A stretch of 64,000 nt of DNA from Schmidtea nova (taxonomy: Eukaryota). A program made the position numbers and the translations under genes. How positions within the stretch are numbered: the first letter of the stretch is position 1; every line of letters starts with the position of its first letter. The notes below the pieces were generated by a model. That model did not search any database. It had not been told where the DNA came from and saw only the letters and a program-made list of their open reading frames with translations. Below, piece by piece: positions 1 to 64,000 of the stretch. The DNA is taken from contig CM097882.1 in assembly GCA_044892505.1 (NCBI GenBank), positions 368,714,001 through 368,778,000 on the forward strand, read 5' to 3'.

Positions 1-3000
1 GGTGTTTGCTTACATAATTGGATAACATTCGAATCAATGTGCCGTTAAATCTTTCCGTTTGTCCATTGGTTTGCGGATGATATGGTGACGTTCGTAATTT
101 GGCTATTCTGAAGTAATTTGTTACTTCATCTAATATTTCACTCATAAAATTTGTCCCTTGATCTGTCAGTATTTGTTTCGGGGTTCCGTATCGACAACAT
201 ATTTCCTCTACTAAAATTCTTGCTACGGTCTTTGCTTTTTGATCCGGCATCGCAAATGCTTCAGGGAATTTAGTCAAATAATCCGTTATTACCAATATAT
301 ATTGATTCCCGTTTAAACTTTCTGGCAATGGTCCTATTACATCCATCGCAATGGTAGTCATTGGTTCCGCTGGTATTGGCATGGGTTTTAAGGGATTTTT
401 CCATTTCTTCCCACTATCCTTTCTTGTGGCACAAGTTAAACAGTTCTTTATCCATTCCTTTACGTCTTCGTCCATTGTTGGCCAATAATATTTTTGTCTC
501 ATGCGATCTAATGTTTTCTTATCGGACATGTGTCCTCCCAACTTTCCGTCGTGGTATTGAGTTATTATCTCTTTTCGTCTATTACCTGGCAGACACATTA
601 ATCGTTTTTCTCCATCCTGTATTAATAACCATCCTTTTTCTATTGTGTATCGATGTTGGTATTTCCTCATGTGTTCTTTTAACTCCGCATTGTCTTTGAA
701 TACATCCATATTCCGTGAGCTTAGGAATTCTATGATGGGTCTTAGTTCTTTATCCTCTTGCTGATCTTTCTTTAACTCGCTGAAATCCAAATCCTCTGCT
801 ATCATTATGCATATTCTTTGCACTTCTGGGTCTGTTAATTCTGGAAACGTTAATCTTGACATGCAATCTGCGTTGGCATTCGCTTTTCCTGATTTGAATT
901 TTATATCTGGTGAATATTCTTGTAATTGCATCGCCCATCTCATTAATCTGCTGGATGTTTCCTTATGTTGTCCTAGCCATACCAGTGGTTGATGATCCGT
1001 GGTTATGCATATAATGTGTCCCCATAATAGATATTTAAAGTGTTTTATTGCTAATATTATTGCCAATGCTTCTCTCTCCGTTACTGAATAATTCTTCTCG
1101 TGTTTCTTGAATGTTCTGCTATAATATCCGATCACTCGTTCTTTACCTTCGTCATCATATTGTCCTAACACTGCTCCTGCTGCATATCCACTTGCGTCAG
1201 TCGCGAGTAAGAACGGCTTCTTGAAATTCGGGTGAACCAATATTGGTGCAGTTATTAGCTTATCTCTCAATGTTTCAAAGGCTGTTTGTTGTTCGCTTCC
1301 CCATATGAACGATACGTCTTTCTTTACTAGCTCCTGGATTGGTTTTGCAATTCCTGCGTAATCCTTTATGAATTTTCTATAGTAACCGCATAATCCGAGA
1401 AATTCTTGGATCTGCGTTATAGTCTTTGGTATTGGACATTCTTTTACTTTATCAATGTTTCTGGGATCCGGTTCCTTTCCTTTTGCGGACACAATATGTC
1501 CTAAGAATGTCACTTTCTCTTTTGCCCAATCACATTTCGATGGTTTGAGCTTGAGTTTCCATTGTCTCAATCTCACAAATACATCTCTGATATCTTGGAT
1601 GTGTTGTTCAAATGTGCCTGAATATATTAACAGATCGTCGATGTAAACCATGCATTGTTTTATGCCGTGGGTGACAAAATTCATACATCTTTGAAATGAT
1701 GCTGGCGCATTGGTTAGTCCAAATGGCATTTTCCTAAATTGGTACAAGTCTCTTCCGATAGTGAAAGCAGTTTTCTCTTTGTCTTCCTCCTTCATTTTAA
1801 TTTGCCAGTATCCGCTTTTCAAATCCAATGATGTAAAATATGCCGCTCCTTGTAATGTCAATAACATCTCGTTGATGTCCGGTAATGGGTAGGTATCCCT
1901 TTTTGTAACTGCATTTAATCTCCGATAATCAATACAAAATCGTTGTGTTCCGTCTTTCTTTTTCACCATTACAACTGGGAATTGCCACGGTGAGCAGCTT
2001 GGTTCAATTACTTCTGCGTCTAGCATTTTCTGTACCTCTGCTTCTGCTACTGATTTTTGCGCTTCGGCTAACTTGTATGGTCTTAACGCAATCGGCGTTT
2101 CGTCTGTTAGTGGAATCGTATGTAGTGTGACGTCGCATGTCCCTAGATCTAAATCGGATGCTGCGAATATGTCTTTATATTCTATCAGTAGTCTTTCTAG
2201 CTGTTTCTTTTGATCCTCATTCAATAGTTGGCTATCAATGTTCCAAGTGGGTTCTTCCTCTTTTACTCCTTCTTCTATTGGTATTTCGATATCTATCATT
2301 GGAGTTAGTTTACCCAATCTTTCATTTTCATAAATTATTTTATCCTCTTCATCGAAATTTACTACATTTATTGGGATTTCTCCGTTGTCATTCGCACTCA
2401 CTAATCCCCTTGCCATTGGCAACGACTTTCTCTTTTCAAATCTTTTACTGGGTTCAAAGATCATGTCACCTTCTAAGGTAGGGTCTATTTTTACGAAGCA
2501 TATTTTCTCTCTCCGTGCTGGTACGATTATTTGTTTCGAACTTGTTACTTTTGCTTCTATTGCGCATATCTGTCCTGTCCTATCCTTTAATCTCATTGTT
2601 CCGAGGTCAATAACTATTTCTTTAAATAATGCTGGCATCAGATCCGTGCCTATAATGCATGGTACGCTCAGTGCTGGTATTACTGCTACGTACGTTTCGA
2701 TTTCCGTGTTTTGATGTTTTATCTTTACCCACCATCTTCCAGCAACTTCTACTACTTCTTTACTGCATGCTATTACGTGAACGTTGGTTCTCTCAATATC
2801 CCGTCTTTGTTCTTGTGGTATCCATTTTATATCTATTGCTGAGATATTTGCTCCTGTATCAATCATCGCTTCGATTTCCCTTCCGTTAATTTCGATTGTT
2901 GTAGTTAATACTGGACCGGTGTTTGATGACATTACTGCAATTGTATGTGAGTCTCCTTGCGGATCTACGCTTCTGCACCGTCTCGTTCTATAGTCTTCCG

Positions 3001-3148
3001 GTATCATAGGATATATGTTTGTCATCGGCATCATTTGCATTGTATTTTGTTTCATCCCCGGTGTTGGTTCTTGGTACATGGTTGGTGGGGGTGCGTAACA
3101 CTTCCACATTTCGCTGGATTCTTTTCGACGTACTGTGGTACTTGATTT
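1..3148 (-). CDS. pol: Pol of element A: aspartic protease, RT, RNase H, integrase (open to window edge, so absent from ORF track)
   Basis: Manual translation: AMIDTGA (DTG 2852-2860), VYIDD (~1635-1646), LATDASG (~1190-1210), YHDGKLGGH..CLTC integrase zinc finger, IAMD, LTDQGTNF, QTNGQTERFN. Frame opens after TAA at 3149-3151. Confidence 0.93.
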
Positions 3149-6100
3149 TTAAATACTTGACCTCCTTCGTTATCATCATCATCGTCGTCACTGGAATCGT
3201 CTTGGGTTCTGTACCCTTTCATTCTTTCCCATAGTCCTTTTCTCTCTTTCTTTAGTTGTTGTCTTGCTTGCTCGTTGTTCATTATCTTTTTAAATTTTCG
3301 TCCCACCTCTTCATCGGTTCCTTTCATTTTTGCCAGTATTTTTAGGAGTCTCTTTATTCGGTGAATATCTTTTGAATGACCGTGTAATACCATTGTTTTT
3401 GCCAAAAATGGTAAGAATCCTACCACCAATTTCCAATTTATTTTCTTTTCTCTTTTATAGATGTCAAAACAGGCTAACATTTGAGTTATTATTACCCGTA
3501 TTATTTGTATAATTAGTATAACACCAAGTATTCCTGCCATCATTTGTCCAAATATTAAAAATCTTCCCCACATCGCTTTCATCATGTTCTCCGTTGCCTT
3601 CTTAAAGTGGGCTGGTGACAATAATAATTCGTAATTTGGTCCACCTTGGTAATTTGTTCCTCCTGTTATTGTTACAATGCTGGATAACACCGCTTCCCTT
3701 CTTGCTGGAAATAGTATATTTTGTCTCGCTGCCTCTAAGTCTTTTGCGCTATAGAATCCCATATTACTTACATCTACGTCTTTAAATTTTCGCCCTTTTG
3801 ATAGTTGCATCAATTCAAATTCCCTTGGTGCTGGTACCTCTGTTCTTGACGGAAACATAACCCAATTTCCGTCTGGTTTTTGGTATAGTGGTCCATATGC
3901 GTTGCTGCAATTGAAAGGATTTGGTTCGAAGCTTACTGGATTTATGATTCTTGTCACTGGTTGCACATATCTTACCTTCCCTTTGTATTCGATTTCTAGT
4001 TCGTTAGTACACTGCCCTGGTTGTAATTTTGTCATTGTCGCTACCTTCGCATTTGTCTTTTTACATATGTATACATACATGACTTCTCCGACTACCCTTC
4101 CAAAATGACCTTCTCTTAATGGTAATAGTGGCATTGCACTATCTGGGTTTGTGATTGCTACTGCTAGTTTTGTCTTTAATATTTCCCTATTTAACATACA
4201 ATCGTTATTTATTAAGTCGTAATACACTTTTTGTAGTGACGCTTGTCCTCTATGGAATAGAAAATCCATTTTATTGTTCATGTAAAGGTGTAACTTAACA
4301 TCATTCGTGTTTACTTTGCGTTTCGCACTAGGTACTTCTTGTTTTGATACGAAAATGCCGGGGTAGTTGGTTTCCAACATGGCTACTCCGCATTTCAAGG
4401 CTGTTTTTCCTTTTACAAACCTCATTCCGATATCTGCATCTGAGGTAATTAGTTCCGTTGGTGTATTTCTCATTTTGATTTGTTTTTCTTGTGTTCGGGT
4501 TTCAATCTTTTTCTCTCCTCGTACTGTGTCTTGAAGTATTTTTCCTCTTGCTGCCTCGTCTTCTTCTTCCTCTTGGAAGGTTTTCCCTTGTATCTCATCG
4601 AATTCTGCTTCCTTTAACAGTTGTAGTTGACATTCCTTTCCTCGTATCTGGTAGGTTAGGGTTGATATACCAGTCTGACAAGTGTTTGACTCGATTTTGC
4701 ACATAGGTAGAGTTTTCATTTCTCCCGTCGTTGGATCGAAGAATGCCTCGTACGTTTTTAGTTCCACTGTATAGGTATCTATTACCACTAGGTTTGTTGC
4801 TGCTACTCCGAATATTGGATATGTTGCTCCTTGGCAGTACCCTTCTCCTCCCGTAATAGCTCCTGCTACATAATATGTTTGTTGCAATATCACTCCCGTT
4901 TTTCCTCTTATCTTTATTCTATCTCTAGTCTCTACTTCCCCATGTTTAAATAATTTTTCACAGTCTTCTCCTTGCAGCATTACCGATTCTCTTTCCGTTC
5001 CTGGCATCACGATTGCTGAGTAATGGCGGTGTCCACAATAAAAAGCAAATCTGGTTTTATAAACTTTGCATTCTCTGACCATTGTTCTTATCAGTTCAGC
5101 TTCCTGATATACGTGATATAATTGTCTCTTTTTTAATGTTTTTAGCTCCGTTGGGGTTGCGTCTTTACATTGTTCTGTCCCTCGTAGTGAATATTTCTCA
5201 CCTAATGCCATTTGATCACAATCGAATACTTCAAATGCTGTTGCTCCGTCAGTACTAATCATCCATATTAACATCATCATAATAATAGAACTCAAGTTTA
5301 GTGATGATTTCCCGTTTCCTGTTCCCGACTTTTCCTTTTCCAATTCTCCCAATATCTCTTCGAATTTCCTTTTCATATTTTTGGCTTGGTTTTTCTTTTG
5401 GTTCGTTTTTGTGAATGTTTCCCATCCTCCTTTACTGATGATGTACGGTTCTATTTCCTTCTCTATAATTTTGGCTGTATTCTTTATATGTCTTTCAAGT
5501 GCTGTGGGTTTCAGTCGACCTCTACTCAGTGTCAGCAGATTGTAAATGGTGTATGCCATAGCTATTAAATATTTGTTATCCGTCTCTGCTCCTTCCGTTA
5601 ACTTCTTTATCAACATCGTGGTTCCTTGCCAATCTAGGTGGTTTGACCTTGTCTTCTCTTTTATCAGTTCTGGTAGGATTGGTGCGATGGCGCTATGCAG
5701 TGATTTCGCCCTTTCGCTTATTTCGTTTATTCTCCACCATTTCTTTAATTCTGGATCGATTATTGCCAGTATTTCCATTAACATCTTTGATATCCATTCT
5801 TCGCCTTGGTATGTTTGTGTTGTTTCTTTTTCTTTCGTTTCGGCTATTTTATTTAGTTTCTTTAGACACAACTCCCATTGATCCCGTCTTTTTTCCTCTC
5901 TTGATTTTATAACTACATTTGCTGGATCCATCTTGGGTCTACCTCTAGGTCGTTTATCCATTGTCGTGCCCGTTTCTACCAATCTTGTTTCTCGTCCAGT
6001 TTCTTCTGTGACGTCTCTTGGTTCGTTGGCTCTTTCTTCTAACCATCTTTCCATTTCTTGTGTGAATTGTACATTTTCTACATTTGCCCTCCTTGCTTCC

Positions 6101-7935
6101 TCTTCTGCTATTTCATTTACTTCTTCGATGATTATTTCTTGTTCAACTTCATCTTCGGTGTTGGTTACCGGTATTGCTGTTGGTAATTCTTGAATTCTTT
6201 CGAAAATATTATCATCTTTCTCTTTTGTTAGCTCTATTAACTCCTCTAACATATCATCGCTATCTGTAAAAATTTCGTCTACATCGTATGGTTCTGGTGG
6301 TGTTCTTTCTCTTGTCTCTCTTGGTGTTGTTCTAGCTTGTTCTGAGCTTGTTCCTGGAGTCATTACCGATTTCATTGGGCTCGGCGTACTCATACTTCCT
6401 TTTGGTTTCTTTTCCTCTTTCAATTTCAATGGTTGGCCTGCTATTGCTGCCACTGTCAATGTATTTGCGATATCTAATTGCGCTGGCGTTATTCCAATTT
6501 CCAAGCTGTTATCTAATGATCGTCCTTGGTGTTGTAAATGGAATGGTGGTTCATATCTCAATTTCTTTTTAATGTCCCGAACTTTCTCCGCTATCCCTAC
6601 CCAAAACTCTTCCTTTTCTTGGTTCGGATATACTATTCTTAGGTGTACTTTCTGTGGCGATTCCTGCGAGAATTCTTGGTTTCTCCATTTTTTAATTACG
6701 TGATCCAATTGTTCTGGACACCACTCGTTAACTCTTTTGTATTCGGCGATTGCTTTTGCTACTTTACGCAAGCATGTTATGTCTTCTCCATTAACTACGA
6801 AAAAATCTGCGAGACCTTTTACTACTTTTCTCTTGCCGTGCGCATTGGTTTTTAATATTTCGACAAATTCTTCCGTTTTTTGTTTTTCTCTTTCCAACCA
6901 CATGGTTGTCGTTTCTGGTCCGTCTAAATCTGCTGGCATGGCTTTTCTTGTTACCATACAGACTCTTCCGGTTTCCGGTTTGTGATCGTCTTCTATGCCT
7001 ATTCCGTATTCCTCTTCGTATTCGCCTGCTTTTGGTTCCCAACATTTTCCTCGTTCGTTCCATTGTTTTTCTACAGGTGTTGGTAATCGTCTGTTGAGAT
7101 TGAGTTCTTCTAATACGTCTTCCCATTCTGGCCAAATCCGCCAATTTCGATAAATGTCTACTATTTGTTGTAATTTATGCACAACTTCTTTTTGTCGTTC
7201 CCGTTCTCTTTTCTCATCTTTAGCAGTTTCTCTTGGTGTATCGTCCATTCTGATAACGTGGATGGTTTGGTGATTATCCCATATACCAATTTTATATAGC
7301 CGTCTTTCATCGTGATCCCATAATACATGTTCGTTGTATTTCATGATTATGTCATCTTCCCATTCTTCTTCTGGTTCTCTTTGTAATAGTGTCTCGTTGA
7401 TGACATTTACTAATTCTTTTATGGTACAATCTGCTAGTACTTCAATCTCTTTGGTATCTTCATTAGGCAATTCCACTGAAATTTTTAGATCTGTTATTTT
7501 TCCTTGTCTAAACATTGCTTTTCCCATTTTGGCAATTACCTTTCCGTATGAGATCTGTGACCATCTCGTGTGACTTGTGTCACGTATGCACTCGATACAT
7601 CGTTTCAACTTCTCGTATTCGCTTCTCATTAACTCCTTTCTATGTTTTTTGATTTGTGGGATGATTTGTTCTATCATGGAATTTAGATTTCCTCGTAAGA
7701 TTCGTCCTTTCTCATATTCTAACCGTGGTTTTATCTTCTTCTCGAAACACGTATTCGCTTCCTTTGCTACTTCTTGTAGGTTCTCTTCTCTCTTATCATC
7801 GTGTATCGATAATGTTGTCACCTCTCCTGGCCATATGCCTGTTTCTATCAAATGCGTCCTTTTCTTCACCAGTCCATTCTGTGAATATAGGAATTTGTTC
7901 TTATACGAACTCCCTAATCTGTCTTCTACCCATCG
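3052..7935 (-). CDS. Cargo/envelope polyprotein: two ubiquitin-like domains, AT-hook, Bcl-2-like domain, signal peptide, chuvirus-like glycoprotein, TM
   Basis: Ubl-like ~7245-7490 and ~6440-6650; KRPRGRPK 5932-5955; PYIISKGGWETF BH2-like ~5413-5448; hydrophobic segment then AFEVFDC; MNNKMDF..NDCMLNREILK..NPD..GEVMYVYIC glycoprotein motifs; TM ~3490-3565. In frame with gag across one TAG. Confidence 0.8.
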   Translation of the reverse strand, partial: RWVEDRLGSSYKNKFLYSQNGLVKKRTHLIETGIWPGEVTTLSIHDDKREENLQEVAKEANTCFEKKIKPRLEYEKGRILRGNLNSMIEQIIPQIKKHRKELMRSEYEKLKRCIECIRDTSHTRWSQISYGKVIAKMGKAMFRQGKITDLKISVELPNEDTKEIEVLADCTIKELVNVINETLLQREPEEEWEDDIIMKYNEHVLWDHDERRLYKIGIWDNHQTIHVIRMDDTPRETAKDEKRERERQKEVVHKLQQIVDIYRNWRIWPEWEDVLEELNLNRRLPTPVEKQWNERGKCWEPKAGEYEEEYGIGIEDDHKPETGRVCMVTRKAMPADLDGPETTTMWLEREKQKTEEFVEILKTNAHGKRKVVKGLADFFVVNGEDITCLRKVAKAIAEYKRVNEWCPEQLDHVIKKWRNQEFSQESPQKVHLRIVYPNQEKEEFWVGIAEKVRDIKKKLRYEPPFHLQHQGRSLDNSLEIGITPAQLDIANTLTVAAIAGQPLKLKEEKKPKGSMSTPSPMKSVMTPGTSSEQARTTPRETRERTPPEPYDVDEIFTDSDDMLEELIELTKEKDDNIFERIQELPTAIPVTNTEDEVEQEIIIEEVNEIAEEEARRANVENVQFTQEMERWLEERANEPRDVTEETGRETRLVETGTTMDKRPRGRPKMDPANVVIKSREEKRRDQWELCLKKLNKIAETKEKETTQTYQGEEWISKMLMEILAIIDPELKKWWRINEISERAKSLHSAIAPILPELIKEKTRSNHLDWQGTTMLIKKLTEGAETDNKYLIAMAYTIYNLLTLSRGRLKPTALERHIKNTAKIIEKEIEPYIISKGGWETFTKTNQKKNQAKNMKRKFEEILGELEKEKSGTGNGKSSLNLSSIIMMMLIWMISTDGATAFEVFDCDQMALGEKYSLRGTEQCKDATPTELKTLKKRQLYHVYQEAELIRTMVRECKVYKTRFAFYCGHRHYSAIVMPGTERESVMLQGEDCEKLFKHGEVETRDRIKIRGKTGVILQQTYYVAGAITGGEGYCQGATYPIFGVAATNLVVIDTYTVELKTYEAFFDPTTGEMKTLPMCKIESNTCQTGISTLTYQIRGKECQLQLLKEAEFDEIQGKTFQEEEEDEAARGKILQDTVRGEKKIETRTQEKQIKMRNTPTELITSDADIGMRFVKGKTALKCGVAMLETNYPGIFVSKQEVPSAKRKVNTNDVKLHLYMNNKMDFLFHRGQASLQKVYYDLINNDCMLNREILKTKLAVAITNPDSAMPLLPLREGHFGRVVGEVMYVYICKKTNAKVATMTKLQPGQCTNELEIEYKGKVRYVQPVTRIINPVSFEPNPFNCSNAYGPLYQKPDGNWVMFPSRTEVPAPREFELMQLSKGRKFKDVDVSNMGFYSAKDLEAARQNILFPARREAVLSSIVTITGGTNYQGGPNYELLLSPAHFKKATENMMKAMWGRFLIFGQMMAGILGVILIIQIIRVIITQMLACFDIYKREKKINWKLVVGFLPFLAKTMVLHGHSKDIHRIKRLLKILAKMKGTDEEVGRKFKKIMNNEQARQQLKKERKGLWERMKGYRTQDDSSDDDDDDNEGGQVFKNQVPQYVEKNPAKCGSVTHPHQPCTKNQHRG

Positions 7936-10707
7936 CTAAATATCTTCCGTGAGTGGAGTTTTGATCCAAATCCTTGGCAAACATGTTTTTATCTCTATTA
8001 GAATTATATATTCATGGAGTGGTTCTTTTAATAATTTTCCTACGTATTGGCTTAGTGTTTCTACTTCCCGGCCTGGTAACCACTCTTTATAGTTCATTTG
8101 TAATATCGCTCTCATGAATTTCCGATAGTGTTTCTTGTCAATGAATTCCTCATTATATATTACTTCTAGCGCGTTATCTAATAATTTCTGGATCTCGTCC
8201 TCTTTTACTTGAATACTTTCTGGTGTCTTTACTACTTCTATCTTTTTGTCCTCAATTTCCGGTTCGTCTAGCATGTCCCCTGCTAGACTACTGACGTCAC
8301 TATCCTCTTCGTCGTCTGAAAAATTCTTTGCCTGGCCTCTCAACATGTTAATGTGTTTTATTTGGTTGATTTCACTTGGTGGATTTTCTGTTGGTTTCGT
8401 TTCACTTTCGCTAGTTTTTTGTGTTGATTTACTCTCGTCGTCTACTACTTCGACTTTTCTCATTTTTCGTTCCAACTCATCTATTTCTCGCAACCGTCTT
8501 CGTATCATTTTCCCTTTAAATATTCGACTGATTCGTGTTTCGTGACGCACTGGCGATGGAATTCCTTCTGGTTCTATTTCCTTGATTACCATCACATTCC
8601 TTTTTGTCTCTACTACTCCCATGTTTTCCCATGTATCCGTTAGTTTCAATTTTACTTCTGGTGCACCTTCTATTTTTAGGAATGCTTCTCTGGGCAGTTT
8701 CGTTACTCCTGGAGCCATTTCATTCACTTTATTGAACAATATTTCTACTTCTTCCTTTATGTTATATTGGAATCGAAACACGTGCTTGTTTGGCAAAATT
8801 ACCATCATTCCTCTTTTCCCGAGTTTCCTTTTCTCTTCTTGGTTCCCTTCTTTTTCTACTTCCTTTTCTGTTTCTTTTTCTGCTTCTTCATCTTCTTGTA
8901 TTATCTCTTTTCGGCCTTCGTTGTTGGTTGGATTCGGGTTTGTTGGATTTATTTCTGGTACAGTCTCTTTCTCGTGGGTATTTGTTTGATTGGTTGCTCT
9001 CATCATATTAATTCTTAGAGGTTGTCGTTCTCTTTCTTGCTGTTTTTGTTCCTCTTCTCTTTGTATTCTTGCCCATTCCTGAGCATGTCGTGCTTGACTT
9101 TCCCGATTCAATCGTTCGTTTTCGCTTTCTATTTTTCTCATCATATTGATTTGTTGTTGACCTGTTTGCGGATTTCCTCTGGTTGTATTGTTTATCAGCT
9201 CCGTCAATCTTTGAACCTCTTGCATTAAATGTATCTCTTTAGTGGTATTTTTATTTTGGTTATTATTATTACTATTTGGTTGGTTTCCGTATTCCGGTTG
9301 GTTTCCATTATTTGGCTGATTTCCATAATTCTGTCGGTTTCCACCAGTTGGTTGGTTTCCATAGTTTTGTCGGTTTCCGGTATTCTGCCAGTTTCCTCGT
9401 TGATTGCTTCTTTGTCCGCAATTTCTTGATAGGTGTCCAGGCCGTCCACAATTAAAACAGGTTATTGTGTAACATCTGCTCTCTGAATGCCCTTTTACTC
9501 CACATTTTCCACAATTCAAGTTCTGATAACATTCTTGTTTCCAATGTCCCAATTTCCCACATGTTTTGCATTGTTTCGTTGGTCCTTGGGGGTTGTAATT
9601 GTTTTGATTTCCGTAATTTGATACTTTATTCCCTTCATTCCTTCGTTGCGGTGGTGGTCGGTTTAATTGTTGTGAATTTGGAATGTGGTTATTCAGGTTC
9701 ACTTCTTGTTCGTTTTGTGCTGTATCCATAGCTAAATAGATTCTACCATCATTTCCTATCATGTGTAGTTCAAATCTATTAGCTGTTTCTAGTGCTTGGT
9801 CGATGGTTTTACAACCTTGACATCCAACTTGCGCTCTTATGTCGGGTCTTCTTAATCCTCCCACAAAGATAGCTGCCATTAACTCCTCATTTATTGGGCT
9901 GTCTTGATTAAAGATCAACTTTGCTAACTTTTTCAATTCGCTTGCATATACCGCATTCGATTCATTTATCTTTTGTTTCCTCATTGAGAATTCCGTGAAT
10001 GCCTCATTCAATACTTTATTTATTCCAAAGGTTTGTTGGAAAAAGTCCTTTATCGCTGACCAACTTGTAGGTGGATTAGTTCCATTCTTTGCTTCCAAAT
10101 ATAGATCTAATGCGCTATCTTTCAAATATAGCTGAATTCTGCTTACAGTTGTTTCTGGTTTCCACTTGCATACTTCCACGAATATGCCAAATTCCTTTAA
10201 GAAAGTTTCTAATTTACTCGCATCTCCATTAAACGGTTCTCCGGAAAATTTGTCTTTTATCTCTTCTCTTGGTTCACTCATTTCGATTCCGCTGTCTGTA
10301 GTTATTTTACTTTCGTTTCCTCTTGTTTCTAGTTCACTGTTAGGTTCGTCACTTGAATTTCGGTCGATCTCAGTTTCCTTTGCTGATTCGTTATCTGATG
10401 CTTTACTATCGTTATCGGTATCGTCACTTTCTGTTTCTTGTTCTACTTCGTCTTCTATTTCTTCTATATAATCGTTGTTGGTTTTGTCGACTTCTATTTC
10501 ACTTATTGGGTTTCTCTCGGGTTCTGCTTGATTTTCTTTGTTGCTTGAACTGTTGCTTGTTACTGATAATTTATCGTTTTCGATAATCGACTTTTGTATT
10601 ATTATCTGCCTTGCTTTACTTCCTTTTGGGCCTTTCTGATTATTATTCTTGGTAGCTTTATTCTTTTCTGCTGGTTTTATTATGACACTCTTTTCTCCTT
10701 TTCTCAA
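7936..10707 (-). CDS. gag: Gag of element A (capsid, three CCHC zinc knuckles, N/Q-rich region, C-terminal Ubl-like segment)
   Basis: EPFNGD..FLKEF, LYLKDSALD, RKQKINE, FVGGLR capsid motifs; CKTCGKLGHWKQEC, CGKCGVKGHSESRC, CFNCGRPGHLSRNC. Confidence 0.92.
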   Translation of the reverse strand: MRKGEKSVIIKPAEKNKATKNNNQKGPKGSKARQIIIQKSIIENDKLSVTSNSSSNKENQAEPERNPISEIEVDKTNNDYIEEIEDEVEQETESDDTDNDSKASDNESAKETEIDRNSSDEPNSELETRGNESKITTDSGIEMSEPREEIKDKFSGEPFNGDASKLETFLKEFGIFVEVCKWKPETTVSRIQLYLKDSALDLYLEAKNGTNPPTSWSAIKDFFQQTFGINKVLNEAFTEFSMRKQKINESNAVYASELKKLAKLIFNQDSPINEELMAAIFVGGLRRPDIRAQVGCQGCKTIDQALETANRFELHMIGNDGRIYLAMDTAQNEQEVNLNNHIPNSQQLNRPPPQRRNEGNKVSNYGNQNNYNPQGPTKQCKTCGKLGHWKQECYQNLNCGKCGVKGHSESRCYTITCFNCGRPGHLSRNCGQRSNQRGNWQNTGNRQNYGNQPTGGNRQNYGNQPNNGNQPEYGNQPNSNNNNQNKNTTKEIHLMQEVQRLTELINNTTRGNPQTGQQQINMMRKIESENERLNRESQARHAQEWARIQREEEQKQQERERQPLRINMMRATNQTNTHEKETVPEINPTNPNPTNNEGRKEIIQEDEEAEKETEKEVEKEGNQEEKRKLGKRGMMVILPNKHVFRFQYNIKEEVEILFNKVNEMAPGVTKLPREAFLKIEGAPEVKLKLTDTWENMGVVETKRNVMVIKEIEPEGIPSPVRHETRISRIFKGKMIRRRLREIDELERKMRKVEVVDDESKSTQKTSESETKPTENPPSEINQIKHINMLRGQAKNFSDDEEDSDVSSLAGDMLDEPEIEDKKIEVVKTPESIQVKEDEIQKLLDNALEVIYNEEFIDKKHYRKFMRAILQMNYKEWLPGREVETLSQYVGKLLKEPLHEYIILIEIKTCLPRIWIKTPLTEDI

Positions 10708-11254
10708 CGGGATTACTTTTGTATACTCAATTTTCCTGTCTTATCGTATTCCGATTCTTTTCTTCCTTGGTTGATTGGTTTGGTTTGATTGATTTATCTA
10801 AAATACAAATGTCACTTCAACGATACTCTATTGTTATCGTTGCGCTTTTATTCCCTTTTTACGGGACTTCTCATTACTGGGTTTCTATTATTTTTCCCCA
10901 TTCCCAGATTCCCCTTTATTTAAGTCTATTTAAATTATCTATATACTAGTCACAATTATCTATTTAGTCATAACAATTATCTATCGGTTATTAAAATACA
11001 TCAATTATTTTTCCCGCGGTCTCCCAATTTATTTGTCGTTCGAACGCTCTAATTCCCTGAGTCATTTGACTCGATTATTATTTTATCATCTCTTTATCTT
11101 TCTCTCTGCTAGCCTCTAATTAATTCTGCCGGTCTTTCCGGTCAGCTCCTATTTCTCAATTCTACTTGCATGCATTATTTTAGGTCGCATAATCAGCTTT
11201 ACTCGCATTTCTCTATTATCGGTGCGCACTATTCTCATTATCGTCGACGATCAC

Positions 11255-11470
11255 AACTCTGGGCCTATATTCCCTCTGTTGTTATTTCTTATCACTTGCA
11301 ACCCTGGGCCTATATTCCCTCCGTTGCTACTCAAACGATTGTAACCTTGGGCTTATATTCCCTCCGTTACTATCTTCCTTTAATTTTAAATAATTGCAAC
11401 CCTGGGCCTATATTCCCTCCGTTGCTACTCAACAATTGTAACCCTGGGCCTATATTCCCTCCGTTACTAT
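11255..11470. repeat. Imperfect tandem repeat (core AACCCTGGGCCTATATTCCCTCCGTT), about 5 copies, in leader of element A
   Basis: Seen directly. Confidence 0.85.
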
Positions 11471-11484
11471 ATATCCGGATATCC

Positions 11485-11720
11485 CTATTGGCTCCTTTGG
11501 CCTCAAATTAATATCAATTATCTCAAATGGCTCTTATGGCCTCAAATTCATATCTTATTATCTCAAATGGCTCTATTGGCCTTAAATTCATATCTCAATT
11601 ATCTCAAATGGCTCTATTGGCCTTAAATCATATCTCAATTATCTCAAATGGCTCTATTGGCCTTAAATCGTATCTCTCAATAACGCCTAGCTAGGTCATT
11701 CAATATGGCTCTTTGGCCTC
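11485..11720. repeat. Imperfect tandem repeat (core TATCTCAAATGGCTCTATTGGCCTTAAAT) in leader of element A
   Basis: Seen directly, about 5-6 copies. Confidence 0.85.
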
Positions 11721-11995
11721 AACCCTTTGTTTCAAGGGACAAACCGCTGATAACCCTTTGTTTCAAGGGACAAATTCTAATAACCCTTTGTTTCAAGGGA
11801 CAAACCGCTGATAACCCTTTGTTTCAAGGGACAAATTCTAATAACCCTTTGTTTCAAGGGACAAACCGCTGATAACCCTTTGTTTCAAGGGACAAATTCT
11901 AATAACCCTTTGTTTCAAGGGACAAACCGCTGATAACCCTTTGTTTCAAGGGACAAATTCTAATAACCCTTTGTTTCAAGGGACAAACCGCTGAT
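11721..11995. repeat. Perfect alternating 31/30-bp hairpin repeat (ABABABABA)
   Basis: Constant AACCCTTTGTTTCAAGGGACAAA followed alternately by CCGCTGAT or TTCTAAT; 9 units. Confidence 0.95.
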
Positions 11996-12472
11996 AACCT
12001 TTCCTTAACCGGTTAATCGTAATTCTTAACTTCGCTAGCGACTACAATTTCTCAGCTGAGTTCTCTCAATTTCATGCGAGCTGATTATGCACCTCTTATT
12101 TTTCTCTATAATTCCTCGATTCTTTGTTTTATTACTAATTCTTTCGCTGATCAGTCATAATTCAATTTTTATTATTTTCTCTGCGCGCATCTTACCTCAT
12201 CAGGGTTTTCCCTATTTCTCTCCCCAACCAAAATATACAAAAAGATCGCGTTGGTCTACTAATGCGGGATGTGGTGATCAATCACATCACAAAAGCTTTC
12301 CAACATTTGCGATTGGCCCCTTTCTATATACCCCGAGTGGGTTGATCAACTGGTACCTCCCAATGGGTGCTTAACGGACTACTTGATAGTAGCTCAAAAA
12401 TTAATTAACATTGTTGATTGCTCCCCTGACTTTGTCATTCGATACAATATATTAACACACTCTAAATATTTA

Positions 12473-12934
12473 TTATAAATAAACTACAATTCTATCAGCC
12501 ACAGAGAAATTGCACATGGGGCACTCATCACACTTATTCGCACAGTTTTTACAGAATCGAAAATGTCCGCATGGTAGAAACATTATTTGGATTTCACTGT
12601 CTTCGCATATGTAACATTGTTTATATTGTTTTGCTGCCTCGACCCCTTGCGACATCCATCGGTTATATGTTAGACTTAACTGCTGTTCTATATGTCGGCA
12701 TCTGATATTCAACTCGGCATCCTCTAATCGTGCTTTGTACCATTTATATCGCGTACTTATATCGAGTTTATTTACTTTCTCTATGATTTTTAATTACTCA
12801 GTTGTTTCCTCCGTTTGTGTCGTAGGTTCCTCATATTCGGATGCTCTTATTCGGGTTATTTTTTCGCAGACTGTCTCAAATGTATCGTTCTCGGTGTTAA
12901 AAAATTCTTCGATTTCTTTCAGTTTTTCCTCCAT
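12473..12934 (-). pseudogene. Coiled-coil plus C-terminal IAP-type RING-HC protein; one in-frame TAA at 12794-12796
   Basis: CYICED..IMFLPCGH..CKNC...CDECPMC...RIVVYL* at the extreme C-terminus; frame extends to ATG 12934 (MEEKLKEIEEF). Confidence 0.8.
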
Positions 12935-13238
12935 TTCCTATATAATTTATTTATATACTGTGTTAATATTATTGGAAAAGTAGTACTGTGTTTCGTTTTC
13001 AACAGTTTATAGCCTCCCCCCGTGTTTCGGTAAATTGTCGTCCCGACCTGTTATTTATGAATGCATTTGTTCAATTTATCTACTAATTTGTTTTAATTCC
13101 CTGTCTGTAATTATCTATTTCCACGCGACTCACTTTTATCTCGATTACTCTTTCGGTTACTATTTCTACTCACACAATTCTGACTTTAAATTTCTCTGTT
13201 GTCATTGGGTTCACCTTTTCCGCATAAAACAAAGTTGA

Positions 13239-13256
13239 ATCCCGGCTGAGCCCCCA
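13239..13256 (-). other. Primer-binding site, tRNA-Pro type
   Basis: Minus strand TGGGGGCTCAGCCGGGAT, 16/18 match to the canonical tRNA-Pro PBS TGGGGGCTCGTCCGGGAT. Confidence 0.85.
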
Positions 13257-13801
13257 AATTTATGCTGGGATTATGGGTGGGTTTCAAGTAATTCAAATAA
13301 ATTATTAATCATTAATTGAACGACTATTGATGAGTACGTATACTAGGGATTCCACGCCCATAACCATACATAACATGACTACTACACGCGTATGCCCTTG
13401 ACTATTCCCTACTAGTCAAGTTGGTACTGCATACGGTGGTGGAAAAATGATGGGCAGGTGAGCTTTGTTGCCAAAACTACTCCCCATTTATCTTCCCTCG
13501 GGTCCTTGCTGCCGATAGAAGGTCTTACGCATTTTCATTCTATGGATGTTCGCCCTACTGAATTTTTTTATCACACGCCTTTCCCAATGACTTTCCTTAA
13601 TTTATCTACAATGTAATTAATCAGTCCCTGCGTATAAATGGTCGGTTTGAGAAAATTTCGGGTGCGATTTTTTTATTTCGATGATTTCATTGTTGTTATT
13701 TTATTTTATTTAGTAACATCCCCCGATGAGAGACAAAATTTACACAGAAATACTTTTATTAAAATACTAAAAACAGGATTGTTATTTTACATGGATGTTT
13801 C

Positions 13802-14386
13802 CTAAGCGAATTCCAGACTAATCTCCTGAATCAATTCCGCTTCGGTTAAGGAGTTCAAGTGGTGGATTTGTTCGTCCAGACGCTTCGCAAATTCTCGGCG
13901 ACGACGACGCTGTCGCGATCCCATTCGATGTTTTCGAAGCTGTTGGGTTATGACCGGTGCTGACGCTATTGTTCTCGGGGGATCACTGAGAAAAATAGGC
14001 AAATCTTCCGTTGTAAGAGAGGGGGCCAGGATGATTCCCTCTTCCGTCCCGCAAGCGACATCTTGGTGAGTGCATTGTATCCAGCGCTGAGCCGTGATCG
14101 GCCGGATTAGCGCTCGCAATTCGGAGTCGATGTAACTTCTTGTTACTGCATTTAGGCAATTTCGGAGTTCTCGCTGGACGGCATCTAGTTCCAATTTGGT
14201 TGCAGCCAGTGCTTCCTGCATTCGCTCAAGTTTTTTCGACTGGTCCTTCATTTGTTCGGGCGAGAACCACTTCGCTCTCAATTCATCATTGGCGACCGTG
14301 AGTCGCTTGATCTGTCGCTGCTGGTCCCTCAACTTCCTCTCTTGGATTTGTCCCATGATTTTCTTGGAATTTTCTGAAGTCGGCAT
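13802..14386 (-). CDS. Hypothetical 194-aa coiled-coil protein with Arg-rich motif (RQRRRRR), inside putative LTR
   Basis: ATG-initiated GC-richer ORF; AATAAA on minus strand at 13755-13760. Confidence 0.55.
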   Translation of the reverse strand: MPTSENSKKIMGQIQERKLRDQQRQIKRLTVANDELRAKWFSPEQMKDQSKKLERMQEALAATKLELDAVQRELRNCLNAVTRSYIDSELRALIRPITAQRWIQCTHQDVACGTEEGIILAPSLTTEDLPIFLSDPPRTIASAPVITQQLRKHRMGSRQRRRRREFAKRLDEQIHHLNSLTEAELIQEISLEFA

Positions 14387-14704
14387 GTTATCTGAATATT
14401 ATAACGATAAATTCGCTGGAGGACCTATCAACAATTCTATTTTATTTAGTCTACTATTTACTATTGTTAAACGAGATGCATATTAATGTTTTTAATTATT
14501 GAGTTCTCTACAAAATTATTTAACTATCTAATCATTGAAGACTCAAAAGATTTATTGAACTAATTTTATATTAATAAATGAATTTCCTAATGACTATAAC
14601 AACTACAATACTAAATCTACATGACAACACTATTAACAAAATGAGACACTTCCGAATTTTTAAAACATTTATTAAATTCAAAAAACAGGCGGCCATTGAT
14701 TCCG

Positions 14705-15172
14705 CTATTCATCTTCGGTCATTTTTCCTCGATATGAAAATATCGATCTGATTTGCAAATTTGTGTTGATATTGGACGAGGCCTGCTGAAAACGGATCCT
14801 CTCAGCTTCCCGAAGGGGTCGTATTGCTGTATTGAACTTGAACCCCAATTCCTTGAAGGTAGAGGCTGGAATGAACCCCCAATATATCACACATTTCGGG
14901 AATCCTCCCTTATCCAACATCAGGACGAACCAGGCGGCGTGCCATGATTCGAATTCCTCGTCTGGAATGATTGGCCAACTAGCGCATCCCCGGTACCATA
15001 CGTGATGCCGTGGATGGTCCCATACTGTAAAGGGACAGGCGGTTTCAAGCTCTCGGCGCCATGCCCACATTTTTTGATGGATTTGCTGTAAAATCTCGAA
15101 AGGAGCCGGCTTTAATGGGCTAACTCGGGCTCGTTCTTGTCGTTTTTTGATAGTGTATCTATGCTTAGTCAT
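14705..15172 (-). CDS. Hypothetical 155-aa Trp-rich protein inside putative LTR
   Basis: ATG-initiated GC-richer ORF; AATAAA on minus strand at 14668-14673. Confidence 0.5.
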   Translation of the reverse strand: MTKHRYTIKKRQERARVSPLKPAPFEILQQIHQKMWAWRRELETACPFTVWDHPRHHVWYRGCASWPIIPDEEFESWHAAWFVLMLDKGGFPKCVIYWGFIPASTFKELGFKFNTAIRPLREAERIRFQQASSNINTNLQIRSIFSYRGKMTEDE

Positions 15173-16096
15173 GATTCCAAAACGATGCTGAATTTTATAA
15201 TAGTTACAATTTACATCAATAATTAATTATAGTAAATGTTATCTCTCATCGTGATACCCTTATTATTTGCCTTCCCCTTAGACCTTAGCTGAAATCACGA
15301 GAAACTGTCGTTCGCTATGGTATGCATTACTCTCGTATCTACTTAGCTTTATCTGTTTACGATCACTATTATAGTTGAAAAAAAAAAAAAATGGTGATTT
15401 GTCTGCTTGGATTTTCAAAATATTGATACCTCAAAACGGAAGCTCTCTCACGTCATGTATCCCTAGCTTATTCGAAAAACGCTCCTTTGTATCAAATGCG
15501 GTCGACATAATTTTCCTAAGGTTTATTAGACGTTTATTAAACAGCTGCGCTGTGGTGAGGGTGAAAAATTGTGCCTCCTCCCGGTTAACAAATTCTTTCA
15601 TATCTTTAAGCTTTATCAAAAAATTATCGTCCCCTCTGTAGCTAAAATGATCGGAAAATAATTCCCCGGATTTGTTGGGTGTCCCATGTGCAAGTCTCAA
15701 CCACTACTAATAAAATTAGGTTTTGCTATTTATTACTTTACCGTGTGTGGAGCCCTCGAGCACCACGCCACGGACGGACACCTTGGGAACCTAAAGCTCC
15801 CAACGGCGCGAGATTAATATGATAGATTAAACAGTTTAAATACGACATAAATCAAAATGAGATGAATAATATATTATAATATGATAATGACATATGAATA
15901 CAACATCAAATAATGTACCAAAAATACCTCAATTGAATTCTGAAAATTTATTGATCAAAATCGGTCTAAACGGTGATCGTCGTCGGGGCAATGTGCAATC
16001 TAATGCGAATTTTTAGTTAAAGTCTAAATTTCAGTCTAACAAAGTCTACTGAAGTCTCACTCTAGTCAAACGTCTCAGTCTGATTTTATGAAAAAT

Positions 16097-16120
16097 CTGA
16101 TCAGTATTTATACTGATCAG
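16097..16120 (-). promoter_or_regulatory. TATA box (TATAAATA) embedded in inverted repeat CTGATCAGTA..TACTGATCAG; candidate LTR promoter
   Basis: Seen directly, ~400 bp inside the proposed LTR start. Confidence 0.5.
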
Positions 16121-16633
16121 TCGTGTCTAGACCGACCAATCAGGTTCGGCCATTTTCAGGGTGGTTTTTAATTATTGTTCTTGATTCTAATTAATTTTTA
16201 TTTTTTAGATTGTATTCTTCCTCGGAGGTCTGGGTTTCAAAAACAATTATTCAATAACAAGTACTTTTATTTTGTTTTAATTACCATTATTTGTATTTAT
16301 TTTGTTTTTTAGATGTCTCCTGGGCCAGTTAATATCTCGAAATTCCTCTATTTTTATTTATAGCTTGTACTTAGTTTGTCTATATTTTTATTATATTACT
16401 CCTTTCTTTTAATAAATAAATATTCCCCTTTTTATCTTATTTTTCTCTTTTTTGTTTTAATTAATCTACTTTTATTTCACTGTTCTCTCTATTTGGCTGG
16501 CCCAACAATTATTTTAATTTTATTATTAATTATTTATCATAATTATCTTTTTTCACCTTTGATCTTTTTTTATTATTATTATCAATAATTCTCATAATGA
16601 CTATAGATCAAAATTTTTTTTTTTTATAAACAA

Positions 16634-16671
16634 TAACACAATATTTCGGCACAGCCTTTATCAAGTGTGTA
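16634..16671 (-). ncRNA. Minimal hammerhead ribozyme motif (inverted pLTR copy)
   Basis: Reverse complement of ACACACTTGATAAAGGCTGTGCCGAAATATTGTGT. Confidence 0.65.
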
Positions 16672-16767
16672 TTTCTATCGTTATATTTACTTAATCCTAA
16701 ATAGTAGCCTTAATTATTTTTTTAATATTTTATAATGATTTTATTGGATGAAAAAATTTATTTTATT

Positions 16768-18354
16768 TTAATTTTTTTGTGCGAATTGAATGTTGATGGA
16801 CGGTTTGTATTTTTTTATGAAAAAAGTCTCGGAAGCTAATCTTTGTAATGAATTTTTGAATCCCTCTTGTAGGATCTGGCATTTTGTTTCTTCTATAGAT
16901 GGAGTTGTTTTATGTACTTTTTCCCCGTGTTCGTAATAATTACTGGTTTTGATTTTAGTATGTTCATTAAGTCGGGTGCGAAAAGTTCTATGTGTTTCTC
17001 CTATGTAAGTAGCGTCACATTTTTGACAAGAAAGTTTATATACTATATTTTTGGAAAAGCAAAAGCATCGGGTTGTGGAACGACAAAGACATTTATGTTT
17101 GGAGATGTTGGAAATTGGTGGCTTTCGGAGTTGTGATTTTAACGGTGCGGAGGTTATGAACGTTGGACGGATGTGGATAGGCAAATCTGTTTGATTAAAA
17201 ATGTTGGTGATTTTGTTGGCTGTAGTGTCATTTAGGAAAGGTAATCTTAGATATGTTGTGTGTTTGTTATTGTTATTGTGTTTCTGGCGTTTTCTATTGT
17301 TGCGTTTATTGTGGTATGGTTCGTTAAGGAAGTGTTTCTTTACAAAGTCTTCAGGGTATCCATTTTGGAGGAATCGTATTTTGAAGTTTTCTAATGTTTC
17401 TTGTATTTTGTTTGCGTCTGAACAGTTTCTTATGGCTCTTTTTCTTTCTCCTATTAGTAATGCGATTTTGCGTTGAAGTGGAACGTGGCTTTTCCATGGG
17501 AGGATATGACCGCTATGTAAACCTTTAGAATATAGCTCGGTGTTTGCATTTAGTGTATCTTGGCCTTTTGTGAAACTTACCATGGTATCTAAAAACGGTA
17601 TTTTACCTTCTGTGTTCGGTGTTTCAAAAGTAAATTGTATGTTGGTGTTAGTAGAATTTGCGTGTGATAGGATTTGATTGAGAGGGATTGTGGAGACTAT
17701 GAAGATGTCGTCGATGTATCGTTTCCAGAAAAGTATTTTGTCCCCAAAAAAAGATATGATCTTAGATTCTATAAAGTTCATGTAGAAGATGGCTAAGATG
17801 GGAGAAAGGTTATTACCCATGGCTAATCCATGAATTTGTTTGAATGGTTTTTCTTTAATTATGACAGTATCTGAATTTATTGCTAATTTTAGAAGTTCTA
17901 TAAAGTCTTGTTTAGTTAAGTCTGCGAGGTCAGTATTGGCTTTATGAGTTTCAAAGAAAGAAGCTGCGATATCGAAAATGTTATTCTCTCCGTGAAGAGG
18001 AATAGATCCGTAAAGATTGGAAACGTCAAGAGATCCCCAGAAGTACTGTTGTCCTGAGTTTAACGGAAGAGACGTATTTGTAATTTCGGAGACGAATTCA
18101 GTTGTGTTTTTAAGATGAGAAGGAACCAAAGGCAAAAGTGTTTTTAGAATTTCTGAAAGAACTTTAGAAAGTGTTGTGGAAGGAGTGTCAACTGCAGATA
18201 CAAGAGGTCTACCTTTTAAAGGACTTTTGTGATCTTTAGGTAACATAGTCATATTACTAGGTAAAGGCTCACTGCAGTTGCATTTTAAAAGTAAATCTTT
18301 GATTTGAAGGTTAATTTGTTTATTTGCAAGTGTTGAAAGTTTTTTATTGTATAA
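16768..18354 (-). pseudogene. Inverted 5'-truncated copy of the Penelope RT/GIY-YIG ORF
   Basis: Translation identical to the plus-strand ORF from LYNKKL onward; the N-terminus in the ORF track is antisense pLTR sequence. Confidence 0.9.
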
Positions 18355-18574
18355 AAAAACAAAATGCCAGATCCTACAAGAGGGATTCAAAAATTCATTA
18401 CAAAGATTAGCTTCCGAGACTTTTTTCATAAAAAAATACAAACCGTCCATCAACATTCAATTCGCACAAAAAAATTAAAATAAAATAAATTTTTTCATCC
18501 AATAAAATCATTATAAAATATTAAAAAAATAATTAAGGCTACTATTTAGGATTAAGTAAATATAACGATAGAAA

Positions 18575-18612
18575 TACACACTTGATAAAGGCTGTGCCGA
18601 AATATTGTGTTA
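18575..18612 (+). ncRNA. Minimal hammerhead ribozyme motif in 5' pLTR
   Basis: ACAC-TTGATAA-AGGC TGT GCC-GAAA-TATT-GTGT: stem I, variant core, stem II, GAAA, palindromic stem III; expected in Penelope pLTRs. Confidence 0.7.
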
Positions 18613-18650
18613 TTGTTTATAAAAAAAAAAAATTTTGATCTATAGTCATT

Positions 18651-21248
18651 ATGAGAATTATTGATAATAATAATAAAAAAAGATCAAAGGTGAAAAAAGA
18701 TAATTATGATAGTATATTGGCGGACGCCCATCACCGAGTAGATCTATCGTTATTTTATAGTCTCAAAATCATCAAAATCAAATCACACTTACATTTTTTA
18801 AAAGAATGCAAAAGAAGAAACATCATTCCCGTGGGCCTGACTGTTACCAACAAACTGGAATCAACCTATCCATCTTTACAAGCATTGAAGCTTAAAGAAA
18901 AACAGGAAAAAGAATGGCTTAAGTTTAGCATTTCAGCTTGTTACAAAAAGCTAAACGAATTTACTAGTTTTCCTTGTGCTCCTCTTACTTGTGAAGATAA
19001 TACTTGTTGCCAGAATTTCTCCAAAAATCTCGACATTCGCAAGCATAAAAAATTAGAAAAGCTACTTTCAACAAATTCAAACAACACTAAAGACACTAAC
19101 TCACACTCAAATTCAATTCTTCCATTTACAAACAAATCTAATCACATTTTTTCAAAAACACAAGAAAACATCCTCGCTCTAGGACCATCTTTTGTTCCTC
19201 CACCTAACCAGAAAGATTTAGAAAAAGCCGAAATCATCACTAACGCCTCTCTTATAAGCCTAAGAAGACAAATAGGATACCATCTAAAACCAATTTCATC
19301 CACCAAATCTTCAAGTTTAGCTGAAAAGCACAATCATCTTCTGGATCCAAATCGTAGAACATATCCAAATATGCCTGTCTTTTCGACTGAACTTGAAGAA
19401 AAACTCAACTGTTTAGAAACTAAAGTCAAAACTTTAGTCAGAGAACAAATTATCTTTCTTGAAAAACATTGCTCAACACAAAATTCTTTCACTTCAAACA
19501 TAAAGAAAATTAAGAATTCCAAAGACTTCACAATTCTTCCATCAGATAAAACAAATCGACTAATTGCTCTTGACACAGAACAATACAATACTCTATTTGA
19601 AGAACATCTCTCGAACTATGAACCGATAAACAAAATAATCTTACCTGCATCGACTCAGATTTTATACAATAAAAAACTTTCAACACTTGCAAATAAACAA
19701 ATTAACCTTCAAATCAAAGATTTACTTTTAAAATGCAACTGCAGTGAGCCTTTACCTAGTAATATGACTATGTTACCTAAAGATCACAAAAGTCCTTTAA
19801 AAGGTAGACCTCTTGTATCTGCAGTTGACACTCCTTCCACAACACTTTCTAAAGTTCTTTCAGAAATTCTAAAAACACTTTTGCCTTTGGTTCCTTCTCA
19901 TCTTAAAAACACAACTGAATTCGTCTCCGAAATTACAAATACGTCTCTTCCGTTAAACTCAGGACAACAGTACTTCTGGGGATCTCTTGACGTTTCCAAT
20001 CTTTACGGATCTATTCCTCTTCACGGAGAGAATAACATTTTCGATATCGCAGCTTCTTTCTTTGAAACTCATAAAGCCAATACTGACCTCGCAGACTTAA
20101 CTAAACAAGACTTTATAGAACTTCTAAAATTAGCAATAAATTCAGATACTGTCATAATTAAAGAAAAACCATTCAAACAAATTCATGGATTAGCCATGGG
20201 TAATAACCTTTCTCCCATCTTAGCCATCTTCTACATGAACTTTATAGAATCTAAGATCATATCTTTTTTTGGGGACAAAATACTTTTCTGGAAACGATAC
20301 ATCGACGACATCTTCATAGTCTCCACAATCCCTCTCAATCAAATCCTATCACACGCAAATTCTACTAACACCAACATACAATTTACTTTTGAAACACCGA
20401 ACACAGAAGGTAAAATACCGTTTTTAGATACCATGGTAAGTTTCACAAAAGGCCAAGATACACTAAATGCAAACACCGAGCTATATTCTAAAGGTTTACA
20501 TAGCGGTCATATCCTCCCATGGAAAAGCCACGTTCCACTTCAACGCAAAATCGCATTACTAATAGGAGAAAGAAAAAGAGCCATAAGAAACTGTTCAGAC
20601 GCAAACAAAATACAAGAAACATTAGAAAACTTCAAAATACGATTCCTCCAAAATGGATACCCTGAAGACTTTGTAAAGAAACACTTCCTTAACGAACCAT
20701 ACCACAATAAACGCAACAATAGAAAACGCCAGAAACACAATAACAATAACAAACACACAACATATCTAAGATTACCTTTCCTAAATGACACTACAGCCAA
20801 CAAAATCACCAACATTTTTAATCAAACAGATTTGCCTATCCACATCCGTCCAACGTTCATAACCTCCGCACCGTTAAAATCACAACTCCGAAAGCCACCA
20901 ATTTCCAACATCTCCAAACATAAATGTCTTTGTCGTTCCACAACCCGATGCTTTTGCTTTTCCAAAAATATAGTATATAAACTTTCTTGTCAAAAATGTG
21001 ACGCTACTTACATAGGAGAAACACATAGAACTTTTCGCACCCGACTTAATGAACATACTAAAATCAAAACCAGTAATTATTACGAACACGGGGAAAAAGT
21101 ACATAAAACAACTCCATCTATAGAAGAAACAAAATGCCAGATCCTACAAGAGGGATTCAAAAATTCATTACAAAGATTAGCTTCCGAGACTTTTTTCATA
21201 AAAAAATACAAACCGTCCATCAACATTCAATTCGCACAAAAAAATTAA
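18651..21248 (+). CDS. Penelope RT plus GIY-YIG endonuclease, 865 aa
   Basis: PSDKT, GRPLVS, SLDVSNLY, GLAMGNNLSP, RYIDD, PFLD; NIVYKLSC..C...YIGET.R..RLNEH. Confidence 0.95.
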   Translation: MRIIDNNNKKRSKVKKDNYDSILADAHHRVDLSLFYSLKIIKIKSHLHFLKECKRRNIIPVGLTVTNKLESTYPSLQALKLKEKQEKEWLKFSISACYKKLNEFTSFPCAPLTCEDNTCCQNFSKNLDIRKHKKLEKLLSTNSNNTKDTNSHSNSILPFTNKSNHIFSKTQENILALGPSFVPPPNQKDLEKAEIITNASLISLRRQIGYHLKPISSTKSSSLAEKHNHLLDPNRRTYPNMPVFSTELEEKLNCLETKVKTLVREQIIFLEKHCSTQNSFTSNIKKIKNSKDFTILPSDKTNRLIALDTEQYNTLFEEHLSNYEPINKIILPASTQILYNKKLSTLANKQINLQIKDLLLKCNCSEPLPSNMTMLPKDHKSPLKGRPLVSAVDTPSTTLSKVLSEILKTLLPLVPSHLKNTTEFVSEITNTSLPLNSGQQYFWGSLDVSNLYGSIPLHGENNIFDIAASFFETHKANTDLADLTKQDFIELLKLAINSDTVIIKEKPFKQIHGLAMGNNLSPILAIFYMNFIESKIISFFGDKILFWKRYIDDIFIVSTIPLNQILSHANSTNTNIQFTFETPNTEGKIPFLDTMVSFTKGQDTLNANTELYSKGLHSGHILPWKSHVPLQRKIALLIGERKRAIRNCSDANKIQETLENFKIRFLQNGYPEDFVKKHFLNEPYHNKRNNRKRQKHNNNNKHTTYLRLPFLNDTTANKITNIFNQTDLPIHIRPTFITSAPLKSQLRKPPISNISKHKCLCRSTTRCFCFSKNIVYKLSCQKCDATYIGETHRTFRTRLNEHTKIKTSNYYEHGEKVHKTTPSIEETKCQILQEGFKNSLQRLASETFFIKKYKPSINIQFAQKN

Positions 21249-21344
21249 AATAAAATAAATTTTTTCATCCAATAAAATCATTATAAAATATTAAAAAAAT
21301 AATTAAGGCTACTATTTAGGATTAAGTAAATATAACGATAGAAA

Positions 21345-21382
21345 TACACACTTGATAAAGGCTGTGCCGAAATATTGTGTTA
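21345..21382 (+). ncRNA. Minimal hammerhead ribozyme motif in 3' pLTR
   Basis: Identical to the 18575 copy. Confidence 0.7.
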
Positions 21383-21959
21383 TTGTTTATAAAAAAAAAA
21401 AATTTTGATCTATAGTCATTATGAGAATTATTGATAATAATATTAATTATTTAAATTATAATTTTTTATTTATTATAATTTTTTTTTATTTAAACTATAT
21501 TTTTCTTTATTTCTTTATTAATTTAATTTTAATTATTTCTTTATTTTCTTTATTTTCTATTTATTTTTTAAAAATATTATTAATTTACTTTTGTTAGTAT
21601 AATTTATTATTGATATTATTATTTTTGAAGAACTTCAATGATAAACGTTCAATGAAAGCACTACTCAAAATATTATAAACATTCAACAAAATGAGACAAT
21701 TCTGCACTACAAAAATAAAAATTACATGCTCAAATACGATAAATATTAAACTAATTATTTATTACTAATTACTTATTTATTATTTCATTATTAATCTTAT
21801 TATCATTATTATTTTTATGACATAAACATAGTTTCTAAAAATAAGGAATCAATTTATAAAATCAGAGTGAAACTTATTTGTACAATATATAACTAAATAA
21901 ATGAAAACAATAAAAAAACAAAGTTTTTCAACAAATTTTATTTAATAAAACTGTTTCTT

Positions 21960-24900
21960 CTTCAGTTTGACCTTGAAATTGTTGATCTGTATTGATTCTT
22001 GGATCGTTATGTTGAAATATAACCAAGTCACCTCCCATATAATGGCCATATGCCAAGTTTCTATTTTTTGCTACCCATTTCCTTTTATCATCTGCGTTTG
22101 TCAGTGCAGTCTTTTCATTTTTAATAGTAAAAAGTTGATGATTTTACTCGTGATTTTGGTTTGGGGAACAGAAAATATTTGGTTATTATTAAAACAGTCC
22201 AGGTACAACTGATTCTTTATGTCAGTACCCGCCAATGTTGCCCCCTTAGCTTTATTAGTTTCCTCGTCACCTAAAAGACTATTACATTTTGGTCTAAGAA
22301 ACACCCCCTCCTCGAACTTAAGCCCTTTATTCTCGTCTTTGAATTTCACAATGACATAATCTAAATTCCTACTGTATAATGGGTGATTCGGATCATAGTT
22401 AGAAGTGTCAAGCAAGTTATCTCTTATCATGGCCGGTAAAAGAATATCAAGCTTACAATTTCTTATCTCAAGAAAAAATGAATCGGTGTCATCAACTACG
22501 ATGTTGATTTCGCAGTTGAATTCGTTACGATATTTTTGTAACTCTTCATACTGCAGCTGGTACATTGTAAGTTTAGATAGATCCAGTACAGTTTGACCAA
22601 TGTAGCTAAGTCTATCCAAACACACCGATTCCTGATTCAGCAAGACAACAACCAAATCATAGTAAATTTCAAAAGGCCTTTTGAAAGTTGGCTTAGAAGT
22701 ATATCTAATCATCCTAGAAGCCGAATTACATAATCTTAAATTTATGCGCTTTTTAAGATTCTCTACGGTTTTACCGTAGAGACTATTATTTAATAATTTA
22801 TAATAATTTTTACCCAGAGCATTACTTGATTTTGCTCTAAGTCTGTTATTGGTATCGATGTAATCCTTAAAAATACTAGCTTGTTTAAATTTAATTGCCT
22901 TATGAACATGAGTTATTTTTACTCCAAGAGAAAAAAACAGTTTGAGAAGTCTCCAATGAAGAACATAATTCTTCTTGGGATAATGCGTGAGCATCAACGT
23001 CTCAACTTTTGAGCCAGGTGGAAACATCTTTTCTGCGGCAACTGGAAAATCATCCAGCTTGTCGTGAATTGAAAAAGGAATTTCTATATCGAGTTTTAAT
23101 GTTAACCCAAATGTTAATACTTCTAAATCAGCAGATTCACAGTAATAAATTATTTTATTTTATTTTTCCCTATCAGTTGCCCATTTAAATTCTTTATAAG
23201 GTAGTTTTTGGCTTAAAGCCCATCACTATAAATTATTTATATTTATATAAAGAAGCTCGGTGTCGTCGGAGGATACTACAAAGTGTTTATTAACAAATGG
23301 TAACCAACCACGGATCCCCCTTACAAAAAAACTATACATCTCCATATCTTGAAACAATTCGATAGGAGATTTCAAAGTCATCAAAGTGGAACTCCAACTC
23401 ATACCGGGAATTTCCAAGAAATTAAGAGGCTCAAGTTTGTTATGGGCAATGCTCTTAGCTTTAAATTGCTGAAAAATTTCGGCAAGTAAGAAAACATCCA
23501 ATTTCAGATATAACATCATATAATCAAACAATGTTTCACAATTAAATTCATTCCATATATGTTGAGCTTTTTCATACTCGTCGATATTAATTCCCTCCCA
23601 AATCGGTGGCAACTCGTATGTATTTTGTAAAACCTCTAAATAAGTTGCAAAATTATATGGGAATATGCCTTGAAGTAATAATAGTCTCTATAAATTCAGA
23701 AGAAGTAAGAGGAGAATCTGTTAAAGTCTTTACAGCATCGTTTAAGCTGCAACTTACAAATCGGCAAGAATCGATAAATTTAATAGTTAAACTATCGACT
23801 CTTGCATATAAAGTCAAAAACCTTTTGCTTGTAGTAGGAATACAACTTATATCCCATTTATCAAATTTATTTAAACCATACTTGAGGATATGATGTAAAT
23901 CATATCTGCGTAAATTATGAAATATTACTGGCATGATGAATTTTATTTGCCGAGAAAAATTGCATTTAGAGCAAGCCGCACTCAAGTCTTTACCTATATA
24001 GTGGTCATGATCTTTAACCTGATTTTTCAAAGGTTTATTACACAAATAACAAATTGTAGAACTAAGAAACGATCTAATTTGTCCATTTTCTTGGAGTTTT
24101 TTATAAAGTAAGGCAAAAATACCTTTACTCTTATATCATTGATTTCGGTCAAAAATTCTTCTACACAGTTAAAATCATGAAAGCTTTTATACGAATTTTG
24201 GCCAGTAAAGTTAATAATAAGCAACAAGCCAGCAGAAATAGGCAAGTGACTTCCAAAATACTTATCGTACTTGGGTAAAAGAGCCTCAAAATCGGCATAT
24301 ACGACGAAAGGAGGGGTAATAATTTTTTACCAATCTTTAAATTCCAAGTTTTTATCTGAAGGTAAAGTGTATAAATTTGTACCTAACTGATTTTTTGTGC
24401 ATAAAGCCTGATGTTAATCGAAAGCTTCAGTCAATCTGAAGCCATTCAAGCAACATTAGCACCAAGTGCTTATTATTTGAATATCAGTAACAGAAACAGT
24501 GTCACAATTCAAAAGCCTATTAAGATTGCTAATTCCTATATAATGAAAAGAGTCACTTTCCTCTAATAAAATTAAATTAATTGGAATGCCACCTACAACC
24601 TTTGACCTATGAATTATATCGACAAATGGATGTTTCATGACTTCCTTCTCCTCATTAATATTATTTAGATCATATTCTTCATATGCAAGGACATTTATAG
24701 ACAGCCCTGGGTTTTTGCTTCAAATTTGGGAATATTACATAATTTCATTGGAAATTCAGAAGGTTCATAAACAAGGTCTGAAAGATTATAATTATATGAC
24801 TTACATCTATTTGATTTCACCTTATCATATTTTAAAATAGCCAAAATGCTATATATAAAACAAATTTATCGGTATTTTTTACATTAACAGTACAATATTT

Positions 24901-25140
24901 AAAAATTAATGATGATGGGGTTGAAAAAGAACTTTGACCACTCAATTTACTTATTTGTGAATATTTTGTAAGTTTAAAGCTTATTTCTTTAATTTTATTA
25001 ATTGACCAATTTGCTACCATTTTCACAGACTTTAGTAATTTTTTCACTTAATAGAGCAATACCATCATCTAAAAAGGTATCACTCATGGATTTTGCGGAA
25101 TTTGATATTATAAAAGTGGAATTGTCCATCTTTTTCAAAT
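21960..25140 (-). pseudogene. Fragmented protein-primed DNA polymerase B (Maverick type), copy 1
   Basis: Fragments in order: PFVVYADFE, DHDH..AACSKCN, FHNLRRYD, KFIDS, YLKLDV, YININNL, KLLNNSLYGKT, DTDS, FLRPKC; many stops and frameshifts. Confidence 0.9.
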
Positions 25141-26018
25141 TCTACATCAATGCAAAATTGTACTTTTACATATCCTATTTTAGAAATAATTGAATTAAAT
25201 CTTTTTAGTAAAGGCAAAAATACCTACATTGAATATTTATCGCTGAATTAGGTATGATTCCATCAATAGTAATATTTTCGTCACTAAAAATCTTTATTTC
25301 GACGTGATTTTGATCATTCATATTTACATCACCTAAAGTAAAAACTAAATAATATACTAAGTTAAAGATTAAATACTATTTTCTTCCACATTTTCTAAAA
25401 TCGATTTCCCAATTGAATTATTAATATTAATATTACCTAGATTAATACTAAATGATAATAAATTTAAAAAATAAATTTACCATTTTCTTTGTCGCTTGGT
25501 TTTTCTTTCATAAAACTAGTTGCTGTAGTGTTCATTTTAAGTTTTTATATTTGTTTAAGTGAATAATGAATAAAAGATTATTATTTATATATCAAAGTTA
25601 TTACACATACATAAAATTTGACCAATCAAAATCGAGTAAAGGGTAAGAAAATTTATTCTTATCAGCCAATCAAAATCGAGTAAGTGGTAGGAAATTTATT
25701 ATTATCATCAAATAAAAGTCAAGAATTATGACTAAACATATATTACGTTGCAGTATTTTAAAAAACTAAATAATTTTTAAAGACCATTTGGCGATATTAT
25801 TTAGTTAACATCATATAATTACACCAAATTATAATTTACATCAAAGTTATAAAATATTTTAATAAATTCCATACACGTCATATTATTACAATAAATTAAA
25901 TCAAATATTTGAATGAATTACATCTTAATTACATTACAGTAATTACGATAGATATAAAAATTATTCTAATTATTTTTTGATAAAAAACATTAGAATTGTC
26001 AATAACACACACAGATAC

Positions 26019-26060
<42 letters not shown>

Positions 26061-26064
<4 letters not shown>

Positions 26065-26194
26065 CAATAATTCTCATAATGACTATAGATCAAAATTTTT
26101 GTTTATAAAAAAAAATTTTGATCTATAGTCATTATGAGAATTATTGATAATAATAATAAAAAAAGATCAAAGGTGAAAAAAGATAATTATGATA
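26061..26194. mobile_element. Miniature inverted Penelope end inserted in a (TA)n tract
   Basis: Matches pLTR ~18615-18711, preceded by ~40 bp of its own reverse complement; (TA)n on both sides. Confidence 0.85.
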
Positions 26195-26234
<40 letters not shown>

Positions 26235-26879
26235 TTTGCGATGGAAAATTAAATTTTATCTATACATGATTACAATAAATATTCAATAAATCTATGCTAA
26301 ATAGTCAGAAAATTCAGTATTTTAATATAGAACGCGTGTGCATCATGAAAAACCGCAACGTGAAAAACACGTGTGCATGACAAACAAATGCATACACATA
26401 ATTTTGAAGCAAACCATTTTGTAATAAATATTATCTCTATAATATTACAATGGTAATTATAACAAAGTAATTTTATATAGATAAAATTCAAAATAATTAC
26501 AAATCATGTGTGAAACTTGAAAAACGGCAATTTTATAGAAATTGAAATTTTATAGTTAAAATGAAAACTCAATAAAATTAATTTTTATAGTTTAAAAATG
26601 CAAAGATTAATGAACAAAAAACACGAGTATCACAAAATACGCACAAAATACCCAAAATACGCACAAAATACCCCAAAATAACCACCCGCAACCAGCACAG
26701 ACCACCCCCAACCAGGCCACAAGTCGATAAAAAACTGAAAAAACTGAAAAAACTAAAAAACTGAAAAAACTATAATGTTTAATTTATCAAGTTTGATGGT
26801 TAGAAAAGATTAATGGAAAAGAATGTTATAGTCTCAAAAGGTCATCGGGTGGTTTACATACTACTCTGTTTGAAAATTA

Positions 26880-26980
26880 TAAAAATTATTAAAATTATTA
26901 AAATTATTAAAATTATTAAAATTATTAAAATTATTAAAATTATTAAAATAATATAAAATTATTAAAAATATTAAAAATAG
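26880..26980. repeat. 9-bp tandem repeat AAAATTATT
   Basis: Seen directly. Confidence 0.85.
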
Positions 26981-27002
26981 AATAAAAATTTTTTGTATAA
27001 AA

Positions 27003-27764
27003 ATGTCGAGTATTTGAAATTTTTATTGCGAAATTTGTAATAAAAATTTCATGAGAAATTCAGCATTTATTTCTCATAAAAAATCCAAAAATCATTTGAA
27101 AAACTCTAATGAGTTGAATGATGATAATTCAGCAACATGTGTCAAGTGTGGTCTTAGATTTTTAAAAAGTGGGATAAGAGCACACGAAGTTGCATGTATT
27201 GGTGTAGAGAGACAAGTACCAAATTATATTTATTGTAATATTTGTAATAAAAGATTTACTACAAAAACAGGGCTTAGATTACACACGGAAGAACATCACC
27301 AAGAACCAAAGAAAAACTTTAATGATTTATACGTCTCTGAAGAAGTTAGAAGACCAGCAAAAAATCCTTTAACGATTAGATCTTATATTTTTAAACATCG
27401 GAAAGAGATTACAAGATTTTTAATAACTACAGTTAGAAAGTTTTAATTTATGAAATGGAATGTGAATCTAGAACTTAGATATTCTAGAGACAACACTGGA
27501 GAAAATTGTTTAAAATCAAAAATCACAACAAATCATGTTTTAAATCATGTTTTTAAAAGAATAATAAAACGAATAATTCTGGAAAGAATAATATCAGAAC
27601 TAGAAGATGCCATGGAGAGTTTACAAGAAGAAATAAATCCAAGTGATTTAATCTTGTATTCTATTGGTGGGATACAAACAGAATGTTGGAAAATAAAACC
27701 GTTAAATGGAAGGTCATACATTCCATTGAGGTTTAAATCCATCTATTTCTGTGGTGATGATTGA
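27003..27764 (+). pseudogene. C2H2 zinc-finger protein continuing into a pPolB N-terminus-like segment; in-frame stops, truncated
   Basis: CEIC..H..H, CVKC..H...C, CNIC..H...H; after an in-frame TAA reads KWNVNLELRY...GRSYIPL, resembling the GxSYIPLP pPolB leader. Confidence 0.6.
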
Positions 27765-28264
27765 TTGCAATCTATCATTTCACGATTGCATTCTTCGTAA
27801 TCTGGAAGATCATCGGGAATCTTGCGATGACATTCCTCACAATTAGGTGATTCTGGCGAATCGCCGCATTGTGACAATTTATCACATTGAATCGATTCGT
27901 CTGTAGGACCCGAACAATCAGCGGATCCATTGTAATCAGGAGTACTATTGGGCCATATTTTAGGTTCTTCTTCTTCTTTTGAGGATTCTAATTCGAATCT
28001 TTTTAGTTCCGTCCGCAAAATCCATATACGTAACCTCTCAATTCGGTTAGTACAATGCCCGCATTGATAGGCACACAGGATGTGCTCGGCCATGAAAGGG
28101 ATTTCGACATTTAGATTTGCGAGGTGGTTCAGCAATATTTGATTAATATCTATTCCCGTAATACACTGGATCTTATACGGGAGTAGTTCCGGTGCTGTGT
28201 AAATCAGCTGCGTCATCAAATTGGGGAATATTTCTTCCAGTTTTCTGTATAATACAGCCATCAT
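27743..28264 (-). CDS. Hypothetical 173-aa protein with Cys/acidic tail
   Basis: Intact ORF, no recognised family. Confidence 0.5.
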   Translation of the reverse strand: MMAVLYRKLEEIFPNLMTQLIYTAPELLPYKIQCITGIDINQILLNHLANLNVEIPFMAEHILCAYQCGHCTNRIERLRIWILRTELKRFELESSKEEEEPKIWPNSTPDYNGSADCSGPTDESIQCDKLSQCGDSPESPNCEECHRKIPDDLPDYEECNREMIDCNQSSPQK

Positions 28265-28517
28265 CTTTTCTAAAAATGTAAATTATAAAAAATGTAAACT
28301 AGTAATTTTTTAATTTATCATTTTTGAGTTTTGTCGATGTGAGACTCATTTTAGATATAAATTATCACAAAATGTTCATGGTATATATACGATAGTAACA
28401 CACACAACATATATAAAATAATACACACATAACCAATCAGATTCGAGTACACGTATTATGTCTTTATCTGATAAATACATACATAGCCAATCAGAATCGT
28501 GCATTACTATTGTTGGT

Positions 28518-28994
28518 TTATTGCAAACATGAGTCACATGATAATAAAAAATCTAAAAAGTCTTTATCCTCAATAATTGATTTTATATCGATAATAATAC
28601 TATCAACTATATTATAATAATCCCTATTTTTTAACCCTAATATCACTACTTTACCGCTTGCAAATATATTAACACACATAGGATTATATTTTATATATCT
28701 CAAAGCTGGAAATATTTCTGGCTCGTAAACACAATCCATTAATTTAGATAAAACATTTAAATTACAACTAAATCCCAAGTCTACCGTTACAGTAATTGAT
28801 TGTATTTTTAAATCATAAATCTTTACTTTTTTATCACTAATAAATTCCTTGCATCCCATTATTCTAAATCTTCCGGTCTTAAAAATTATTATCGGGTACT
28901 TACCACTTCTATCAATAATTTGCTGTGGTTTCCCCTTTGGGAAATTCAAGTGAGATACATCAGTTTTACCCTTATAATTTATGTTGCTAATCAT
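28518..28994 (-). CDS. TATA-binding-protein-like protein (compact two-repeat core)
   Basis: Repeat 1 ISNIN..IIIFKTGRFRIMGCK; repeat 2 IQSITVTVDLGF..YEPEIFPAL.Y..VNIFASGKVVILGLK. Confidence 0.85.
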   Translation of the reverse strand: MISNINYKGKTDVSHLNFPKGKPQQIIDRSGKYPIIIFKTGRFRIMGCKEFISDKKVKIYDLKIQSITVTVDLGFSCNLNVLSKLMDCVYEPEIFPALRYIKYNPMCVNIFASGKVVILGLKNRDYYNIVDSIIIDIKSIIEDKDFLDFLLSCDSCLQ

Positions 28995-29091
28995 TACTTT
29001 AATGAATATTTTTTTAAATATGAGAACAGTAATGAAAACTATTATTTAAAACAAATATAAAAAATAATACTAAAATAATAAAATTAAAAAT

Positions 29092-29715
29092 ATGGAATAA
29101 AGAAATGATGCAGTGTTTCAAATTGTTGGACCGAGCGGGAGTGGGAAAACTTTATTTGTTTGTAAATTATTACAATCAAAATTATTTAAATTAAAGTTTA
29201 ATAAAATTTATTGGCATAGGGGTGCGGATGATGAACATGGAATGACTCAAGATCAATTTTGTAAAATAAAAATGACTATAATAAAAGGTTTCGATAAAAA
29301 TTGGTCATCTAGATTACGACAAGGTGGTGTGATTATTATTGATGACTTATACCAAGAAGCAAATAAAGAAAATGATTTTAATAATTTATTTACAAAAAAC
29401 GCTAGACACAAGGGTGTTACAGTTATTTTTATTACTCAGAATTTATTTCATCAGGGCGGTAGTCATCGAACTCGTAATTTGAATGTTCAATATCTAGTTG
29501 TTTTTAAAAATCTTAGAGATGCAACAGTTATTGATTTTCTTGCAAGACAAGCATTCCCTTCTAATCGTAATTTCTTGATTGATGCATTCCAAGATGCCAC
29601 AAAAGCCCCTTATGGATATCTTTTTCTTGATTTCACGCAACAATGTATTGATGATTTACGAGTTAGAACAGATATTTTCAACAAGGAAGGAGCAATGGTT
29701 TATAAACAAAGTTAA
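29092..29715 (+). CDS. A32/FtsK-like DNA packaging ATPase (probable true ATG at 29092 followed by premature TAA at codon 3)
   Basis: GPSGSGKT Walker A, IIIDD Walker B, RH..V..IFITQN, PYGYLFLD. Confidence 0.9.
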
Positions 29716-30007
29716 CTGGATGTATATTATCAATCATGTTAATGAAATCTAGAGTAAAGTTTGAGCGCTTGATAAAGGCTAGAAAAATGAAGAAACTGGG
29801 AAAGAAATTAGTTTCAAAGAAAGTATTTACAAAGAAAACAAAGAAACCAGTTTCAAAACCAGTTATGCACCATCTAAAAAATTACTTATTGATAATATCC
29901 CAAAAAGTAATCGTATTCAAAATACTTACAAACCAAATCTAAAACAAATACATCATCGTAGTTTCCCATTTTTCAATGCATTACTTAAAGCCCCTAGTAT
30001 TAGAAGA

Positions 30008-30277
30008 ATGAGTATTTTACAATCATTTCCTAATTATGTTATTGACGATTTACTAATGATTTTAATTAAAGTTGTTAGAGGTAAAATCAATATAAGTGAA
30101 TCTAATAGAAGAGTTTTGAACAAACACAAGAAACCATTGTTATCAATTGTAAAAACCAAAAATAGAAAATTAATGCGTAAAATAATATATAAACAACAAG
30201 GAGGGTTTATTGCAGCATTGTTACCATTAGCATTATCACTATTAGGAGGTGCTGGTTTATTAGGAAAACAGTCATAA
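30008..30277 (+). CDS. Small basic Maverick protein with QQGGF-hydrophobic tail (adenovirus pX-like core protein)
   Basis: KQQGGFIAALLPLALSLL; position between ATPase and integrase. Confidence 0.65.
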   Translation: MSILQSFPNYVIDDLLMILIKVVRGKINISESNRRVLNKHKKPLLSIVKTKNRKLMRKIIYKQQGGFIAALLPLALSLLGGAGLLGKQS

Positions 30278-30332
30278 ACAATGGGACAATCGTTGCCTAA
30301 TCTTAATTTAAACTTTAAATCTTCTTGTTGTA

Positions 30333-31379
30333 ATGGAAAAGATTTGGACCAACCCAAAACACGAAGCAGGTTTCGGTGGAGTCGAAAAGCTAAGCAAAAA
30401 TGTATTGAATTCGAAAAAACAGACTCAAAGTTGGTTATCAGGGCAACTTGCATACAGTCTAAACAAACCGATGCTGAAACGGTTTCCGACTCGAGCATAT
30501 AAAACATATAGAATTAATGATTTGTGGCAAATGGATTTGATGGAAATGATTCCATATTCAAAAATTAACAAGGGATACAAGTATATTTTAACATGTATTG
30601 ATGTTTACAGTCGTTTCGCTCGGGCTATTCCAGTAAAATCTAAATCTGCTAATGATATGGCAATCGCAATCAAAACAATGTTCAAAAGTGGACGTCCAAC
30701 TAATTTACAAACTGATTTGGGTAAGCTAATAAATATTTTAAAAATGATAATTATTTATCTAGGTAAGGAATTTTACAATAGCAAAGTCAAAGAAATTATA
30801 AAGGGAATCAATCATTACTCAGTATTCTCTCAATTCAAAGCCGCTCATGTTGAAAGATTTAATCGTACATTACGAGATCGTCTCAAAAAATATTTTGTGC
30901 ATCAAGGGAATAAAACATGGATTAATATTTTACCACAAATTATTCATAGTTATAATCATTCTGCTCATCGAGGTATAAATGGAAAGAAACCTGCTGAAGT
31001 AGTTGATACTGAAAATATTTTGAGTGATACGAAAATAAAGAAACCTAAATATAAAATAGGTGATCATGTTCTAATTAGTAAAATTAGTGCATCGCCATTC
31101 ATTAAAAATTTTGATAGTAATTGGAGTGATGAGGTATTTAAAATATCGAAAGTCAACACAGTCCAGAATCCTGTCATGTATACTATTTCTGATTTTGATA
31201 ACAATATAGTCAGTGGAAAATTCTATGAACAAGAATTACAAGTTATTCCCCCTCCCACAATATTTAGAATTCAGAAAATATTGAAAACTAAAATGGTCGG
31301 TAAAGATAAACAATACTATGTAAAGTGGCATGGATATAAAGAACCATCATGGATATCGTCAAAAGACCTAGTAAAGTGA
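30333..31379 (+). CDS. Retroviral-type c-integrase with C-terminal chromodomain; 42-nt intron at 30721-30762
   Basis: LWQMDL, IDVYSR, LQTD(L)GKEF after splicing, VERFNRTL, GKFYEQEL, YYVKWHGY..SWI. Confidence 0.93.
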   Translation: MEKIWTNPKHEAGFGGVEKLSKNVLNSKKQTQSWLSGQLAYSLNKPMLKRFPTRAYKTYRINDLWQMDLMEMIPYSKINKGYKYILTCIDVYSRFARAIPVKSKSANDMAIAIKTMFKSGRPTNLQTDLGKLINILKMIIIYLGKEFYNSKVKEIIKGINHYSVFSQFKAAHVERFNRTLRDRLKKYFVHQGNKTWINILPQIIHSYNHSAHRGINGKKPAEVVDTENILSDTKIKKPKYKIGDHVLISKISASPFIKNFDSNWSDEVFKISKVNTVQNPVMYTISDFDNNIVSGKFYEQELQVIPPPTIFRIQKILKTKMVGKDKQYYVKWHGYKEPSWISSKDLVK

Positions 31380-32395
31380 ATTTTTATACTATATTACCAA
31401 GTAATAGCTGTCCACTAATACATCCAGATAATCAAGCCAGTAAATTCATGGTCAATCTTCGAAATCCAATTTATTTAGATGGTAATTGGGAAGTTGCATT
31501 AAAAGATTTCACGTTTGTGTGCAACACATTTCCATTTTATAGTCAATGTAAGATTGATTACAAAAGAATTGAAAATAGAACATGCAGTGGTCTATTCATC
31601 ATCAACAATTTTGAAAGGATATATACTATTCCTAACCAAAATTTGAATGTTCATTGTAGTATGTATTTCAGCAATGGTTGTTTAAATATTAATTGTGAGT
31701 TTACTCCATATACAATTACATTTAAAAATATTGAAGAAGCCAAGCGAATGGGAAGTAATCAACTTAAAATTGTAAGTACACAGAAACAATATCAATTAAA
31801 GTTCATATTATTTGAACCGAATAGTTATTTGAAAGAAGATATTACGGTGAAAATATCTTATGATGCAGAAATTGAAGATACATTTACATTTGCAAATGAT
31901 TTGTATATAATGCAACTGGAAGATTTATCTAAATATTTATCATTAAATTGTTCCCATATCTTTAAAACTCTAGAGATTAATAAATGGTTCCAATTCTGTC
32001 TCAATGATAATATTAGTGAAGTTACATTTGATAAAAACTTGGTCAATACTTTAGGATTAGCTAAACAAACGTATAGAGACCGAAACCTTATCGATGGAAC
32101 TGTGAAACCTAAAATACTTGTTCATCATCAACAAATGTTCATATACAGTAACATTATTGAACCAATAATTGTCGGTGATTCTCTGGTTCCTCTACTGAAA
32201 TCGGTATGGATCGAAAAATATGAACAGGATGAAGTTGTACAAATAGTAATGGATAATCCAATGTACTTACCTATTTCTACCTCATGTATAAACAATATAG
32301 AAATAAATATACGTGACGATAGTGGTAAATTAATAAATTTTCCAAAAGATTCAAAAACGCATTTGACATTACATTTTCGTAAATTAAATGAGTAA
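31349..32395 (+). CDS. Minor capsid (penton-like) protein
   Basis: FYTILPSNS..PDN...F...L..PI.L.G.WEVAL N-terminus; IYSNII...VGD...PLL, IRDDSG, TLHFR C-terminus. Confidence 0.75.
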   Translation: MDIVKRPSKVNFYTILPSNSCPLIHPDNQASKFMVNLRNPIYLDGNWEVALKDFTFVCNTFPFYSQCKIDYKRIENRTCSGLFIINNFERIYTIPNQNLNVHCSMYFSNGCLNINCEFTPYTITFKNIEEAKRMGSNQLKIVSTQKQYQLKFILFEPNSYLKEDITVKISYDAEIEDTFTFANDLYIMQLEDLSKYLSLNCSHIFKTLEINKWFQFCLNDNISEVTFDKNLVNTLGLAKQTYRDRNLIDGTVKPKILVHHQQMFIYSNIIEPIIVGDSLVPLLKSVWIEKYEQDEVVQIVMDNPMYLPISTSCINNIEINIRDDSGKLINFPKDSKTHLTLHFRKLNE

Positions 32396-32753
32396 TCCCG
32401 ATATAATTTCATTGTACAGTAATAGCCAAACCGGTGGCGAATTACCTTATTTTGTAAGTAAACAGTATGGATCAGGTTGGTTGAAAACTATTGGTAGATT
32501 TGCACTTCCAATACTTAAGCGACTAGGCAATTTTGGAATGAAAACGACTAGAGATGTTATCATGAAAGATCAGAAAATATTGCCTTCATTGATAACGAAT
32601 GCTATGGATGCTGTATCAAAGGCGATTCCCTCAATTACAAATATGTTTACAAAAAATGAACCAGAACCTGAAACATTAGAACCAAGACGTAAAAAAGATA
32701 GAAAGCGTATAAACAATCGAATGAAAGGACATGGAACTATATTTGAAGAATGA
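32388..32753 (+). CDS. Conserved small Maverick virion/core-like protein
   Basis: Y..QTGG..PYF...QYGSGW..RFALP motif; basic tail; lies between the capsid genes. Confidence 0.6.
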   Translation: MSNPDIISLYSNSQTGGELPYFVSKQYGSGWLKTIGRFALPILKRLGNFGMKTTRDVIMKDQKILPSLITNAMDAVSKAIPSITNMFTKNEPEPETLEPRRKKDRKRINNRMKGHGTIFEE

Positions 32754-33970
32754 TTTGCGGTAAATCTGAATTATGTCTTTTTGATCGACCATCTCCTCAA
32801 GCAGTTATTGAATATGGGGTGTTTGAAGATGTGTTTCCAATGAAATCCAATACAGATAGTAGAAATGATGTGGAATTTTACATTAACGGTTCTCAAACCG
32901 AATATTTAGATTTGAACGATACTTTATTATCAGTTACTATCAAAGTTGTAGATAAAGATAAAAAACAATTAGCTGATGCTAGTGATGTAGTACCTAATAA
33001 TTACCTGTTTCATACACTTTTCAAAGATGCGATTCTTGGATTTAATAATATTAAAGTTGAAGGTGGAAACAATACATATGCGCACAAGGCAATAATTGAA
33101 ACTATTTTAAATTATACTAGTGATGCAAAAGAAACTTGTCTTACTCCAATGGGATACGGCGCATCTGACGATAGAAAAAAGTGGATTAAAGGATCGAAAC
33201 TTTTCAACATGTGTTCATCATTACAACTCAAATTTTTGGATCAACCTAAATATTTACTTCCTGGAGTTAATGTGCATATTAGATTGAAGCGATCTGATTC
33301 TGCATTATCATTGACATCTACAGCTGGGAAACCAATAATACAAATAGTAGATGCAAAATTAATGGTTCGAAGAGTTCGATGTGAATCTTCAGTATTAGCT
33401 GGACATCAAATTGGATTAAATAACAAACATGCAATTTATCCGATAAAATCTAAAGAAATTGTATCTTTTGCAATCGGTAAAGGGGCATCATCATTTTACA
33501 AGGAGCAAATATTTCGAGATAGAAGAATGCCTAATTTCATTCTTGTAGCTTTTCAAACCGAAAATCAATATAATGGATCTTATTTTGCTTCTTCATCTAC
33601 ATTCAAACATTTCAATGTAACTTCGTTATCTCTGTCAAAAAATACTGATAATCGGGAAACTTATAATCAAGATTTTGAAAATGATAATTTTAGTGCCACA
33701 TATATGCAAAGTCTTGTCCGTAATTTAGGATATTTGGATAAAAACTTGTATTGTGGTATAAGTCTAGATGAATTTAAATCAAGTTATCCATTCTTTACGT
33801 TTGTTCTTGCTCCTGATTTCGATTTGAATCAAAGTCAAATCCCTCAAAATGGAAATTTACGATTAGATATCAAATTTGGTAAAGCCATTGAGGAACCGGT
33901 TCATGTAATAATATATGGAGTTTTTGAAAATGAAATCCAAATTACTGCAAATCGAACAGTATTAGTTTGA
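32750..33970 (+). CDS. Major capsid protein (double jelly-roll, Polinton PY-type)
   Basis: KSELCLF..P..Q N-terminus, YLDLNDT, YAHKA.IETILNY, Q.KYLLPGV, F.HFNV, G.LRL.IKF. Confidence 0.85.
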   Translation: MICGKSELCLFDRPSPQAVIEYGVFEDVFPMKSNTDSRNDVEFYINGSQTEYLDLNDTLLSVTIKVVDKDKKQLADASDVVPNNYLFHTLFKDAILGFNNIKVEGGNNTYAHKAIIETILNYTSDAKETCLTPMGYGASDDRKKWIKGSKLFNMCSSLQLKFLDQPKYLLPGVNVHIRLKRSDSALSLTSTAGKPIIQIVDAKLMVRRVRCESSVLAGHQIGLNNKHAIYPIKSKEIVSFAIGKGASSFYKEQIFRDRRMPNFILVAFQTENQYNGSYFASSSTFKHFNVTSLSLSKNTDNRETYNQDFENDNFSATYMQSLVRNLGYLDKNLYCGISLDEFKSSYPFFTFVLAPDFDLNQSQIPQNGNLRLDIKFGKAIEEPVHVIIYGVFENEIQITANRTVLV

Positions 33971-34027
33971 GTACTGGTTTGAACTCTTATAGGTATAAAT
34001 GAACCAAATCACTATAGTAAAATTATC

Positions 34028-34410
34028 ATGGAGTAAGATTTTAATTTGTAAAAATAATTAATTAAATTAGTTCAATTCAGGTATATAGACTTGGCAAAAA
34101 ATTATTGGAAAATCAATTTATTGGAGTTTATCCCTTAGATAAAATTCCTTATCTGGATGTTAATCAAGCTATTATCGTAAATACTCAGACATCTACTTTA
34201 GGTGGTGAACATTGGATTGCTGTTTACGTTAAACCAGATCGAATATATGCATTTGATCCATTTGGATGTTATTATCCCAATTTATTAGTTAGTAAATTGC
34301 AAACTTTGGGTAAACCCATTGTATACAATAGAATTCGATATCAACATCCATTAACAATTACTTGTGGTCAACATTGTCTTGCATGGTTATTATCCATGTT
34401 AAATGTATAA
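34028..34410 (+). CDS. Adenain-like cysteine protease; 38-nt intron at 34033-34070
   Basis: Spliced MDSIQV..FIGVYP.D, IVNT, GEHW, FDPFG, Q....TCGQHC. Confidence 0.88.
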
Positions 34411-34442
34411 ACAATTTAATAAAAACAAAATTTAGTATAAAA

Positions 34443-34829
34443 ATGACTTGTTATTTTATTGATTTTATAGGAATTTACGATAATGGAAGATTAATTATTA
34501 ATGAATTATGTATTATAAACGTTAATAATATTTTTAGACCTAAATATTACATATATAATAAAGTTTGTAGTGAGTGGTATGAGGAGGAAGATTACTTTTG
34601 TCCAACATGTATTATGAAAGATATTGAAGATACCAGTGCTATTTTCTTTGTCATGGATATAGATAAACTTATTGCTTTGAAGAAATATTTTCCCACTTTG
34701 AGATTAATCAAATATAATTTAAAAGAAATTGATGCAGTTCCTGATAATATTTCTTGTCCATATCGAGATCATAATATATGTGCCTATAAAGGATGTTTGG
34801 TCGGCGCTATTGATTATTTAAAAGAATAA
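34443..34829 (+). CDS. Hypothetical Cys-rich protein, possibly a degenerate DEDD-nuclease-like Maverick accessory
   Basis: YFIDFIG....IINELCI N-terminus; C..HN.CA C-terminus. Confidence 0.4.
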   Translation: MTCYFIDFIGIYDNGRLIINELCIINVNNIFRPKYYIYNKVCSEWYEEEDYFCPTCIMKDIEDTSAIFFVMDIDKLIALKKYFPTLRLIKYNLKEIDAVPDNISCPYRDHNICAYKGCLVGAIDYLKE

Positions 34830-36739
34830 ATGTATTAATTATTAATGTCTTTTATTATTTAATAAATTTATTTCATTGTATTAATGTCTTTTATTATTAT
34901 TTAATAACTATTATTATTTAATTAATATTATTATTTGCTAACTAACAAAGTTAACAAAGACTAGATAAAGTCGACAATGACGTCAGAGGTCATGAACTCA
35001 CATGTCTTTATGAATTCACATGGAAACTGACATGACATCATATGTTATATTGACACACATACTAATATTATAAACACGTCAGTGTAATAACCATAAAGAA
35101 ATATATGTGTGCGTATATTTCTCTCACCTAAAACAGATTTGATTGGTCGGTTAATAACCGTTGAAATATTTTAGATATATACACTATCTTTTCATTTTTT
35201 CATCACTTTTTAACAACCAATTTTACGATTTCATTCAATTTAATTTAATCAACATGATGAATAACATTAAAAATATGACTAAGAAGAATGTCGCCGCCAT
35301 GGGTAATTTTATTTTTTATTTTAATATATTATCTTTATATTATTTCAATTTTCAGTAGCTTCGAATGGTTCCAAGTTGAAGTATGAAGCCCCAGCGAATA
35401 TTGTTTTAGGGCAAAATAATATATTTTTATTATTATTACAATATATTTTTTCATAATATATTTTTTAGAAATAAGAACTGTTAATTCTAATTTATTGAGA
35501 TCTTTTGATCATAATCTTCGTCGACGAATTTTCCCCACAGATATTGATGAATCATTGACTAGTGGTAAATAATTGTTTTATATTTATTATGTTGTAATAT
35601 ATTTTAATTTAGAAATTGTATATAATAAGCATGGAGATTCGTCCAAGACATCAATGGAGATAACTTCAATCATGTTATCGAATATCGATTCAAACAATAT
35701 GCCTGAGAAAATTCATAATGAAAGAGGATCAGATGAAATCCATGCCACTGATGATATTTTAATGTCTGATGAAAATTTGAGCGAAATAAATGACTCGCTA
35801 AAATGTAAGTATTTGTTAAATTGTTTAAAATTTATATTTAAATTATAAACATTTTTAATATATTTTTTACATTATTTGAATAAATACTTTTTGAATAAAT
35901 ACAAAAATATTAAATTTTAATAATAATATACAATATTTATACAATATTTATACAATATTTAAAAAATTTAGAAATTAAACATATTTAAAAAATTTAGAAA
36001 TTAAACATATTGTAATTTATATTAAAATTATTTATTAAAAATATTATTCTAATTAATAATAATTTAAATACTTTTTAATAATATAAATTTCAATATTTAA
36101 TCATATAGTAAGAAAAATACTATTTTATTTTAATGTTTGTGATTGATAATAATAATATTTACCTTAATCTTTCTCTGTTTATTTTAGAAAACTTTAATAA
36201 TAATAATAATAAATTATTTTAAATATTTGTCGATTTATTATAGTACATAGGTTACTATAATAATTCTTCAAATATTAAGAATAATTTATATAATTTTATA
36301 TCGATTTTTTATATTATTATTTTATATTATTATTTTATATTATTTTAAATTTGCCTTGTACATTCAGGCTCTTTATATGATAATTATTGCCACTCATCGG
36401 GCAAACACGGTCTACAATGTCATCAACTTATAACAATTTATTATCGTTATAAGTTCAATGGCATTGTCTTTTATATTTGCCCTAAATGCGAGACTTCCCA
36501 ACCCATCTCCTATTCTGATTTTTATGCTCAACATCACGTTCATCTTTCGCAATTTTTTAAATCTAAAAAATAATTTTTAAACTTAATTCTGAGACTTCAA
36601 ACATCTCTTCTTTGAAAAAATCTGTTAAAGTTGACTTAACTAAGTCTTCAACTCGTTTAAATAATAATAATAATAAATTACTAAATAACTTATTAAATAC
36701 TACCAATATATAAATAATTAATCAAAATAATAAAATTAA

Positions 36740-39712
36740 AAATATCAAAAAACGGACTGCTGATACCATAAAATTTATTGCCCCCAAGAAAAATAAACCT
36801 GAAATAATTATTTTAAGCGACGACGATGAAATTGTTATAAATAATCAAATAGGGGGTTCAATTAATATAAATGATGAGCCTGTAATCGAAAAAGATTTAA
36901 AAGGATCTCGACGATCATTAACTTTTAACGTTGAGTCCCATAATATAAATCAAATTGCTGTAACAGAAAAAATTTCTGAACGGTTAAATAAAGAAATATG
37001 AAAAATGGGGAATGTAAAAATTCAATTCGCGCTTAATATACAGTTTGAAAAAGATGGGGTGTTAAAAAATGAGTTTTTATCTAACAATGCAGAAATTTTT
37101 TCAGATAATTTTTTAATAGAGGGTATTAGGAAATTAAACAATAAAATTGAAAATTTCACACAGATGGGTAGCGGCTGGATTGTAAACAAAATACGGGAAA
37201 TCCATTTTATTTTAACAAAGTATCCCACCATGAGTCGATTATCTGGACATGGACATTTTAAAACCCCATCGAACAAAATTAAATAATTATAACCCCATTT
37301 ATCTTTTATTATTAGAAAATGAGGGCATTTACCACTATACGGCAGTCATTAATCTACAAAGGTTAATGAAATGTCATAAAAATAATTTAATTAACAGTAG
37401 GATTCAATCTTTATGGTGTCCTAGATGTTTAAATGGTTTCCGTAGTCAGGAAACCTTTGACAAGCATTTTAATTTATGTAGGAAGAATCAAATAGGAACT
37501 ACCCTTTATAGTTTACCTAAAAATAAAAATCTAGAATTTGGGGATTACTCGAAAACTGTAACCCCGCCATTTGTAATATATGGCGACTTCGAGTCAATTT
37601 TACCAATTGATGACCGTTATCACCAAAAACATTTGCCGGTATCAGCAGGATTATTACTTTTAAATAATTTAAATAATACAAAATCATATTTCGAATTTAT
37701 AGGTATTGAATGTGTAATACAATTTTTAAAGAAAGTGGAGGAAATTGCTGTCACAATTGTCCTGCCTTATTACGACATTCATGGAAATGCTCCGTTGCAG
37801 ACATTATCTTTTTCTGAGGAACAATCTTTTCGATCTTGCTTGAATTGTTTTCTTTGTAAGAAACCCATTAGGAATCGAATTAGGGCAGCATGTAAAATCT
37901 GCAATAATACTAGACGAATTCGTAAACATTTGCCTGTAATCTTTTATAATTTGAGAGGTTATGATCTACATCATATTTTGAAGTATGGTCTGTCTGATTT
38001 CCCCTTATGGGAATTAGATATTATTCCAACAACTACAGAGAAATTTATTTGTCTTATAGCTAATATTAATAAGCTTGCTGTTAGGTTTATTGATAGTTAT
38101 CAATTTGTAACAGCTTCCTTGGATAAAGCAGTAAAAACGCTGTCCGTTTTTCCTCTTACATCATCCGTTTTCACTGGCTCTATCATGAATTGTAAGGGCA
38201 TTTTTCCATTTAATTTTGCTACCAGTCTTGAGATTTTAGAGAATACTTTTGAGTTGCTACCAATTTGGGAGGAAGTAACTGAGACTCAATATATAAAAGC
38301 TCAAGAAATCTGGCGCGAAAATAACTGTAGAAATTTACTTGACTACATGATGGTCTACCTAAAATTAGACGTATTTCTCCTCGCAGATTTTTTCCAACAA
38401 TTCCGAGCTAAGTCTATTGTACACAATGGCTTAGATCCTTTGAATTTATATGGAATTCCCGGTATGTCATGGGCTTCAGCGCTCATGTCATTAAAGGAAC
38501 CTATAGAACTTCTTCAGGATATGGAAATGTATAATTTCTACGAAGGAGGAATACGGGGTGGATTGACATTTGTCAATAAACATTACCTTAAAGCGTCAGA
38601 TGATACTGAACTTTTATATATAGATATCAATAATTTATATGGTTGGGCTCTTAGCCAAAGTCTTCCTTTCGGTGATTTCAGGTGGGTGCATAACAATCTT
38701 GAAGATATTTTGACTGAGTGCATGTCGACAGATATTGATGATCTTTCATATGGTTACACTATGGAAGTTGACATTTATATTCCTGAAAACTTGCATGTGT
38801 TTCTGGATGATTTTCCTCTTGCTCCGGAAAAGATGCACCCACCATTCTCAAAAGTTGAGAAGTTAATGCTCACGCATTATCCGAAGTATAACTATGTTAT
38901 ACATTGGAGACTTCTCAAGATGTTTGTGTCTCTTGGGGCTAAAATTTCTAAAATTCATAGAGCAATTAGATTTAAACAATCTAAAATCTTTAAGGATTAT
39001 ATCGACGCTAATACTGAGTTTAGAGCAAACTCGAGTAATGAACTTATATCGGTTATATCAGTCAAACGGTACTAGATCTATCTAAACTGCGGATGTATCA
39101 GCTGCAATATATTGAATTGCAGAAATATAGGGATCTCTTTGATTGCACTATAGGCATTGTTGCTGGCGACACTGACTCGTTCTTTCTTGAGGTTAAAACT
39201 GTAAACTTACCACACTTTTACCGGCTATGATTTCAGATTGTCTTTTAGATACATCTAACTATGATCGCGACCATCATTTATATTCACGACATCTTGACTC
39301 GGTTATAGGTAAATTTAAAGATGAAAGTAAGGGTAATGAATATAAGGAATGGGTTTTCTTACGCCCGAAATGTTATAGCCTTCTTGGTGATTTTGAATTA
39401 AATAAAGCCAAGGGGATTCAACTTAAAGGCACAAACATCAATCATTAATCTTATATTGATTGTTATCTTAATGACCGGATTTTCACTGTACCACAAACTC
39501 GTATAGGGACTAAGAATCACCAGCTCTTTACGATTAAAAATAATAAGATTGCTCTTACCAATAACGACGATAAGCGCCATTGGGTTGGGAGGAATGAAAG
39601 TCTTGCATTTGGGCATTATTTAGGAGTCAATGCCTGGACTGATGGCGATAATAATCCACCCGAAGAATTGCCAGATCCTCAATCAATACAGATGGAACAA
39701 GATTCTTGGTGA
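36740..39712 (+). pseudogene. Protein-primed DNA polymerase B, copy 2, with internal deletions and frameshifts
   Basis: GSGW, CPRCLNGF, PFVIYGDFES, FYNLRGYD, RFIDS, YLKLDV, YIDINNLYG, GDTDS, GKFKDE, LRPKCY, DDKR; the KLxxNSLYGK motif is deleted near 39040. Confidence 0.92.
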
Positions 39713-40155
39713 CAATAGAGTTTTCCAAAAATAAAAGATTTCTATTATTATATATTTGGTTATTTTTAAAGTTTTTTATTGTTTGTTTGTTTTATATAGG
39801 AACCAGTGTAAATATTAAATGTTTTTATATAGGGACTAGTATCATTTTTCAATTCATAATCGTTTGGTATTATTTTATNNNNNNNNNNNNNNNNNNNNNN
39901 NNNNNNNNNNNNNNNNNNNNNNNNNNNNNNNNNNNNNNNNNNNNNNNNNNNNNNNNNNNNNNNNNNNNNNNNNNNNNNNNNNNNNNNNNNNNNNNNNNNN
40001 NNNNNNNNNNNNNNNNNNNNNNNNNNNNNNNNNNNNNNNNNNNNNNNNNNNNNNNNNNNNNNNNNNNNNNNNNNNNNNNNNNNNNNNNNNNNNNNNNNNN
40101 NNNNNNNNNNNNNNNNNNNNNNNNNNNNNNNNNNNNNNNNNNNNNNNNNNNNNNN

Positions 40156-40937
40156 TTAATCATTGTTTTTTCTGTGCAGAAGTTTTTTATCTTCGTTCTT
40201 GGGGTTATCTTTTTGTTGTATATAATTTCACCGTTGTACTTTCTTATACATACTTCTACTGGTCGCTTGTTGTCATTTTTATCAATTGCAAATTTTGCAT
40301 CCATGAACATAATTAGTTGGTGTCTCTCTTCTGTGGATAATTCATTGTGTGTGAAAGATATTTTTTCATTTATCCAGCTTTGATCGTACCAAGGTTTTGA
40401 AGGGATTGGCGGCATTGATTGGAATGGATTTGATATCAGAGGGATATAGAGTATCTCGATTCCTATGACACACGGTAAGTTGTTCATTTGGATTATGAGG
40501 TGATTAAAATCTTCTGGCATACTTCTGTTGTTTGTAATTGTTTTGATGATGATTGAACAATTACTTGTTGTGATTATTGGTACTTTATGTTGGCAAATTG
40601 ATACCTCGGTTTTTGTCATGTGGAATAGGATTCTATGTGATACCTTTTTTCCTTCGATTACCGCTTTGTCGACATTAAGATGTTTTTCAAATGTGCCGAT
40701 TAGGTCTTTTAGTTTTGTTCGTCGAGCTTCATTAAATTTGATAATGTGTAGTTCTCTTTCTTCAATTTCCACTTTCATATCATTTGGGATGCATACTTGA
40801 TTTGGGAAGCTTCTGATTGTGATTGGATTTCCATCGGTACATATTTTATTTTGTAGGGTTTTGTAAAAGTTTAGAGGGTGTTTGTTGATCATAGCTACAT
40901 AGTTCATAGATCGAGAATAATTTGGCTCTGATTGCAT
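40156..40937 (-). CDS. Extra 3' ORF ending in a DEDDh (REX4/ISG20-like) exonuclease-like segment, cut by gap
   Basis: IMFMDAKF..PVEVCIRKYNGEIIYNKKITP..IKNFCTEKTMI resembles ExoI and following strands; expected Glu is Lys. Confidence 0.5.
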
Positions 40938-40953
40938 TGTTAATTGAAGACAC

Positions 40954-41106
40954 AAGAATCGGGATATTGATTGATAAGTTAGTAAACAATAAAACACTAA
41001 GAATCGGGATATTGATTGATAAGTTAGTAAACGATAAAACACTAAGAATCGGGATATTGATTGATAAGTTAGTAAACGATAAAACACTAAGAATATAGAT
41101 TGATAA
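40954..41106. repeat. 45-bp tandem repeat, about 3.4 copies
   Basis: AAGAATCGGGATATTGATTGATAAGTTAGTAAACRATAAAACACT. Confidence 0.9.
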
Positions 41107-41373
41107 TGAGATCGAGATATGATTTTACGACTTGATTTGTGATTGGATTGAAAATTGGAACGATTTGATTGGGAGTTGGTTTGATTGTTTTGATTGTGCT
41201 GAGGATTTGATGTAAAACTGGCTTTATTGGGTTGTTTGTCAAATGGGTGACTTGTTTTTCTAAAAATAAAATGTAAATTTTTATGTTGAGAGCGTATTTC
41301 AGGTTTAACCTTATACGCTATTTTATAGATACAGATATATGTGATTTTAATATATATTATTGACCAATTTAAC

Positions 41374-44300
41374 TTATACCAATGTGGACCTCGAATATTC
41401 ACCTGGTATATATTTATCCAAATGGAAATGCCCTGGTACATTTCTGACCAGTTGGCTCCGATACCGCTGCCTTTTCCATTTGTACTTTTTATAAATTTGT
41501 ACGCTAGTTATTAAAGCTAAAACTGCTAATGCTATTATTGATGTTGTGATGACATAAAAAGGCCAATGTGGATTTTTATCTTTTTTACGAAATGCTTGTA
41601 GTTCCTCTAAGTTATGTATCACTATTGGTCTTCCTTGCCTTATTTTGATAGGTTCTTGTTTTTGTTTTTTGGCATTGTATTGTTTTTGGAGTTTGGCTAT
41701 TCCAGTGCTTGTTGGTATTTCGTTTGTATGTAGTGTGGTATTTAGTCTATTATTTGATGTCGTTGTTGTGCTTTTTATTCTATCGGGTGTTATGTTTTGG
41801 TTTTTTATTATATCCTTGGGTAATTGTTCTGTTTTTATCTTTTTGCATCTCCATGTTGTTGTATCTGTGTTTCTCTGTATGCAGATTCTATATATTGTAT
41901 TAGGTGTTAGTTTTGTGAAATTAATATAGTTTCCTCTTTCGATTTCGTTGGTTGTTCTGTCGTCCTTTCCTTTTATCATCTTTGGGTTTTTCCCATTCGT
42001 TGTTTGCATGTATAAATCAATTACTCCTCTATTTATGATAAATGCTCTAACTTCGTTTGTTGATATTTTTATTAATACTCTGTCAAATTCTATTGTTTCG
42101 GTTGAGCCAACAATTGTTATGATTGTTAAGAAGATAGCCGATATTATTAGTTTGTTATGAGATCTTAGATTATACTTGTGAGGTTTATCTATCGTGACCT
42201 CGGCTTCCGCCAACTTGCATCTGTTGACATGTACTACTATTGGATCCTCGTTTTTATGCTTTTGTAAATGTAAATTCTCATTTATTACTTTTACTACTTC
42301 ATATGGACCTTTATATGGTCTTGCTAATTTTGTTGTCTTTCCCTTTCCTACTTGTGGTGACATAAGTCTAACCTTATCACCTACTTTAAAGTTGTGTGGT
42401 TTACTATTTTTGTCGTAGTCGGCTTTGTATTGTTCTTGTCTATATTTGACTTTTAGATTGGCTACTTTATACACTTCTTGCAGTTTTTCCTGCATTAGTG
42501 TGACATAATCTGGTGCATCTAAATATTGTGATACTCGAGGTTCAAATATTGTATCTATTGGTGTTGCTGGTTCTCTTAAAAACATTAAATAATACGGCGA
42601 ATACCCTGTTGTTTCGTTTGGAGTGATATTATGAATGTATGTGCATTGACTTATGTATTCGTCCCAATCATTTTGATTTTTTCCTACAAAAACAGCTAGT
42701 CTGCTTAGTAATGTCCCATTAAATCTTTCTACTAGTCCATCAGTTTGAGGGTGATACGCTGTTGTGTTGATCTTTTGCATGTTAAAAATATTAGCTACTC
42801 GTTTTATTAATTCACTAGTAAAATTTGTTCCTTTATCTGTTAATAATCTTTTGGGTGTGCCTATCTTGAAAATAATTTTTTCTATAAGCAATTTAGCAAC
42901 TGTTTCTGCTGTTTCGTCTTTTGTTGGAAATGCTTCTGCCCATCTAGTAAAATAATCACTAAATACTAGTATATGTTTATTCCCATTAATTGTAGTAGGT
43001 AATTTACATAGAAAATCCATTGCACATAGTTCCATTGGTGATGTTGTTGCTGGAATGGGGTGTAACGGCGCTTTTGTTTTTGTACCTGTATTTTTGCTTG
43101 TTGCACATATTGTACACGCGTTACACCATCTCTTAACATCTTTCTTTAATTCTTCCCAGTAATATTTTTGTAATAATCTACTTGCTGTCTTTCTAGATGA
43201 TAAGTGACCTCCTAATGCTCCATCGTGATATTGTAGTAGGAGTATTTGTCTTAATTTCTGAGGTACTACTATTAATTGCTTACCGTTGAAATCTTCTATT
43301 ACTACTAGTTTCTTTGATATTTGATATTTTGAATTGTTTTCTTTTCTGATTTCATTCCTTATTTTAATGATTTCTGGGTCTTTCATCTGTTCCTCATATA
43401 TATCTATTGGCTTTTCTGCTACTAGTGCAAATATTTCAAGTGCTCCTAATTCTGGTATTCTTGATAGTGCATCTGCGTTTTTATTTATTCTACCTGGTTT
43501 ATATATAATTTTTAGGTGCATGTCTTGTATTTTCATTGCCCATTTAAGTAATCTACTTGATGTATCTTTATGTTTCCATAAGCCTTCTAATGGTTTATGG
43601 TCTGTTCTTATTATCACTTCAGTTCCGTAGATGTATGGTTTGAATTGTTTTAGGGCAAATACTATTGTGTAACATTCTTTTTCTATTGTTGAATACCTCA
43701 GCTGTGCTCCTTTTAATGTTTTACTGGCATATGCTATTACGTAATCTTTCCCTTTCTCTTCTTCTTGGCCTAATACTGCTCCTACGGCTTTCCCGCTGGC
43801 ATCCGTCATTACTATAAATTGTTTTTCGAAATTTGGGTATCTTAACACTGGTGCTGTTATCAATCTTTCTTTTAGTTTGTCGAATGCTTCTTGATGTTCT
43901 TTTGTCCATTTCTTTTGTATCTTGTTAACTTTATTGTTAATTTCTTGTACTATTAACACGTCTTTGCATTCTCCTTTTGTTTTAATTCCCTTTGTTAGTT
44001 CTATTATAGGTGTTGCTATTTTTGCATAATCTTGTATGAATTTACGATAGTATCCTGTTAAACCTAAAAACCCTTGTACTTGTTGTACTGTTTTTGGTAT
44101 TGGGAATTTCTTTACAACTTCTATTTTTTCTGGATTTGGTTTTATCCCTTCTACTGTGACTATATGCCCTAAAAATAGTGCCGAAGACTCTGCCCATTTA
44201 CATTTGGTTGGTTTAATTTTTATCCTTGCTTTTCTTAGTCTCTCAAGTACGTTTGTTATATCTTTTAGATGTTCCTCGAATGTCTTTGATGATATTAATA

Positions 44301-44740
44301 TGTCATCCATGTAAACTGCGCAGTGTTGTACATTTACTAATATTGTGTTCATTAGACGTTGAAATGTGGCTGGCGCATTAGTTAATCCGAAGGGTAATCG
44401 TGTGTACTCATATAAACCATCCTCAATAACAAATGCTGTTTTCTCTGCATCCCCTTCTTCCATTTGAATTTGCATATACCCCTTATTCGCATCAATGACT
44501 GAAAAATACTTAGCATCCCTAAGTTTATCATATTGCTCTTGTGCTTTTGGGAATGGATATGAATCTTTTACTGTTACATCATTTAATTTACGATAGTCAA
44601 TGCACATTCTTATTTCTCCGTCTTTCTTTTTGACGGGTACAATGGGTGATGCCCACTGTGAAAAACTTTGTTATATTACACCTGCGTCTTTTAATTCTTT
44701 AATTTGTCGCTTTATCTCCTCTCTTAGTTTGTATGGTACG
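41374..44740 (-). CDS. pol: RT-RNaseH-integrase fused to signal peptide, FN3-like domain, S/T stalk and TM
   Basis: CIDYRKLN, LPFGL, YMDD (44302-44313), TDAS, HDGALGGH..CTIC, AMD, LTDKG, GLVERFN, YKGPY; then LIISAIFLTIITIVGS, LTPNTIYRICI, WPFYVITTSIIALAVLALI. TAA near 44671 and frameshift near 44745. Confidence 0.9.
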
Positions 44741-47710
44741 CTATATATGGTCTTTGTTTTATTGGTCTTGCATTGCCCGTATCTATTACATGTTTGATTA
44801 TGTCAGTATCTCCTAAATCAAATTCATGTTTTGCAAAAACATCGCTGTATTCATCTATTAGTGTCTGTAATTGTGCTTGTTGTGTTATTGTTAGGTATTT
44901 ATTATTGATTTTCACTTTGTCGTATGATTTTATACTATTTGTCTTACTAGGTTCGACCACTCTTTTGCCGTTATCATTTATCACGCTTGTCTCGCTGACT
45001 TCATACGTTTTCTCTAATTTGCCTTTGAATAGTTTTCCCAATTTTGTGCCTTTGTGTATTTTTATATTACTTTTTTCATAATTCGCTATTCTTAATGGGA
45101 TTATTCCCTTTTTTGGAATTACGCATTCATTAGTTAACATTATATTTTGTGTAATTGCCGTTTCTGGCTCGAAAATAAAAGTGTCCTCACTTTTGACGTT
45201 AACTTTTATTGGGATTATATGATCACACTCATATTCTAATTCGAATGCTTCTAATGCAACAACTTCCGTGAACTTGGACTTATGTTTGATAGCTTTTCTT
45301 TTAATCGTGTTATCCGTTAAGTCTATGATGCAGTTATTCAGCTTGTTGAGTATATCGATCCCTAGTATACATATGCTATTGCATTCTTGTACTACTTTAA
45401 ATATGTGGTCTATTACTTGTTCTGATGTTTCAACTACTAATTCAATATCTCCTTTTAGTGGAATGTAGTGTGCTGATAGTGTTACTACTTTATCCGTTGT
45501 TTTCATAATATTTCTCTTTTGACCATCTGTAAGTTGATCTTCCCTAATCAGGGACGTTGCTGCTCCAGTATCTACTAGTGCATTTATGATTATATTGTTT
45601 ATAATTATTTTAAGTCTTGGCCTTGCTTCGTTTGCTGTTTCTAATTGCTCCATCATTTCGACTTCCAAGCTATAACAACCATATATTTTTTTGGGTTCAC
45701 AGTAACAATTCTTACTTTCTCTAGGAATTTTAATCTCTATATTTTCTTGTAACTCTTTTAATTGTTCTCTTTGGTTTTCGTATAGTCCTTGTTGTGGTGC
45801 ATTTCCTTCATGTGATATATGCGTTTTAACTATTTCCTCATTGTTTTCATCATCTATCAATATTTGCCTTTCTTCATTCCTTTGGATTTTTATTAAACGT
45901 ATTTCTTTATCATGTTTTGCCGTAATCAGGTATTTGGCTACAAACGGGCATAAACATGCTAGTAATTTATATGAATTTCCGAAAACTTGTTTCAGCTGTC
46001 GTAGTGATACTAAAGAAGAACAAACCATTTTTAGTAAAGCAACCGTATAGTAAATTCCCAAAATTGTAGAGAACATGTTTCCAAGGACTGCAAAATATCC
46101 CCATATACTATATAATACTTTATATGCTACTTTTTTGAAATATTCTTTTGATAACAACACGTCAAAATTGTAATTTCCTCCGTAACTTCCTTCGATAACT
46201 TTGTTTACCATTATTGACAGTATTCTTTCTTTTTCGTTTGGGAATAACATGTGTTTTCTTGCACTTTCTATAGCTTCTCTCGTATATATGCCATTGCTAT
46301 CCATATCGTTGATTTCTTTAAACTCCAATCTTTTTTCAAGCTCTATGAGTTCTAATTTGAGTGGTTTCATCGCCTCTTTCCTATCTGACATAGATATCCA
46401 CATTTCGTCATTTATTTTGTATAATGGATCTAATAAATTAGTGCATTTTTCTATTTTTCTTGGTACATATGTTTTTTCTGTTAGTATTCTAGTAATTGGT
46501 TGAAGGTATACCCTTTCTCCTTTGTATATTACTGGTAACTCATTTGTGCACTGATTGTTTGTTGCCAATGATACACTAACAGGTTTGCATTGAAATGTCT
46601 GTATCACTTCTCCTACTATCCTGGCAAATGTTCCTTCTTCTGAGAAGATTATTGGTGCCATCAAATCTGGGTTTGTTACCGCGACTGCCATTTTTGTCCT
46701 TAATATTTCTCTGTTGAGTTTGCAATCGCTCATGATTGTTGATTGATATACTTTATCTAATTGCACTAGTTGATTATGATAGAAAAAATCTACTTTATTG
46801 TTGAAATATGATGCGAGTTTGACGTCGAATTTATTTACTTTTTGTTTTGCATCTTTGACTTCTTCTCTACTTATGTATATCCCTTCATAATTAGTTTGTA
46901 TTATTTCCTTACCACATTTTACACTTTTCCTTTTTCTAACGAACCTCATTGCTTCGTTTTCAGATTCTGACATATATATTGTTGGTGTATCTTTTTCTTG
47001 TACAATTGTTGTTTTTCTTTTTTGATCTCTCACTCTTTTTGAGTCTACATCTGTGAACTGTTTCCCTTTGATTTCTCTAAATTTTAATGATTTTAATTTT
47101 GTTAATTGGCAATCGTATTTATCTATTTTATATATTAGCATTGATTCTCCTGTATCGCAATATGATTCTTCTAATGTACAAAATTTGTATATCATCATTT
47201 TCTTTGAGCTGCTGTCAAATGATGCCTTGAATTTTCTTAGTTCTACCATGTAGTGCTTCTTACTACAACATTACTGAGTTTTTCACCCCATACGGTATAC
47301 TCTCCTCCTTCACAATAACCCCCTTTTGATGTCCATCCTACAATATTTATGTCCTGTCTCATCTTTGCTCCTATTCTTGCTTCTAGCTCGATTCCTTTGT
47401 GACCGCTATATTTAGCTTTCTTTGTTTTAAATGCCTCCTCACAATCCATTGGTGATAATATTACTGCTTCTGGTGTCCATGTGGGTTTTAAAACTGTTCT
47501 TGCCCCAGCATGGCATATATATGCTTCCTCCTGATACTTTATGATGCACTCTTTAGCTTCCGTATGAATAAAATCTGATTCTTGATAAACATGAGACATT
47601 TGAGGCTCTGACATGATTAATTTAGTTGGATTTGCTTCTGGTCAATTTTCGACATCCAACAATGAATATTTTTGTCCCCATTTTGGGTTTTGACAATCAT
47701 ATGCTATTAT
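44724..47710 (-). pseudogene. Chuvirus-like glycoprotein fused in frame to aspartic protease; nonsense at 47642-47644 and frameshift near 47250
   Basis: IIAYDC; YFNNKVDF..SDCKLNREILR..NPD..GEVIQTFQC..CTNELPV; TM ~46040-46110; then ALVDTGA (45564-45572) with no stop between. Confidence 0.85.
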
Positions 47711-50476
47711 TGCATTGCTACCCTTGATTAAATCTAATAATAATGTTATTATTACTATTACTGTGGAGGTTATCGATTTGTTTTCTGTTTTTGGTTTTAT
47801 TGTTGTTTTCTCTATTAATTGTTTTATTACTTTATCTGTATCACTTTCTTTGTTTGTCGTATCCTCATCATATAATATTTTCCATCCTCCTTTCATTTTT
47901 ATCCAGGGTATTGCTTCTACCTTCAATTTTTTATACATCATCGTTACCACGTTGTCTAATTGTCCTTTTGGATTTTCCTTTATAATTTTTTTGTATCTTG
48001 CAGCCAAGTATGCCATGGCCGTTATTATTCTATCTTTATCTATCCCTGTATTAAACAGGATCTTTAATACTGTTTTTTCATCTGCTTCTTCTGTGGCTAG
48101 TCTTTTGGTATCCTTTTTAATTAGTTTCATTTTTTCTGTTATGTTTTCTATGAGTACCGTTGGTCTTGTTTCTGGAAATAGCTTAATATTCATGACTTTT
48201 ATTATTTCTTTTATTTTATTTATGTCGTTGTTGTCATCTTGGTATTCTAGTGTTTCGTGTCTTTGTTTGTTTGCGATTTCTTTTAATCGTTCCGCTGTTT
48301 TTCTATTCTCCGATTTTTCTATTATTTCTGATTTTCGAGGTCTTCCTCTACCTCGTTTTGATGTTTCTGCATCTTTTGTTTTTGCTTCGTCAGCTATTCT
48401 TTCTATTGTTTCTTGTAAGTTACTATATTTTTCATCTATAGGTTTAAATATAATTTCTTCATCCCTTGCTGATTTCTTTGTTTCGCTAGGTGATTTATCC
48501 CATAGCCTAAATAATCTATCAAAATCGTTTTCTTCATTTATACTCAATTCAACCGACGGTACTGGCGTCACTATCTCATCGACCATTCGTTTTTCTATTG
48601 TGGCTACCACAATATTATCACTTACTGGGTTTATCCCATAATCGATTAAATACTCGTCACTCAATAATTCTATTCCGTTAAAATATAATTTTATTACATC
48701 TTTCTCTCCTATGGTTCCTGGCCATTTGGCTCTTACCGTTCGTTTTAATTTGCTCACTTTAGTGCAGGGATGTACCCTTTGTTTGTTTCTGGAAAAGTAG
48801 TTATCGTTTGATTCAATCGTTACATTTAGTGTTTCATGCAGTCTTTCATTTTTTCTTATATATTCTCCATAACATTTTAACATCTCTTTTATTTCTATTT
48901 CTAATTCAAATATTTTTGTTATATTTTGCCTCTTTACCATCATTGGTATCAAATTTCTAATCTTGTCTAATTCAATCCCATTAACCTGTATTTTATTGAT
49001 TATTCTCAGTGTTTCGTTATCATCAAATGGTTGTTTATACAATATCTCTTTAAATTCTTCTATCAATTCTTTTTGTTTATTTTCTTCGGTGAGAAATATT
49101 TCATCTGCTTCTCTAATTTCTTTTAACTCATCATTATCGATATCTACTTCATTTGTAAAAGTACTAAATTCATTTATAGACATTTCAAGCTTTCTCTCAA
49201 TAAGTCTTCCATATTGCGTTTTAAATTCTTTTAATTCTTCTCTTAATATGTTTATTTCTTTATTTGCTGATTCAAGCTCAGCGCTATTTACCTGCTTTAT
49301 CTCAGGCTCATTTTTAAATCTTACTCTTATCGGTGAATCTGCTCGTGGTTTATTACATACCTTTGCTAGGTGACCATACTTTTGGCAATTGTAACATTTT
49401 ATTTGTCCATTAAAATTCACTTTATCCCTACCCTCATTATTATAAGTATTTCGCCTCACTGGGCTATCTTGTCTATTTCTCGAATTATCTCTATATCTAT
49501 TATCTCTTCTATTATATTCGAAGCGACTATCTCTATTATTTCTATTATATCCACTGTAACTGTTATAACCAGAACGATTATCTCTAAAATTATCTCTGTT
49601 GTCTTTATCATTATTTCTGTCAAAACGATTGTCTCTAAAACTATCTCTATTATTATTCCCTTTATAGTTATCTTTAAAATTATCTCTATTTCTATTATCA
49701 AAATTTTTATTTCCTGAACTGTTAAACCTTCCCTTGTTTTCAGGTGATTGGCTTCTATTAGGACTAAATTTTCTTCTATTATTAACAAAATTCAAATATA
49801 ATTGTTTCATTTCTTCCCAAGGGATACTATCATCTTTATTTTTCAACTCAGGTTTTACCTCAAGTTGCTTTTCAATTTCTACAGCGTCTATCTCTGGTCT
49901 AAATCGATCTCTTTGTATTGCTTCGATGCGTTTTGCTTTTTGTACTAATTCATTTAAGTCTTCATATTCAATCGTAATTAATGCTTTGTATAAATATTTT
50001 TGGATTCCGTTCCAAAACTGATCCTCGATTAACCTACTAGTGTGATCTCCTGCACCAAATGCCTTTTTTGCTAATTCTGTTATCGTGTATATATATTCAC
50101 CTACTGATTCTCTTGCTCCTTGGTATCTACTTCTAAATTTTTGACCATTTATTTTTTGTAAGTCTCTATCTATTACTATTTCTTTTCTAAGGTTTGTCTC
50201 TAACTCTTGATAATTAATGCCTTTACATGCTAAATTATTGTATGCTTGTAATGCATATCCTTTTAAATATAATGGAATTCGTTGTTTTAATTCATTTGTT
50301 TTCCATCCGCAAGCCTCTGCATATTGTGCGATTTCGGCAAAAAAGTCGTCGAACTTTTCAGGGTCTCCTTTATATGATTCTATTGGTAGTGTTTTTATAA
50401 AATTATGATTACTGTTGATGTTGTCTGTATTGCTGTTACTTCCACTATTATTGCTGCCTGTACTATTATTACTCAT
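47642..50476 (-). CDS. gag: Gag (one CCHC) - Ubl - AT-hook - Bcl-2-like - signal peptide of element B
   Basis: IPLYLKGYA, RYQGARESV, CYNCQKYGHLAKVC; IKLYFNGIELLSDEYLIDYGI; KRGRGRPRK; LFNTGIDKDRIITAMAY and PWIKMKGGW. Confidence 0.88.
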   Translation of the reverse strand: MSNNSTGSNNSGSNSNTDNINSNHNFIKTLPIESYKGDPEKFDDFFAEIAQYAEACGWKTNELKQRIPLYLKGYALQAYNNLACKGINYQELETNLRKEIVIDRDLQKINGQKFRSRYQGARESVGEYIYTITELAKKAFGAGDHTSRLIEDQFWNGIQKYLYKALITIEYEDLNELVQKAKRIEAIQRDRFRPEIDAVEIEKQLEVKPELKNKDDSIPWEEMKQLYLNFVNNRRKFSPNRSQSPENKGRFNSSGNKNFDNRNRDNFKDNYKGNNNRDSFRDNRFDRNNDKDNRDNFRDNRSGYNSYSGYNRNNRDSRFEYNRRDNRYRDNSRNRQDSPVRRNTYNNEGRDKVNFNGQIKCYNCQKYGHLAKVCNKPRADSPIRVRFKNEPEIKQVNSAELESANKEINILREELKEFKTQYGRLIERKLEMSINEFSTFTNEVDIDNDELKEIREADEIFLTEENKQKELIEEFKEILYKQPFDDNETLRIINKIQVNGIELDKIRNLIPMMVKRQNITKIFELEIEIKEMLKCYGEYIRKNERLHETLNVTIESNDNYFSRNKQRVHPCTKVSKLKRTVRAKWPGTIGEKDVIKLYFNGIELLSDEYLIDYGINPVSDNIVVATIEKRMVDEIVTPVPSVELSINEENDFDRLFRLWDKSPSETKKSARDEEIIFKPIDEKYSNLQETIERIADEAKTKDAETSKRGRGRPRKSEIIEKSENRKTAERLKEIANKQRHETLEYQDDNNDINKIKEIIKVMNIKLFPETRPTVLIENITEKMKLIKKDTKRLATEEADEKTVLKILFNTGIDKDRIITAMAYLAARYKKIIKENPKGQLDNVVTMMYKKLKVEAIPWIKMKGGWKILYDEDTTNKESDTDKVIKQLIEKTTIKPKTENKSITSTVIVIITLLLDLIKGSNAIIAYDCQNPKWGQKYSLLDVEN

Positions 50477-50705
50477 TTTGTATATTACCTTATTTCTTAA
50501 CTTGTGTAATATTTCAGGTGGCTTATCTATAATAACTTTCTTTATCTTTTTACCTATTTTGTTATTGTTAACCTTATATGTTTGTATATTTTCGAATTTC
50601 TGTTTTGGTCAATAATATTTATATAAATATATTTTCCCGATATATATTACAATATCCCTCTGATCGCAATTCCTATCCCCCAATTGATATTATGATATTT
50701 TATTG

Positions 50706-50723
50706 TCCCGGTTCGCGGCACCA
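50706..50723 (-). other. Primer-binding site (tRNA-Phe- or His-like, unresolved)
   Basis: Minus strand TGGTGCCGCGAACCGGGA, 2 nt after LTR end ..CAACA. Confidence 0.8.
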
Positions 50724-50725
50724 AA

Positions 50726-51438
50726 TGTTGAGGTTCCAAATATTTGCTATTTGCAATCTCAACTTGTTATTGGGGTGATTTGTATATAAATATCAAAAAC
50801 AAAGTTTGTTTCAAAATTTTATTAATACAATAAAATTACTTTTTATTCCGTTTACAATTAATGACTCAAATTCTTTATTACACAATTTTTTTAAAAAGAA
50901 AAAGTCGTGTCAAATCAATTCTTGTAATTGAACCTATTGGGTGACTGCTATGTAGTGCGTGCTATATTTTATTTGTGGATCCAATGTTTCTGATCCGGGT
51001 TTTAATAAGTTTTTCAAGATTTCCTTGAAAACTCGATATTGCGCAGATTTTAATTCTTTAGTTTAAAATTCGATTTTAAAGCTATGAAATTTTTGGGCGT
51101 TTTTTCTGATTTTTCCATCAGCTTATATAGTAAATTTTTTATCTTTTTAACCATCATATAATTATATTTATTAAAATATTTATATTTCAATCGGTCTTTT
51201 TAACCGGATTTTGTTTATTTTATCTGGCTCAATATCTAGAATAATATCTAGAATTTACATCTTGTCGTTTTACAATTTGCCGTTATCTAAAATTATTATT
51301 TTTTATTAAATGAATATCTAAAATTTATTATCTACACTTTGCCCTTTTTAATATATTATTATCTAAAATTATTATTTTTTTATTAAATAAAAATTTATTA
51401 TCTACAATTTGCCCTTTTTAATATATTATTACTTCACA
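50726..51438 (-). repeat. Putative 5' LTR of element B
   Basis: Inner end TGTTG at 50726 is firm; minus-strand TATATAA near 51123-51129 and AATAAA near 50818-50846; outer end (..TTCACA 51438) is tentative. Confidence 0.55.
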
Positions 51439-52187
51439 TCTCATGCACTGTCATATTTTTCTATTTATACAGATATATTACCTTATAGATTTTTACACAA
51501 ATATATATATAAAATTCAAATGATAATATACGGAATAATTATGAAATTCAAGTACAGAATAATTATATACACTTCAAATACAGAATAATGACACTCATAT
51601 ACAAAATTTAAAAGTATATTAAATAATAAAGTTGTGATCACATAAACATAGTCATATAGTGATTATTTGAGGCTTTGTTGGCTTTGATTGAAGAAGGGTG
51701 ATTATTTTAGGCTCTGTTAGCTTTGATTGAAGAAGGGTGATTATTTGAGGCGATTGAAGATGGAGTCTGCATTATTTTCGGACTGGGTTTCTGCATATAT
51801 ATTAACCCTGTATCGATTAGGCCCTGTCCTGTAATATTTGTTCAGGGTAAATGCTTGGATGGGNNNNNNNNNNNNNNNNNNNNNNNNNNNNNNNNNNNNN
51901 NNNNNNNNNNNNNNNNNNNNNNNNNNNNNNNNNNNNNNNNNNNNNNNNNNNNNNNNNNNNNNNNNNNNNNNNNNNNNNNNNNNNNNNNNNNNNNNNNNNN
52001 NNNNNNNNNNNNNNNNNNNNNNNNNNNNNNNNNNNNNNNNNNNNNNNNNNNNNNNNNNNNNNNNNNNNNNNNNNNNNNNNNNNNNNNNNNNNNNNNNNNN
52101 NNNNNNNNNNNNNNNNNNNNNNNNNNNNNNNNNNNNNNNNNNNNNNNNNNNNNNNNNNNNNNNNNNNNNNNNNNNNNNNNNNNNNNN

Positions 52188-52970
52188 GTTGACCTACTTA
52201 TTTCTGACATAGAAAATTATCTTATTGAAATTATCTTATTATCTTTTTTCTGACATAGAAAAATTGTTCGTGACCTACTTTTTTTTGACAGAAAAAATAT
52301 ATTTTACCTACTTTGTTGACCTTATAGTGTCCTTAATGTACCCTTAATTCTGACTTTGAAAAATCTCGAAATTTATTATTAACCTACTTAATTTTTACAT
52401 TGAAAAAATTTTAGAAATTATTATTATTATTGACTTACTTAATTTGTCCTCACATTGACCTTAAATTGACCTACCTAATTCGTCCTCACATTGACCTTAA
52501 ATTGACCTACTTAATTCCGACATAGAAAATATTTTAAATATATTATAATTTTGAATAATTTTATATTTGACCTGCTTAATTCTGACATACTAAAATTTTT
52601 AAAAAATAAAGTTGACCTACTTATTTCTGACATAGGAAAATTTAAAAAAAAAAAAGTTGACCTACTTTTTTGTCCTTAAAGTGTCCTTAAACCATAAATT
52701 TGACCTTAAATTCACCTTAAAGTGATCTTAAAACAACTTTGACCTACTTATTTTGACCTTAAAGTGTCTTCAAAGTGACATTAAGCGAAAAATTTGACCT
52801 AAAAGTGTCCTTAAAGTGTCCTTAAGCGAAAAATTTGACCTAAAAGTGTCCTTAAAGTGTCCTTAAGCGAAAAATTTGACCTTGAATTGAACTACATAAA
52901 ATTTGACCTACATAAAAAAAATTTTTTTCTAGGGGGGGGGGTCTTGATCTATATCTGGCGGGCTCACTTC
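52188..52970. repeat. TGACCT/GTGTCCTTAA-rich array ending in poly-G and ..CTCACTTCT; candidate Maverick terminal repeat
   Basis: Many TTGACCTA/TTGACCTT motifs, tandem units at 52780-52880; minus strand begins AGAAGTGAG then a C-tract. No partner seen. Confidence 0.4.
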
Positions 52971-53976
52971 TTATTAAAATGAAAATTTACATCAAAATTA
53001 AAACTTGTACCATTCATTATACTCTATTTTATACATTGAAATTTTATACAATGGAATTTCATTAAATGAAAACCGAAATTGTAATAAGCGAAGCTGTGCT
53101 ATTGCCGAAAATCCAGGTCATTTATTGGGAAAATATTTCTTTAAAATTTTCTTTAAAATGGTATAATTCCCGGTACCCAGTATATCAAATCTTTAAAAAG
53201 ACATTGATAAATCTCACCTGCCTTGTTAATTAAAATTTGCATTAGTTTTTCTAAAATAAATTTTAAAAGATGAATTACAAATAACCAAAACTTACCATTT
53301 GTTGTTAAGTTGGACATTTTTAAATATAAATGAAAATAACTTGTATATATACTAATTATTTACACACATACACATTTATTTTCCAATAAAATATTGGATG
53401 ATGATTTTACAGATAGAAAACTATCACAAAATATGTTTTGATACCAATGTTCTGCTACTAGGGTTTGGTTAGAATGTTTCTGTTACTTTAGATTATTGAT
53501 ACATGAATGAAAATATTTAGTATGATCTTTTGCAGATAAAAACCATCACAAAAGAGGTTTTGCTATCTATGTTCTGTTACTAGGGTTCTGTTAGAAAGGT
53601 TTTGATGCTGTATATAGTTGATATTAAAGGATTTTACAATAATAATGATTGATAATTGAATGAAAAAATACAATATGAGCTTTTGCAGATAAAAACAAAA
53701 GATATTTTGCTACCAATGTTCTGCTAATAGGGTTCAACTACTTTGTTACTCATCAAATTTCAAGTTTGAATTAGTGATATAAATCACTGTGATGCATATT
53801 ACGCTAGTGCGAAACACTTTTACTGTATATGGCATGTCATGCATGTACTACATGAGTCATGCACTTGTATTACAAATTTCTTGCACTTGTATTGCAAAAG
53901 TTATGCACTTGTATTGCAAATTTCATGCACTTTTATTGTTTGTGTCATACACTTGTGTTATTCAGGAACATGCATG

Positions 53977-54403
53977 AAAAGAAAAGTCCCAGATAAAATG
54001 AATGAAAAGAGTTCAGCTACAAGATTATTTAACATAACTAAACGTACCGGTTGCGTTAGGACCGGAATGATTCCTGATTGCGGATCGCAAGTATGCCGTG
54101 CACAAATGGAAGCTGCATGATTTAAATGCAAAATTGGTTACGAAATGTCCTGTGACATGATTTGTCGATGTATTGCCGATATTAATCAATTGTACATTCA
54201 ATCAGGTGCAATGATGCCATTAGGCTGTTCAATGATTGCATTTTCTTATGATAGGAGATGGATAAGCCACTGTTATTCAAAACCGATCCCAGTGGATTTG
54301 TAGCTGGTCGTCGAGCTGTTGCAGTCGGTGGAAAACAGTTGGAAGCTAAAAGCTATGAGGAAAAGAAGCTTCGTAAAAATAAAGAATTATCGTAAATCAA
54401 TCG
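53977..54403 (+). pseudogene. PSMA6: Proteasome alpha subunit type-6 pseudogene fragment (no intron in visible part)
   Basis: RKVPDKM..TRLFNIT..GCV.TGMIPD..SQV.RAQMEAA*FKCKIGYEM.CDMIC..IADINQLY.Q...M.PLGCSMI, then after a frameshift LFKTDPSG..AVAVGGKQ.EA. Confidence 0.85.
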
Positions 54404-55335
54404 NNNNNNNNNNNNNNNNNNNNNNNNNNNNNNNNNNNNNNNNNNNNNNNNNNNNNNNNNNNNNNNNNNNNNNNNNNNNNNNNNNNNNNNNNNNNNNNNN
54501 NNNNNNNNNNNNNNNNNNNNNNNNNNNNNNNNNNNNNNNNNNNNNNNNNNNNNNNNNNNNNNNNNNNNNNNNNNNNNNNNNNNNNNNNNNNNNNNNNNNN
54601 NNNNNNNNNNNNNNNNNNNNNNNAAATTTTTAAAACTATATAAATATCATTCGAAAGATATTTGAGATGTGAGTATGATGGTTGTATCCTCAAACCTTCA
54701 GATTGTCAAAATAAAATAANNNNNNNNNNNNNNNNNNNNNNNNNNNNNNNNNNNNNNNNNNNNNNNNNNNNNNNNNNNNNNNNNNNNNNNNNNNNNNNNN
54801 NNNNNNNNNNNNNNNNNNNNNNNNNNNNNNNNNNNNNNNNNNNNNNNNNNNNNNNNNNNNNNNNNNNNNNNNNNNNNNNNNTGCAATCCATGCGCAAAAA
54901 TAAAAAAGACATTGCAATCAATGTGTAATACTAACAAAGACATTGCAATCCAGATTAACAAAGACATGCATGCAAGTTAATAATAATGATAATTATATAG
55001 TTTTGACACTGCAATCCATGTGCAATATTAACAAAGTCATTACAATGCAGATACAAGCCAAATTAAGAAAGACATACATGTAAGTTAACAAAGACAATAG
55101 TAATAATAATAATAAAATTAAAATACCTCAACGTAATATACATTTATTTTCCTACCCATTTTGACACTGCAATTCATATGCAATATTAACAAAGACATTG
55201 CAATGCAGTTGCAAGCCAAGTCAACAAAGACAAGATGTCAAAAAAAATTTTTAAAGACTTATACTTAATCACAAAATGCATTCTCTTAGCAAAGTTCTGC
55301 TAAAATTAAATGAAGATACATTTATATTGTACAAC

Positions 55336-55379
<44 letters not shown>

Positions 55380-56619
55380 ATGATATTCATCAATATTTAT
55401 ACCACAATATTCACACTTATCAGAAATTTCAAAACACTTTTAACAATTAATGACATGTTCACAAGGTAAATATAAAATGCAAACTCTATTAATATTACAT
55501 ATTGAACATGTGAGAAATCTTTGTTTGGTTTCTTCCAATTTATTGTTGACATTTACCTCTAAAATATCCACATTCAGCATGAAAGTTCGAATAAGTACCG
55601 TATTTTCCAAGTCGAAATTCCATACATGACCAGAAAATGGTATTTAAATTGTATTCATTAGAATCAATATCATTAAAAATCATAATAAAACTGGATAATT
55701 TCATCATAGATTTATCATATCCGAATGAGTCTGTTAAACCAATAATTAATTATTGATAATTTTAAAAGAATGTCTATATCGCATTTCTCAATCGAAGTCA
55801 AAAGGTCATCAAGTATATAAAATGATTGGCTCTAATTGTTCTTAATTATCTGTAACCTAGTTTAAAATAATTAATTTAAATATATATTTAAAACAAATTT
55901 TATTTGTTTTTTTATTCATTTACGTCAATCAATACAATTTTAGAAACCAATCAATGATCGAAAGGTTTGCTAAACTGTTACATTGAAATGATGATAAGAA
56001 ACATTGAAAATTAAGTAACAGTATATTTGTTATTAGAAATAAGTATGAAGCTTTTGCACTTAAAAACCATCACAAAGTGCGTTCTGCTACTAAGGTTCTG
56101 CTAGCAATTTTCTGTCACTATGATAAATACATGAAAAATTATCATAATATTGAGATAATCACACAGATTATTCTTAAATTATAGTACAAATATATCAAAG
56201 ATACATGAAATATTCATTACATACATGAAATATCATAATACCATTGTAAAAATACATACAAAATGTCATCATACTATAGCATGATAACAAGGAAAATAAT
56301 CAAAAATATACACAAAATATCAAAAATACATAGAAATTCGTCACATACAAAACCATCACGTATATTAAATATTATCAAAAGTACACACAAAATACATATA
56401 AAATCATCAAAAATACATTCAAGATATCACAGATATATAGAGATTCATCACACAAACAAAATATCACATATAAGAAATATCATTACAGATTATCACATGC
56501 ATGAAATATTATTATCATACTATTGTTTGATAACATGAAAATACATGAAATATTCACAAATTACAAAAACACAAATTATAGAAATTCACTACACACAAAC
56601 ACACACACATATATTCAAT

Positions 56620-57101
56620 CCAGATGCCTCTGTTCGAATCAACCGTGAGTATTATTCAGATCTTGTACAACAAGTAAGGAAATTGAGAAGAAAGAGCAGA
56701 GTGTGTGATTTGTATTATTTGCTCGACAATGCACCAATGCACACTAGTGCACTTTCAACAGCAGTAATTCAGGAGTGTGGGTTTAAGGTGATGCAGCATC
56801 CTCCGTACAGTCTAGATTTGGCTCTGTCGGATTTCTACCTCTTCAACCATCTCAAAAGACAGTTCAGAACGAAAGAGAATTTGAAAGGTAGTTACTGATT
56901 TCTTTGCCGATAAAACAGCCGATTTCTTTGAAAAAGTCTTTTATGAGTTAACAGTTCGCTGGGGAAAATGAATCGAGGCTAAAGGAAATTACATTGAGAA
57001 ATAATAAGCTATTTATATTGTATTTTTAATAAAAAATAAATTTGTAGACATTGCACTTGTTTTTCTTTGTTAGGCTCATGACTTATTGGGTACACCATGT
57101 A
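56620..57101 (+). mobile_element. Mariner transposase C-terminal relic with 3' TIR and TA
   Basis: LDNAPMHTS..HPPYSLDLALSDFYLFNHLK..RW.K..GNYIEK; end ..GACTTATTGGGTACACCATG-TA. Confidence 0.88.
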
Positions 57102-59178
57102 TTTAAAATAATAATTATTCTTCTTAAATTTTAAATATTAAGTCATTTAGATAAATATTTTAGTTAGTTGTTAGAATGATTTATATTTAAGTCGTAAATA
57201 ATGGAGATTAAAAATAAGTTTTAAATTTTAAAATATAATTGTAAATACAAATTTAATTCGATTTGGGTTTTGAGATTGTTTGATTCAATGCTGAAAAGTC
57301 TGTTAAAATATTAAACATTATTGTGGTATTAATACAATTTGGAATATGGATTCACTTACTGAAGATGTTTTCAAAATAACTTAGAAGATGTTCTAGTAAC
57401 ATCTAAATATATATTTCTAGCTAAACTATATCAAATTCTGCATAATCTATTCTTAGAACACATTTCTTGATGACAATCAAATCATCGTGTTTTCAAAATC
57501 CATTTAAGCATCGATGACATCATATACCTTGAAACTAAATATCTGAAAATGAGTGCTTATGATAAGTTTAATGCCTATTAAGATAGGTGATCCATTTATA
57601 ATGATAACAGTTAACACATTCCAATAGAGTCAAATTAAGTTTGAGTAAATGCAGTTAAATGTTCTCGACCACCGAGAACTGTTATTATTTAACAAGATTA
57701 TCTATCGAATTTTAAAGATATTATAATTATGATCTAGTCTCAATTTTGCAGACCGTTAAAGTGCTTGTTATAATCGGAAAACAAATCTTTAGTGGATTTG
57801 CATCTATATTTTCTTTGCATAATTAATTACGTAGTAATTTAATTATTATTATTGTAATACCTTTACCTGGGGGCCTTCCCTCGTCAACAAATTTTAAATA
57901 TTATTTTCATCTTTAACTTTTTATTTGCTACCAGCTAATATTTTCTCCCGCAAAATAGTGATTTTTAATTTTAATTAATTTAAATTAGTTTTAGTCTCAA
58001 TTTAAATTTTTAAGTTTTACATGCATTTAAAATTTTGCATTCTTTTTATTTGTATAACTTTGCAAAATTAAATGAATGTAAACATAAATGTAATTATGTC
58101 TGGTTTAAATTTTTTTCTTGAAACTTTTATTCATATTTTTATATTTTGGTTCAGTAACAAATTAACGTGTTCTTTTGCTTGCTGAATATACGTTATTATT
58201 TATATTTTATTTCAGACTTAAATAAAAAGGTCTAAATAAAATTCGTGTTGAATATTAAGCAAAATATTGTTCTAAAGTATAAAAAATATAACGATAAAGG
58301 ATATTGAAAAAGAAAATAGATCAATAATGAAAATTATTCTTTCTCCAGTTAAACAGAAATAAAAAATAAATTTTTATGGGTCCTTTAGTTGAATTAAATT
58401 TTATAATTGTGTTCCGATATTTTCGAAAAAAATACCAAGCTGATTTTATTTATTCTTTCGTTGCTAGGATATCGTACGACAATAGATATTTTTCTTTTTA
58501 AATGAGGCATCAATAATAACAAGCAAGTCTCCCACTAAACGAAATATATTAATGGAAATTTCAGTCTATTGTTTCAGGAATTACTAAATGATATTTCATT
58601 GGTGTAGAACTCGATATGGAAACACAATAAAGTATATTTAGAGATTTTAATCATCAAACTGAAAACTTCTCTTCCACAATGAATTTTTAAAAAATATTTT
58701 TGGATCCTGAATTTTCTATTTATTTAATTGCGATTTCTAATTTAATTTTTTTATTTGTTAAAAATTATCAATTAAACCAAGAAACAGATTATTTTCAAAA
58801 TGAAAAATAATGTAGAATCATCCAAAAAAAACAATCAGGTTATATTTTTATATTTAACATATTTTTTACTATCATTAATAATTATTTAATCATTATTTAA
58901 ATTATTTTACGTATTAATTTGATTAATATTTTTGTAAAAATCATATTACATATGTTATATTATTAAATCTAATTAATTAAAAATGAAAAATGAAAATTAT
59001 TAATTTATATAAAATTTTAAAATTTATGTTAATATATTCAATCCCAGACATAGGTAACTCATTATTGTAATGTGTTACCTAAACAATGAAAAATATAAAA
59101 TAATATCTGGGATATAAAACTTTTGAAAACCTTATGGTTGTAATATACAAAAATTGAAGGTATTCAAAGTTTAATACA

Positions 59179-59184
<6 letters not shown>

Positions 59185-59268
<84 letters not shown>
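59185..59268. repeat. (TA)n microsatellite (others at ~26022, 26195, 55338, 61065)
   Basis: Seen directly. Confidence 0.95.
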
Positions 59269-59272
<4 letters not shown>

Positions 59273-60188
59273 GTACGAGCCTTTATTATTTGAGTTGTGA
59301 AAATGGGTTTATGGATATATATATGTTATGTAAGTAATTGTTTAGATATTTGTTTATATTCTGATCCACAGTGATAGAAGAGTGTAAGGGCCCGAGAGAG
59401 TCTGGCGTCAACAGTGTACCGACACTCGGGGTGAATGTTTTGTAGTGCTCGAGTGTATGCAATAAAAACAAAACAACAAAATAATAAAATTAAATTAATA
59501 TCACAATAGAAAGTTCTTAATAACACAACTATACAAAATTACTTTAACTTTTGGAGGGATATCAAAGGTCTTTCGTTTATTGAAGTACTTGGAGGAAATG
59601 GCAAACCTCTAACTCAGATTTACGGTCTTTTATTAGTTTAAGTATTTGGAGGAAATGGATTTTGATTGGATTTGGAAGTCTACAATTTTGGTTGTATATT
59701 TTTTATTTTCTGATCGTGTTGGAATTATTATAATTTGGATTTGTTATAATCTGATTCCTTAAGAATTGTCTTTTGTTAGTTTGGTTTATTATTGCTTAGA
59801 TGCTTGATATTTTGCTCTCTTCCTTTTGTTCTAGGTCAATTTGCTTTTTTTATCTTCTGTTTTATAATTCTTATTTGCTTTTGTAATCTTTCAAATTCTC
59901 GTCAATCTTCTTTTATTTTATTATACGACTTTCTAATTCCTTTAATTCTTGTAGATAAAATTAATTCATTATTTTTTTATCGATAAATTTATTTTTTTCA
60001 ATTTGGCTTACTATAGCTTTTGCTATAGCAAGCCAAATTTGAAAATCGAATTTAAATAATAATTATTAAATAATAAAAATAATATTATTTTGCAAATTGT
60101 TTGAAAAACTAATTTTAGTATTTTCTTTTGTTTTAATTAAAGAACTTTCTTGTTTTTCTGACAAAGCAGTATTTATTTCCTCAATACG

Positions 60189-60325
60189 GTGGTACAAACT
60201 TTCTTCGACATAGCTGTTGATAAGAAAAAGCTTGGTAGGATTGTGTTTACACTTTATGATGCAGATGTGCTGAAAACCGTCGAAAATTTTCGATCTCTTT
60301 GTACAGAAGAAAAAAAGGGGGGGGG
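60189..60325 (+). pseudogene. Cyclophilin (PPIase) N-terminal fragment
   Basis: TFFDIAVD...[25 protein letters not shown]; similarity stops at a G-run. Confidence 0.8.
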
Positions 60326-61060
60326 CCCGGTTACCGCAAAGGCGCCGTCCATAACAATGACGGCGCTTACAACCTCATACCAAAATGACAATAATCATCA
60401 TCATAAAAATAACAATTATCTTTANNNNNNNNNNNNNNNNNNNNNNNNNNNNNNNNNNNNNNNNNNNNNNNNNNNNNNNNNNNNNNNNNNNNNNNNNNNN
60501 NNNNNNNNNNNNNNNNNNNNNNNNNNNNNNNNNNNNNNNNNNNNNNNNNNNNNNNNNNNNNNNNNNNNNNNNNNNNNNNNNNNNNNNNNNNNNNNNNNNN
60601 NNNNNNNNNNNNNNNNNNNNNNNNNNNNNNNNNNNNTATTTTCAAATCGGTAAAATACACAAGGAGCAATTCCTCTAGTTTTTTTAATTACTATAGGAAT
60701 TGCTTTATTTGAATTTGATTTTCTATTTAATATTTAATATTATTTTAAGTGATATTACATAAAAAATAAAAAGGGGGAGTCTTCCTGTATCCACAAGGAT
60801 GCCCGCAAAAATAACAGCGATTAAGATACTAATAAGATAATCATAATAAAAATAATAAAAACAATCTCAATGTTGATACAATCTTTACAACTTGATATAA
60901 AAATCTAAATATTTTCAAATCGGTAAAATACATATCAGGTAAATAATTAATGAATTTGAATTATATAGATTCAGAATAAATTGTATTGTCAATAGCGAAG
61001 TTTATTAAAATATAATAATAACATAAGCCTTTCCCCGCAAAGTTTAACAGTTTTACCTTA

Positions 61061-61134
<74 letters not shown>

Positions 61135-63424
61135 TATAGATAGATAGATACAATCAACAAAACAAACATTATAAACATTTACCAATATTATGTTTAACAG
61201 CGACTTTTTTCTAAGTAATGAGTTCTTAACTTCGAAAATTAAAAAATAGCATTGAAATTTATTTACACAACATTTATAGAAATAAGAAATTAAAGATCTC
61301 TTCAATCAAATTCAGTATCAAAATAAAATGTCGTTCTTGTAATTATTTTATAGTTTATAATATTTCATCCAACTTTTAAAATTTTATATTATATTTTCTA
61401 TTCAGTTTATAGATTTCTTCTCAACTGAAAATGTTCTTTAAAACGTTTCTTTAATATTGAAATAATTTTAGAATTTTAATCATCACAATTTTGAGAAGGT
61501 TTTTGATGGAACGCCACGAAAGTTAAAATATATTAAAATTTATGTTAAGAAAGTAGATGTTGACATGTAAAGGTACGTACGGCTGTTAAATAGCCATATG
61601 TACTCTGATGCATATGTACCAGAGTACACAGGCGTACATATTACTTAAGGAATATACGGTACTGCGGCCGCCGAGGACATAATTCACTGGAACGTTGATA
61701 TAAAGTTGCTTTAATAAATGCATAATTTACTCATTTAAATAAAAGATTGGAAATCTGGTTTAAACGTATATTTTAAAGGTAAATATTTTTGTAATAAATG
61801 TTATTATACCAATAAAGTTATCTTCATATACTGGTTTTTGTTATTTTGGCAGCACGTTTTATGTGCATTAATTTTAATTATCTGATTTGTGGCACGTTGG
61901 GTTAGCCCACCGCTGACATATACAATAAAATATATAAAAAATATGCTTTCAGCAAAATAAAATTGTATTCTAGTTTAATTTTAACCATAAATGACTTACA
62001 TTTATTATCCTGGTCTCATGACACTTCAATCCCATGTATGGTATCCTGTTTGAAAACCATTCATTTAAATTATGCATTAGTTAAAGGTTAATATAATTAT
62101 TGTTACTATTATTTCCAACTTCATGGCCACTTACGGACCTAATCATCGCAATTTAGAGCGTATGTAATAAAACTAATTACATTGTAATTTTTCAAGATAT
62201 TTTACAAATATTTTGATCAGATAAATAGAGATTTGAACAGTAAAATTCAAAACAGTTTTTTAAGTTTAAAAGGCTTTAAATAGGCTAATTTGATGAGGTG
62301 TAAAACATAAACATACCTTTAGTGGACAAATTTATCGTTTATTATATTTTTTGATGAACTTTTGATTTTGCATGTCAAAACTTTATTATTATAAATATTT
62401 ATTATAAATATTTAAAATTTATGGCTGTTTAAATTATCAGAAATTTGTAAAACCTGATATTAAATATTTAAATACATGTGGCTAATTTGTGACATATCAA
62501 TGTTTATATGATATCGTATTATGTTGTGTTGAATTTGATTCAGTTAAAAATAATCAATTCAGATCAATAATTTCAAGATCCAACTAAAGTTTCTCATGGT
62601 AATAGTTTTATTTAAATAAAAATTTTTGAAATAATTTGTTTTTTTTGTTTTGTATTTATTTAATTATTTGTTTTATATTGCACAGATTAGTTTCAGCCTG
62701 TTTTTATAATTTAGGTACTAATTCTTAGAAACTATGGTTGCATCATTGAAATAATAATAAAAATATAATAAAAATATTAATAAAAATAATTATAAAAAAA
62801 AATATTAAATAAAATAATAAAACTTTTAAAATAATAATAGTAAAAAATATTAATAGAAATTATAAAACCTTTTTACATTACATCAAAAATTTAAATATTT
62901 ACTTTATATAAACAATAATTCAAAACGCCGGTAAAATTGGCGCCATAAAATTATAATAATTACTTTATTTAAACAAAACGGCAGTAAAATTGAAAAATTG
63001 CGCCAAAATTTAAAATTAAAACAAAAAATGACCTTGACACGGCCTCTATTATAACGCAAAAACTTATTTGCTATGTGAAAGGTCGAGAAGTTTTACGCAA
63101 TAGTTTTGCAACTGTGTGTGACATTTTGAACCCGAGCATAACGTAATGGTTATGCAATCGACCTGATACGTCAAATCCAGTGATTATGTAATATATACGC
63201 ATAGCGGAAGTGATTCAGACCGGACATAGCCTCTTACTATTACTAAAAATTTTGGTCACAAAAAAGTCATTCTGTAAGGGTTAAATAAAATCTATAATTT
63301 TTAATATTTTGTGGTGTTCAATAATAAATTATTATTAATAATACAATTTGTGGTTGTACAATTTAAAGTGAAAATTGAAATTTGTTAAATTTTTGTACAT
63401 AATTACATATCTGGTTTTATAACC

Positions 63425-63920
63425 ATGTCAAAATAATCCGAGGTGTGCAAGTCTTTTAAGAAAGACGAAAAAAATTTAGTGAAATGACATGTGGTTTCTA
63501 CAACACGAACATATGATGGAAAATTTCAACCACTGCTTCGATTCGCCATTTGAAGTTACGACACAGCATATTGATATCTATATCTGTATCAAGTGAAAAT
63601 AATGTAGAAAATAATGTTCCTAAAAAAACTGAAATAAGTACTATTTTGAAATTTGTAAAAAAATAATTTTTAAATTAAATATTGTCAAAAGTCACAGCGG
63701 TTGATGGGATGGCAATCAAAGCAATGAGTGAATCTCATACTATCGCTAAAAGCATGCAACAAAAATGATTTAAAATTCTTAAAAGTGAGACAACTATTTC
63801 AAAAGGCATCAACATCTCTTAAAAAATGTATTGAACTGCGGGATAAATTTGACAAATTAAAAACAACAAATTGTCAATTTGTTATTAAAGTGGATTAATG
63901 GATAGATTGCACTATTTTAT
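63425..63920 (+). pseudogene. Degenerate hAT transposase N-terminus (BED finger relic)
   Basis: SEVCKSF..YDG..STT..IRHLKLRHSI; AVDGM; F...VD*W; many stops. Confidence 0.55.
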
Positions 63921-63971
63921 CTTAAGTAAACAGCTCATGTGCATGGAAAAAGATAAAATACAGTGTTAACG

Positions 63972-64000
63972 CAGTGTTGTCCAAACTGTGTGCCGTGGCA
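63972..64000 (+). mobile_element. Start of a hAT-type MITE/TIR
   Basis: CAGTGTTGTCCAAACTGTGTGCCG resembles Charlie-like termini; cut by window edge. Confidence 0.45.

Follow-up and report, generated by a model that had tools for sequence, protein, structure and literature searches.

A stretch of Schmidtea nova DNA carries two diverged retroelements in which what looks like a viral envelope gene lies between gag and pol. This raises the question whether the glycoprotein is a working part of these elements, made as a segment of one Gag-glycoprotein-Pol polyprotein, and whether such an arrangement is new. The elements are called A and B here. The window is the whole stretch of 64,000 nucleotides that was analysed, and the features found in it are listed in Table 1.

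Table 1 Features of elements A and B in the window (TM: transmembrane segment).
Feature	Position	Strand	Evidence or remark
A 5' LTR (TG...CA, ~3.25 kb)	13263..16507	(-)	LTR-to-LTR alignment
A primer-binding-site-like 18-mer	13239..13256	(-)	
A leader, small RING-finger ORF	12476..12793	(-)	PF13920 E 3e-12
A Gag, capsid-like region and three CCHC knuckles	9418..10281	(-)	Retrotrans_gag E 0.002 in a different copy
A cargo region, weak Bcl-2-like segment at its end	5305..9417	(-)	Bcl-2 E 0.06; alignable to Bcl-2-like region of B
A internal signal-peptide-like segment, predicted	5239..5304	(-)	Hydropathy
A glycoprotein, predicted class III	3380..5238	(-)	Ectodomain with 14 Cys, TM ~3573-3480, then a weaker helix
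A Pol (protease, RT, RNase H, integrase)	1..3148	(-)	Runs past base 1
B 5' LTR	50726..51863	(-)	Outer end reaches a stretch of N
B primer-binding-site-like 18-mer	50706..50723	(-)	
B Gag, one CCHC knuckle	49355..50476	(-)	
B Bcl-2-like segment	47882..48076	(-)	PF00452 E 1.4e-4, under the curated cut-off
B internal signal-peptide-like segment, predicted	47711..47773	(-)	Hydropathy
B glycoprotein, predicted class III	45930..47710	(-)	TM 46109-46014; broken here by a stop and a frame break
B Pol (protease, RT, RNase H, integrase)	42200..45650	(-)	
B second membrane module, in frame past integrase	41374..42150	(-)	Signal-like, FN3-like ~42070-41830, TM 41565-41490, short tail
B accessory ORF2	40156..41000	(-)	Related to ISG20/REX4-like exonuclease ORF; first acidic motif altered

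Element A runs from window position 16507 to roughly 12 kb before base 1, about 28.4 kb in all, with a 4-bp target site duplication (TSD). Its 3' LTR lies some 9-12 kb before base 1 (loci L021/L022), and the LTR pair has a single mismatch over 3,248 aligned bases. Beyond base 1 the frame continues into ankyrin repeats and then a second membrane module. The 5' leader also contains tandem repeat arrays with units of about 40-61 nt (window 11237-12025). Copies of the B family measure about 13-14 kb, and their LTRs are at least about 1 kb long. The copy in the window is truncated in the ORF2 region and has no 3' LTR there; its cut end adjoins a Polinton/Maverick-like element. The primer-binding-site-like 18-mers are taken to be of the tRNA-Pro type in A and the tRNA-His type in B, and the RING-finger ORF is presumably IAP-like.

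Both elements have the same order: Gag, cargo, Bcl-2-like segment, signal, glycoprotein, TM, protease, RT, RNase H, integrase. The glycoprotein measures about 600 amino acids, with CCHC knuckles upstream and the Pol domains downstream. In A it starts at about 5238-5235, and the protease motif DTGA is found at 2860, with its counterpart in B at 45572. The initial annotation had placed a signal peptide, a Cys-rich ectodomain and a TM between Gag and protease in both elements, and they are indeed found there.

The copies in the window are not intact. The minus-strand frames of A are 10740-7936, 7935-3052 and 3148-2, with a stop in the cargo region at 7936-7938; the frame is broken again at about 3050-3150, in the interval between glycoprotein tail and protease. 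Those of B are 50608-47642, 47270-44724 and 44670-41374. Here the glycoprotein itself is hit twice, by a stop (47642-47644) and by a frame break (about 47250-47280), and a third lesion, a frame break at about 44670-44724, lies in Pol. The statement that the glycoprotein of B runs into ALVDTGA with no stop therefore holds for its last two thirds; the earlier part contains the stop and the first break.

Copies elsewhere in the genome were scored, with a hand count of the best 71 of 3,773 candidates for A and the best 74 of 3,604 for B; since only the best candidates were scored, 71 and 74 are not copy numbers. Of the 71 scored A copies, 32 are open over 5,000 aa or more (exactly 5,140 aa in 23), and of the 74 scored B copies, 25 are open over 3,050 aa or more; the ORF of B is about 3,070 aa long. 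A family search found a related family with single frames of 3,381-3,401 aa. Gag-glycoprotein-Pol continuity thus follows from unbroken sister copies, despite the damage in the window.

Three copies have LTR pairs that differ by 1-3 bases. TSDs of 4 bp flank both of the A copies checked, and nine of the ten B copies for which both ends were located (12 B copies were examined). Both are thus gypsy-type LTR elements that inserted recently, and each family has multiple intact, near-identical copies.

The glycoproteins match the Pfam family PF24664 (Monjiviricetes_fusion), with E 1e-69 for A and 2e-71 for B. A model of the A glycoprotein, built from the window's own sequence with a 116-sequence alignment, has a pLDDT of 89. 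Among viral models, Foldseek ranks the glycoproteins of chu-like viruses first (E 2e-41, TM-score up to 0.65). Every listed match in the PDB is a herpes gB, the best with E 1.5e-13. TM-scores for the fold are 0.4-0.65, for a monomer model. Because of these rankings the glycoprotein is assigned, by its predicted fold, to class III and the gB/chuvirus type, as the initial annotation had supposed. No furin-type site was found in the ectodomains, and they have 0-1 N-glycan sequons.

A dN/dS comparison, suggested early on, gives 0.03 for the G ectodomain in all three pairs (window A against another A copy, two B subfamilies, and families C against D). The RT-RH region gives 0.03-0.04 in the B-subfamily and C/D pairs, the latter with nearly saturated synonymous sites, and G is as low as RT. 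Judged by these ratios, the glycoprotein is under strong purifying selection.

How might such a protein be made? The tails of G have one strong hydrophobic segment in 18 of 18 cases, with a 19-aa Kyte-Doolittle mean of 1.8-2.6. Where a further segment follows the TM, it is weaker (at most 1.7) and proline-kinked. Charge-free hydrophobic cores are concentrated in four places: on either side of G, past integrase and close to the C-terminus. Read from hydropathy, this pattern fits a cytosolic Gag, a luminal G and a cytosolic Pol, which is the RNA-virus-like topology proposed at the outset.

The best overall explanation, and in our view a probable one, is a polyprotein that is threaded through the ER membrane and processed into cytosolic Gag and Pol, a membrane fusogen and a second surface protein. 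The product of the unbroken copies would likely be cut by signal peptidase and by the element's own protease. The hydrophobic segment preceding G would act as an internal signal, and the single TM after G would return the chain to the cytosol, where the protease could act. Past integrase, a second signal would export the final module again, giving a second ectodomain and a second TM. The outcome would be a membrane-anchored fusogen plus a second, predicted fibronectin-type surface protein. An envelope of this kind would let particles fuse with other cells, for cell-to-cell spread or entry into the germ line, as insect errantiviruses do.

Some observations fit this scheme less well. The helix behind the TM in the G tails is conserved and moderately hydrophobic, and would leave the protease on the luminal side if it spanned the membrane. 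The ectodomains lack a furin-type site and have few or no N-glycan sequons. The post-integrase module of A has a short additional hydrophobic stretch that the simple topology model does not explain. A single frame also fixes the output of Gag, Env and Pol at 1:1:1, an odd ratio for a virion if there is no splicing or other control.

Equal amounts of the three products and the absence of a furin site from the ectodomains are unusual enough to consider that the glycoprotein has been retained for some intracellular or cell-cell task. This could be membrane tethering of particles, fusion between host cells or interference with related elements, rather than extracellular infection. Purifying selection shows function, not infection. 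The available text of PMC8532177 describes BURRO1 RNA inside differentiated cells upon piRNA loss, and does not mention particles. However, the complete five-domain-type class III ectodomain, with its conserved cysteines, has been kept across families with an identity of only about 33% in the glycoprotein region, which fits a working fusogen. We consider such an intracellular or cell-cell role unlikely, and prefer the processed polyprotein with its fusogen.

As to ancestry, both elements have the Ty3/gypsy (Metaviridae) traits of TG...CA LTRs, primer binding site and TSD, and their Pol domains follow the order PR-RT-RH-IN. A quick, unrooted tree of G proteins splits 16 polyprotein-type Gs from 37 others, with an SH-aLRT of 95; the 37 were drawn from about 110 stand-alone-length matches, and the 16, of which P0014 and P0018 end shortly past G, are also the top search matches. 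Among database relatives, P0008-P0011 and P0023 have tandem protease domains, two or more, after the glycoprotein.

It is very improbable that A and B are BEL/Pao elements of the Anakin type, or took their G directly from them. The Pfam glycoprotein family is the same, and the available text of PMC13524379 reports an Anakin-type glycoprotein beside a gypsy pol as well. The Pol domains of A and B, on the other hand, match gypsy-type Pfam models (RT_RNaseH, Integrase_H2C2 and a weak Tf2-like SH3), and no DUF5641 or Pao-type Pfam match was found in either. In the tree, P0060, the one relative in the set that has DUF5641, falls deep among the stand-alone Gs and apart from A and B. We take this domain to be a link to BEL/Pao, and the placement of P0060 then agrees with the earlier claim of a gypsy lineage separate from BEL/Pao. 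By these Pfam matches, an indirect criterion, the backbone of both elements is classed as gypsy-type.

From the Bcl-2-like region through G, A and B align in a continuous block of 912 aa at 33% identity, with 39% in Pol; such a continuous block implies a cassette from a common ancestor and not two insertions. A separate nested insertion, or an endogenous viral element lodged between gag and pol, has next to no chance of being right: close relatives of the glycoprotein are stand-alone proteins about 650 aa in length, as is usual in RNA viruses, but dozens of copies carry it in frame, which already refutes the idea, four families of this genome and also database polyproteins have it at the same place, and both the A/B block and the quick tree speak against an insertion. 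The glycoprotein is an integral part of both families.

A second membrane module follows integrase. Each of the seven polyproteins long enough to include this region (A, B, C, D, P0010, P0013 and P0021) has signal-like and TM-like segments there, some of them at a lower threshold only. There are four module repeats in A and one in B. One repeat of A was modelled as a beta sandwich (pLDDT 80), and the best PDB matches of this model are FN3 scaffolds (prob 1.0, E 6e-3, TM-score about 0.55). Profile and Atlas searches also point to FN3, below significance. The module in A and B is predicted to be FN3-like.

The post-integrase modules cannot be aligned between families. Their dN/dS is 0.58 in B and 0.34 in A, both based on few changes, and 0.16 in C/D, in all cases above that of G. 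Retroviruses have env after pol, a position that matches that of the module. That the module helps particles attach to cells is a guess, one that fits position, topology and rate. In three B-family copies (G000 C1:494.28 Mb, C2:46.65 Mb, C2:378.33 Mb), G-PR is 96% identical to that of the window and the modules only 77-78%, a difference that suggests module swapping. B and families C, D and E end in S/T-x-V, presumably a class I PDZ-binding pattern; A, P0010, P0013 and P0021 do not.

These could be enveloped retroviruses with two components and a flavivirus-like polyprotein that crosses the ER membrane four times, pairing a conserved class III fusogen with a fast-evolving, swappable FN3 attachment protein. 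This is offered tentatively, as something we would not bet on. Equally speculative is that, with the FN3 protein at the retroviral env position, fusion and receptor binding would be divided between two proteins, as in herpesviruses. To our knowledge such a split has never been described for a retroelement. If the module is the receptor-binding partner of the fusogen, retroelements would have an entry design that is new for them. No published account of the module was found, and the figures or supplements of the known flatworm-element papers may annotate it.

Further ORFs follow the polyproteins. After that of A there are three (L021 3263-4672, 2087-3172 and 1432-2025): a TRAF-like ORF with zinc fingers and MATH, a coiled-coil-like one and a small TM protein. 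Related families have an ISG20/REX4-like exonuclease ORF in this place (L087 5587-7035, L053 511-2937), with a PDB match of E 6e-7, and ORF2 of B is homologous to it (E 1e-16). Rotifer LTR elements also carry DEDDy ORFs, according to the available text of PMC5408684. Upstream of the gag of a related element, a 536-aa kinase-like ORF lies on the opposite strand (L091 7877-9484).

The window contains other mobile DNA. Directly adjoining the 5' LTR of A, 16535-21446 has a 1.8-kb perfect inverted repeat and an 869-aa RT ORF, which we would label a Penelope-like element. The Polinton/Maverick-like element next to B spans about 27000-39880 and has an A32 ATPase, a chromodomain integrase, a jelly-roll capsid and a protein-primed PolB. 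A second, decayed PolB is found at about 21700-24100.

The layout itself is not new. The initial annotation had advised a check against planarian Burro elements, and this proved decisive. In the available text of PMC6431247, Burro / GYPSM1 are giant gypsy-like planarian LTR retrotransposons, with an env in frame between BCL2 and protease that matches mononegavirus fusion glycoproteins. The paper terms this the first such case. As described there, Burro shares with A the single ORF with Gag, CCHC, cargo, Bcl-2-like segment, in-frame env, PR-RT-RH-IN and ankyrin, and also the TRAF/MATH cargo, a size class of about 30 kb (A is 28.4 kb), LTRs of several kb (3.25 kb in A) and an ORF length near 5,000 aa. 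A Burro-like ORF1 of 5,140 aa is given, the same length as the commonest A frame.

There are differences as well. The same text gives gypsy Env homology along with the mononegavirus matches, whereas the predicted fold in A and B is class III. The TRAF ORF of A is downstream of ORF1 and not upstream. Burro internal regions reach up to 25 kb, and B at its full size falls short of giant. The post-integrase membrane module is not mentioned for Burro in that text. By comparison with the published description of Burro, A is classed as Burro-type and B as a compact relative, not a giant Burro.

PMC13524379 (Chary and Hayashi, eLife 2026) describes, in its available text, GAG-ENV-POL elements with a gB-type env in Platyhelminthes, Nematoda and Bryozoa, including six from Schmidtea mediterranea, Smed_errantivirus_1-6. 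A and B resemble these HSV/gB-type errantiviruses in the gB-type env between gag and pol and in having multiple intact copies. Compared by eye, the printed ectodomain of Smed_errantivirus_3 is close to that of B, and those of Smed_errantivirus_5 and 6 resemble that of A. The main text does not discuss a one-polyprotein topology or cargo.

Anakin BEL/Pao elements show that an LTR element can capture the same glycoprotein family (available text of PMC7642597), but on a BEL/Pao backbone where A and B have a gypsy one, and, on indirect evidence, on a separate branch of the G tree. Predicted fold and Pfam family are common to the G of A and B, that of chuviruses (Jingchuvirales) and herpesvirus gB; unlike these, the G of A and B is one segment of a Gag-Pol polyprotein and comes after an internal signal-like stretch.

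Two matters are under-described: the processing of a single ORF across the ER membrane, and the role of the faster-evolving second surface protein. Being young, high-copy and intact-looking, the A and B families are useful for asking whether enveloped retroelements move between planarian cells, and stem-cell-rich planarians are a setting for that question. The gag-env-pol layout is real and functional-looking, but was already published (2019, 2026). Planarian Burro, the GAG-ENV-POL errantiviruses of flatworms, and A and B all represent one and the same system.

What the first reader, a model, noticed from the sequence alone, without database searches (positions are those of the whole stretch)
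5410..5810. Bcl-2-like domain in element A directly upstream of the glycoprotein signal peptide
Seen: helical ~130-aa segment ending EIEPYIISKGGWETF, with KKLTEGAETDNKYLIAMAY at BH1 spacing. Known: BH2 consensus is W/Y-I-x-x-x-GGW; large DNA viruses use vBcl-2 to block apoptosis. Inference: a retroelement-borne death modulator. The next hydrophobic stretch could double as the Bcl-2 tail anchor and the G signal peptide.
Basis: partly seen in the sequence, partly recalled or inferred. Interest (0 to 1): 0.88.

Follow-up and report, generated by a model that had tools for sequence, protein, structure and literature searches.

The report
Burro retrotransposon's Bcl-2-like domain, already described
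A giant, virus-like jumping gene carries a strongly diverged copy of the cell-death regulator Bcl-2 just in front of its envelope protein, where it would likely be tethered to a membrane; this arrangement is real but has already been reported for the planarian Burro elements, and its function is untested.

Summary
The segment is real (- strand, 5808-5413). It lies in a 28.4-kb gypsy LTR element with near-identical LTRs, ordered Gag, Bcl-2-like, signal, gB/chuvirus-type Env, PR-RT-RH-IN, ankyrin. Alone it barely matches Pfam Bcl-2 (13.7 bits, cut-off 31.4). Homology is supported by a ladder of sister elements at the same position (25.8 and 34.5 bits), an element-only profile hitting Bcl-xL at 1.8e-7, Bcl-2 proteins heading most fold searches (weak scores; one search was non-specific), GGW in 38 of 39 copies and dN/dS 0.04-0.06. 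BH2 is kept; BH1 NWGR reads TDNK. The downstream hydrophobic stretch looks like a cleavable Env signal that would tether the domain to the ER, perhaps only transiently. Anti-death activity is untested. The BCL2-Env-PR order and a 5,140-aa ORF, the length of 24 of 81 close copies here, are already published for planarian Burro elements (PMC6431247). This scan has also noted it on other DNA. Verdict: real, already known, interest 0.25.

The parts
5413..5808 (-). Bcl-2-like helical domain (about 132 aa) inside the element's polyprotein frame
   Evidence: Pfam PF00452 13.7 bits, E 0.094; HHalign to 8 host-like Bcl-2 genes of G000 prob 66.9, E 5e-5; to element B/C domains prob 84.9, E 6e-6; AF2 model with 7 helices and fold searches
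5707..5730 (-). Degenerate BH3-position helix (INEISERA); lacks the Leu, Gly and Asp of the recalled LxxxGD pattern
   Evidence: Aligns with IENITEKM (element B) and ADNIGNQI (L070); BH3 pattern recalled
5551..5583 (-). BH1-equivalent segment TDNKYLIAMAY; NWGR replaced by TDNK
   Evidence: Alignment with host-like genes and elements B (DKDR) and C (NWDR)
5413..5457 (-). BH2 motif EIEPYIISKGGWETF
   Evidence: Pfam match to profile positions 70-100; GGW in 38 of 39 copies
5302..5412 (-). Charged linker between BH2 and the hydrophobic stretch
   Evidence: dN/dS 0.06-0.12
5236..5301 (-). Predicted internal Env signal sequence and possible C-terminal anchor of the Gag...Bcl-2 precursor; predicted cleavage after A-T-A
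   Evidence: Kyte-Doolittle 15-aa window 2.07, 19-aa window 1.47; small residues at -3/-1 before the Env start in A, A', B and C; inferred, no signal-peptide predictor was available
3055..5235 (-). Env: gB/chuvirus-type fusion glycoprotein, with a C-terminal transmembrane helix at about 3543-3487
   Evidence: PF24664 Monjiviricetes_fusion E 1.3e-69; hydropathy 2.57
7936..10740 (-). Gag part (CCHC knuckles); ends at an in-frame TAG at 7938-7936 in this copy, in the same frame as the downstream ORF
   Evidence: 24 of 81 closest copies have a 5,140-aa open frame through the domain
2..3148 (-). PR-RT-RNase H-integrase, in another frame than Env in this copy; runs off the window into integrase C-terminus and ankyrin repeats
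12476..12793 (-). IAP-type C3HC4 RING remnant of an accessory ORF between the 5' LTR and gag
   Evidence: PF13920 E 3.1e-12
13260..16507 (-). 5' LTR (3,248 bp); its partner lies outside the window at G000:C1:368702079-368705327
   Evidence: 1 mismatch and 1 gap between the LTRs, 4-bp ATTA target-site duplication, element 28,429 bp
47864..48256 (-). Bcl-2-like domain of the window's second element (B) at the same position before the Env signal
   Evidence: Pfam PF00452 25.8 bits, E 1.6e-5; 21% identical to the A domain

Best explanation
This is a divergent Bcl-2-family domain built into the single giant polyprotein of a Burro-type gypsy retrotransposon, 40 residues before the envelope glycoprotein's predicted signal sequence, which would likely tether it to the cytosolic face of the ER where it probably dampens host cell-death signalling. 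Shown: homology, position, purifying selection and a single 5,140-aa ORF in sister copies. Inferred steps: (1) The polyprotein is threaded like a flavivirus-type polyprotein (analogy recalled): Gag...Bcl-2 cytosolic, signal crosses the ER membrane, Env lumenal, the Env TM returns PR-RT-IN to the cytosol. (2) Signal peptidase cuts after A-T-A and leaves the Bcl-2 domain with a C-terminal membrane stub in tail-anchor orientation; the element's protease would free its N-terminus. (3) The domain acts, with the element's IAP-type RING and TRAF cargo, to keep the expressing cell alive, probably by a non-canonical contact because BH1 NWGR is lost. Rough odds: fold and homology about 0.93, ER tethering about 0.7, anti-death role about 0.55.
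For: Homology ladder at the same polyprotein position: A 13.7 bits, B 25.8, L070 34.5, above the 31.4 cut-off. HHalign A-B/C 84.9%, B/C-host 96.1%, A-host 66.9%. A profile built from 5 element sequences only hits Bcl-xL at 1.8e-7, and all 60 rows shown are Bcl-xL/Bcl-2. Element-only AF2 model: 36 of 41 Foldseek rows shown are Bcl-2 family. Model with host rows in the alignment (pLDDT 74): 45 of 45 Foldseek rows shown and the top 13 VIA rows are Bcl-2 family. dN/dS 0.04-0.06 against 7 of the 15 fetched A' copies. One N-terminal hydrophobic stretch plus one Env TM restores Pol to the cytosol. The element also carries an IAP-type RING and a TRAF-type Zn-finger/MATH ORF. A review passage reports that Burro1's B-IAP protects stem cells from caspase-mediated apoptosis (PMC13465017; second-hand).
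Against: No significant hit for the A domain alone: PDB sequences 0 at E<=10, 1.84-billion-protein library 0, A' copy no Pfam hit. No Foldseek match reached E<=0.001. The element-only model has pLDDT 52, and VIA gave non-specific helical bundles, with 1 of 50 rows Bcl-2. The better model was steered by 7 host Bcl-2 rows, and its best Z of 8.1 (rmsd 3.9, 118 aligned) is under the tool's bar of about 13 for helical bundles. BH1 Trp/Gly and canonical BH3 are absent in A. Purifying selection is not specific: the linkers are also constrained (0.06-0.17), dS is near saturation, and the bootstrap intervals overlap (0.02-0.10 vs 0.08-0.22). The 19-aa hydropathy of 1.47 is low for a stable anchor. No functional data for this domain were found.
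Confidence: 0.55

Rival explanations
1. The Bcl-2 fold has been repurposed as a structural membrane tether or matrix-like module. It links the Gag precursor to the membrane where Env is inserted, in the way a foamy-virus Env leader couples capsid to envelope (analogy recalled), with no death-regulating role left.
For: Its position next to the Env signal is fixed across families only about 20% identical. BH2 and the C-terminal helices are kept while the BH1 and BH3 binding residues decay from NWDR (L070) to DKDR (B) to TDNK (A).
Against: Host-like Bcl-2 genes in the same genome are also degenerate at BH1 (Gly in 2 of 8, Trp in 7 of 8), and viral Bcl-2 proteins can lack BH motifs (PMC7022251 passage), so motif loss does not show loss of death function. 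The element carries other death and ubiquitin cargo.
Confidence: 0.2
2. It is a Bcl-2-fold innate-immune or ER-signalling modulator that works outside the BH3 groove, like poxviral A52-type proteins (function recalled), perhaps together with the element's TRAF ORF. It would be released from the membrane by intramembrane cleavage of the signal remnant.
For: Loss of the BH1 and BH3 motifs; short signal-like hydrophobic stretch; TRAF Zn-finger/MATH ORF within the element; A52 appears among the VIA rows (rank 25, Z 5.9).
Against: BH2 GGW is strongly kept, which ties it to cellular Bcl-2 proteins; the VIA ranking does not separate subfamilies (rows within 1 Z are tied).
Confidence: 0.17
3. It is not Bcl-2-derived: a generic helical segment with a chance GGW.
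For: No significant stand-alone hit; low-confidence element-only model and non-specific VIA rows.
Against: Domains at the same position in elements B and C reach or approach the Pfam cut-off and link to A by profile comparison. Both GGW motifs in the window sit at this position.
Confidence: 0.05

Closest known systems
Burro/GYPSM1 giant gypsy-like LTR retrotransposons of dugesiid planarians (PMC6431247 section 7, read in full; Jurka 2007 and Grohme et al. 2018 seen only as cited there)
   Same: Size about 28 kb; single Gag-...-BCL2-like-Env-PR-RT-RH-IN polyprotein with Env in frame between BCL2 and PR; Env related to mononegavirus-type fusion glycoproteins; ankyrin repeats; MATH/TRAF in an accessory ORF; 5,140-aa ORF in 24 of 81 close copies, the same length as the published Burro-like ORF1.
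   Different: Here the TRAF/MATH ORF lies downstream of pol (L071:3366-4772) and an IAP RING remnant lies upstream of gag, whereas the paper calls the MATH ORF upstream. The section does not discuss BH-motif state, selection or the signal/anchor topology. No sequence-level comparison with published Burro was possible.
Burro1 B-IAP (Lee et al. 2026, Dev Cell; paper not held, known only from passages of PMC13465017)
   Same: A Burro element carrying anti-apoptotic cargo; this element has an IAP-type RING remnant at 12476-12793.
   Different: The reported function is assigned to the BIR/RING ORF, not to the Bcl-2-like domain, so far as the citing passage says.
Cellular and viral Bcl-2 family (Bcl-xL, Mcl-1, KSHV Bcl-2, Hydra Bcl-2-4, adintovirus Bcl2)
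   Same: BH2 motif, BH1-to-BH2 spacing, predicted helical bundle, C-terminal hydrophobic stretch.
   Different: Embedded in a polyprotein; BH1 NWGR replaced by TDNK; no canonical BH3; a 40-aa linker and a cleavable-signal-like stretch instead of a terminal tail anchor.
GAG-ENV-POL errantiviruses with HSV/gB-type Env in Platyhelminthes, Nematoda and Bryozoa (PMC13524379, passages)
   Same: Gene order and glycoprotein type.
   Different: That paper's main text has 0 occurrences of 'Bcl'; supplements not read.

Membership tests
Bcl-2 family | Pfam PF00452 score above the curated cut-off (31.4 bits) | tested here: not met
   13.7 bits for A; element B 25.8; L070 34.5 passes
Bcl-2 family | Detectable homology by profile methods | tested here: met
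   HHalign A-host E 5e-5, A-B/C E 6e-6, B/C-host E 3e-9; element-only profile against Bcl-xL E 1.8e-7
Bcl-2 family | BH2 motif (W/Y-I-x3-GGW) | tested here: met
   YIISKGGW; GGW in 38 of 39 copies, L052 has GRW
Bcl-2 family | BH1 NWGR motif (recalled consensus) | tested here: not met
   TDNK at the aligned position. Not decisive for the family: BH motifs may be absent in viral members, and only 2 of 8 host-like genes keep the Gly
Bcl-2 family | Bcl-2 helical-bundle fold | tested here: inconclusive
   Leaning yes. Bcl-2 proteins dominate, but no Foldseek E<=0.001, best Z 8.1; the second model was steered by host rows; one search was non-specific
Bcl-2 family | C-terminal transmembrane anchor | tested here: inconclusive
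   Hydrophobic stretch 43 aa after the start of GGW, 15-aa KD 2.07, 19-aa KD 1.47, followed by A-T-A and the Env ectodomain
Pro-survival Bcl-2 proteins | BH3-peptide binding and inhibition of Bax/Bak | not testable with these tools
   Needs bench assays; no host BH3 peptide was found in 11 host-like loci, so no complex prediction was run
Pro-apoptotic Bax/Bak | Canonical BH3 (LxxxGD, recalled) | tested here: not met
   INEISERA at that position
Burro/GYPSM1 giant gypsy elements | Giant LTR element (internal region up to 25 kb) | tested here: met
   28,429 bp with 3.25-kb LTRs
Burro/GYPSM1 giant gypsy elements | Single ORF of about 5,000 aa: Gag-BCL2-Env-PR-RT-RH-IN with ankyrin repeats | tested here: met
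   Domain order; 34 of 81 close copies have an open frame of at least 5,000 aa and 24 have exactly 5,140; this copy is interrupted
Burro/GYPSM1 giant gypsy elements | MATH/TRAF and IAP (BIR/RING) cargo | tested here: met
   MATH E 5e-21 and TRAF Zn finger; RING E 3e-12; no BIR domain seen among the ORFs scanned
Burro/GYPSM1 giant gypsy elements | RT phylogeny or sequence identity with published Burro elements | not tested

The most novel reading that the evidence does not exclude
The element uses one hydrophobic helix twice, as Env signal and as tail anchor, and has turned a captured Bcl-2 fold into a membrane module that couples its Gag precursor to the Env-bearing ER membrane, or remodels that membrane, for particle budding. 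It would be a Bcl-2 protein repurposed as a viral matrix. The series NWDR, DKDR, TDNK across three element families would record the loss of the death-binding groove. I found no such statement in the searches, but Grohme 2018 and Lee 2026 could not be read.
Probability: 0.15. Interest if true: 0.7.

Novelty: already known. Interest (0 to 1): 0.25.

Why it matters
If the domain is anti-apoptotic, a retrotransposon would carry two independent death blockers (Bcl-2-like and IAP), as large DNA viruses do, which bears on how these elements persist in planarian-type stem cells. The domain's presence and position are published. What this work adds is modest: evidence of purifying selection, a graded loss of BH1 across three element families in one genome, and a testable topology (ER-tethered through the Env signal).

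Tried and rejected
Stand-alone searches with the A domain found nothing: PDB sequences 0 at E<=10 and 1.84 billion representatives 0 at E<=0.001. Word-indexed searches among longer proteins scored 0 of 496 candidates (A) and 0 of 1,252 (B); this is weak evidence. The ESM Atlas could not be reached on 4 tries. The own genome cannot be searched with an alignment, so intermediate element families were not collected. VIA on the element-only model was non-specific. The tree of 9 element and 7 host-like domains did not resolve a donor or a single origin (support 14/0, long branches; the one-clade test did not run). Sequencing runs: no RNA holder listed, so splicing and expression were not examined and no reads were laid. 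No host BH3 peptide was found in 11 host-like loci, so no complex was predicted. Grohme 2018 and Lee 2026 are not held. No supplements were read; those of Grohme 2018, Lee 2026 and PMC13524379 may already describe this domain in more detail. Rejected: a stand-alone host Bcl-2 gene (it lies inside an LTR element with at least 150 scored copies); a Bax/Bak-like killer (no canonical BH3); mitochondrial tail-anchoring as the default (the stretch is followed by a lumenal glycoprotein).

Full report
Observation. The quoted residues are present on the - strand in the open frame 7935..3052. The helical segment runs from QGEEW (5808) to GGWETF (5430-5413). A charged linker follows, then a hydrophobic stretch at 5301-5236 ending in A-T-A, then FEVFDC, the start of a glycoprotein matching PF24664 at E 1.3e-69. 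GGW occurs 2 times in 127,996 six-frame positions of the window, both times in the form [WY]I-x3-GGW and both 40-43 aa before the Env signal of the two envelope-bearing elements.

The element. Gag with CCHC knuckles (10740-7936) lies upstream, and PR-RT-RNase H-integrase (3148-2) downstream. Beyond the window edge come ankyrin repeats and a separate TRAF Zn-finger/MATH ORF. An IAP-type RING remnant lies between the 5' LTR and gag. The LTRs (window 13260-16507 and G000:C1:368702079-368705327) differ by 1 mismatch and 1 gap, with a 4-bp ATTA target-site duplication; the element is 28,429 bp, so it is a young insertion. The domain has at least 150 scored matches in G000 (150 of 1,012 candidates scored), in two groups of about 94-100% and about 85% identity. 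Of the 81 closest, 34 lie in open frames of at least 5,000 aa and 24 in frames of exactly 5,140 aa. This copy is interrupted by an in-frame TAG at 7938-7936 and a frame change near 3050-3150, so it would not itself make the domain as part of a full polyprotein.

Is it Bcl-2? Alone the evidence is weak: Pfam 13.7 bits against a cut-off of 31.4, no PDB sequence hit, no hit among 1.84 billion representatives, and no Pfam hit for an 85%-identical copy. The case rests on relatives. A genome-wide PF00452 search gave 150 scored matches (of 1,679 candidates). Of the 30 loci fetched, 14 were host-like genes or fragments and 16 were element-borne domains, most with the Env signal directly behind in frame. 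The window's element B scores 25.8 bits and a third family (L070) 34.5 bits, above the cut-off. HHalign links A to B/C (prob 84.9, E 6e-6), B/C to 8 host-like genes (96.1, E 3e-9) and A directly to the host-like set (66.9, E 5e-5). A profile of 5 element sequences, with no host rows, finds Bcl-xL at 1.8e-7, and all 60 rows shown of 183 are Bcl-xL/Bcl-2; 3 of its 5 rows are B/C type.

Fold. The element-only AlphaFold model is poor (pLDDT 52). Foldseek still lists Bcl-2 family chains in 36 of 41 rows shown (best E 0.14), but VIA gave non-specific bundles (1 of 50 rows Bcl-2). With 7 host-like rows added, the model reaches pLDDT 74 and pTM 0.74. All 45 Foldseek rows shown are then Bcl-2 family (best E 0.053), the top viral row is an adintovirus Bcl2 (E 0.35), and the top 13 VIA rows are Bcl-2 family (best Z 8.1, rmsd 3.9, 118 aligned; 26 of 50 rows have the Bcl-2 fold). 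That second model is biased by its alignment and below the tool's bar for helical bundles, so it shows compatibility, not proof.

Motifs and selection. GGW is kept in 38 of 39 copies examined (20 near-identical copies including this one, plus 19 chosen lower in the list; L052 has GRW). These copies were selected by similarity, so the stronger point is its retention across families about 20% identical. The BH1-to-BH2 spacing matches (52 against 51 residues), but NWGR aligns to NWDR in L070, DKDR in B and TDNK in A. The BH3-position helix (INEISERA) lacks the recalled LxxxGD signature. Host-like genes are also degenerate at BH1 (Gly in 2 of 8, Trp in 7 of 8), and BH motifs may be absent in viral Bcl-2 proteins (PMC7022251 passages), so loss of groove function is not shown. 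Against 7 of the 15 fetched 85%-group copies, dN/dS in the domain is 0.04-0.06, against 0.12-0.17 in the upstream linker; dS is near saturation and the bootstrap intervals for one pair overlap. A tree could not identify a donor.

Mechanism. In a single ORF, one hydrophobic stretch before Env and one Env TM (hydropathy 2.57) would place Gag...Bcl-2 in the cytosol, Env in the ER lumen and Pol back in the cytosol (inference; flavivirus-type analogy recalled). The first stretch has a short core (15-aa KD 2.07, 19-aa 1.47) and small residues at -3 and -1 before the Env start in all families seen, as expected for a signal-peptidase site (rule recalled). I judge an anti-death role the most likely single function, given the IAP and TRAF cargo and the reported B-IAP activity of Burro1 (PMC13465017 passages, second-hand). 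A structural tether role or non-groove signalling are live rivals.

Comparison with what is known. [quoted passage not shown] PMC13524379 (passages) reports GAG-ENV-POL elements with gB-type Env in Platyhelminthes and does not mention Bcl in its main text. The host is therefore probably a dugesiid planarian (inference). I had reached the Burro reading before consulting earlier scan notes; several of those agree, from other DNA, and are not independent evidence. Grohme 2018, Jurka 2007 and Lee 2026 were not seen. The searches (listings only, apart from the papers named) found no statement of the signal/anchor dual use or a functional test of this domain.

Verdict. A real, conserved, divergent Bcl-2-like domain in a Burro-type element; already known; function open. 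Interest 0.25.

Noticed in passing
L071:3366-4772 (-), G000:C1 just left of the window: Intronless TRAF-like ORF (RING-like N-terminus, TRAF Zn finger, MATH E 5e-21) inside element A, between pol and the 3' LTR, followed by two ORFs (361 and 197 aa) without a significant Pfam match.
   Followed up: partly
L071:5322-9998 (-): Pol continues about 1,500 aa past the integrase core and includes ankyrin repeats.
   Followed up: partly
window 13805-15703 (-): The 3.25-kb LTR itself holds open frames of 198, 173 and 90 aa without a significant Pfam match, duplicated in the other LTR.
   Followed up: no
window 13235-13259 and LTR ends: On the element strand the LTR reads TG...TAA rather than TG...CA, and the sequence after the 5' LTR resembles a tRNA-Pro primer-binding site (resemblance recalled, not tested).
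   Followed up: no
window 39873-50608 (-): Second GAG-(Bcl-2-like)-ENV-POL element (B) of a smaller family whose copies have ORFs of about 3,060 aa; broken into several frames here. It shares an RGRP AT-hook-like motif upstream of the Bcl-2-like domain with element A.
   Followed up: partly
window 16535-21446: Two RT-bearing ORFs (562 and 869 aa) in a perfect 1,787-nt inverted arrangement directly beside the 5' LTR; Penelope-like by appearance, untested.
   Followed up: no
window 22100-39100: Cluster of ORFs on both strands (ATPase-like P-loop at 29101, integrase-like and polymerase-like frames) with 238-nt inverted similarity at 22820-23057/38803-39040; Polinton/Maverick-like by appearance, untested.
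   Followed up: no
L021-L029, L032, L040, L042, L046, L049: At least 14 host-like Bcl-2 loci in G000, most with degenerate BH1. In 6 of 11 checked, a GT follows directly after the GGW codons, suggesting an intron before the TM exon, unlike the intronless element copies.
   Followed up: partly
window 11237-12025: Tandem repeat arrays (about 43-55, 40 and 61-nt units) in the leader between the RING remnant and gag.
   Followed up: no

Follow-up and report, generated by a model that had tools for sequence, protein, structure and literature searches.

Vertebrate retroviruses are well known for accessory genes directed at their hosts; among invertebrate LTR elements such genes are, to our knowledge, rare. 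Close described systems come from flatworms. According to the accessible part of PMC6431247, the polyproteins of planarian Burro elements have MATH and BCL-2 domains on either side of a Ubi2/SUMO-like one (PF11976), with env in frame between BCL2 and the protease, and this SUMO-like domain sits among domains of apoptosis and ubiquitination. By a second-hand account (available part of PMC13465017), the IAP region of Burro1 guards stem cells against apoptosis, and the available part of PMC8532177 held nothing further on domains. Platyhelminth GAG-ENV-POL errantiviruses with an HSV/gB-type Env were described in PMC13524379, in which the accessible text contained neither "ubiquitin" nor "apoptosis", and the accessible parts of seven supplements neither "ubiquitin" nor "Bcl-2".

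The window analyzed here, a stretch of 64,000 nucleotides from Schmidtea nova, is AT-rich eukaryotic DNA, dense in mobile elements. It holds two broken copies, A and B, of an envelope-carrying flatworm retrotransposon, which share one layout: a Gag bearing CCHC knuckles is followed by a long insert, then by a class III fusogen and PR-RT-RH-IN:

10740 to <1, minus strand: element A (Ty3/gypsy)
9418..10281, minus strand: Gag of A, capsid and CCHC zinc knuckles (Retrotrans_gag E 1.3e-4; zf-CCHC E 2.5e-8)
3421..5241, minus strand: class III (gB/Monjiviricetes-type) fusogen of A with a C-terminal membrane segment (PF24664 E 1.3e-69)
2..3148, minus strand: PR-RT-RH-IN of A, in a frame other than that of Gag-fusogen, exiting the window
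50608 to ~41374, minus strand: element B (Ty3/gypsy)
49352..50476, minus strand: Gag of B (Retrotrans_gag E 0.036; zf-CCHC E 4.7e-4)
45777..47713, minus strand: class III fusogen of B (PF24664 E 1.8e-71; stop at 47642-47644, frame change near 47250)
41374..45629, minus strand: PR-RT-RH-IN of B and a C-terminal extension (frame broken near 44700)

With PR-RT-RH-IN and a gB-type env upstream of pol, both A and B have the gene order of Ty3/gypsy GAG-ENV-POL errantiviruses. In A, Gag, insert, and fusogen formed a single 2562-codon frame with one TAG (7936-7938), pol lay in a different frame that continued past the window edge, and the membrane segment of the fusogen appeared as a hydrophobic peak at residues 2400-2418. 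In B, the frame was damaged in both env and pol. No flanking direct repeat (LTR pair) was found around B at E 1e-8, and A leaves the window. By eye, the Env of B was close to Smed_errantivirus_3 and that of A resembled Smed_errantivirus_5, both from the accessible part of the supplement of PMC13524379; since both copies are broken, they would fail the intactness rule given in that source.

The inserts carry a repeated unit, consisting of a helical domain of ~75 residues and a ubiquitin-like (Ubl) domain, in the following segments:

8578..8817, minus strand: A-U1, perhaps a degenerate Ubl, with no helical partner (profile not above shuffles; Atlas lead 0.87)
8023..8208, minus strand: A-H2, a shortened helical partner (helical-domain profile, reached by 3/500 shuffles)
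7795..8022, minus strand: A-U2, a Ubl with the TAG at 7936-7938 inside it (1/500 shuffles)
7498..7788, minus strand: A-H3, a helical segment in the partner position, of weak similarity (65/500 shuffles alone; whole-module match)
7240..7497, minus strand: A-U3, the Ubl with the best support in A (Pfam Ubiquitin_4 E 0.028; 0/500 shuffles)
6658..6894, minus strand: A-H4, a helical partner domain (4/500 shuffles; alignment)
6433..6657, minus strand: A-U4, a Ubl (0/500 shuffles; z 7.1)
48839..49087, minus strand: the helical partner domain of B (four helices in the model, pLDDT 73; conserved in 10 modules)
48590..48838, minus strand: the Ubl/SUMO-like domain of B, without di-Gly (Pfam, AlphaFold2, Foldseek, and VIA)

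The Ubl segment of B matched Rad60-SLD best in Pfam (E 0.0013), together with ubiquitin (E 0.026), both under the curated cut-offs. Its AlphaFold2 model, built from 9 alignment rows (7 for the helical domain; in both cases fewer than the relatives found), had the order strand-strand-helix-strand-short helix, that of a beta-grasp with the fifth strand absent, and its pLDDT was 61-85 with one block at 57 (mean of 57 over the whole 418-residue model). Foldseek related the model to ubiquitin/ISG15 with a probability of up to 0.91 yet E values of 0.2-0.6, while VIA gave Z values of 5.2-5.8 against ubiquitin, ISG15, and SUMO, a range that VIA itself calls common, at an rmsd of ~3 with 63-70 residues aligned. 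These three lines of moderate evidence indicate that the segment is a Ubl domain with a beta-grasp fold.

The copies of A were compared with a Ubl profile of 10 modules (B and nine relatives), from which A was excluded in order to avoid a circular test, and were scored against shuffles with this profile (500), with HHalign (60), and by summed pairwise scores (z). A-U3 stood above 500/500 shuffles with the profile, none of 60 reached it with HHalign, and its z was 4.5. A-U4, for which there was no match in Pfam, was also above 500/500 and was reached by 0/60; A-U2 was reached by 1/500 and 0/60 (z 4.0). On the other hand, A-U1 was matched or beaten by 117/500 shuffles with the profile and by 57/60 with HHalign (z 1.4), and its pairwise scores were reached by 43/500 against other elements and by 9/500 against the other copies of A; it had no Pfam match and no relevant PDB sequence, and rows in Atlas that link it to clusters of ubiquitin and Rad60-SLD (0.87) count as no more than leads. 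A single-sequence PDB search with A-U3 also returned nothing relevant. Since the profile, HHalign, and pairwise scores were concordant, A holds three supported Ubl copies and one doubtful copy (8578-8817), with the beta-grasp fold of A-U2, A-U3, and A-U4 predicted by profile homology to the family of B only.

A preliminary description of the window had placed tandem beta-grasp Ubl domains at four places, three in A and one in B. The segments that it quoted all lay in frame on the minus strand, and those of B and of A at 7240-7497 and 6433-6657 were upheld, including by the structure prediction that it had proposed as a check in the case of B. The third one in A, 8578-8817, which it had regarded as the weakest, was the weakest by profile too; the description had missed the copy at 7795-8022 and the helical domain paired with the Ubl, and had recognised neither the Bcl-2-like domain nor the Burro precedent. 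"Tandem" applies only loosely, as the copies are not head-to-tail: helical domains and linkers separate them.

A word-indexed homologue search with the inserts (A residues 640-1830; B residues 505-930) returned zero relatives. The fusogen led to relatives, namely 5 long polyproteins and, at an E value of at most 0.001, 954 representatives; the pre-fusogen part was inspected in 17 among the 150 of 954 fusogen matches listed. A whole-polyprotein alignment misplaced the insert and was dropped. In single-copy elements, the Ubl came immediately after the helical domain. The region from nucleocapsid to signal was visible in 14 polyproteins including A and B (N-terminally short rows omitted), and among the matches listed these contained one Ubl in nine cases, two in one, three or four in A, and none in three, in agreement with the earlier statement that copy number differs between families. 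The helix-Ubl unit was present in 11 of these 14. The first copy of the two-Ubl relative stood above 500/500 shuffles (0 reached it), and the region of A-H3 gave a whole-module match (residues 1042-1158, E 5e-4). Fragment P0032, Ubl-like by eye, was reached by 106/500 shuffles and was excluded from the counts.

Further features lie between the last unit and the fusogen:

5932..5955, minus strand: AT-hook-like basic motif of A (seen in the sequence; aligns with the motif of B)
5395..5823, minus strand: Bcl-2-like domain of A (E 0.09 to Pfam Bcl-2 by itself; alignable to B and to five relatives)
5242..5301, minus strand: internal signal/anchor segment of A before the fusogen (hydropathy 2.1 in a span of 15 residues and 1.5 in one of 19; putative cleavage)
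48329..48358, minus strand: AT-hook-like motif of B (Pfam AT_hook E 0.13-0.33, under the cut-off)
47864..48241, minus strand: Bcl-2-like domain of B, BH1-BH2 region (Pfam Bcl-2 E 7.1e-6, 26.9 bits vs a cut-off of 31.4)
47714..47770, minus strand: internal signal/anchor segment of B (hydropathy 2.1 over 19 residues)

The domain of B aligned to Bcl-2 over 67 residues with no gaps, and a BH1-BH2 helical core was found in it, under the curated cut-off of Pfam. VIA superimposed it on Bcl-xL with Z 6.0 and an rmsd of 3.7 (80 aligned residues), the remaining bundle being poorly modelled, and a profile search of PDB gave Bcl-xL (E 3e-5) and, on the side of the Ubl, ISG15 (E 2e-4). A direct comparison of A and B for the Bcl-2 region was uninformative (E 0.02). 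The Bcl-2-like domain was detected in 7 elements among the matches listed, in two of them by alignment alone, at 22-59 residues upstream of the hydrophobic segment that precedes the fusogen. We consider it very probable that these polyproteins are built in this sequence: Gag, then (helix-Ubl)n, an AT-hook-like motif and the Bcl-2-like domain, followed by a hydrophobic segment and the fusogen.

In a fusogen tree of 24 rows, which shows grouping and not direction of change and to which long-branch warnings apply, all 10 Ubl-bearing rows fell inside one group of 16 with modest support (83/82); the remaining six members of this group were incomplete, being truncated or mere fragments, and outside it lay four rows that lack the unit. 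Since Bcl-2-negative groups adjoined Bcl-2-positive rows at two places in the tree (99/99 and 94/94), with the helix-Ubl unit kept where the region was visible, repeated loss of the Bcl-2-like domain is suggested. The unit does not need Bcl-2 in cis, because it was retained in at least two lineages without it.

This retention after Bcl-2 loss would also be expected if the unit served the element itself, in particle assembly, in polyprotein folding, or as a spacer between Gag and Env, the additional copies of A then being tolerated, decaying duplicates without added function. The Ubl copies of A shared 12-19 identical residues per ~80, with no similarity found among them at the DNA level, and one of them contains a stop, in line with such decay; the duplication is therefore old, and the absence of DNA similarity ruled out a recent tandem duplication. 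However, the 2562-codon frame of A has a single stop and three copies, although they have diverged far, still hold the Ubl pattern, suggestive of prolonged purifying selection, and three relatives do without the unit. We regard this element-internal role as possible but doubtful.

The helical domain and the AT-hook-like motif, which was also present in several relatives of A and B, bear on a nuclear role, in which TFIIS-N/LEDGF-IBD-like helices, a SUMO-like domain, and an AT-hook would form a chromatin adaptor for integration targeting or for blunting SUMO-dependent silencing. Helices of lengths 16, 10, 5, 8, and 21 in the first model resemble the TFIIS-N/LEDGF-IBD fold, a five-helix pseudo-HEAT fold, and Rad60-SLD was the top Pfam match of B. 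In the stand-alone model from 7 rows, however, the domain had four helices, and no convincing structural match was found with VIA, Foldseek, or BFVD, the best being sigma-factor regions (VIA Z 5.2); neither VIA nor Foldseek placed a TFIIS-N/LEDGF-IBD chain among its 50 best rows and nothing came from BFVD, so that this assignment is unsupported as far as a 7-row model can tell. Moreover, the unit is produced upstream of a membrane anchor, and we consider the chromatin adaptor improbable. The ideas of a BAG domain or a death domain were likewise unsupported. VIA also listed a weak row to the UBA region of cIAP1 (Z 4.0) for the helical domain.

No di-Gly followed any of the five Ubl segments of the window, as the preliminary description had noted for its four, and it was absent in 14 of the 15 segments checked, the sole exception, in one relative, coming after a lysine run. 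The Ubl domains of the window are thus predicted to be non-conjugatable, as also proposed there, and would not class as type I modifiers. Ubiquitin inserts in pestivirus polyproteins are a precedent for a different use, as a cleavage signal for host deubiquitinases or SUMO proteases, and the position of the Ubl in frame between Gag and Env is a useful place for cutting. The di-Gly count largely refuted this reading, which we take to be highly improbable.

A hydrophobic patch centred on Ile44 is the hallmark of proteasome-binding UBLs of the Rad23/ubiquilin type. With the register taken from alignments to ubiquitin, the Ile44-equivalent column of the 10 modules read Y, E, E, K, K, W, Q, D, H, and E, i.e. 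aliphatic in 0/10, and the stretch equivalent to ubiquitin 50-60 was acidic and conserved (in B positions, Asp 651 in 7/10, Glu 652 in 8/10, Tyr/Phe 653 in 8/10, and Gly 658 in 10/10), a conservation that is inflated by kinship, since four of the 10 modules, the ENA rows, are closely related. Owing to these two features, the Ubl surface is predicted not to fit canonical ubiquitin receptors. The acidic stretch was mostly missing from the copies of A. The FPR loop by which UBX domains bind p97 was absent from the alignment, which sets the Ubl apart from UBX, and one relative had a partial UBX match (E 8e-4).

The surface bears directly on the possibility, raised in the preliminary description, that the Ubl recruits ESCRT or proteasome receptors in the manner of ubiquitin or Rad23-type UBLs. 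Profile matches to ubiquilin and RAD23 UBLs were weak (E 0.05-0.8), and no late-domain-type motifs were found in the linker between Env tail and protease of A and B, so that a substitute for them might be needed. Against this, the Ile44 column held no aliphatic residue in the 10 modules, and Ubl-bearing relatives have YPxnL/PTAP-type motifs past the Env membrane segment as well (10 of 18 elements vs 1.3 expected; two further elements fell outside the interval rule). Recruitment of this kind appears quite improbable, and the earlier suggestion, read as a canonical proteasome/ESCRT adaptor, was not supported.

We tentatively favour, with somewhat less than even confidence, a non-conjugated cytosolic adaptor within an anti-cell-death accessory cassette as the identity of the Ubl domains; that the adaptor serves host survival is held a little more hesitantly. 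Helix and non-conjugatable Ubl would form an old two-domain accessory unit, in frame behind Gag, in a planarian-type Gag-Env-Pol gypsy clade. Cellular Bcl-2 proteins are tail-anchored, and the hydrophobic segment may serve Env as its signal sequence and at the same time tail-anchor the Bcl-2-like domain, so that the fusogen would be threaded into the ER while Gag, the units, and the Bcl-2-like domain stay cytosolic. Lasting membrane anchorage is less sure in A because its hydrophobic segment is short (1.5 over 19). The element protease would probably free the units; five similar four-residue sites in the Gag-insert of A (vs 0.45 expected, the pattern picked post hoc) may be its cleavage sites. 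The unit would bind via its acidic face, with the host ubiquitin/SUMO or cell-death machinery as the likeliest target, and would help the Bcl-2-like domain to keep the producing cell alive. The additional copies of A would derive from an ancient intragenic duplication with subsequent divergence.

It is the presence of the unit in 11 of 14 polyproteins, its single tree group, the Bcl-2-like domain in seven elements, and the conserved acidic face that incline us this far. On the other hand, the conserved Ubl face may just pack on the helical domain, the fold scores of the models are middling (Z 5-6), the unit is kept without Bcl-2 in at least two lineages, and the copies of A mostly lack the acidic stretch, one of them being broken. 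A bolder version, which we consider unlikely as a whole, would make the helix-Ubl unit a previously undescribed family of adaptors, already present in the ancestor of a whole clade of enveloped gypsy elements of flatworms and kept there more constantly than Bcl-2. Its copy number would expand like an accordion, from one or two to as many as four, to counter a defence or death pathway of the host, and the Bcl-2 homologue next to it would be held in the membrane by the Env signal sequence. If this were true, a retrovirus-style accessory cassette would extend to ordinary-sized elements, beyond the giant Burro. The unit and the putative Env-anchored Bcl-2 homologue are two compact domains, expressible alone, in a host with routine RNAi.

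Among known domains, the Ubl of the window resembles the SLD of Rad60/NIP45, the UBL of Rad23/ubiquilin, and the ISG15 domains (integral type II) in being beta-grasp and unconjugated, and differs from them in having no Ile44-type patch, an acidic stretch of its own, and a helical domain joined to it inside a retroelement polyprotein. The Bcl-2-like domain shares with cellular and viral Bcl-2 the gapless BH1-BH2 alignment and a hydrophobic segment after it; however, its BH1 signature is altered, it falls under the Pfam cut-off, and its anchor appears to double as the start of Env. In gene order and Env type, A and B agree with the platyhelminth errantiviruses in the accessible part of PMC13524379.

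The closest known counterparts in layout are the giant gypsy elements Burro/GYPSM1 of Dugesiidae, which, in the available part of PMC6431247, share with A and B a CCHC Gag and a SUMO-like domain upstream of a BCL-2-like domain, then a mononegavirus-like env, in frame between gag and pol. In both A and B these three (SUMO-like domain, BCL-2, env) likewise lie in frame there; the core layout was already known from this description, and it would take a partner to make the advance more than incremental. In contrast to Burro, no Pfam match to MATH, BIR, ankyrin, midasin-like, or dUTPase was found in the six main ORFs of A and B, and their coding span is ~10-11 kb vs 25 kb, short of giant size (over 30 kb). 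The available Burro text has one SUMO-like motif, with no helical partner and no repeats (PMC6431247), and a literature search, largely confined to papers outside subscription, found neither the helix-Ubl unit nor its repetition described. What is new here is the helix-Ubl unit itself, together with the range of its copy number and its persistence in lineages that lost Bcl-2. The cassette of A and B is a Burro-type accessory cassette in smaller relatives, with a known layout to which a copy-variable helix-Ubl unit is added.

Of the 18 intervals that separate the Env membrane segment from the protease, 10 carry late-domain-type motifs (YPxnL, PT/SAP or PPxY), against 1.3 expected by a statistic that ignores kinship; two further elements fell outside the interval rule used. 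The bearers are related polyproteins outside the window, reached by fusogen searches:

P0010-P0014, P0017, P0018, P0020, P0022, P0023, P0026, P0029: late-domain-type motifs in the Env membrane segment/protease interval

None of the three motif types was found in this interval of A or B, the two Ty3/gypsy elements of the window. In the motif-bearing relatives, these motifs are a candidate ESCRT route. The pol polyprotein of B is extended 3' of the integrase:

41374-42150, minus strand: extension with a hydrophobic segment at its end

The C-termini of P0010-P0014 likewise carry a post-integrase extension terminating in a hydrophobic segment, and several relatives also contain two to four aspartic-protease-like domains each. 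Residues 110-300 of P0026, immediately upstream of the fusogen signal, appeared DEDDh exonuclease-like by eye, and had no match in Pfam. In P0024, about 650 residues (300-950) preceding the helix-Ubl unit were without assignment, and might conceal more cargo or degenerate units.

The following features flank A and B:

11237-12025: three adjoining tandem arrays (units of about 44, 40, and 61/31 nt), upstream of A's gag
52374-53738: tandem arrays resembling these, upstream of B
about 39880-40160: run of N (assembly gap), immediately 3' of B

The arrays preceding A are probably its leader region, and the gap may conceal the 3' LTR of B.

Two further regions lie between A and B:

22000-39650: Polinton/Maverick-like remnants
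28518-29045, minus strand: divergent TBP-like ORF (PF00352, E 3e-16), within these remnants
16535-21446: pair of oppositely oriented reverse-transcriptase ORFs

The Polinton-like region contains two pieces of protein-primed PolB, inverted in orientation, an integrase with a chromodomain, an A32-like ATPase, and a double-jelly-roll-like ORF. The reverse-transcriptase pair has arms of 1787 nt with about 100% identity and contains 300-360-nt repeats; it looks like either an inverted arrangement of the Penelope type or an assembly duplication.

Follow-up and report, generated by a model that had tools for sequence, protein, structure and literature searches.

The giant gypsy-like retrotransposons of planarians known as Burro and GYPSM1 are described in the published text as carrying an apoptosis- and ubiquitin-related toolkit of Bcl-2-like, Ubl, TRAF/MATH and ankyrin modules (PMC6431247). 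For Burro1, a captured IAP (B-IAP) is reported, in a secondary citation, to protect planarian stem cells (PMC13465017). IAP proteins themselves are defined, in the review text consulted, by their having one or more BIR domains (PMC3972657).

We analysed a stretch of 64,000 nucleotides of Schmidtea nova DNA (the window) in which a preliminary description had placed an IAP-type RING E3 gene between the primer-binding site and gag of a retroelement. The location was borne out: the gene lies on the minus strand between the primer-binding site (13256-13239), from which it is 305 bases downstream, and gag (10740-7936), in an element of 28.4 kb. The features of this element are the following.

13260..16507, minus strand: 5' LTR of 3,248 bp, with one mismatch and one gap relative to the 3' LTR
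14705..15172, minus strand: ORF of 155 amino acids within the LTR, without a Pfam match
13802..14386, minus strand: ORF of 194 amino acids within the LTR, without a Pfam match
13239..13256, minus strand: primer-binding site of 18 bases, identical in a second family of elements described below
12935..12940, minus strand: TAG-GAA preceding the ATG, a candidate splice acceptor read from sequence only
12473..12934, minus strand: accessory gene of 153 codons, with a helical N-terminus and a terminal C3HC4 RING (translation, Pfam)
12512..12616, minus strand: RING finger C107-C141 of the zf-C3HC4_3 class; after it comes a tail of 12 residues, aromatic at +11
11237..12025, no strand assigned: tandem-repeat blocks (families D3, D10 and D17) in the interval between the RING gene and gag
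7936..10740, minus strand: gag with CCHC knuckles (Pfam, ORF)
3052..7935, minus strand: Ubl-like repeats, a Bcl-2-like region (about 5386-5838) and a Monjiviricetes-type fusion glycoprotein
2..3109, minus strand: protease, RT, RNase H and integrase, in another frame in the window's copy, continuing past the window into ankyrins
G000:C1:368702079-368705327: 3' LTR, outside the window (LTR comparison)

The primer-binding site resembles one for a proline tRNA, and the element is accompanied by a 4-bp target-site duplication. Like Burro/GYPSM1 as presented in the published text, the element is about 28 kb long and has multi-kb LTRs, gag with CCHC knuckles and the order PR-RT-RH-IN, together with Ubl and Bcl-2-like modules, a mononegavirus-type env between gag and pol, ankyrins and MATH/TRAF (PMC6431247). 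Unlike the elements of that text, it has no BIR and carries TRAF as a separate 3' ORF, and section 7 of the same paper says nothing of a RING gene that lacks a BIR and follows the primer site (PMC6431247). Judged by gene order, the element matches a Burro-type giant Ty3/gypsy retrotransposon, the match being one of layout. The glycoprotein between gag and pol was recognised by PF24664 (E=1e-69), and beyond the window the same element continues with ankyrins (Ank_2, E=1e-14), then TRAF/MATH (MATH_2, E=5e-21) and coiled-coil-like and transmembrane-like ORFs. The 3' block holds a complete TRAF-like gene (L031:3363-4772, minus strand) with RING-like cysteines, TRAF zinc fingers and MATH, which is 36% identical to its second-family counterpart. 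In the window's copy gag stops at its 7936 end, while in a sister the frame carries on to the env region; both polyprotein junctions that are broken here are read through in a sister element, so that the window's copy is defective in its polyprotein too. Pieced together from sisters, the polyprotein would comprise about 5,000 amino acids.

The Ubl match in Pfam is weak by itself (E=0.038) and is supported by homologous regions. A Bcl-2 match obtained with the whole ORF is weak as well (E=0.063), and the Bcl-2-like region alone gave no Pfam or PDB sequence match. This region is homologous (E=3.5e-7) to a region of a neighbouring element that scores as Bcl-2 at E=1.4e-4. A fold search with a poor model of it (pLDDT 47.5) placed Bcl-2 family chains in all of the top ten ranks, at E values above 0.2, and a two-sequence profile found Bcl-xL at E=1.6, behind repeat-protein artefacts. 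Searching longer proteins with the Ubl/Bcl-2 region gave no match among 4,570. Between the Bcl-2-like region and the glycoprotein lies a hydrophobic stretch (about 5300-5400, minus strand), a layout repeated in the neighbouring element; the stretch could double as a Bcl-2 membrane anchor and an env signal peptide. The ubiquitin- and apoptosis-manipulating toolkit proposed in the preliminary description holds as a domain inventory (a weak Bcl-2-like match, a weak Ubl match and, just outside the window, TRAF/MATH and ankyrins), while the role in apoptosis and the E3 activity are predictions from these domains.

The ORF at 12473-12934 translates on the minus strand into a protein that ends in IVVYL before the stop and has the C-terminal RING with PCGH noted earlier; all eight zinc ligands (C107, C110, C122, H124, C128, C131, C138 and C141) are present. 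A single premature TAA lies at codon 47 (12794-12796) of the window's copy and was read as X in the Pfam search. The proposed comparison with zf-C3HC4_3 (PF13920) gave E=6.7e-12 and 45.5 bits against a cut-off of 27. The nearest solved sequences in the PDB are those of cIAP2, cIAP1 and XIAP (E of 1e-13 to 1e-11), along with BIRC7, and after them CGRRF1, IDOL and MEX3C. A predicted model of the window's protein, of low confidence (pLDDT 58), shows helices up to residue 102, among them a long one at residues 73-102, with the RING after them, and a fold search with this model returned the RINGs of IDOL, cIAP and XIAP at E values near 0.01 and none at or below 0.001. The long helix is what stands of the upstream coiled coil reported earlier. 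Heptad periodicity in the pre-RING helix gave p=0.55 in the 153-codon family and p=0.33 and 0.40 in its relatives P0002 and P0151, and was significant only in the 160-residue gene of the second family (p=0.002). A homodimer prediction with zinc scored 0.02, which is evidence neither for nor against dimerisation. For the N-terminus (residues 1-104), a protein atlas search gave no usable match; protein searches returned no recognised relative of it, and UBA, CARD and FERM were likewise unmatched. The single RING protein found no relative among 11 candidates, and phage records gave no match; an alignment of the RING gene gave four matches of 1,171, two of them full-length.

A genome search with the RING recovered mostly frames of 160 amino acids. 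These are colinear with the 153-codon gene from end to end at 26-28% identity and belong to the second family of elements, which is a high-copy one. P0002 and P0151, from public assemblies, also align over the full length, at 29-30% identity, and P0153 is a further full-length relative. Met1-Glu2 is invariant across the 153-codon gene, the 160-residue family and P0002/P0151, and the eight zinc ligands are kept in all aligned homologues. In the four second-family elements examined, the 160-residue gene lies 2.5-2.8 kb downstream of the identical primer site. All four match the 153-codon family in the Ubl, protease, ankyrin tail and coiled-coil ORF; none of the four has a match to its gag, env, RT or integrase. 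Two of them also carry TRAF and a gene of 399 amino acids that encodes both BIR and RING, 8-10 kb downstream. The second-family elements (L105-L117) have near-identical LTRs of at least 4.6 kb and a Ubl-protease-ankyrin ORF. Their LTRs hold an ORF of 194-208 amino acids with an arginine-rich end, and between the LTR ORFs of the two families BLASTP gave no significant similarity (E=0.23).

We then compared the gene between copies, since absence from sister copies or neutral evolution had been named at the outset as the observations that would speak against it. Neither was seen. The 30 best DNA matches include 29 sisters, and in every one of these the 153-residue frame is open. The first codons of the gene have exact matches at 87 genomic places, and in a position-ordered sample (the first 30 of these 87, overlapping the best-match sample) 28 sisters are open, each with 8/8 ligands, and two are broken. 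Pairwise pN/pS in the position-ordered sample was 0.18 (0.08-0.38), with 0.19 for the N-terminus and 0.17 for the RING, and 1.5 in both shifted frames; the best-match sample gave 0.10 (0.03-0.25). In the second family the ratio over residues 10-110 was 0.21 (0.10-0.40) at 22 loci, the other four of the 26 having been set aside as broken or truncated; selection of the loci was on RING score, and the bias that this brings affects the RING part only. We conclude from these substitution patterns that the RING gene of the 153-codon family is under purifying selection. That the gene is a neutral relic, a mere passenger of the element, is hardly credible as an explanation: the window's copy and two of the 30 sampled sisters are broken, as a relic might be, but pN/pS ranges from 0.10 to 0.23 across both families and the stop is confined to the window's copy, and the substitution pattern refutes this reading.

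A genome search allowing up to one mismatch places the stretch bearing the stop at a single site, that of the window's copy. In the gene, this copy differs from its nearest sister by 9 nt, which exceeds the expectation from the age of the LTRs, so that most of the changes probably predate the insertion. A recent insertion whose gene is nevertheless 9 nt from that of its nearest sister suggests that loss of the gene did not prevent a parent element from being copied, a point against the ligase reading proposed below. The window's copy is a young defective insertion from which the full protein would not be made.

Persistence of the gene in the second family bears on whom the protein might serve. 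If it were a ligase acting for the element itself, in turnover or trafficking of polyprotein products or of the glycoprotein and not on host signalling, its place as the first gene after the primer site and the Ubl-like repeats of the polyprotein would be readily understood. We regard this as improbable, since purifying selection persists in second-family elements that keep the Ubl, protease and ankyrin parts but have no gag, env, RT or integrase. That elements devoid of replication enzymes hold on to the gene would instead point to action on the host cell and not on replication.

The start codon lies in the context TAG-GAA-ATG, with an AG 3 nt upstream as the preliminary description had pointed out, and this TAG is kept in 87/87 exact genomic matches to the first codons. 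No genomic copy has another base at -3 of the candidate acceptor, and hence no processed copy was found. In a survey that took in L031:1532-5196 and L105-L110, 12 of 15 accessory ORFs from both families have a YAG no more than 6 nt from the ATG, compared with 55 of 335 background ATGs (16%; p=1e-7), as do 8 of the 11 accessory ORFs without in-frame stops (p=5e-5). A YAG next to most accessory-ORF starts is consistent with a common spliced leader, and suggests that the RING gene is expressed via splicing. None of the 15 junctions listed, of 37 from four contig runs, ends at the candidate acceptor, which has no bearing on expression.

We next considered the relation of the gene to IAPs. Its RING is of the class found at the C-terminus of IAPs, both by Pfam (PF13920) and by its top PDB matches, XIAP and cIAP. 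No BIR was found by Pfam in the ORFs of the element (window and adjoining piece), and a home-made BIR profile run in six frames over window positions 1-16600, the adjoining piece and four sister pieces found none either (best E=1.2), in agreement with the earlier remark that no BIR is visible. The published text on Burro1 describes B-IAP as element-borne with a terminal RING of the zf-C3HC4_3 class, as in the present gene, but B-IAP has a BIR and sits in the 3' accessory block (PMC13465017), and the present gene is BIR-less and lies 5' of gag. The 399-residue BIR-RING gene, which is abundant in the genome, fits the B-IAP described for Burro1 as far as that text goes; B-IAP and the BIR-less RING gene can therefore share one element in the second family. 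Likeness between the two is confined to 58 RING columns (34%). In a tree of 41 rows over these columns, B-IAP falls together with three host RING exons (95/93), and upstream of one of these exons there is a BIR exon; the helical-RING proteins form a group of their own (89/97) that includes the long-branched RING of an unrelated repeat. A clade joining the helical-RING proteins to the B-IAP and host IAP RINGs was neither recovered nor rejected (p-AU 0.395; 41 rows, 58 columns), and a larger tree of 161 rows, for which the careful search is incomplete, was largely unresolved. The host exons lie in a cluster at G000:C2:315.68-315.86 Mb (L075, L077, L078 and L174), and one of them is preceded, at a distance of 7 kb, by a same-strand BIR exon; this cluster is a candidate donor of B-IAP.

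These data also bear on the idea that a spliced IAP with a BIR, namely Burro1 B-IAP or a truncation of it, has this ORF as its last exon. A phase-0 AG precedes the start in both families, and the p-AU value for a clade with planarian-type IAP RINGs leaves room for such an origin. We consider it very improbable, as the element has no BIR, Met1-Glu2 is conserved between proteins that are only 26-30% identical, likeness to B-IAP covers the RING columns and nothing more, and B-IAP, which groups with host IAP RINGs, is encoded by a gene of its own on the 3' side, 8-10 kb away. The lack of a BIR, the restriction of likeness to the RING columns and the separate tree groups together indicate that the gene is neither an IAP nor a recent piece of B-IAP. 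The label IAP-type thus describes the RING class and fails for the protein, whose RING was not placed among the B-IAP and host IAP RINGs in the 58-column tree. On present sequence evidence, the RING gene is a distinct accessory gene, separate from the published Burro1 B-IAP.

Other repeats in the window were also surveyed. The gene is not universal, as no RING gene separates the candidate primer site from gag in a Burro-like neighbour (39870-50608, minus strand); in this neighbour the candidate primer site stands directly before gag, and the order is gag-CCHC-Bcl-2 (E=1.4e-4), env-protease and RT-RH-IN. Another high-copy repeat has a RING ORF, now decayed, at about 55250-55700 (minus strand), with related loci L176 and L177, and its RING falls within the helical-RING group on a long branch. 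At two loci the ORF is present in each arm of inverted repeats that measure 1.0-1.5 kb and stand about 5 kb apart, and the ORF that they flank at L176 resembles a mariner transposase. A Penelope-like RT ORF (16535-21446), arranged as an inverted partial tandem with perfect arms of 1,787 bp, begins some 30 bp beyond the LTR. The interval 22101-39075 holds genes of Maverick/Polinton type (polB, integrase, A32-like ATPase and double jelly roll), and they include a TBP-like ORF at 28518-29045 (Pfam TBP, E=3e-16).

We propose, with moderate confidence, that the small 153-residue product is likely to act as a dimeric RING ubiquitin ligase and to tag a protein of the host, so that the cell is kept alive or permissive for the element. 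A short LTR leader would be spliced to the AG preceding the ATG, and the RING protein would dimerise through its pre-RING helix, RING and tail in the manner of the cIAP, XIAP and IDOL RINGs. The tail aromatic would prime E2~ubiquitin in trans, and the helical N-terminus would bind the target in place of BIRs. To judge from the TRAF, Bcl-2-like and Ubl cargo, this target might be a death or defence signalling protein. The protein resembles cIAP1/2, XIAP, BIRC7, IDOL/MYLIP and MDM2-MDMX in its ligand spacing, preceding helix and short tail with a conserved aromatic. Unlike these dimeric C-terminal RING ligases, it has no BIR, UBA, CARD or FERM match and has a helical N-terminus of about 100 residues, and the E2-surface proline varies across the helical-RING family.

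An aromatic residue (Tyr or Phe) is found at +11 after the last cysteine, in a tail of 12-13 residues, in all five family members printed. The tail residue Phe616 of cIAP1 is described as priming E2~Ub in trans and as required for activity (PMC6349121). The +11 aromatic is widespread in this RING class (100 of 114 non-BIR matches), and as a class-wide feature it supports ligase chemistry and not an IAP-like target or action. The proline of C-P-x-C and an isoleucine are residues of the E2-binding surface. The isoleucine is invariant (Ile109 in the 153-codon family), and the proline is kept in the 153-codon family (Pro139) but is replaced in the second family and in P0002/P0153, which counts against a ligase. 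The arginine that follows the last RING cysteine acts as a linchpin; the corresponding residue in the 153-codon gene is Asn, again a point against a ligase, although XIAP also has no arginine at this position.

By analogy with MDMX and MDM2, the protein might instead be a RING partner that is not itself a ligase and that pairs with host IAP or B-IAP RINGs and alters their stability. We hold this to be rather unlikely. Homo- and heterodimerisation of IAP RINGs is described as regulating IAP stability (PMC3972657), and possible partners are at hand in a genome with more than a thousand BIR candidates and intron-bearing host IAP exons; two of the four second-family copies even have B-IAP on the same element. 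Variation of the E2-surface residues across the family, with a constant tail aromatic, would also suit a partner or decoy. However, the 153-codon family has no B-IAP in cis and keeps both Ile109 and Pro139, and its N-terminus is constrained as much as the RING, for which a pure RING decoy would have no need. Beyond the ligase reading itself, we suggest tentatively a broader possibility, in which a counter-defence ligase or IAP-RING regulator, made from a spliced leader, represents an undescribed and ancient BIR-less helical-RING family of Burro-type elements that is retained without replication enzymes and drives the hold of the element on host stem cells alongside B-IAP.

We found no published description of a BIR-less helical-RING gene behind the primer site; the main Burro1 paper (2026) and the 2018 genome paper, which lie outside the search, may show it. 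That Burro carries apoptosis and ubiquitin modules, a BIR-RING IAP among them, is known, and what is apparently new is a BIR-less helical-RING gene that is distinct from B-IAP and common to two families. This gene is a second, BIR-less RING cargo that predates the split of the two element families, and selection on it outlasts the loss of gag, env, RT and integrase. A family without any BIR has been amplified to at least 87 RING-bearing copies, so that B-IAP is not required for such success. Should the protein prove to be an active ligase, the host pathway that these elements must disarm would be revealed by its target.
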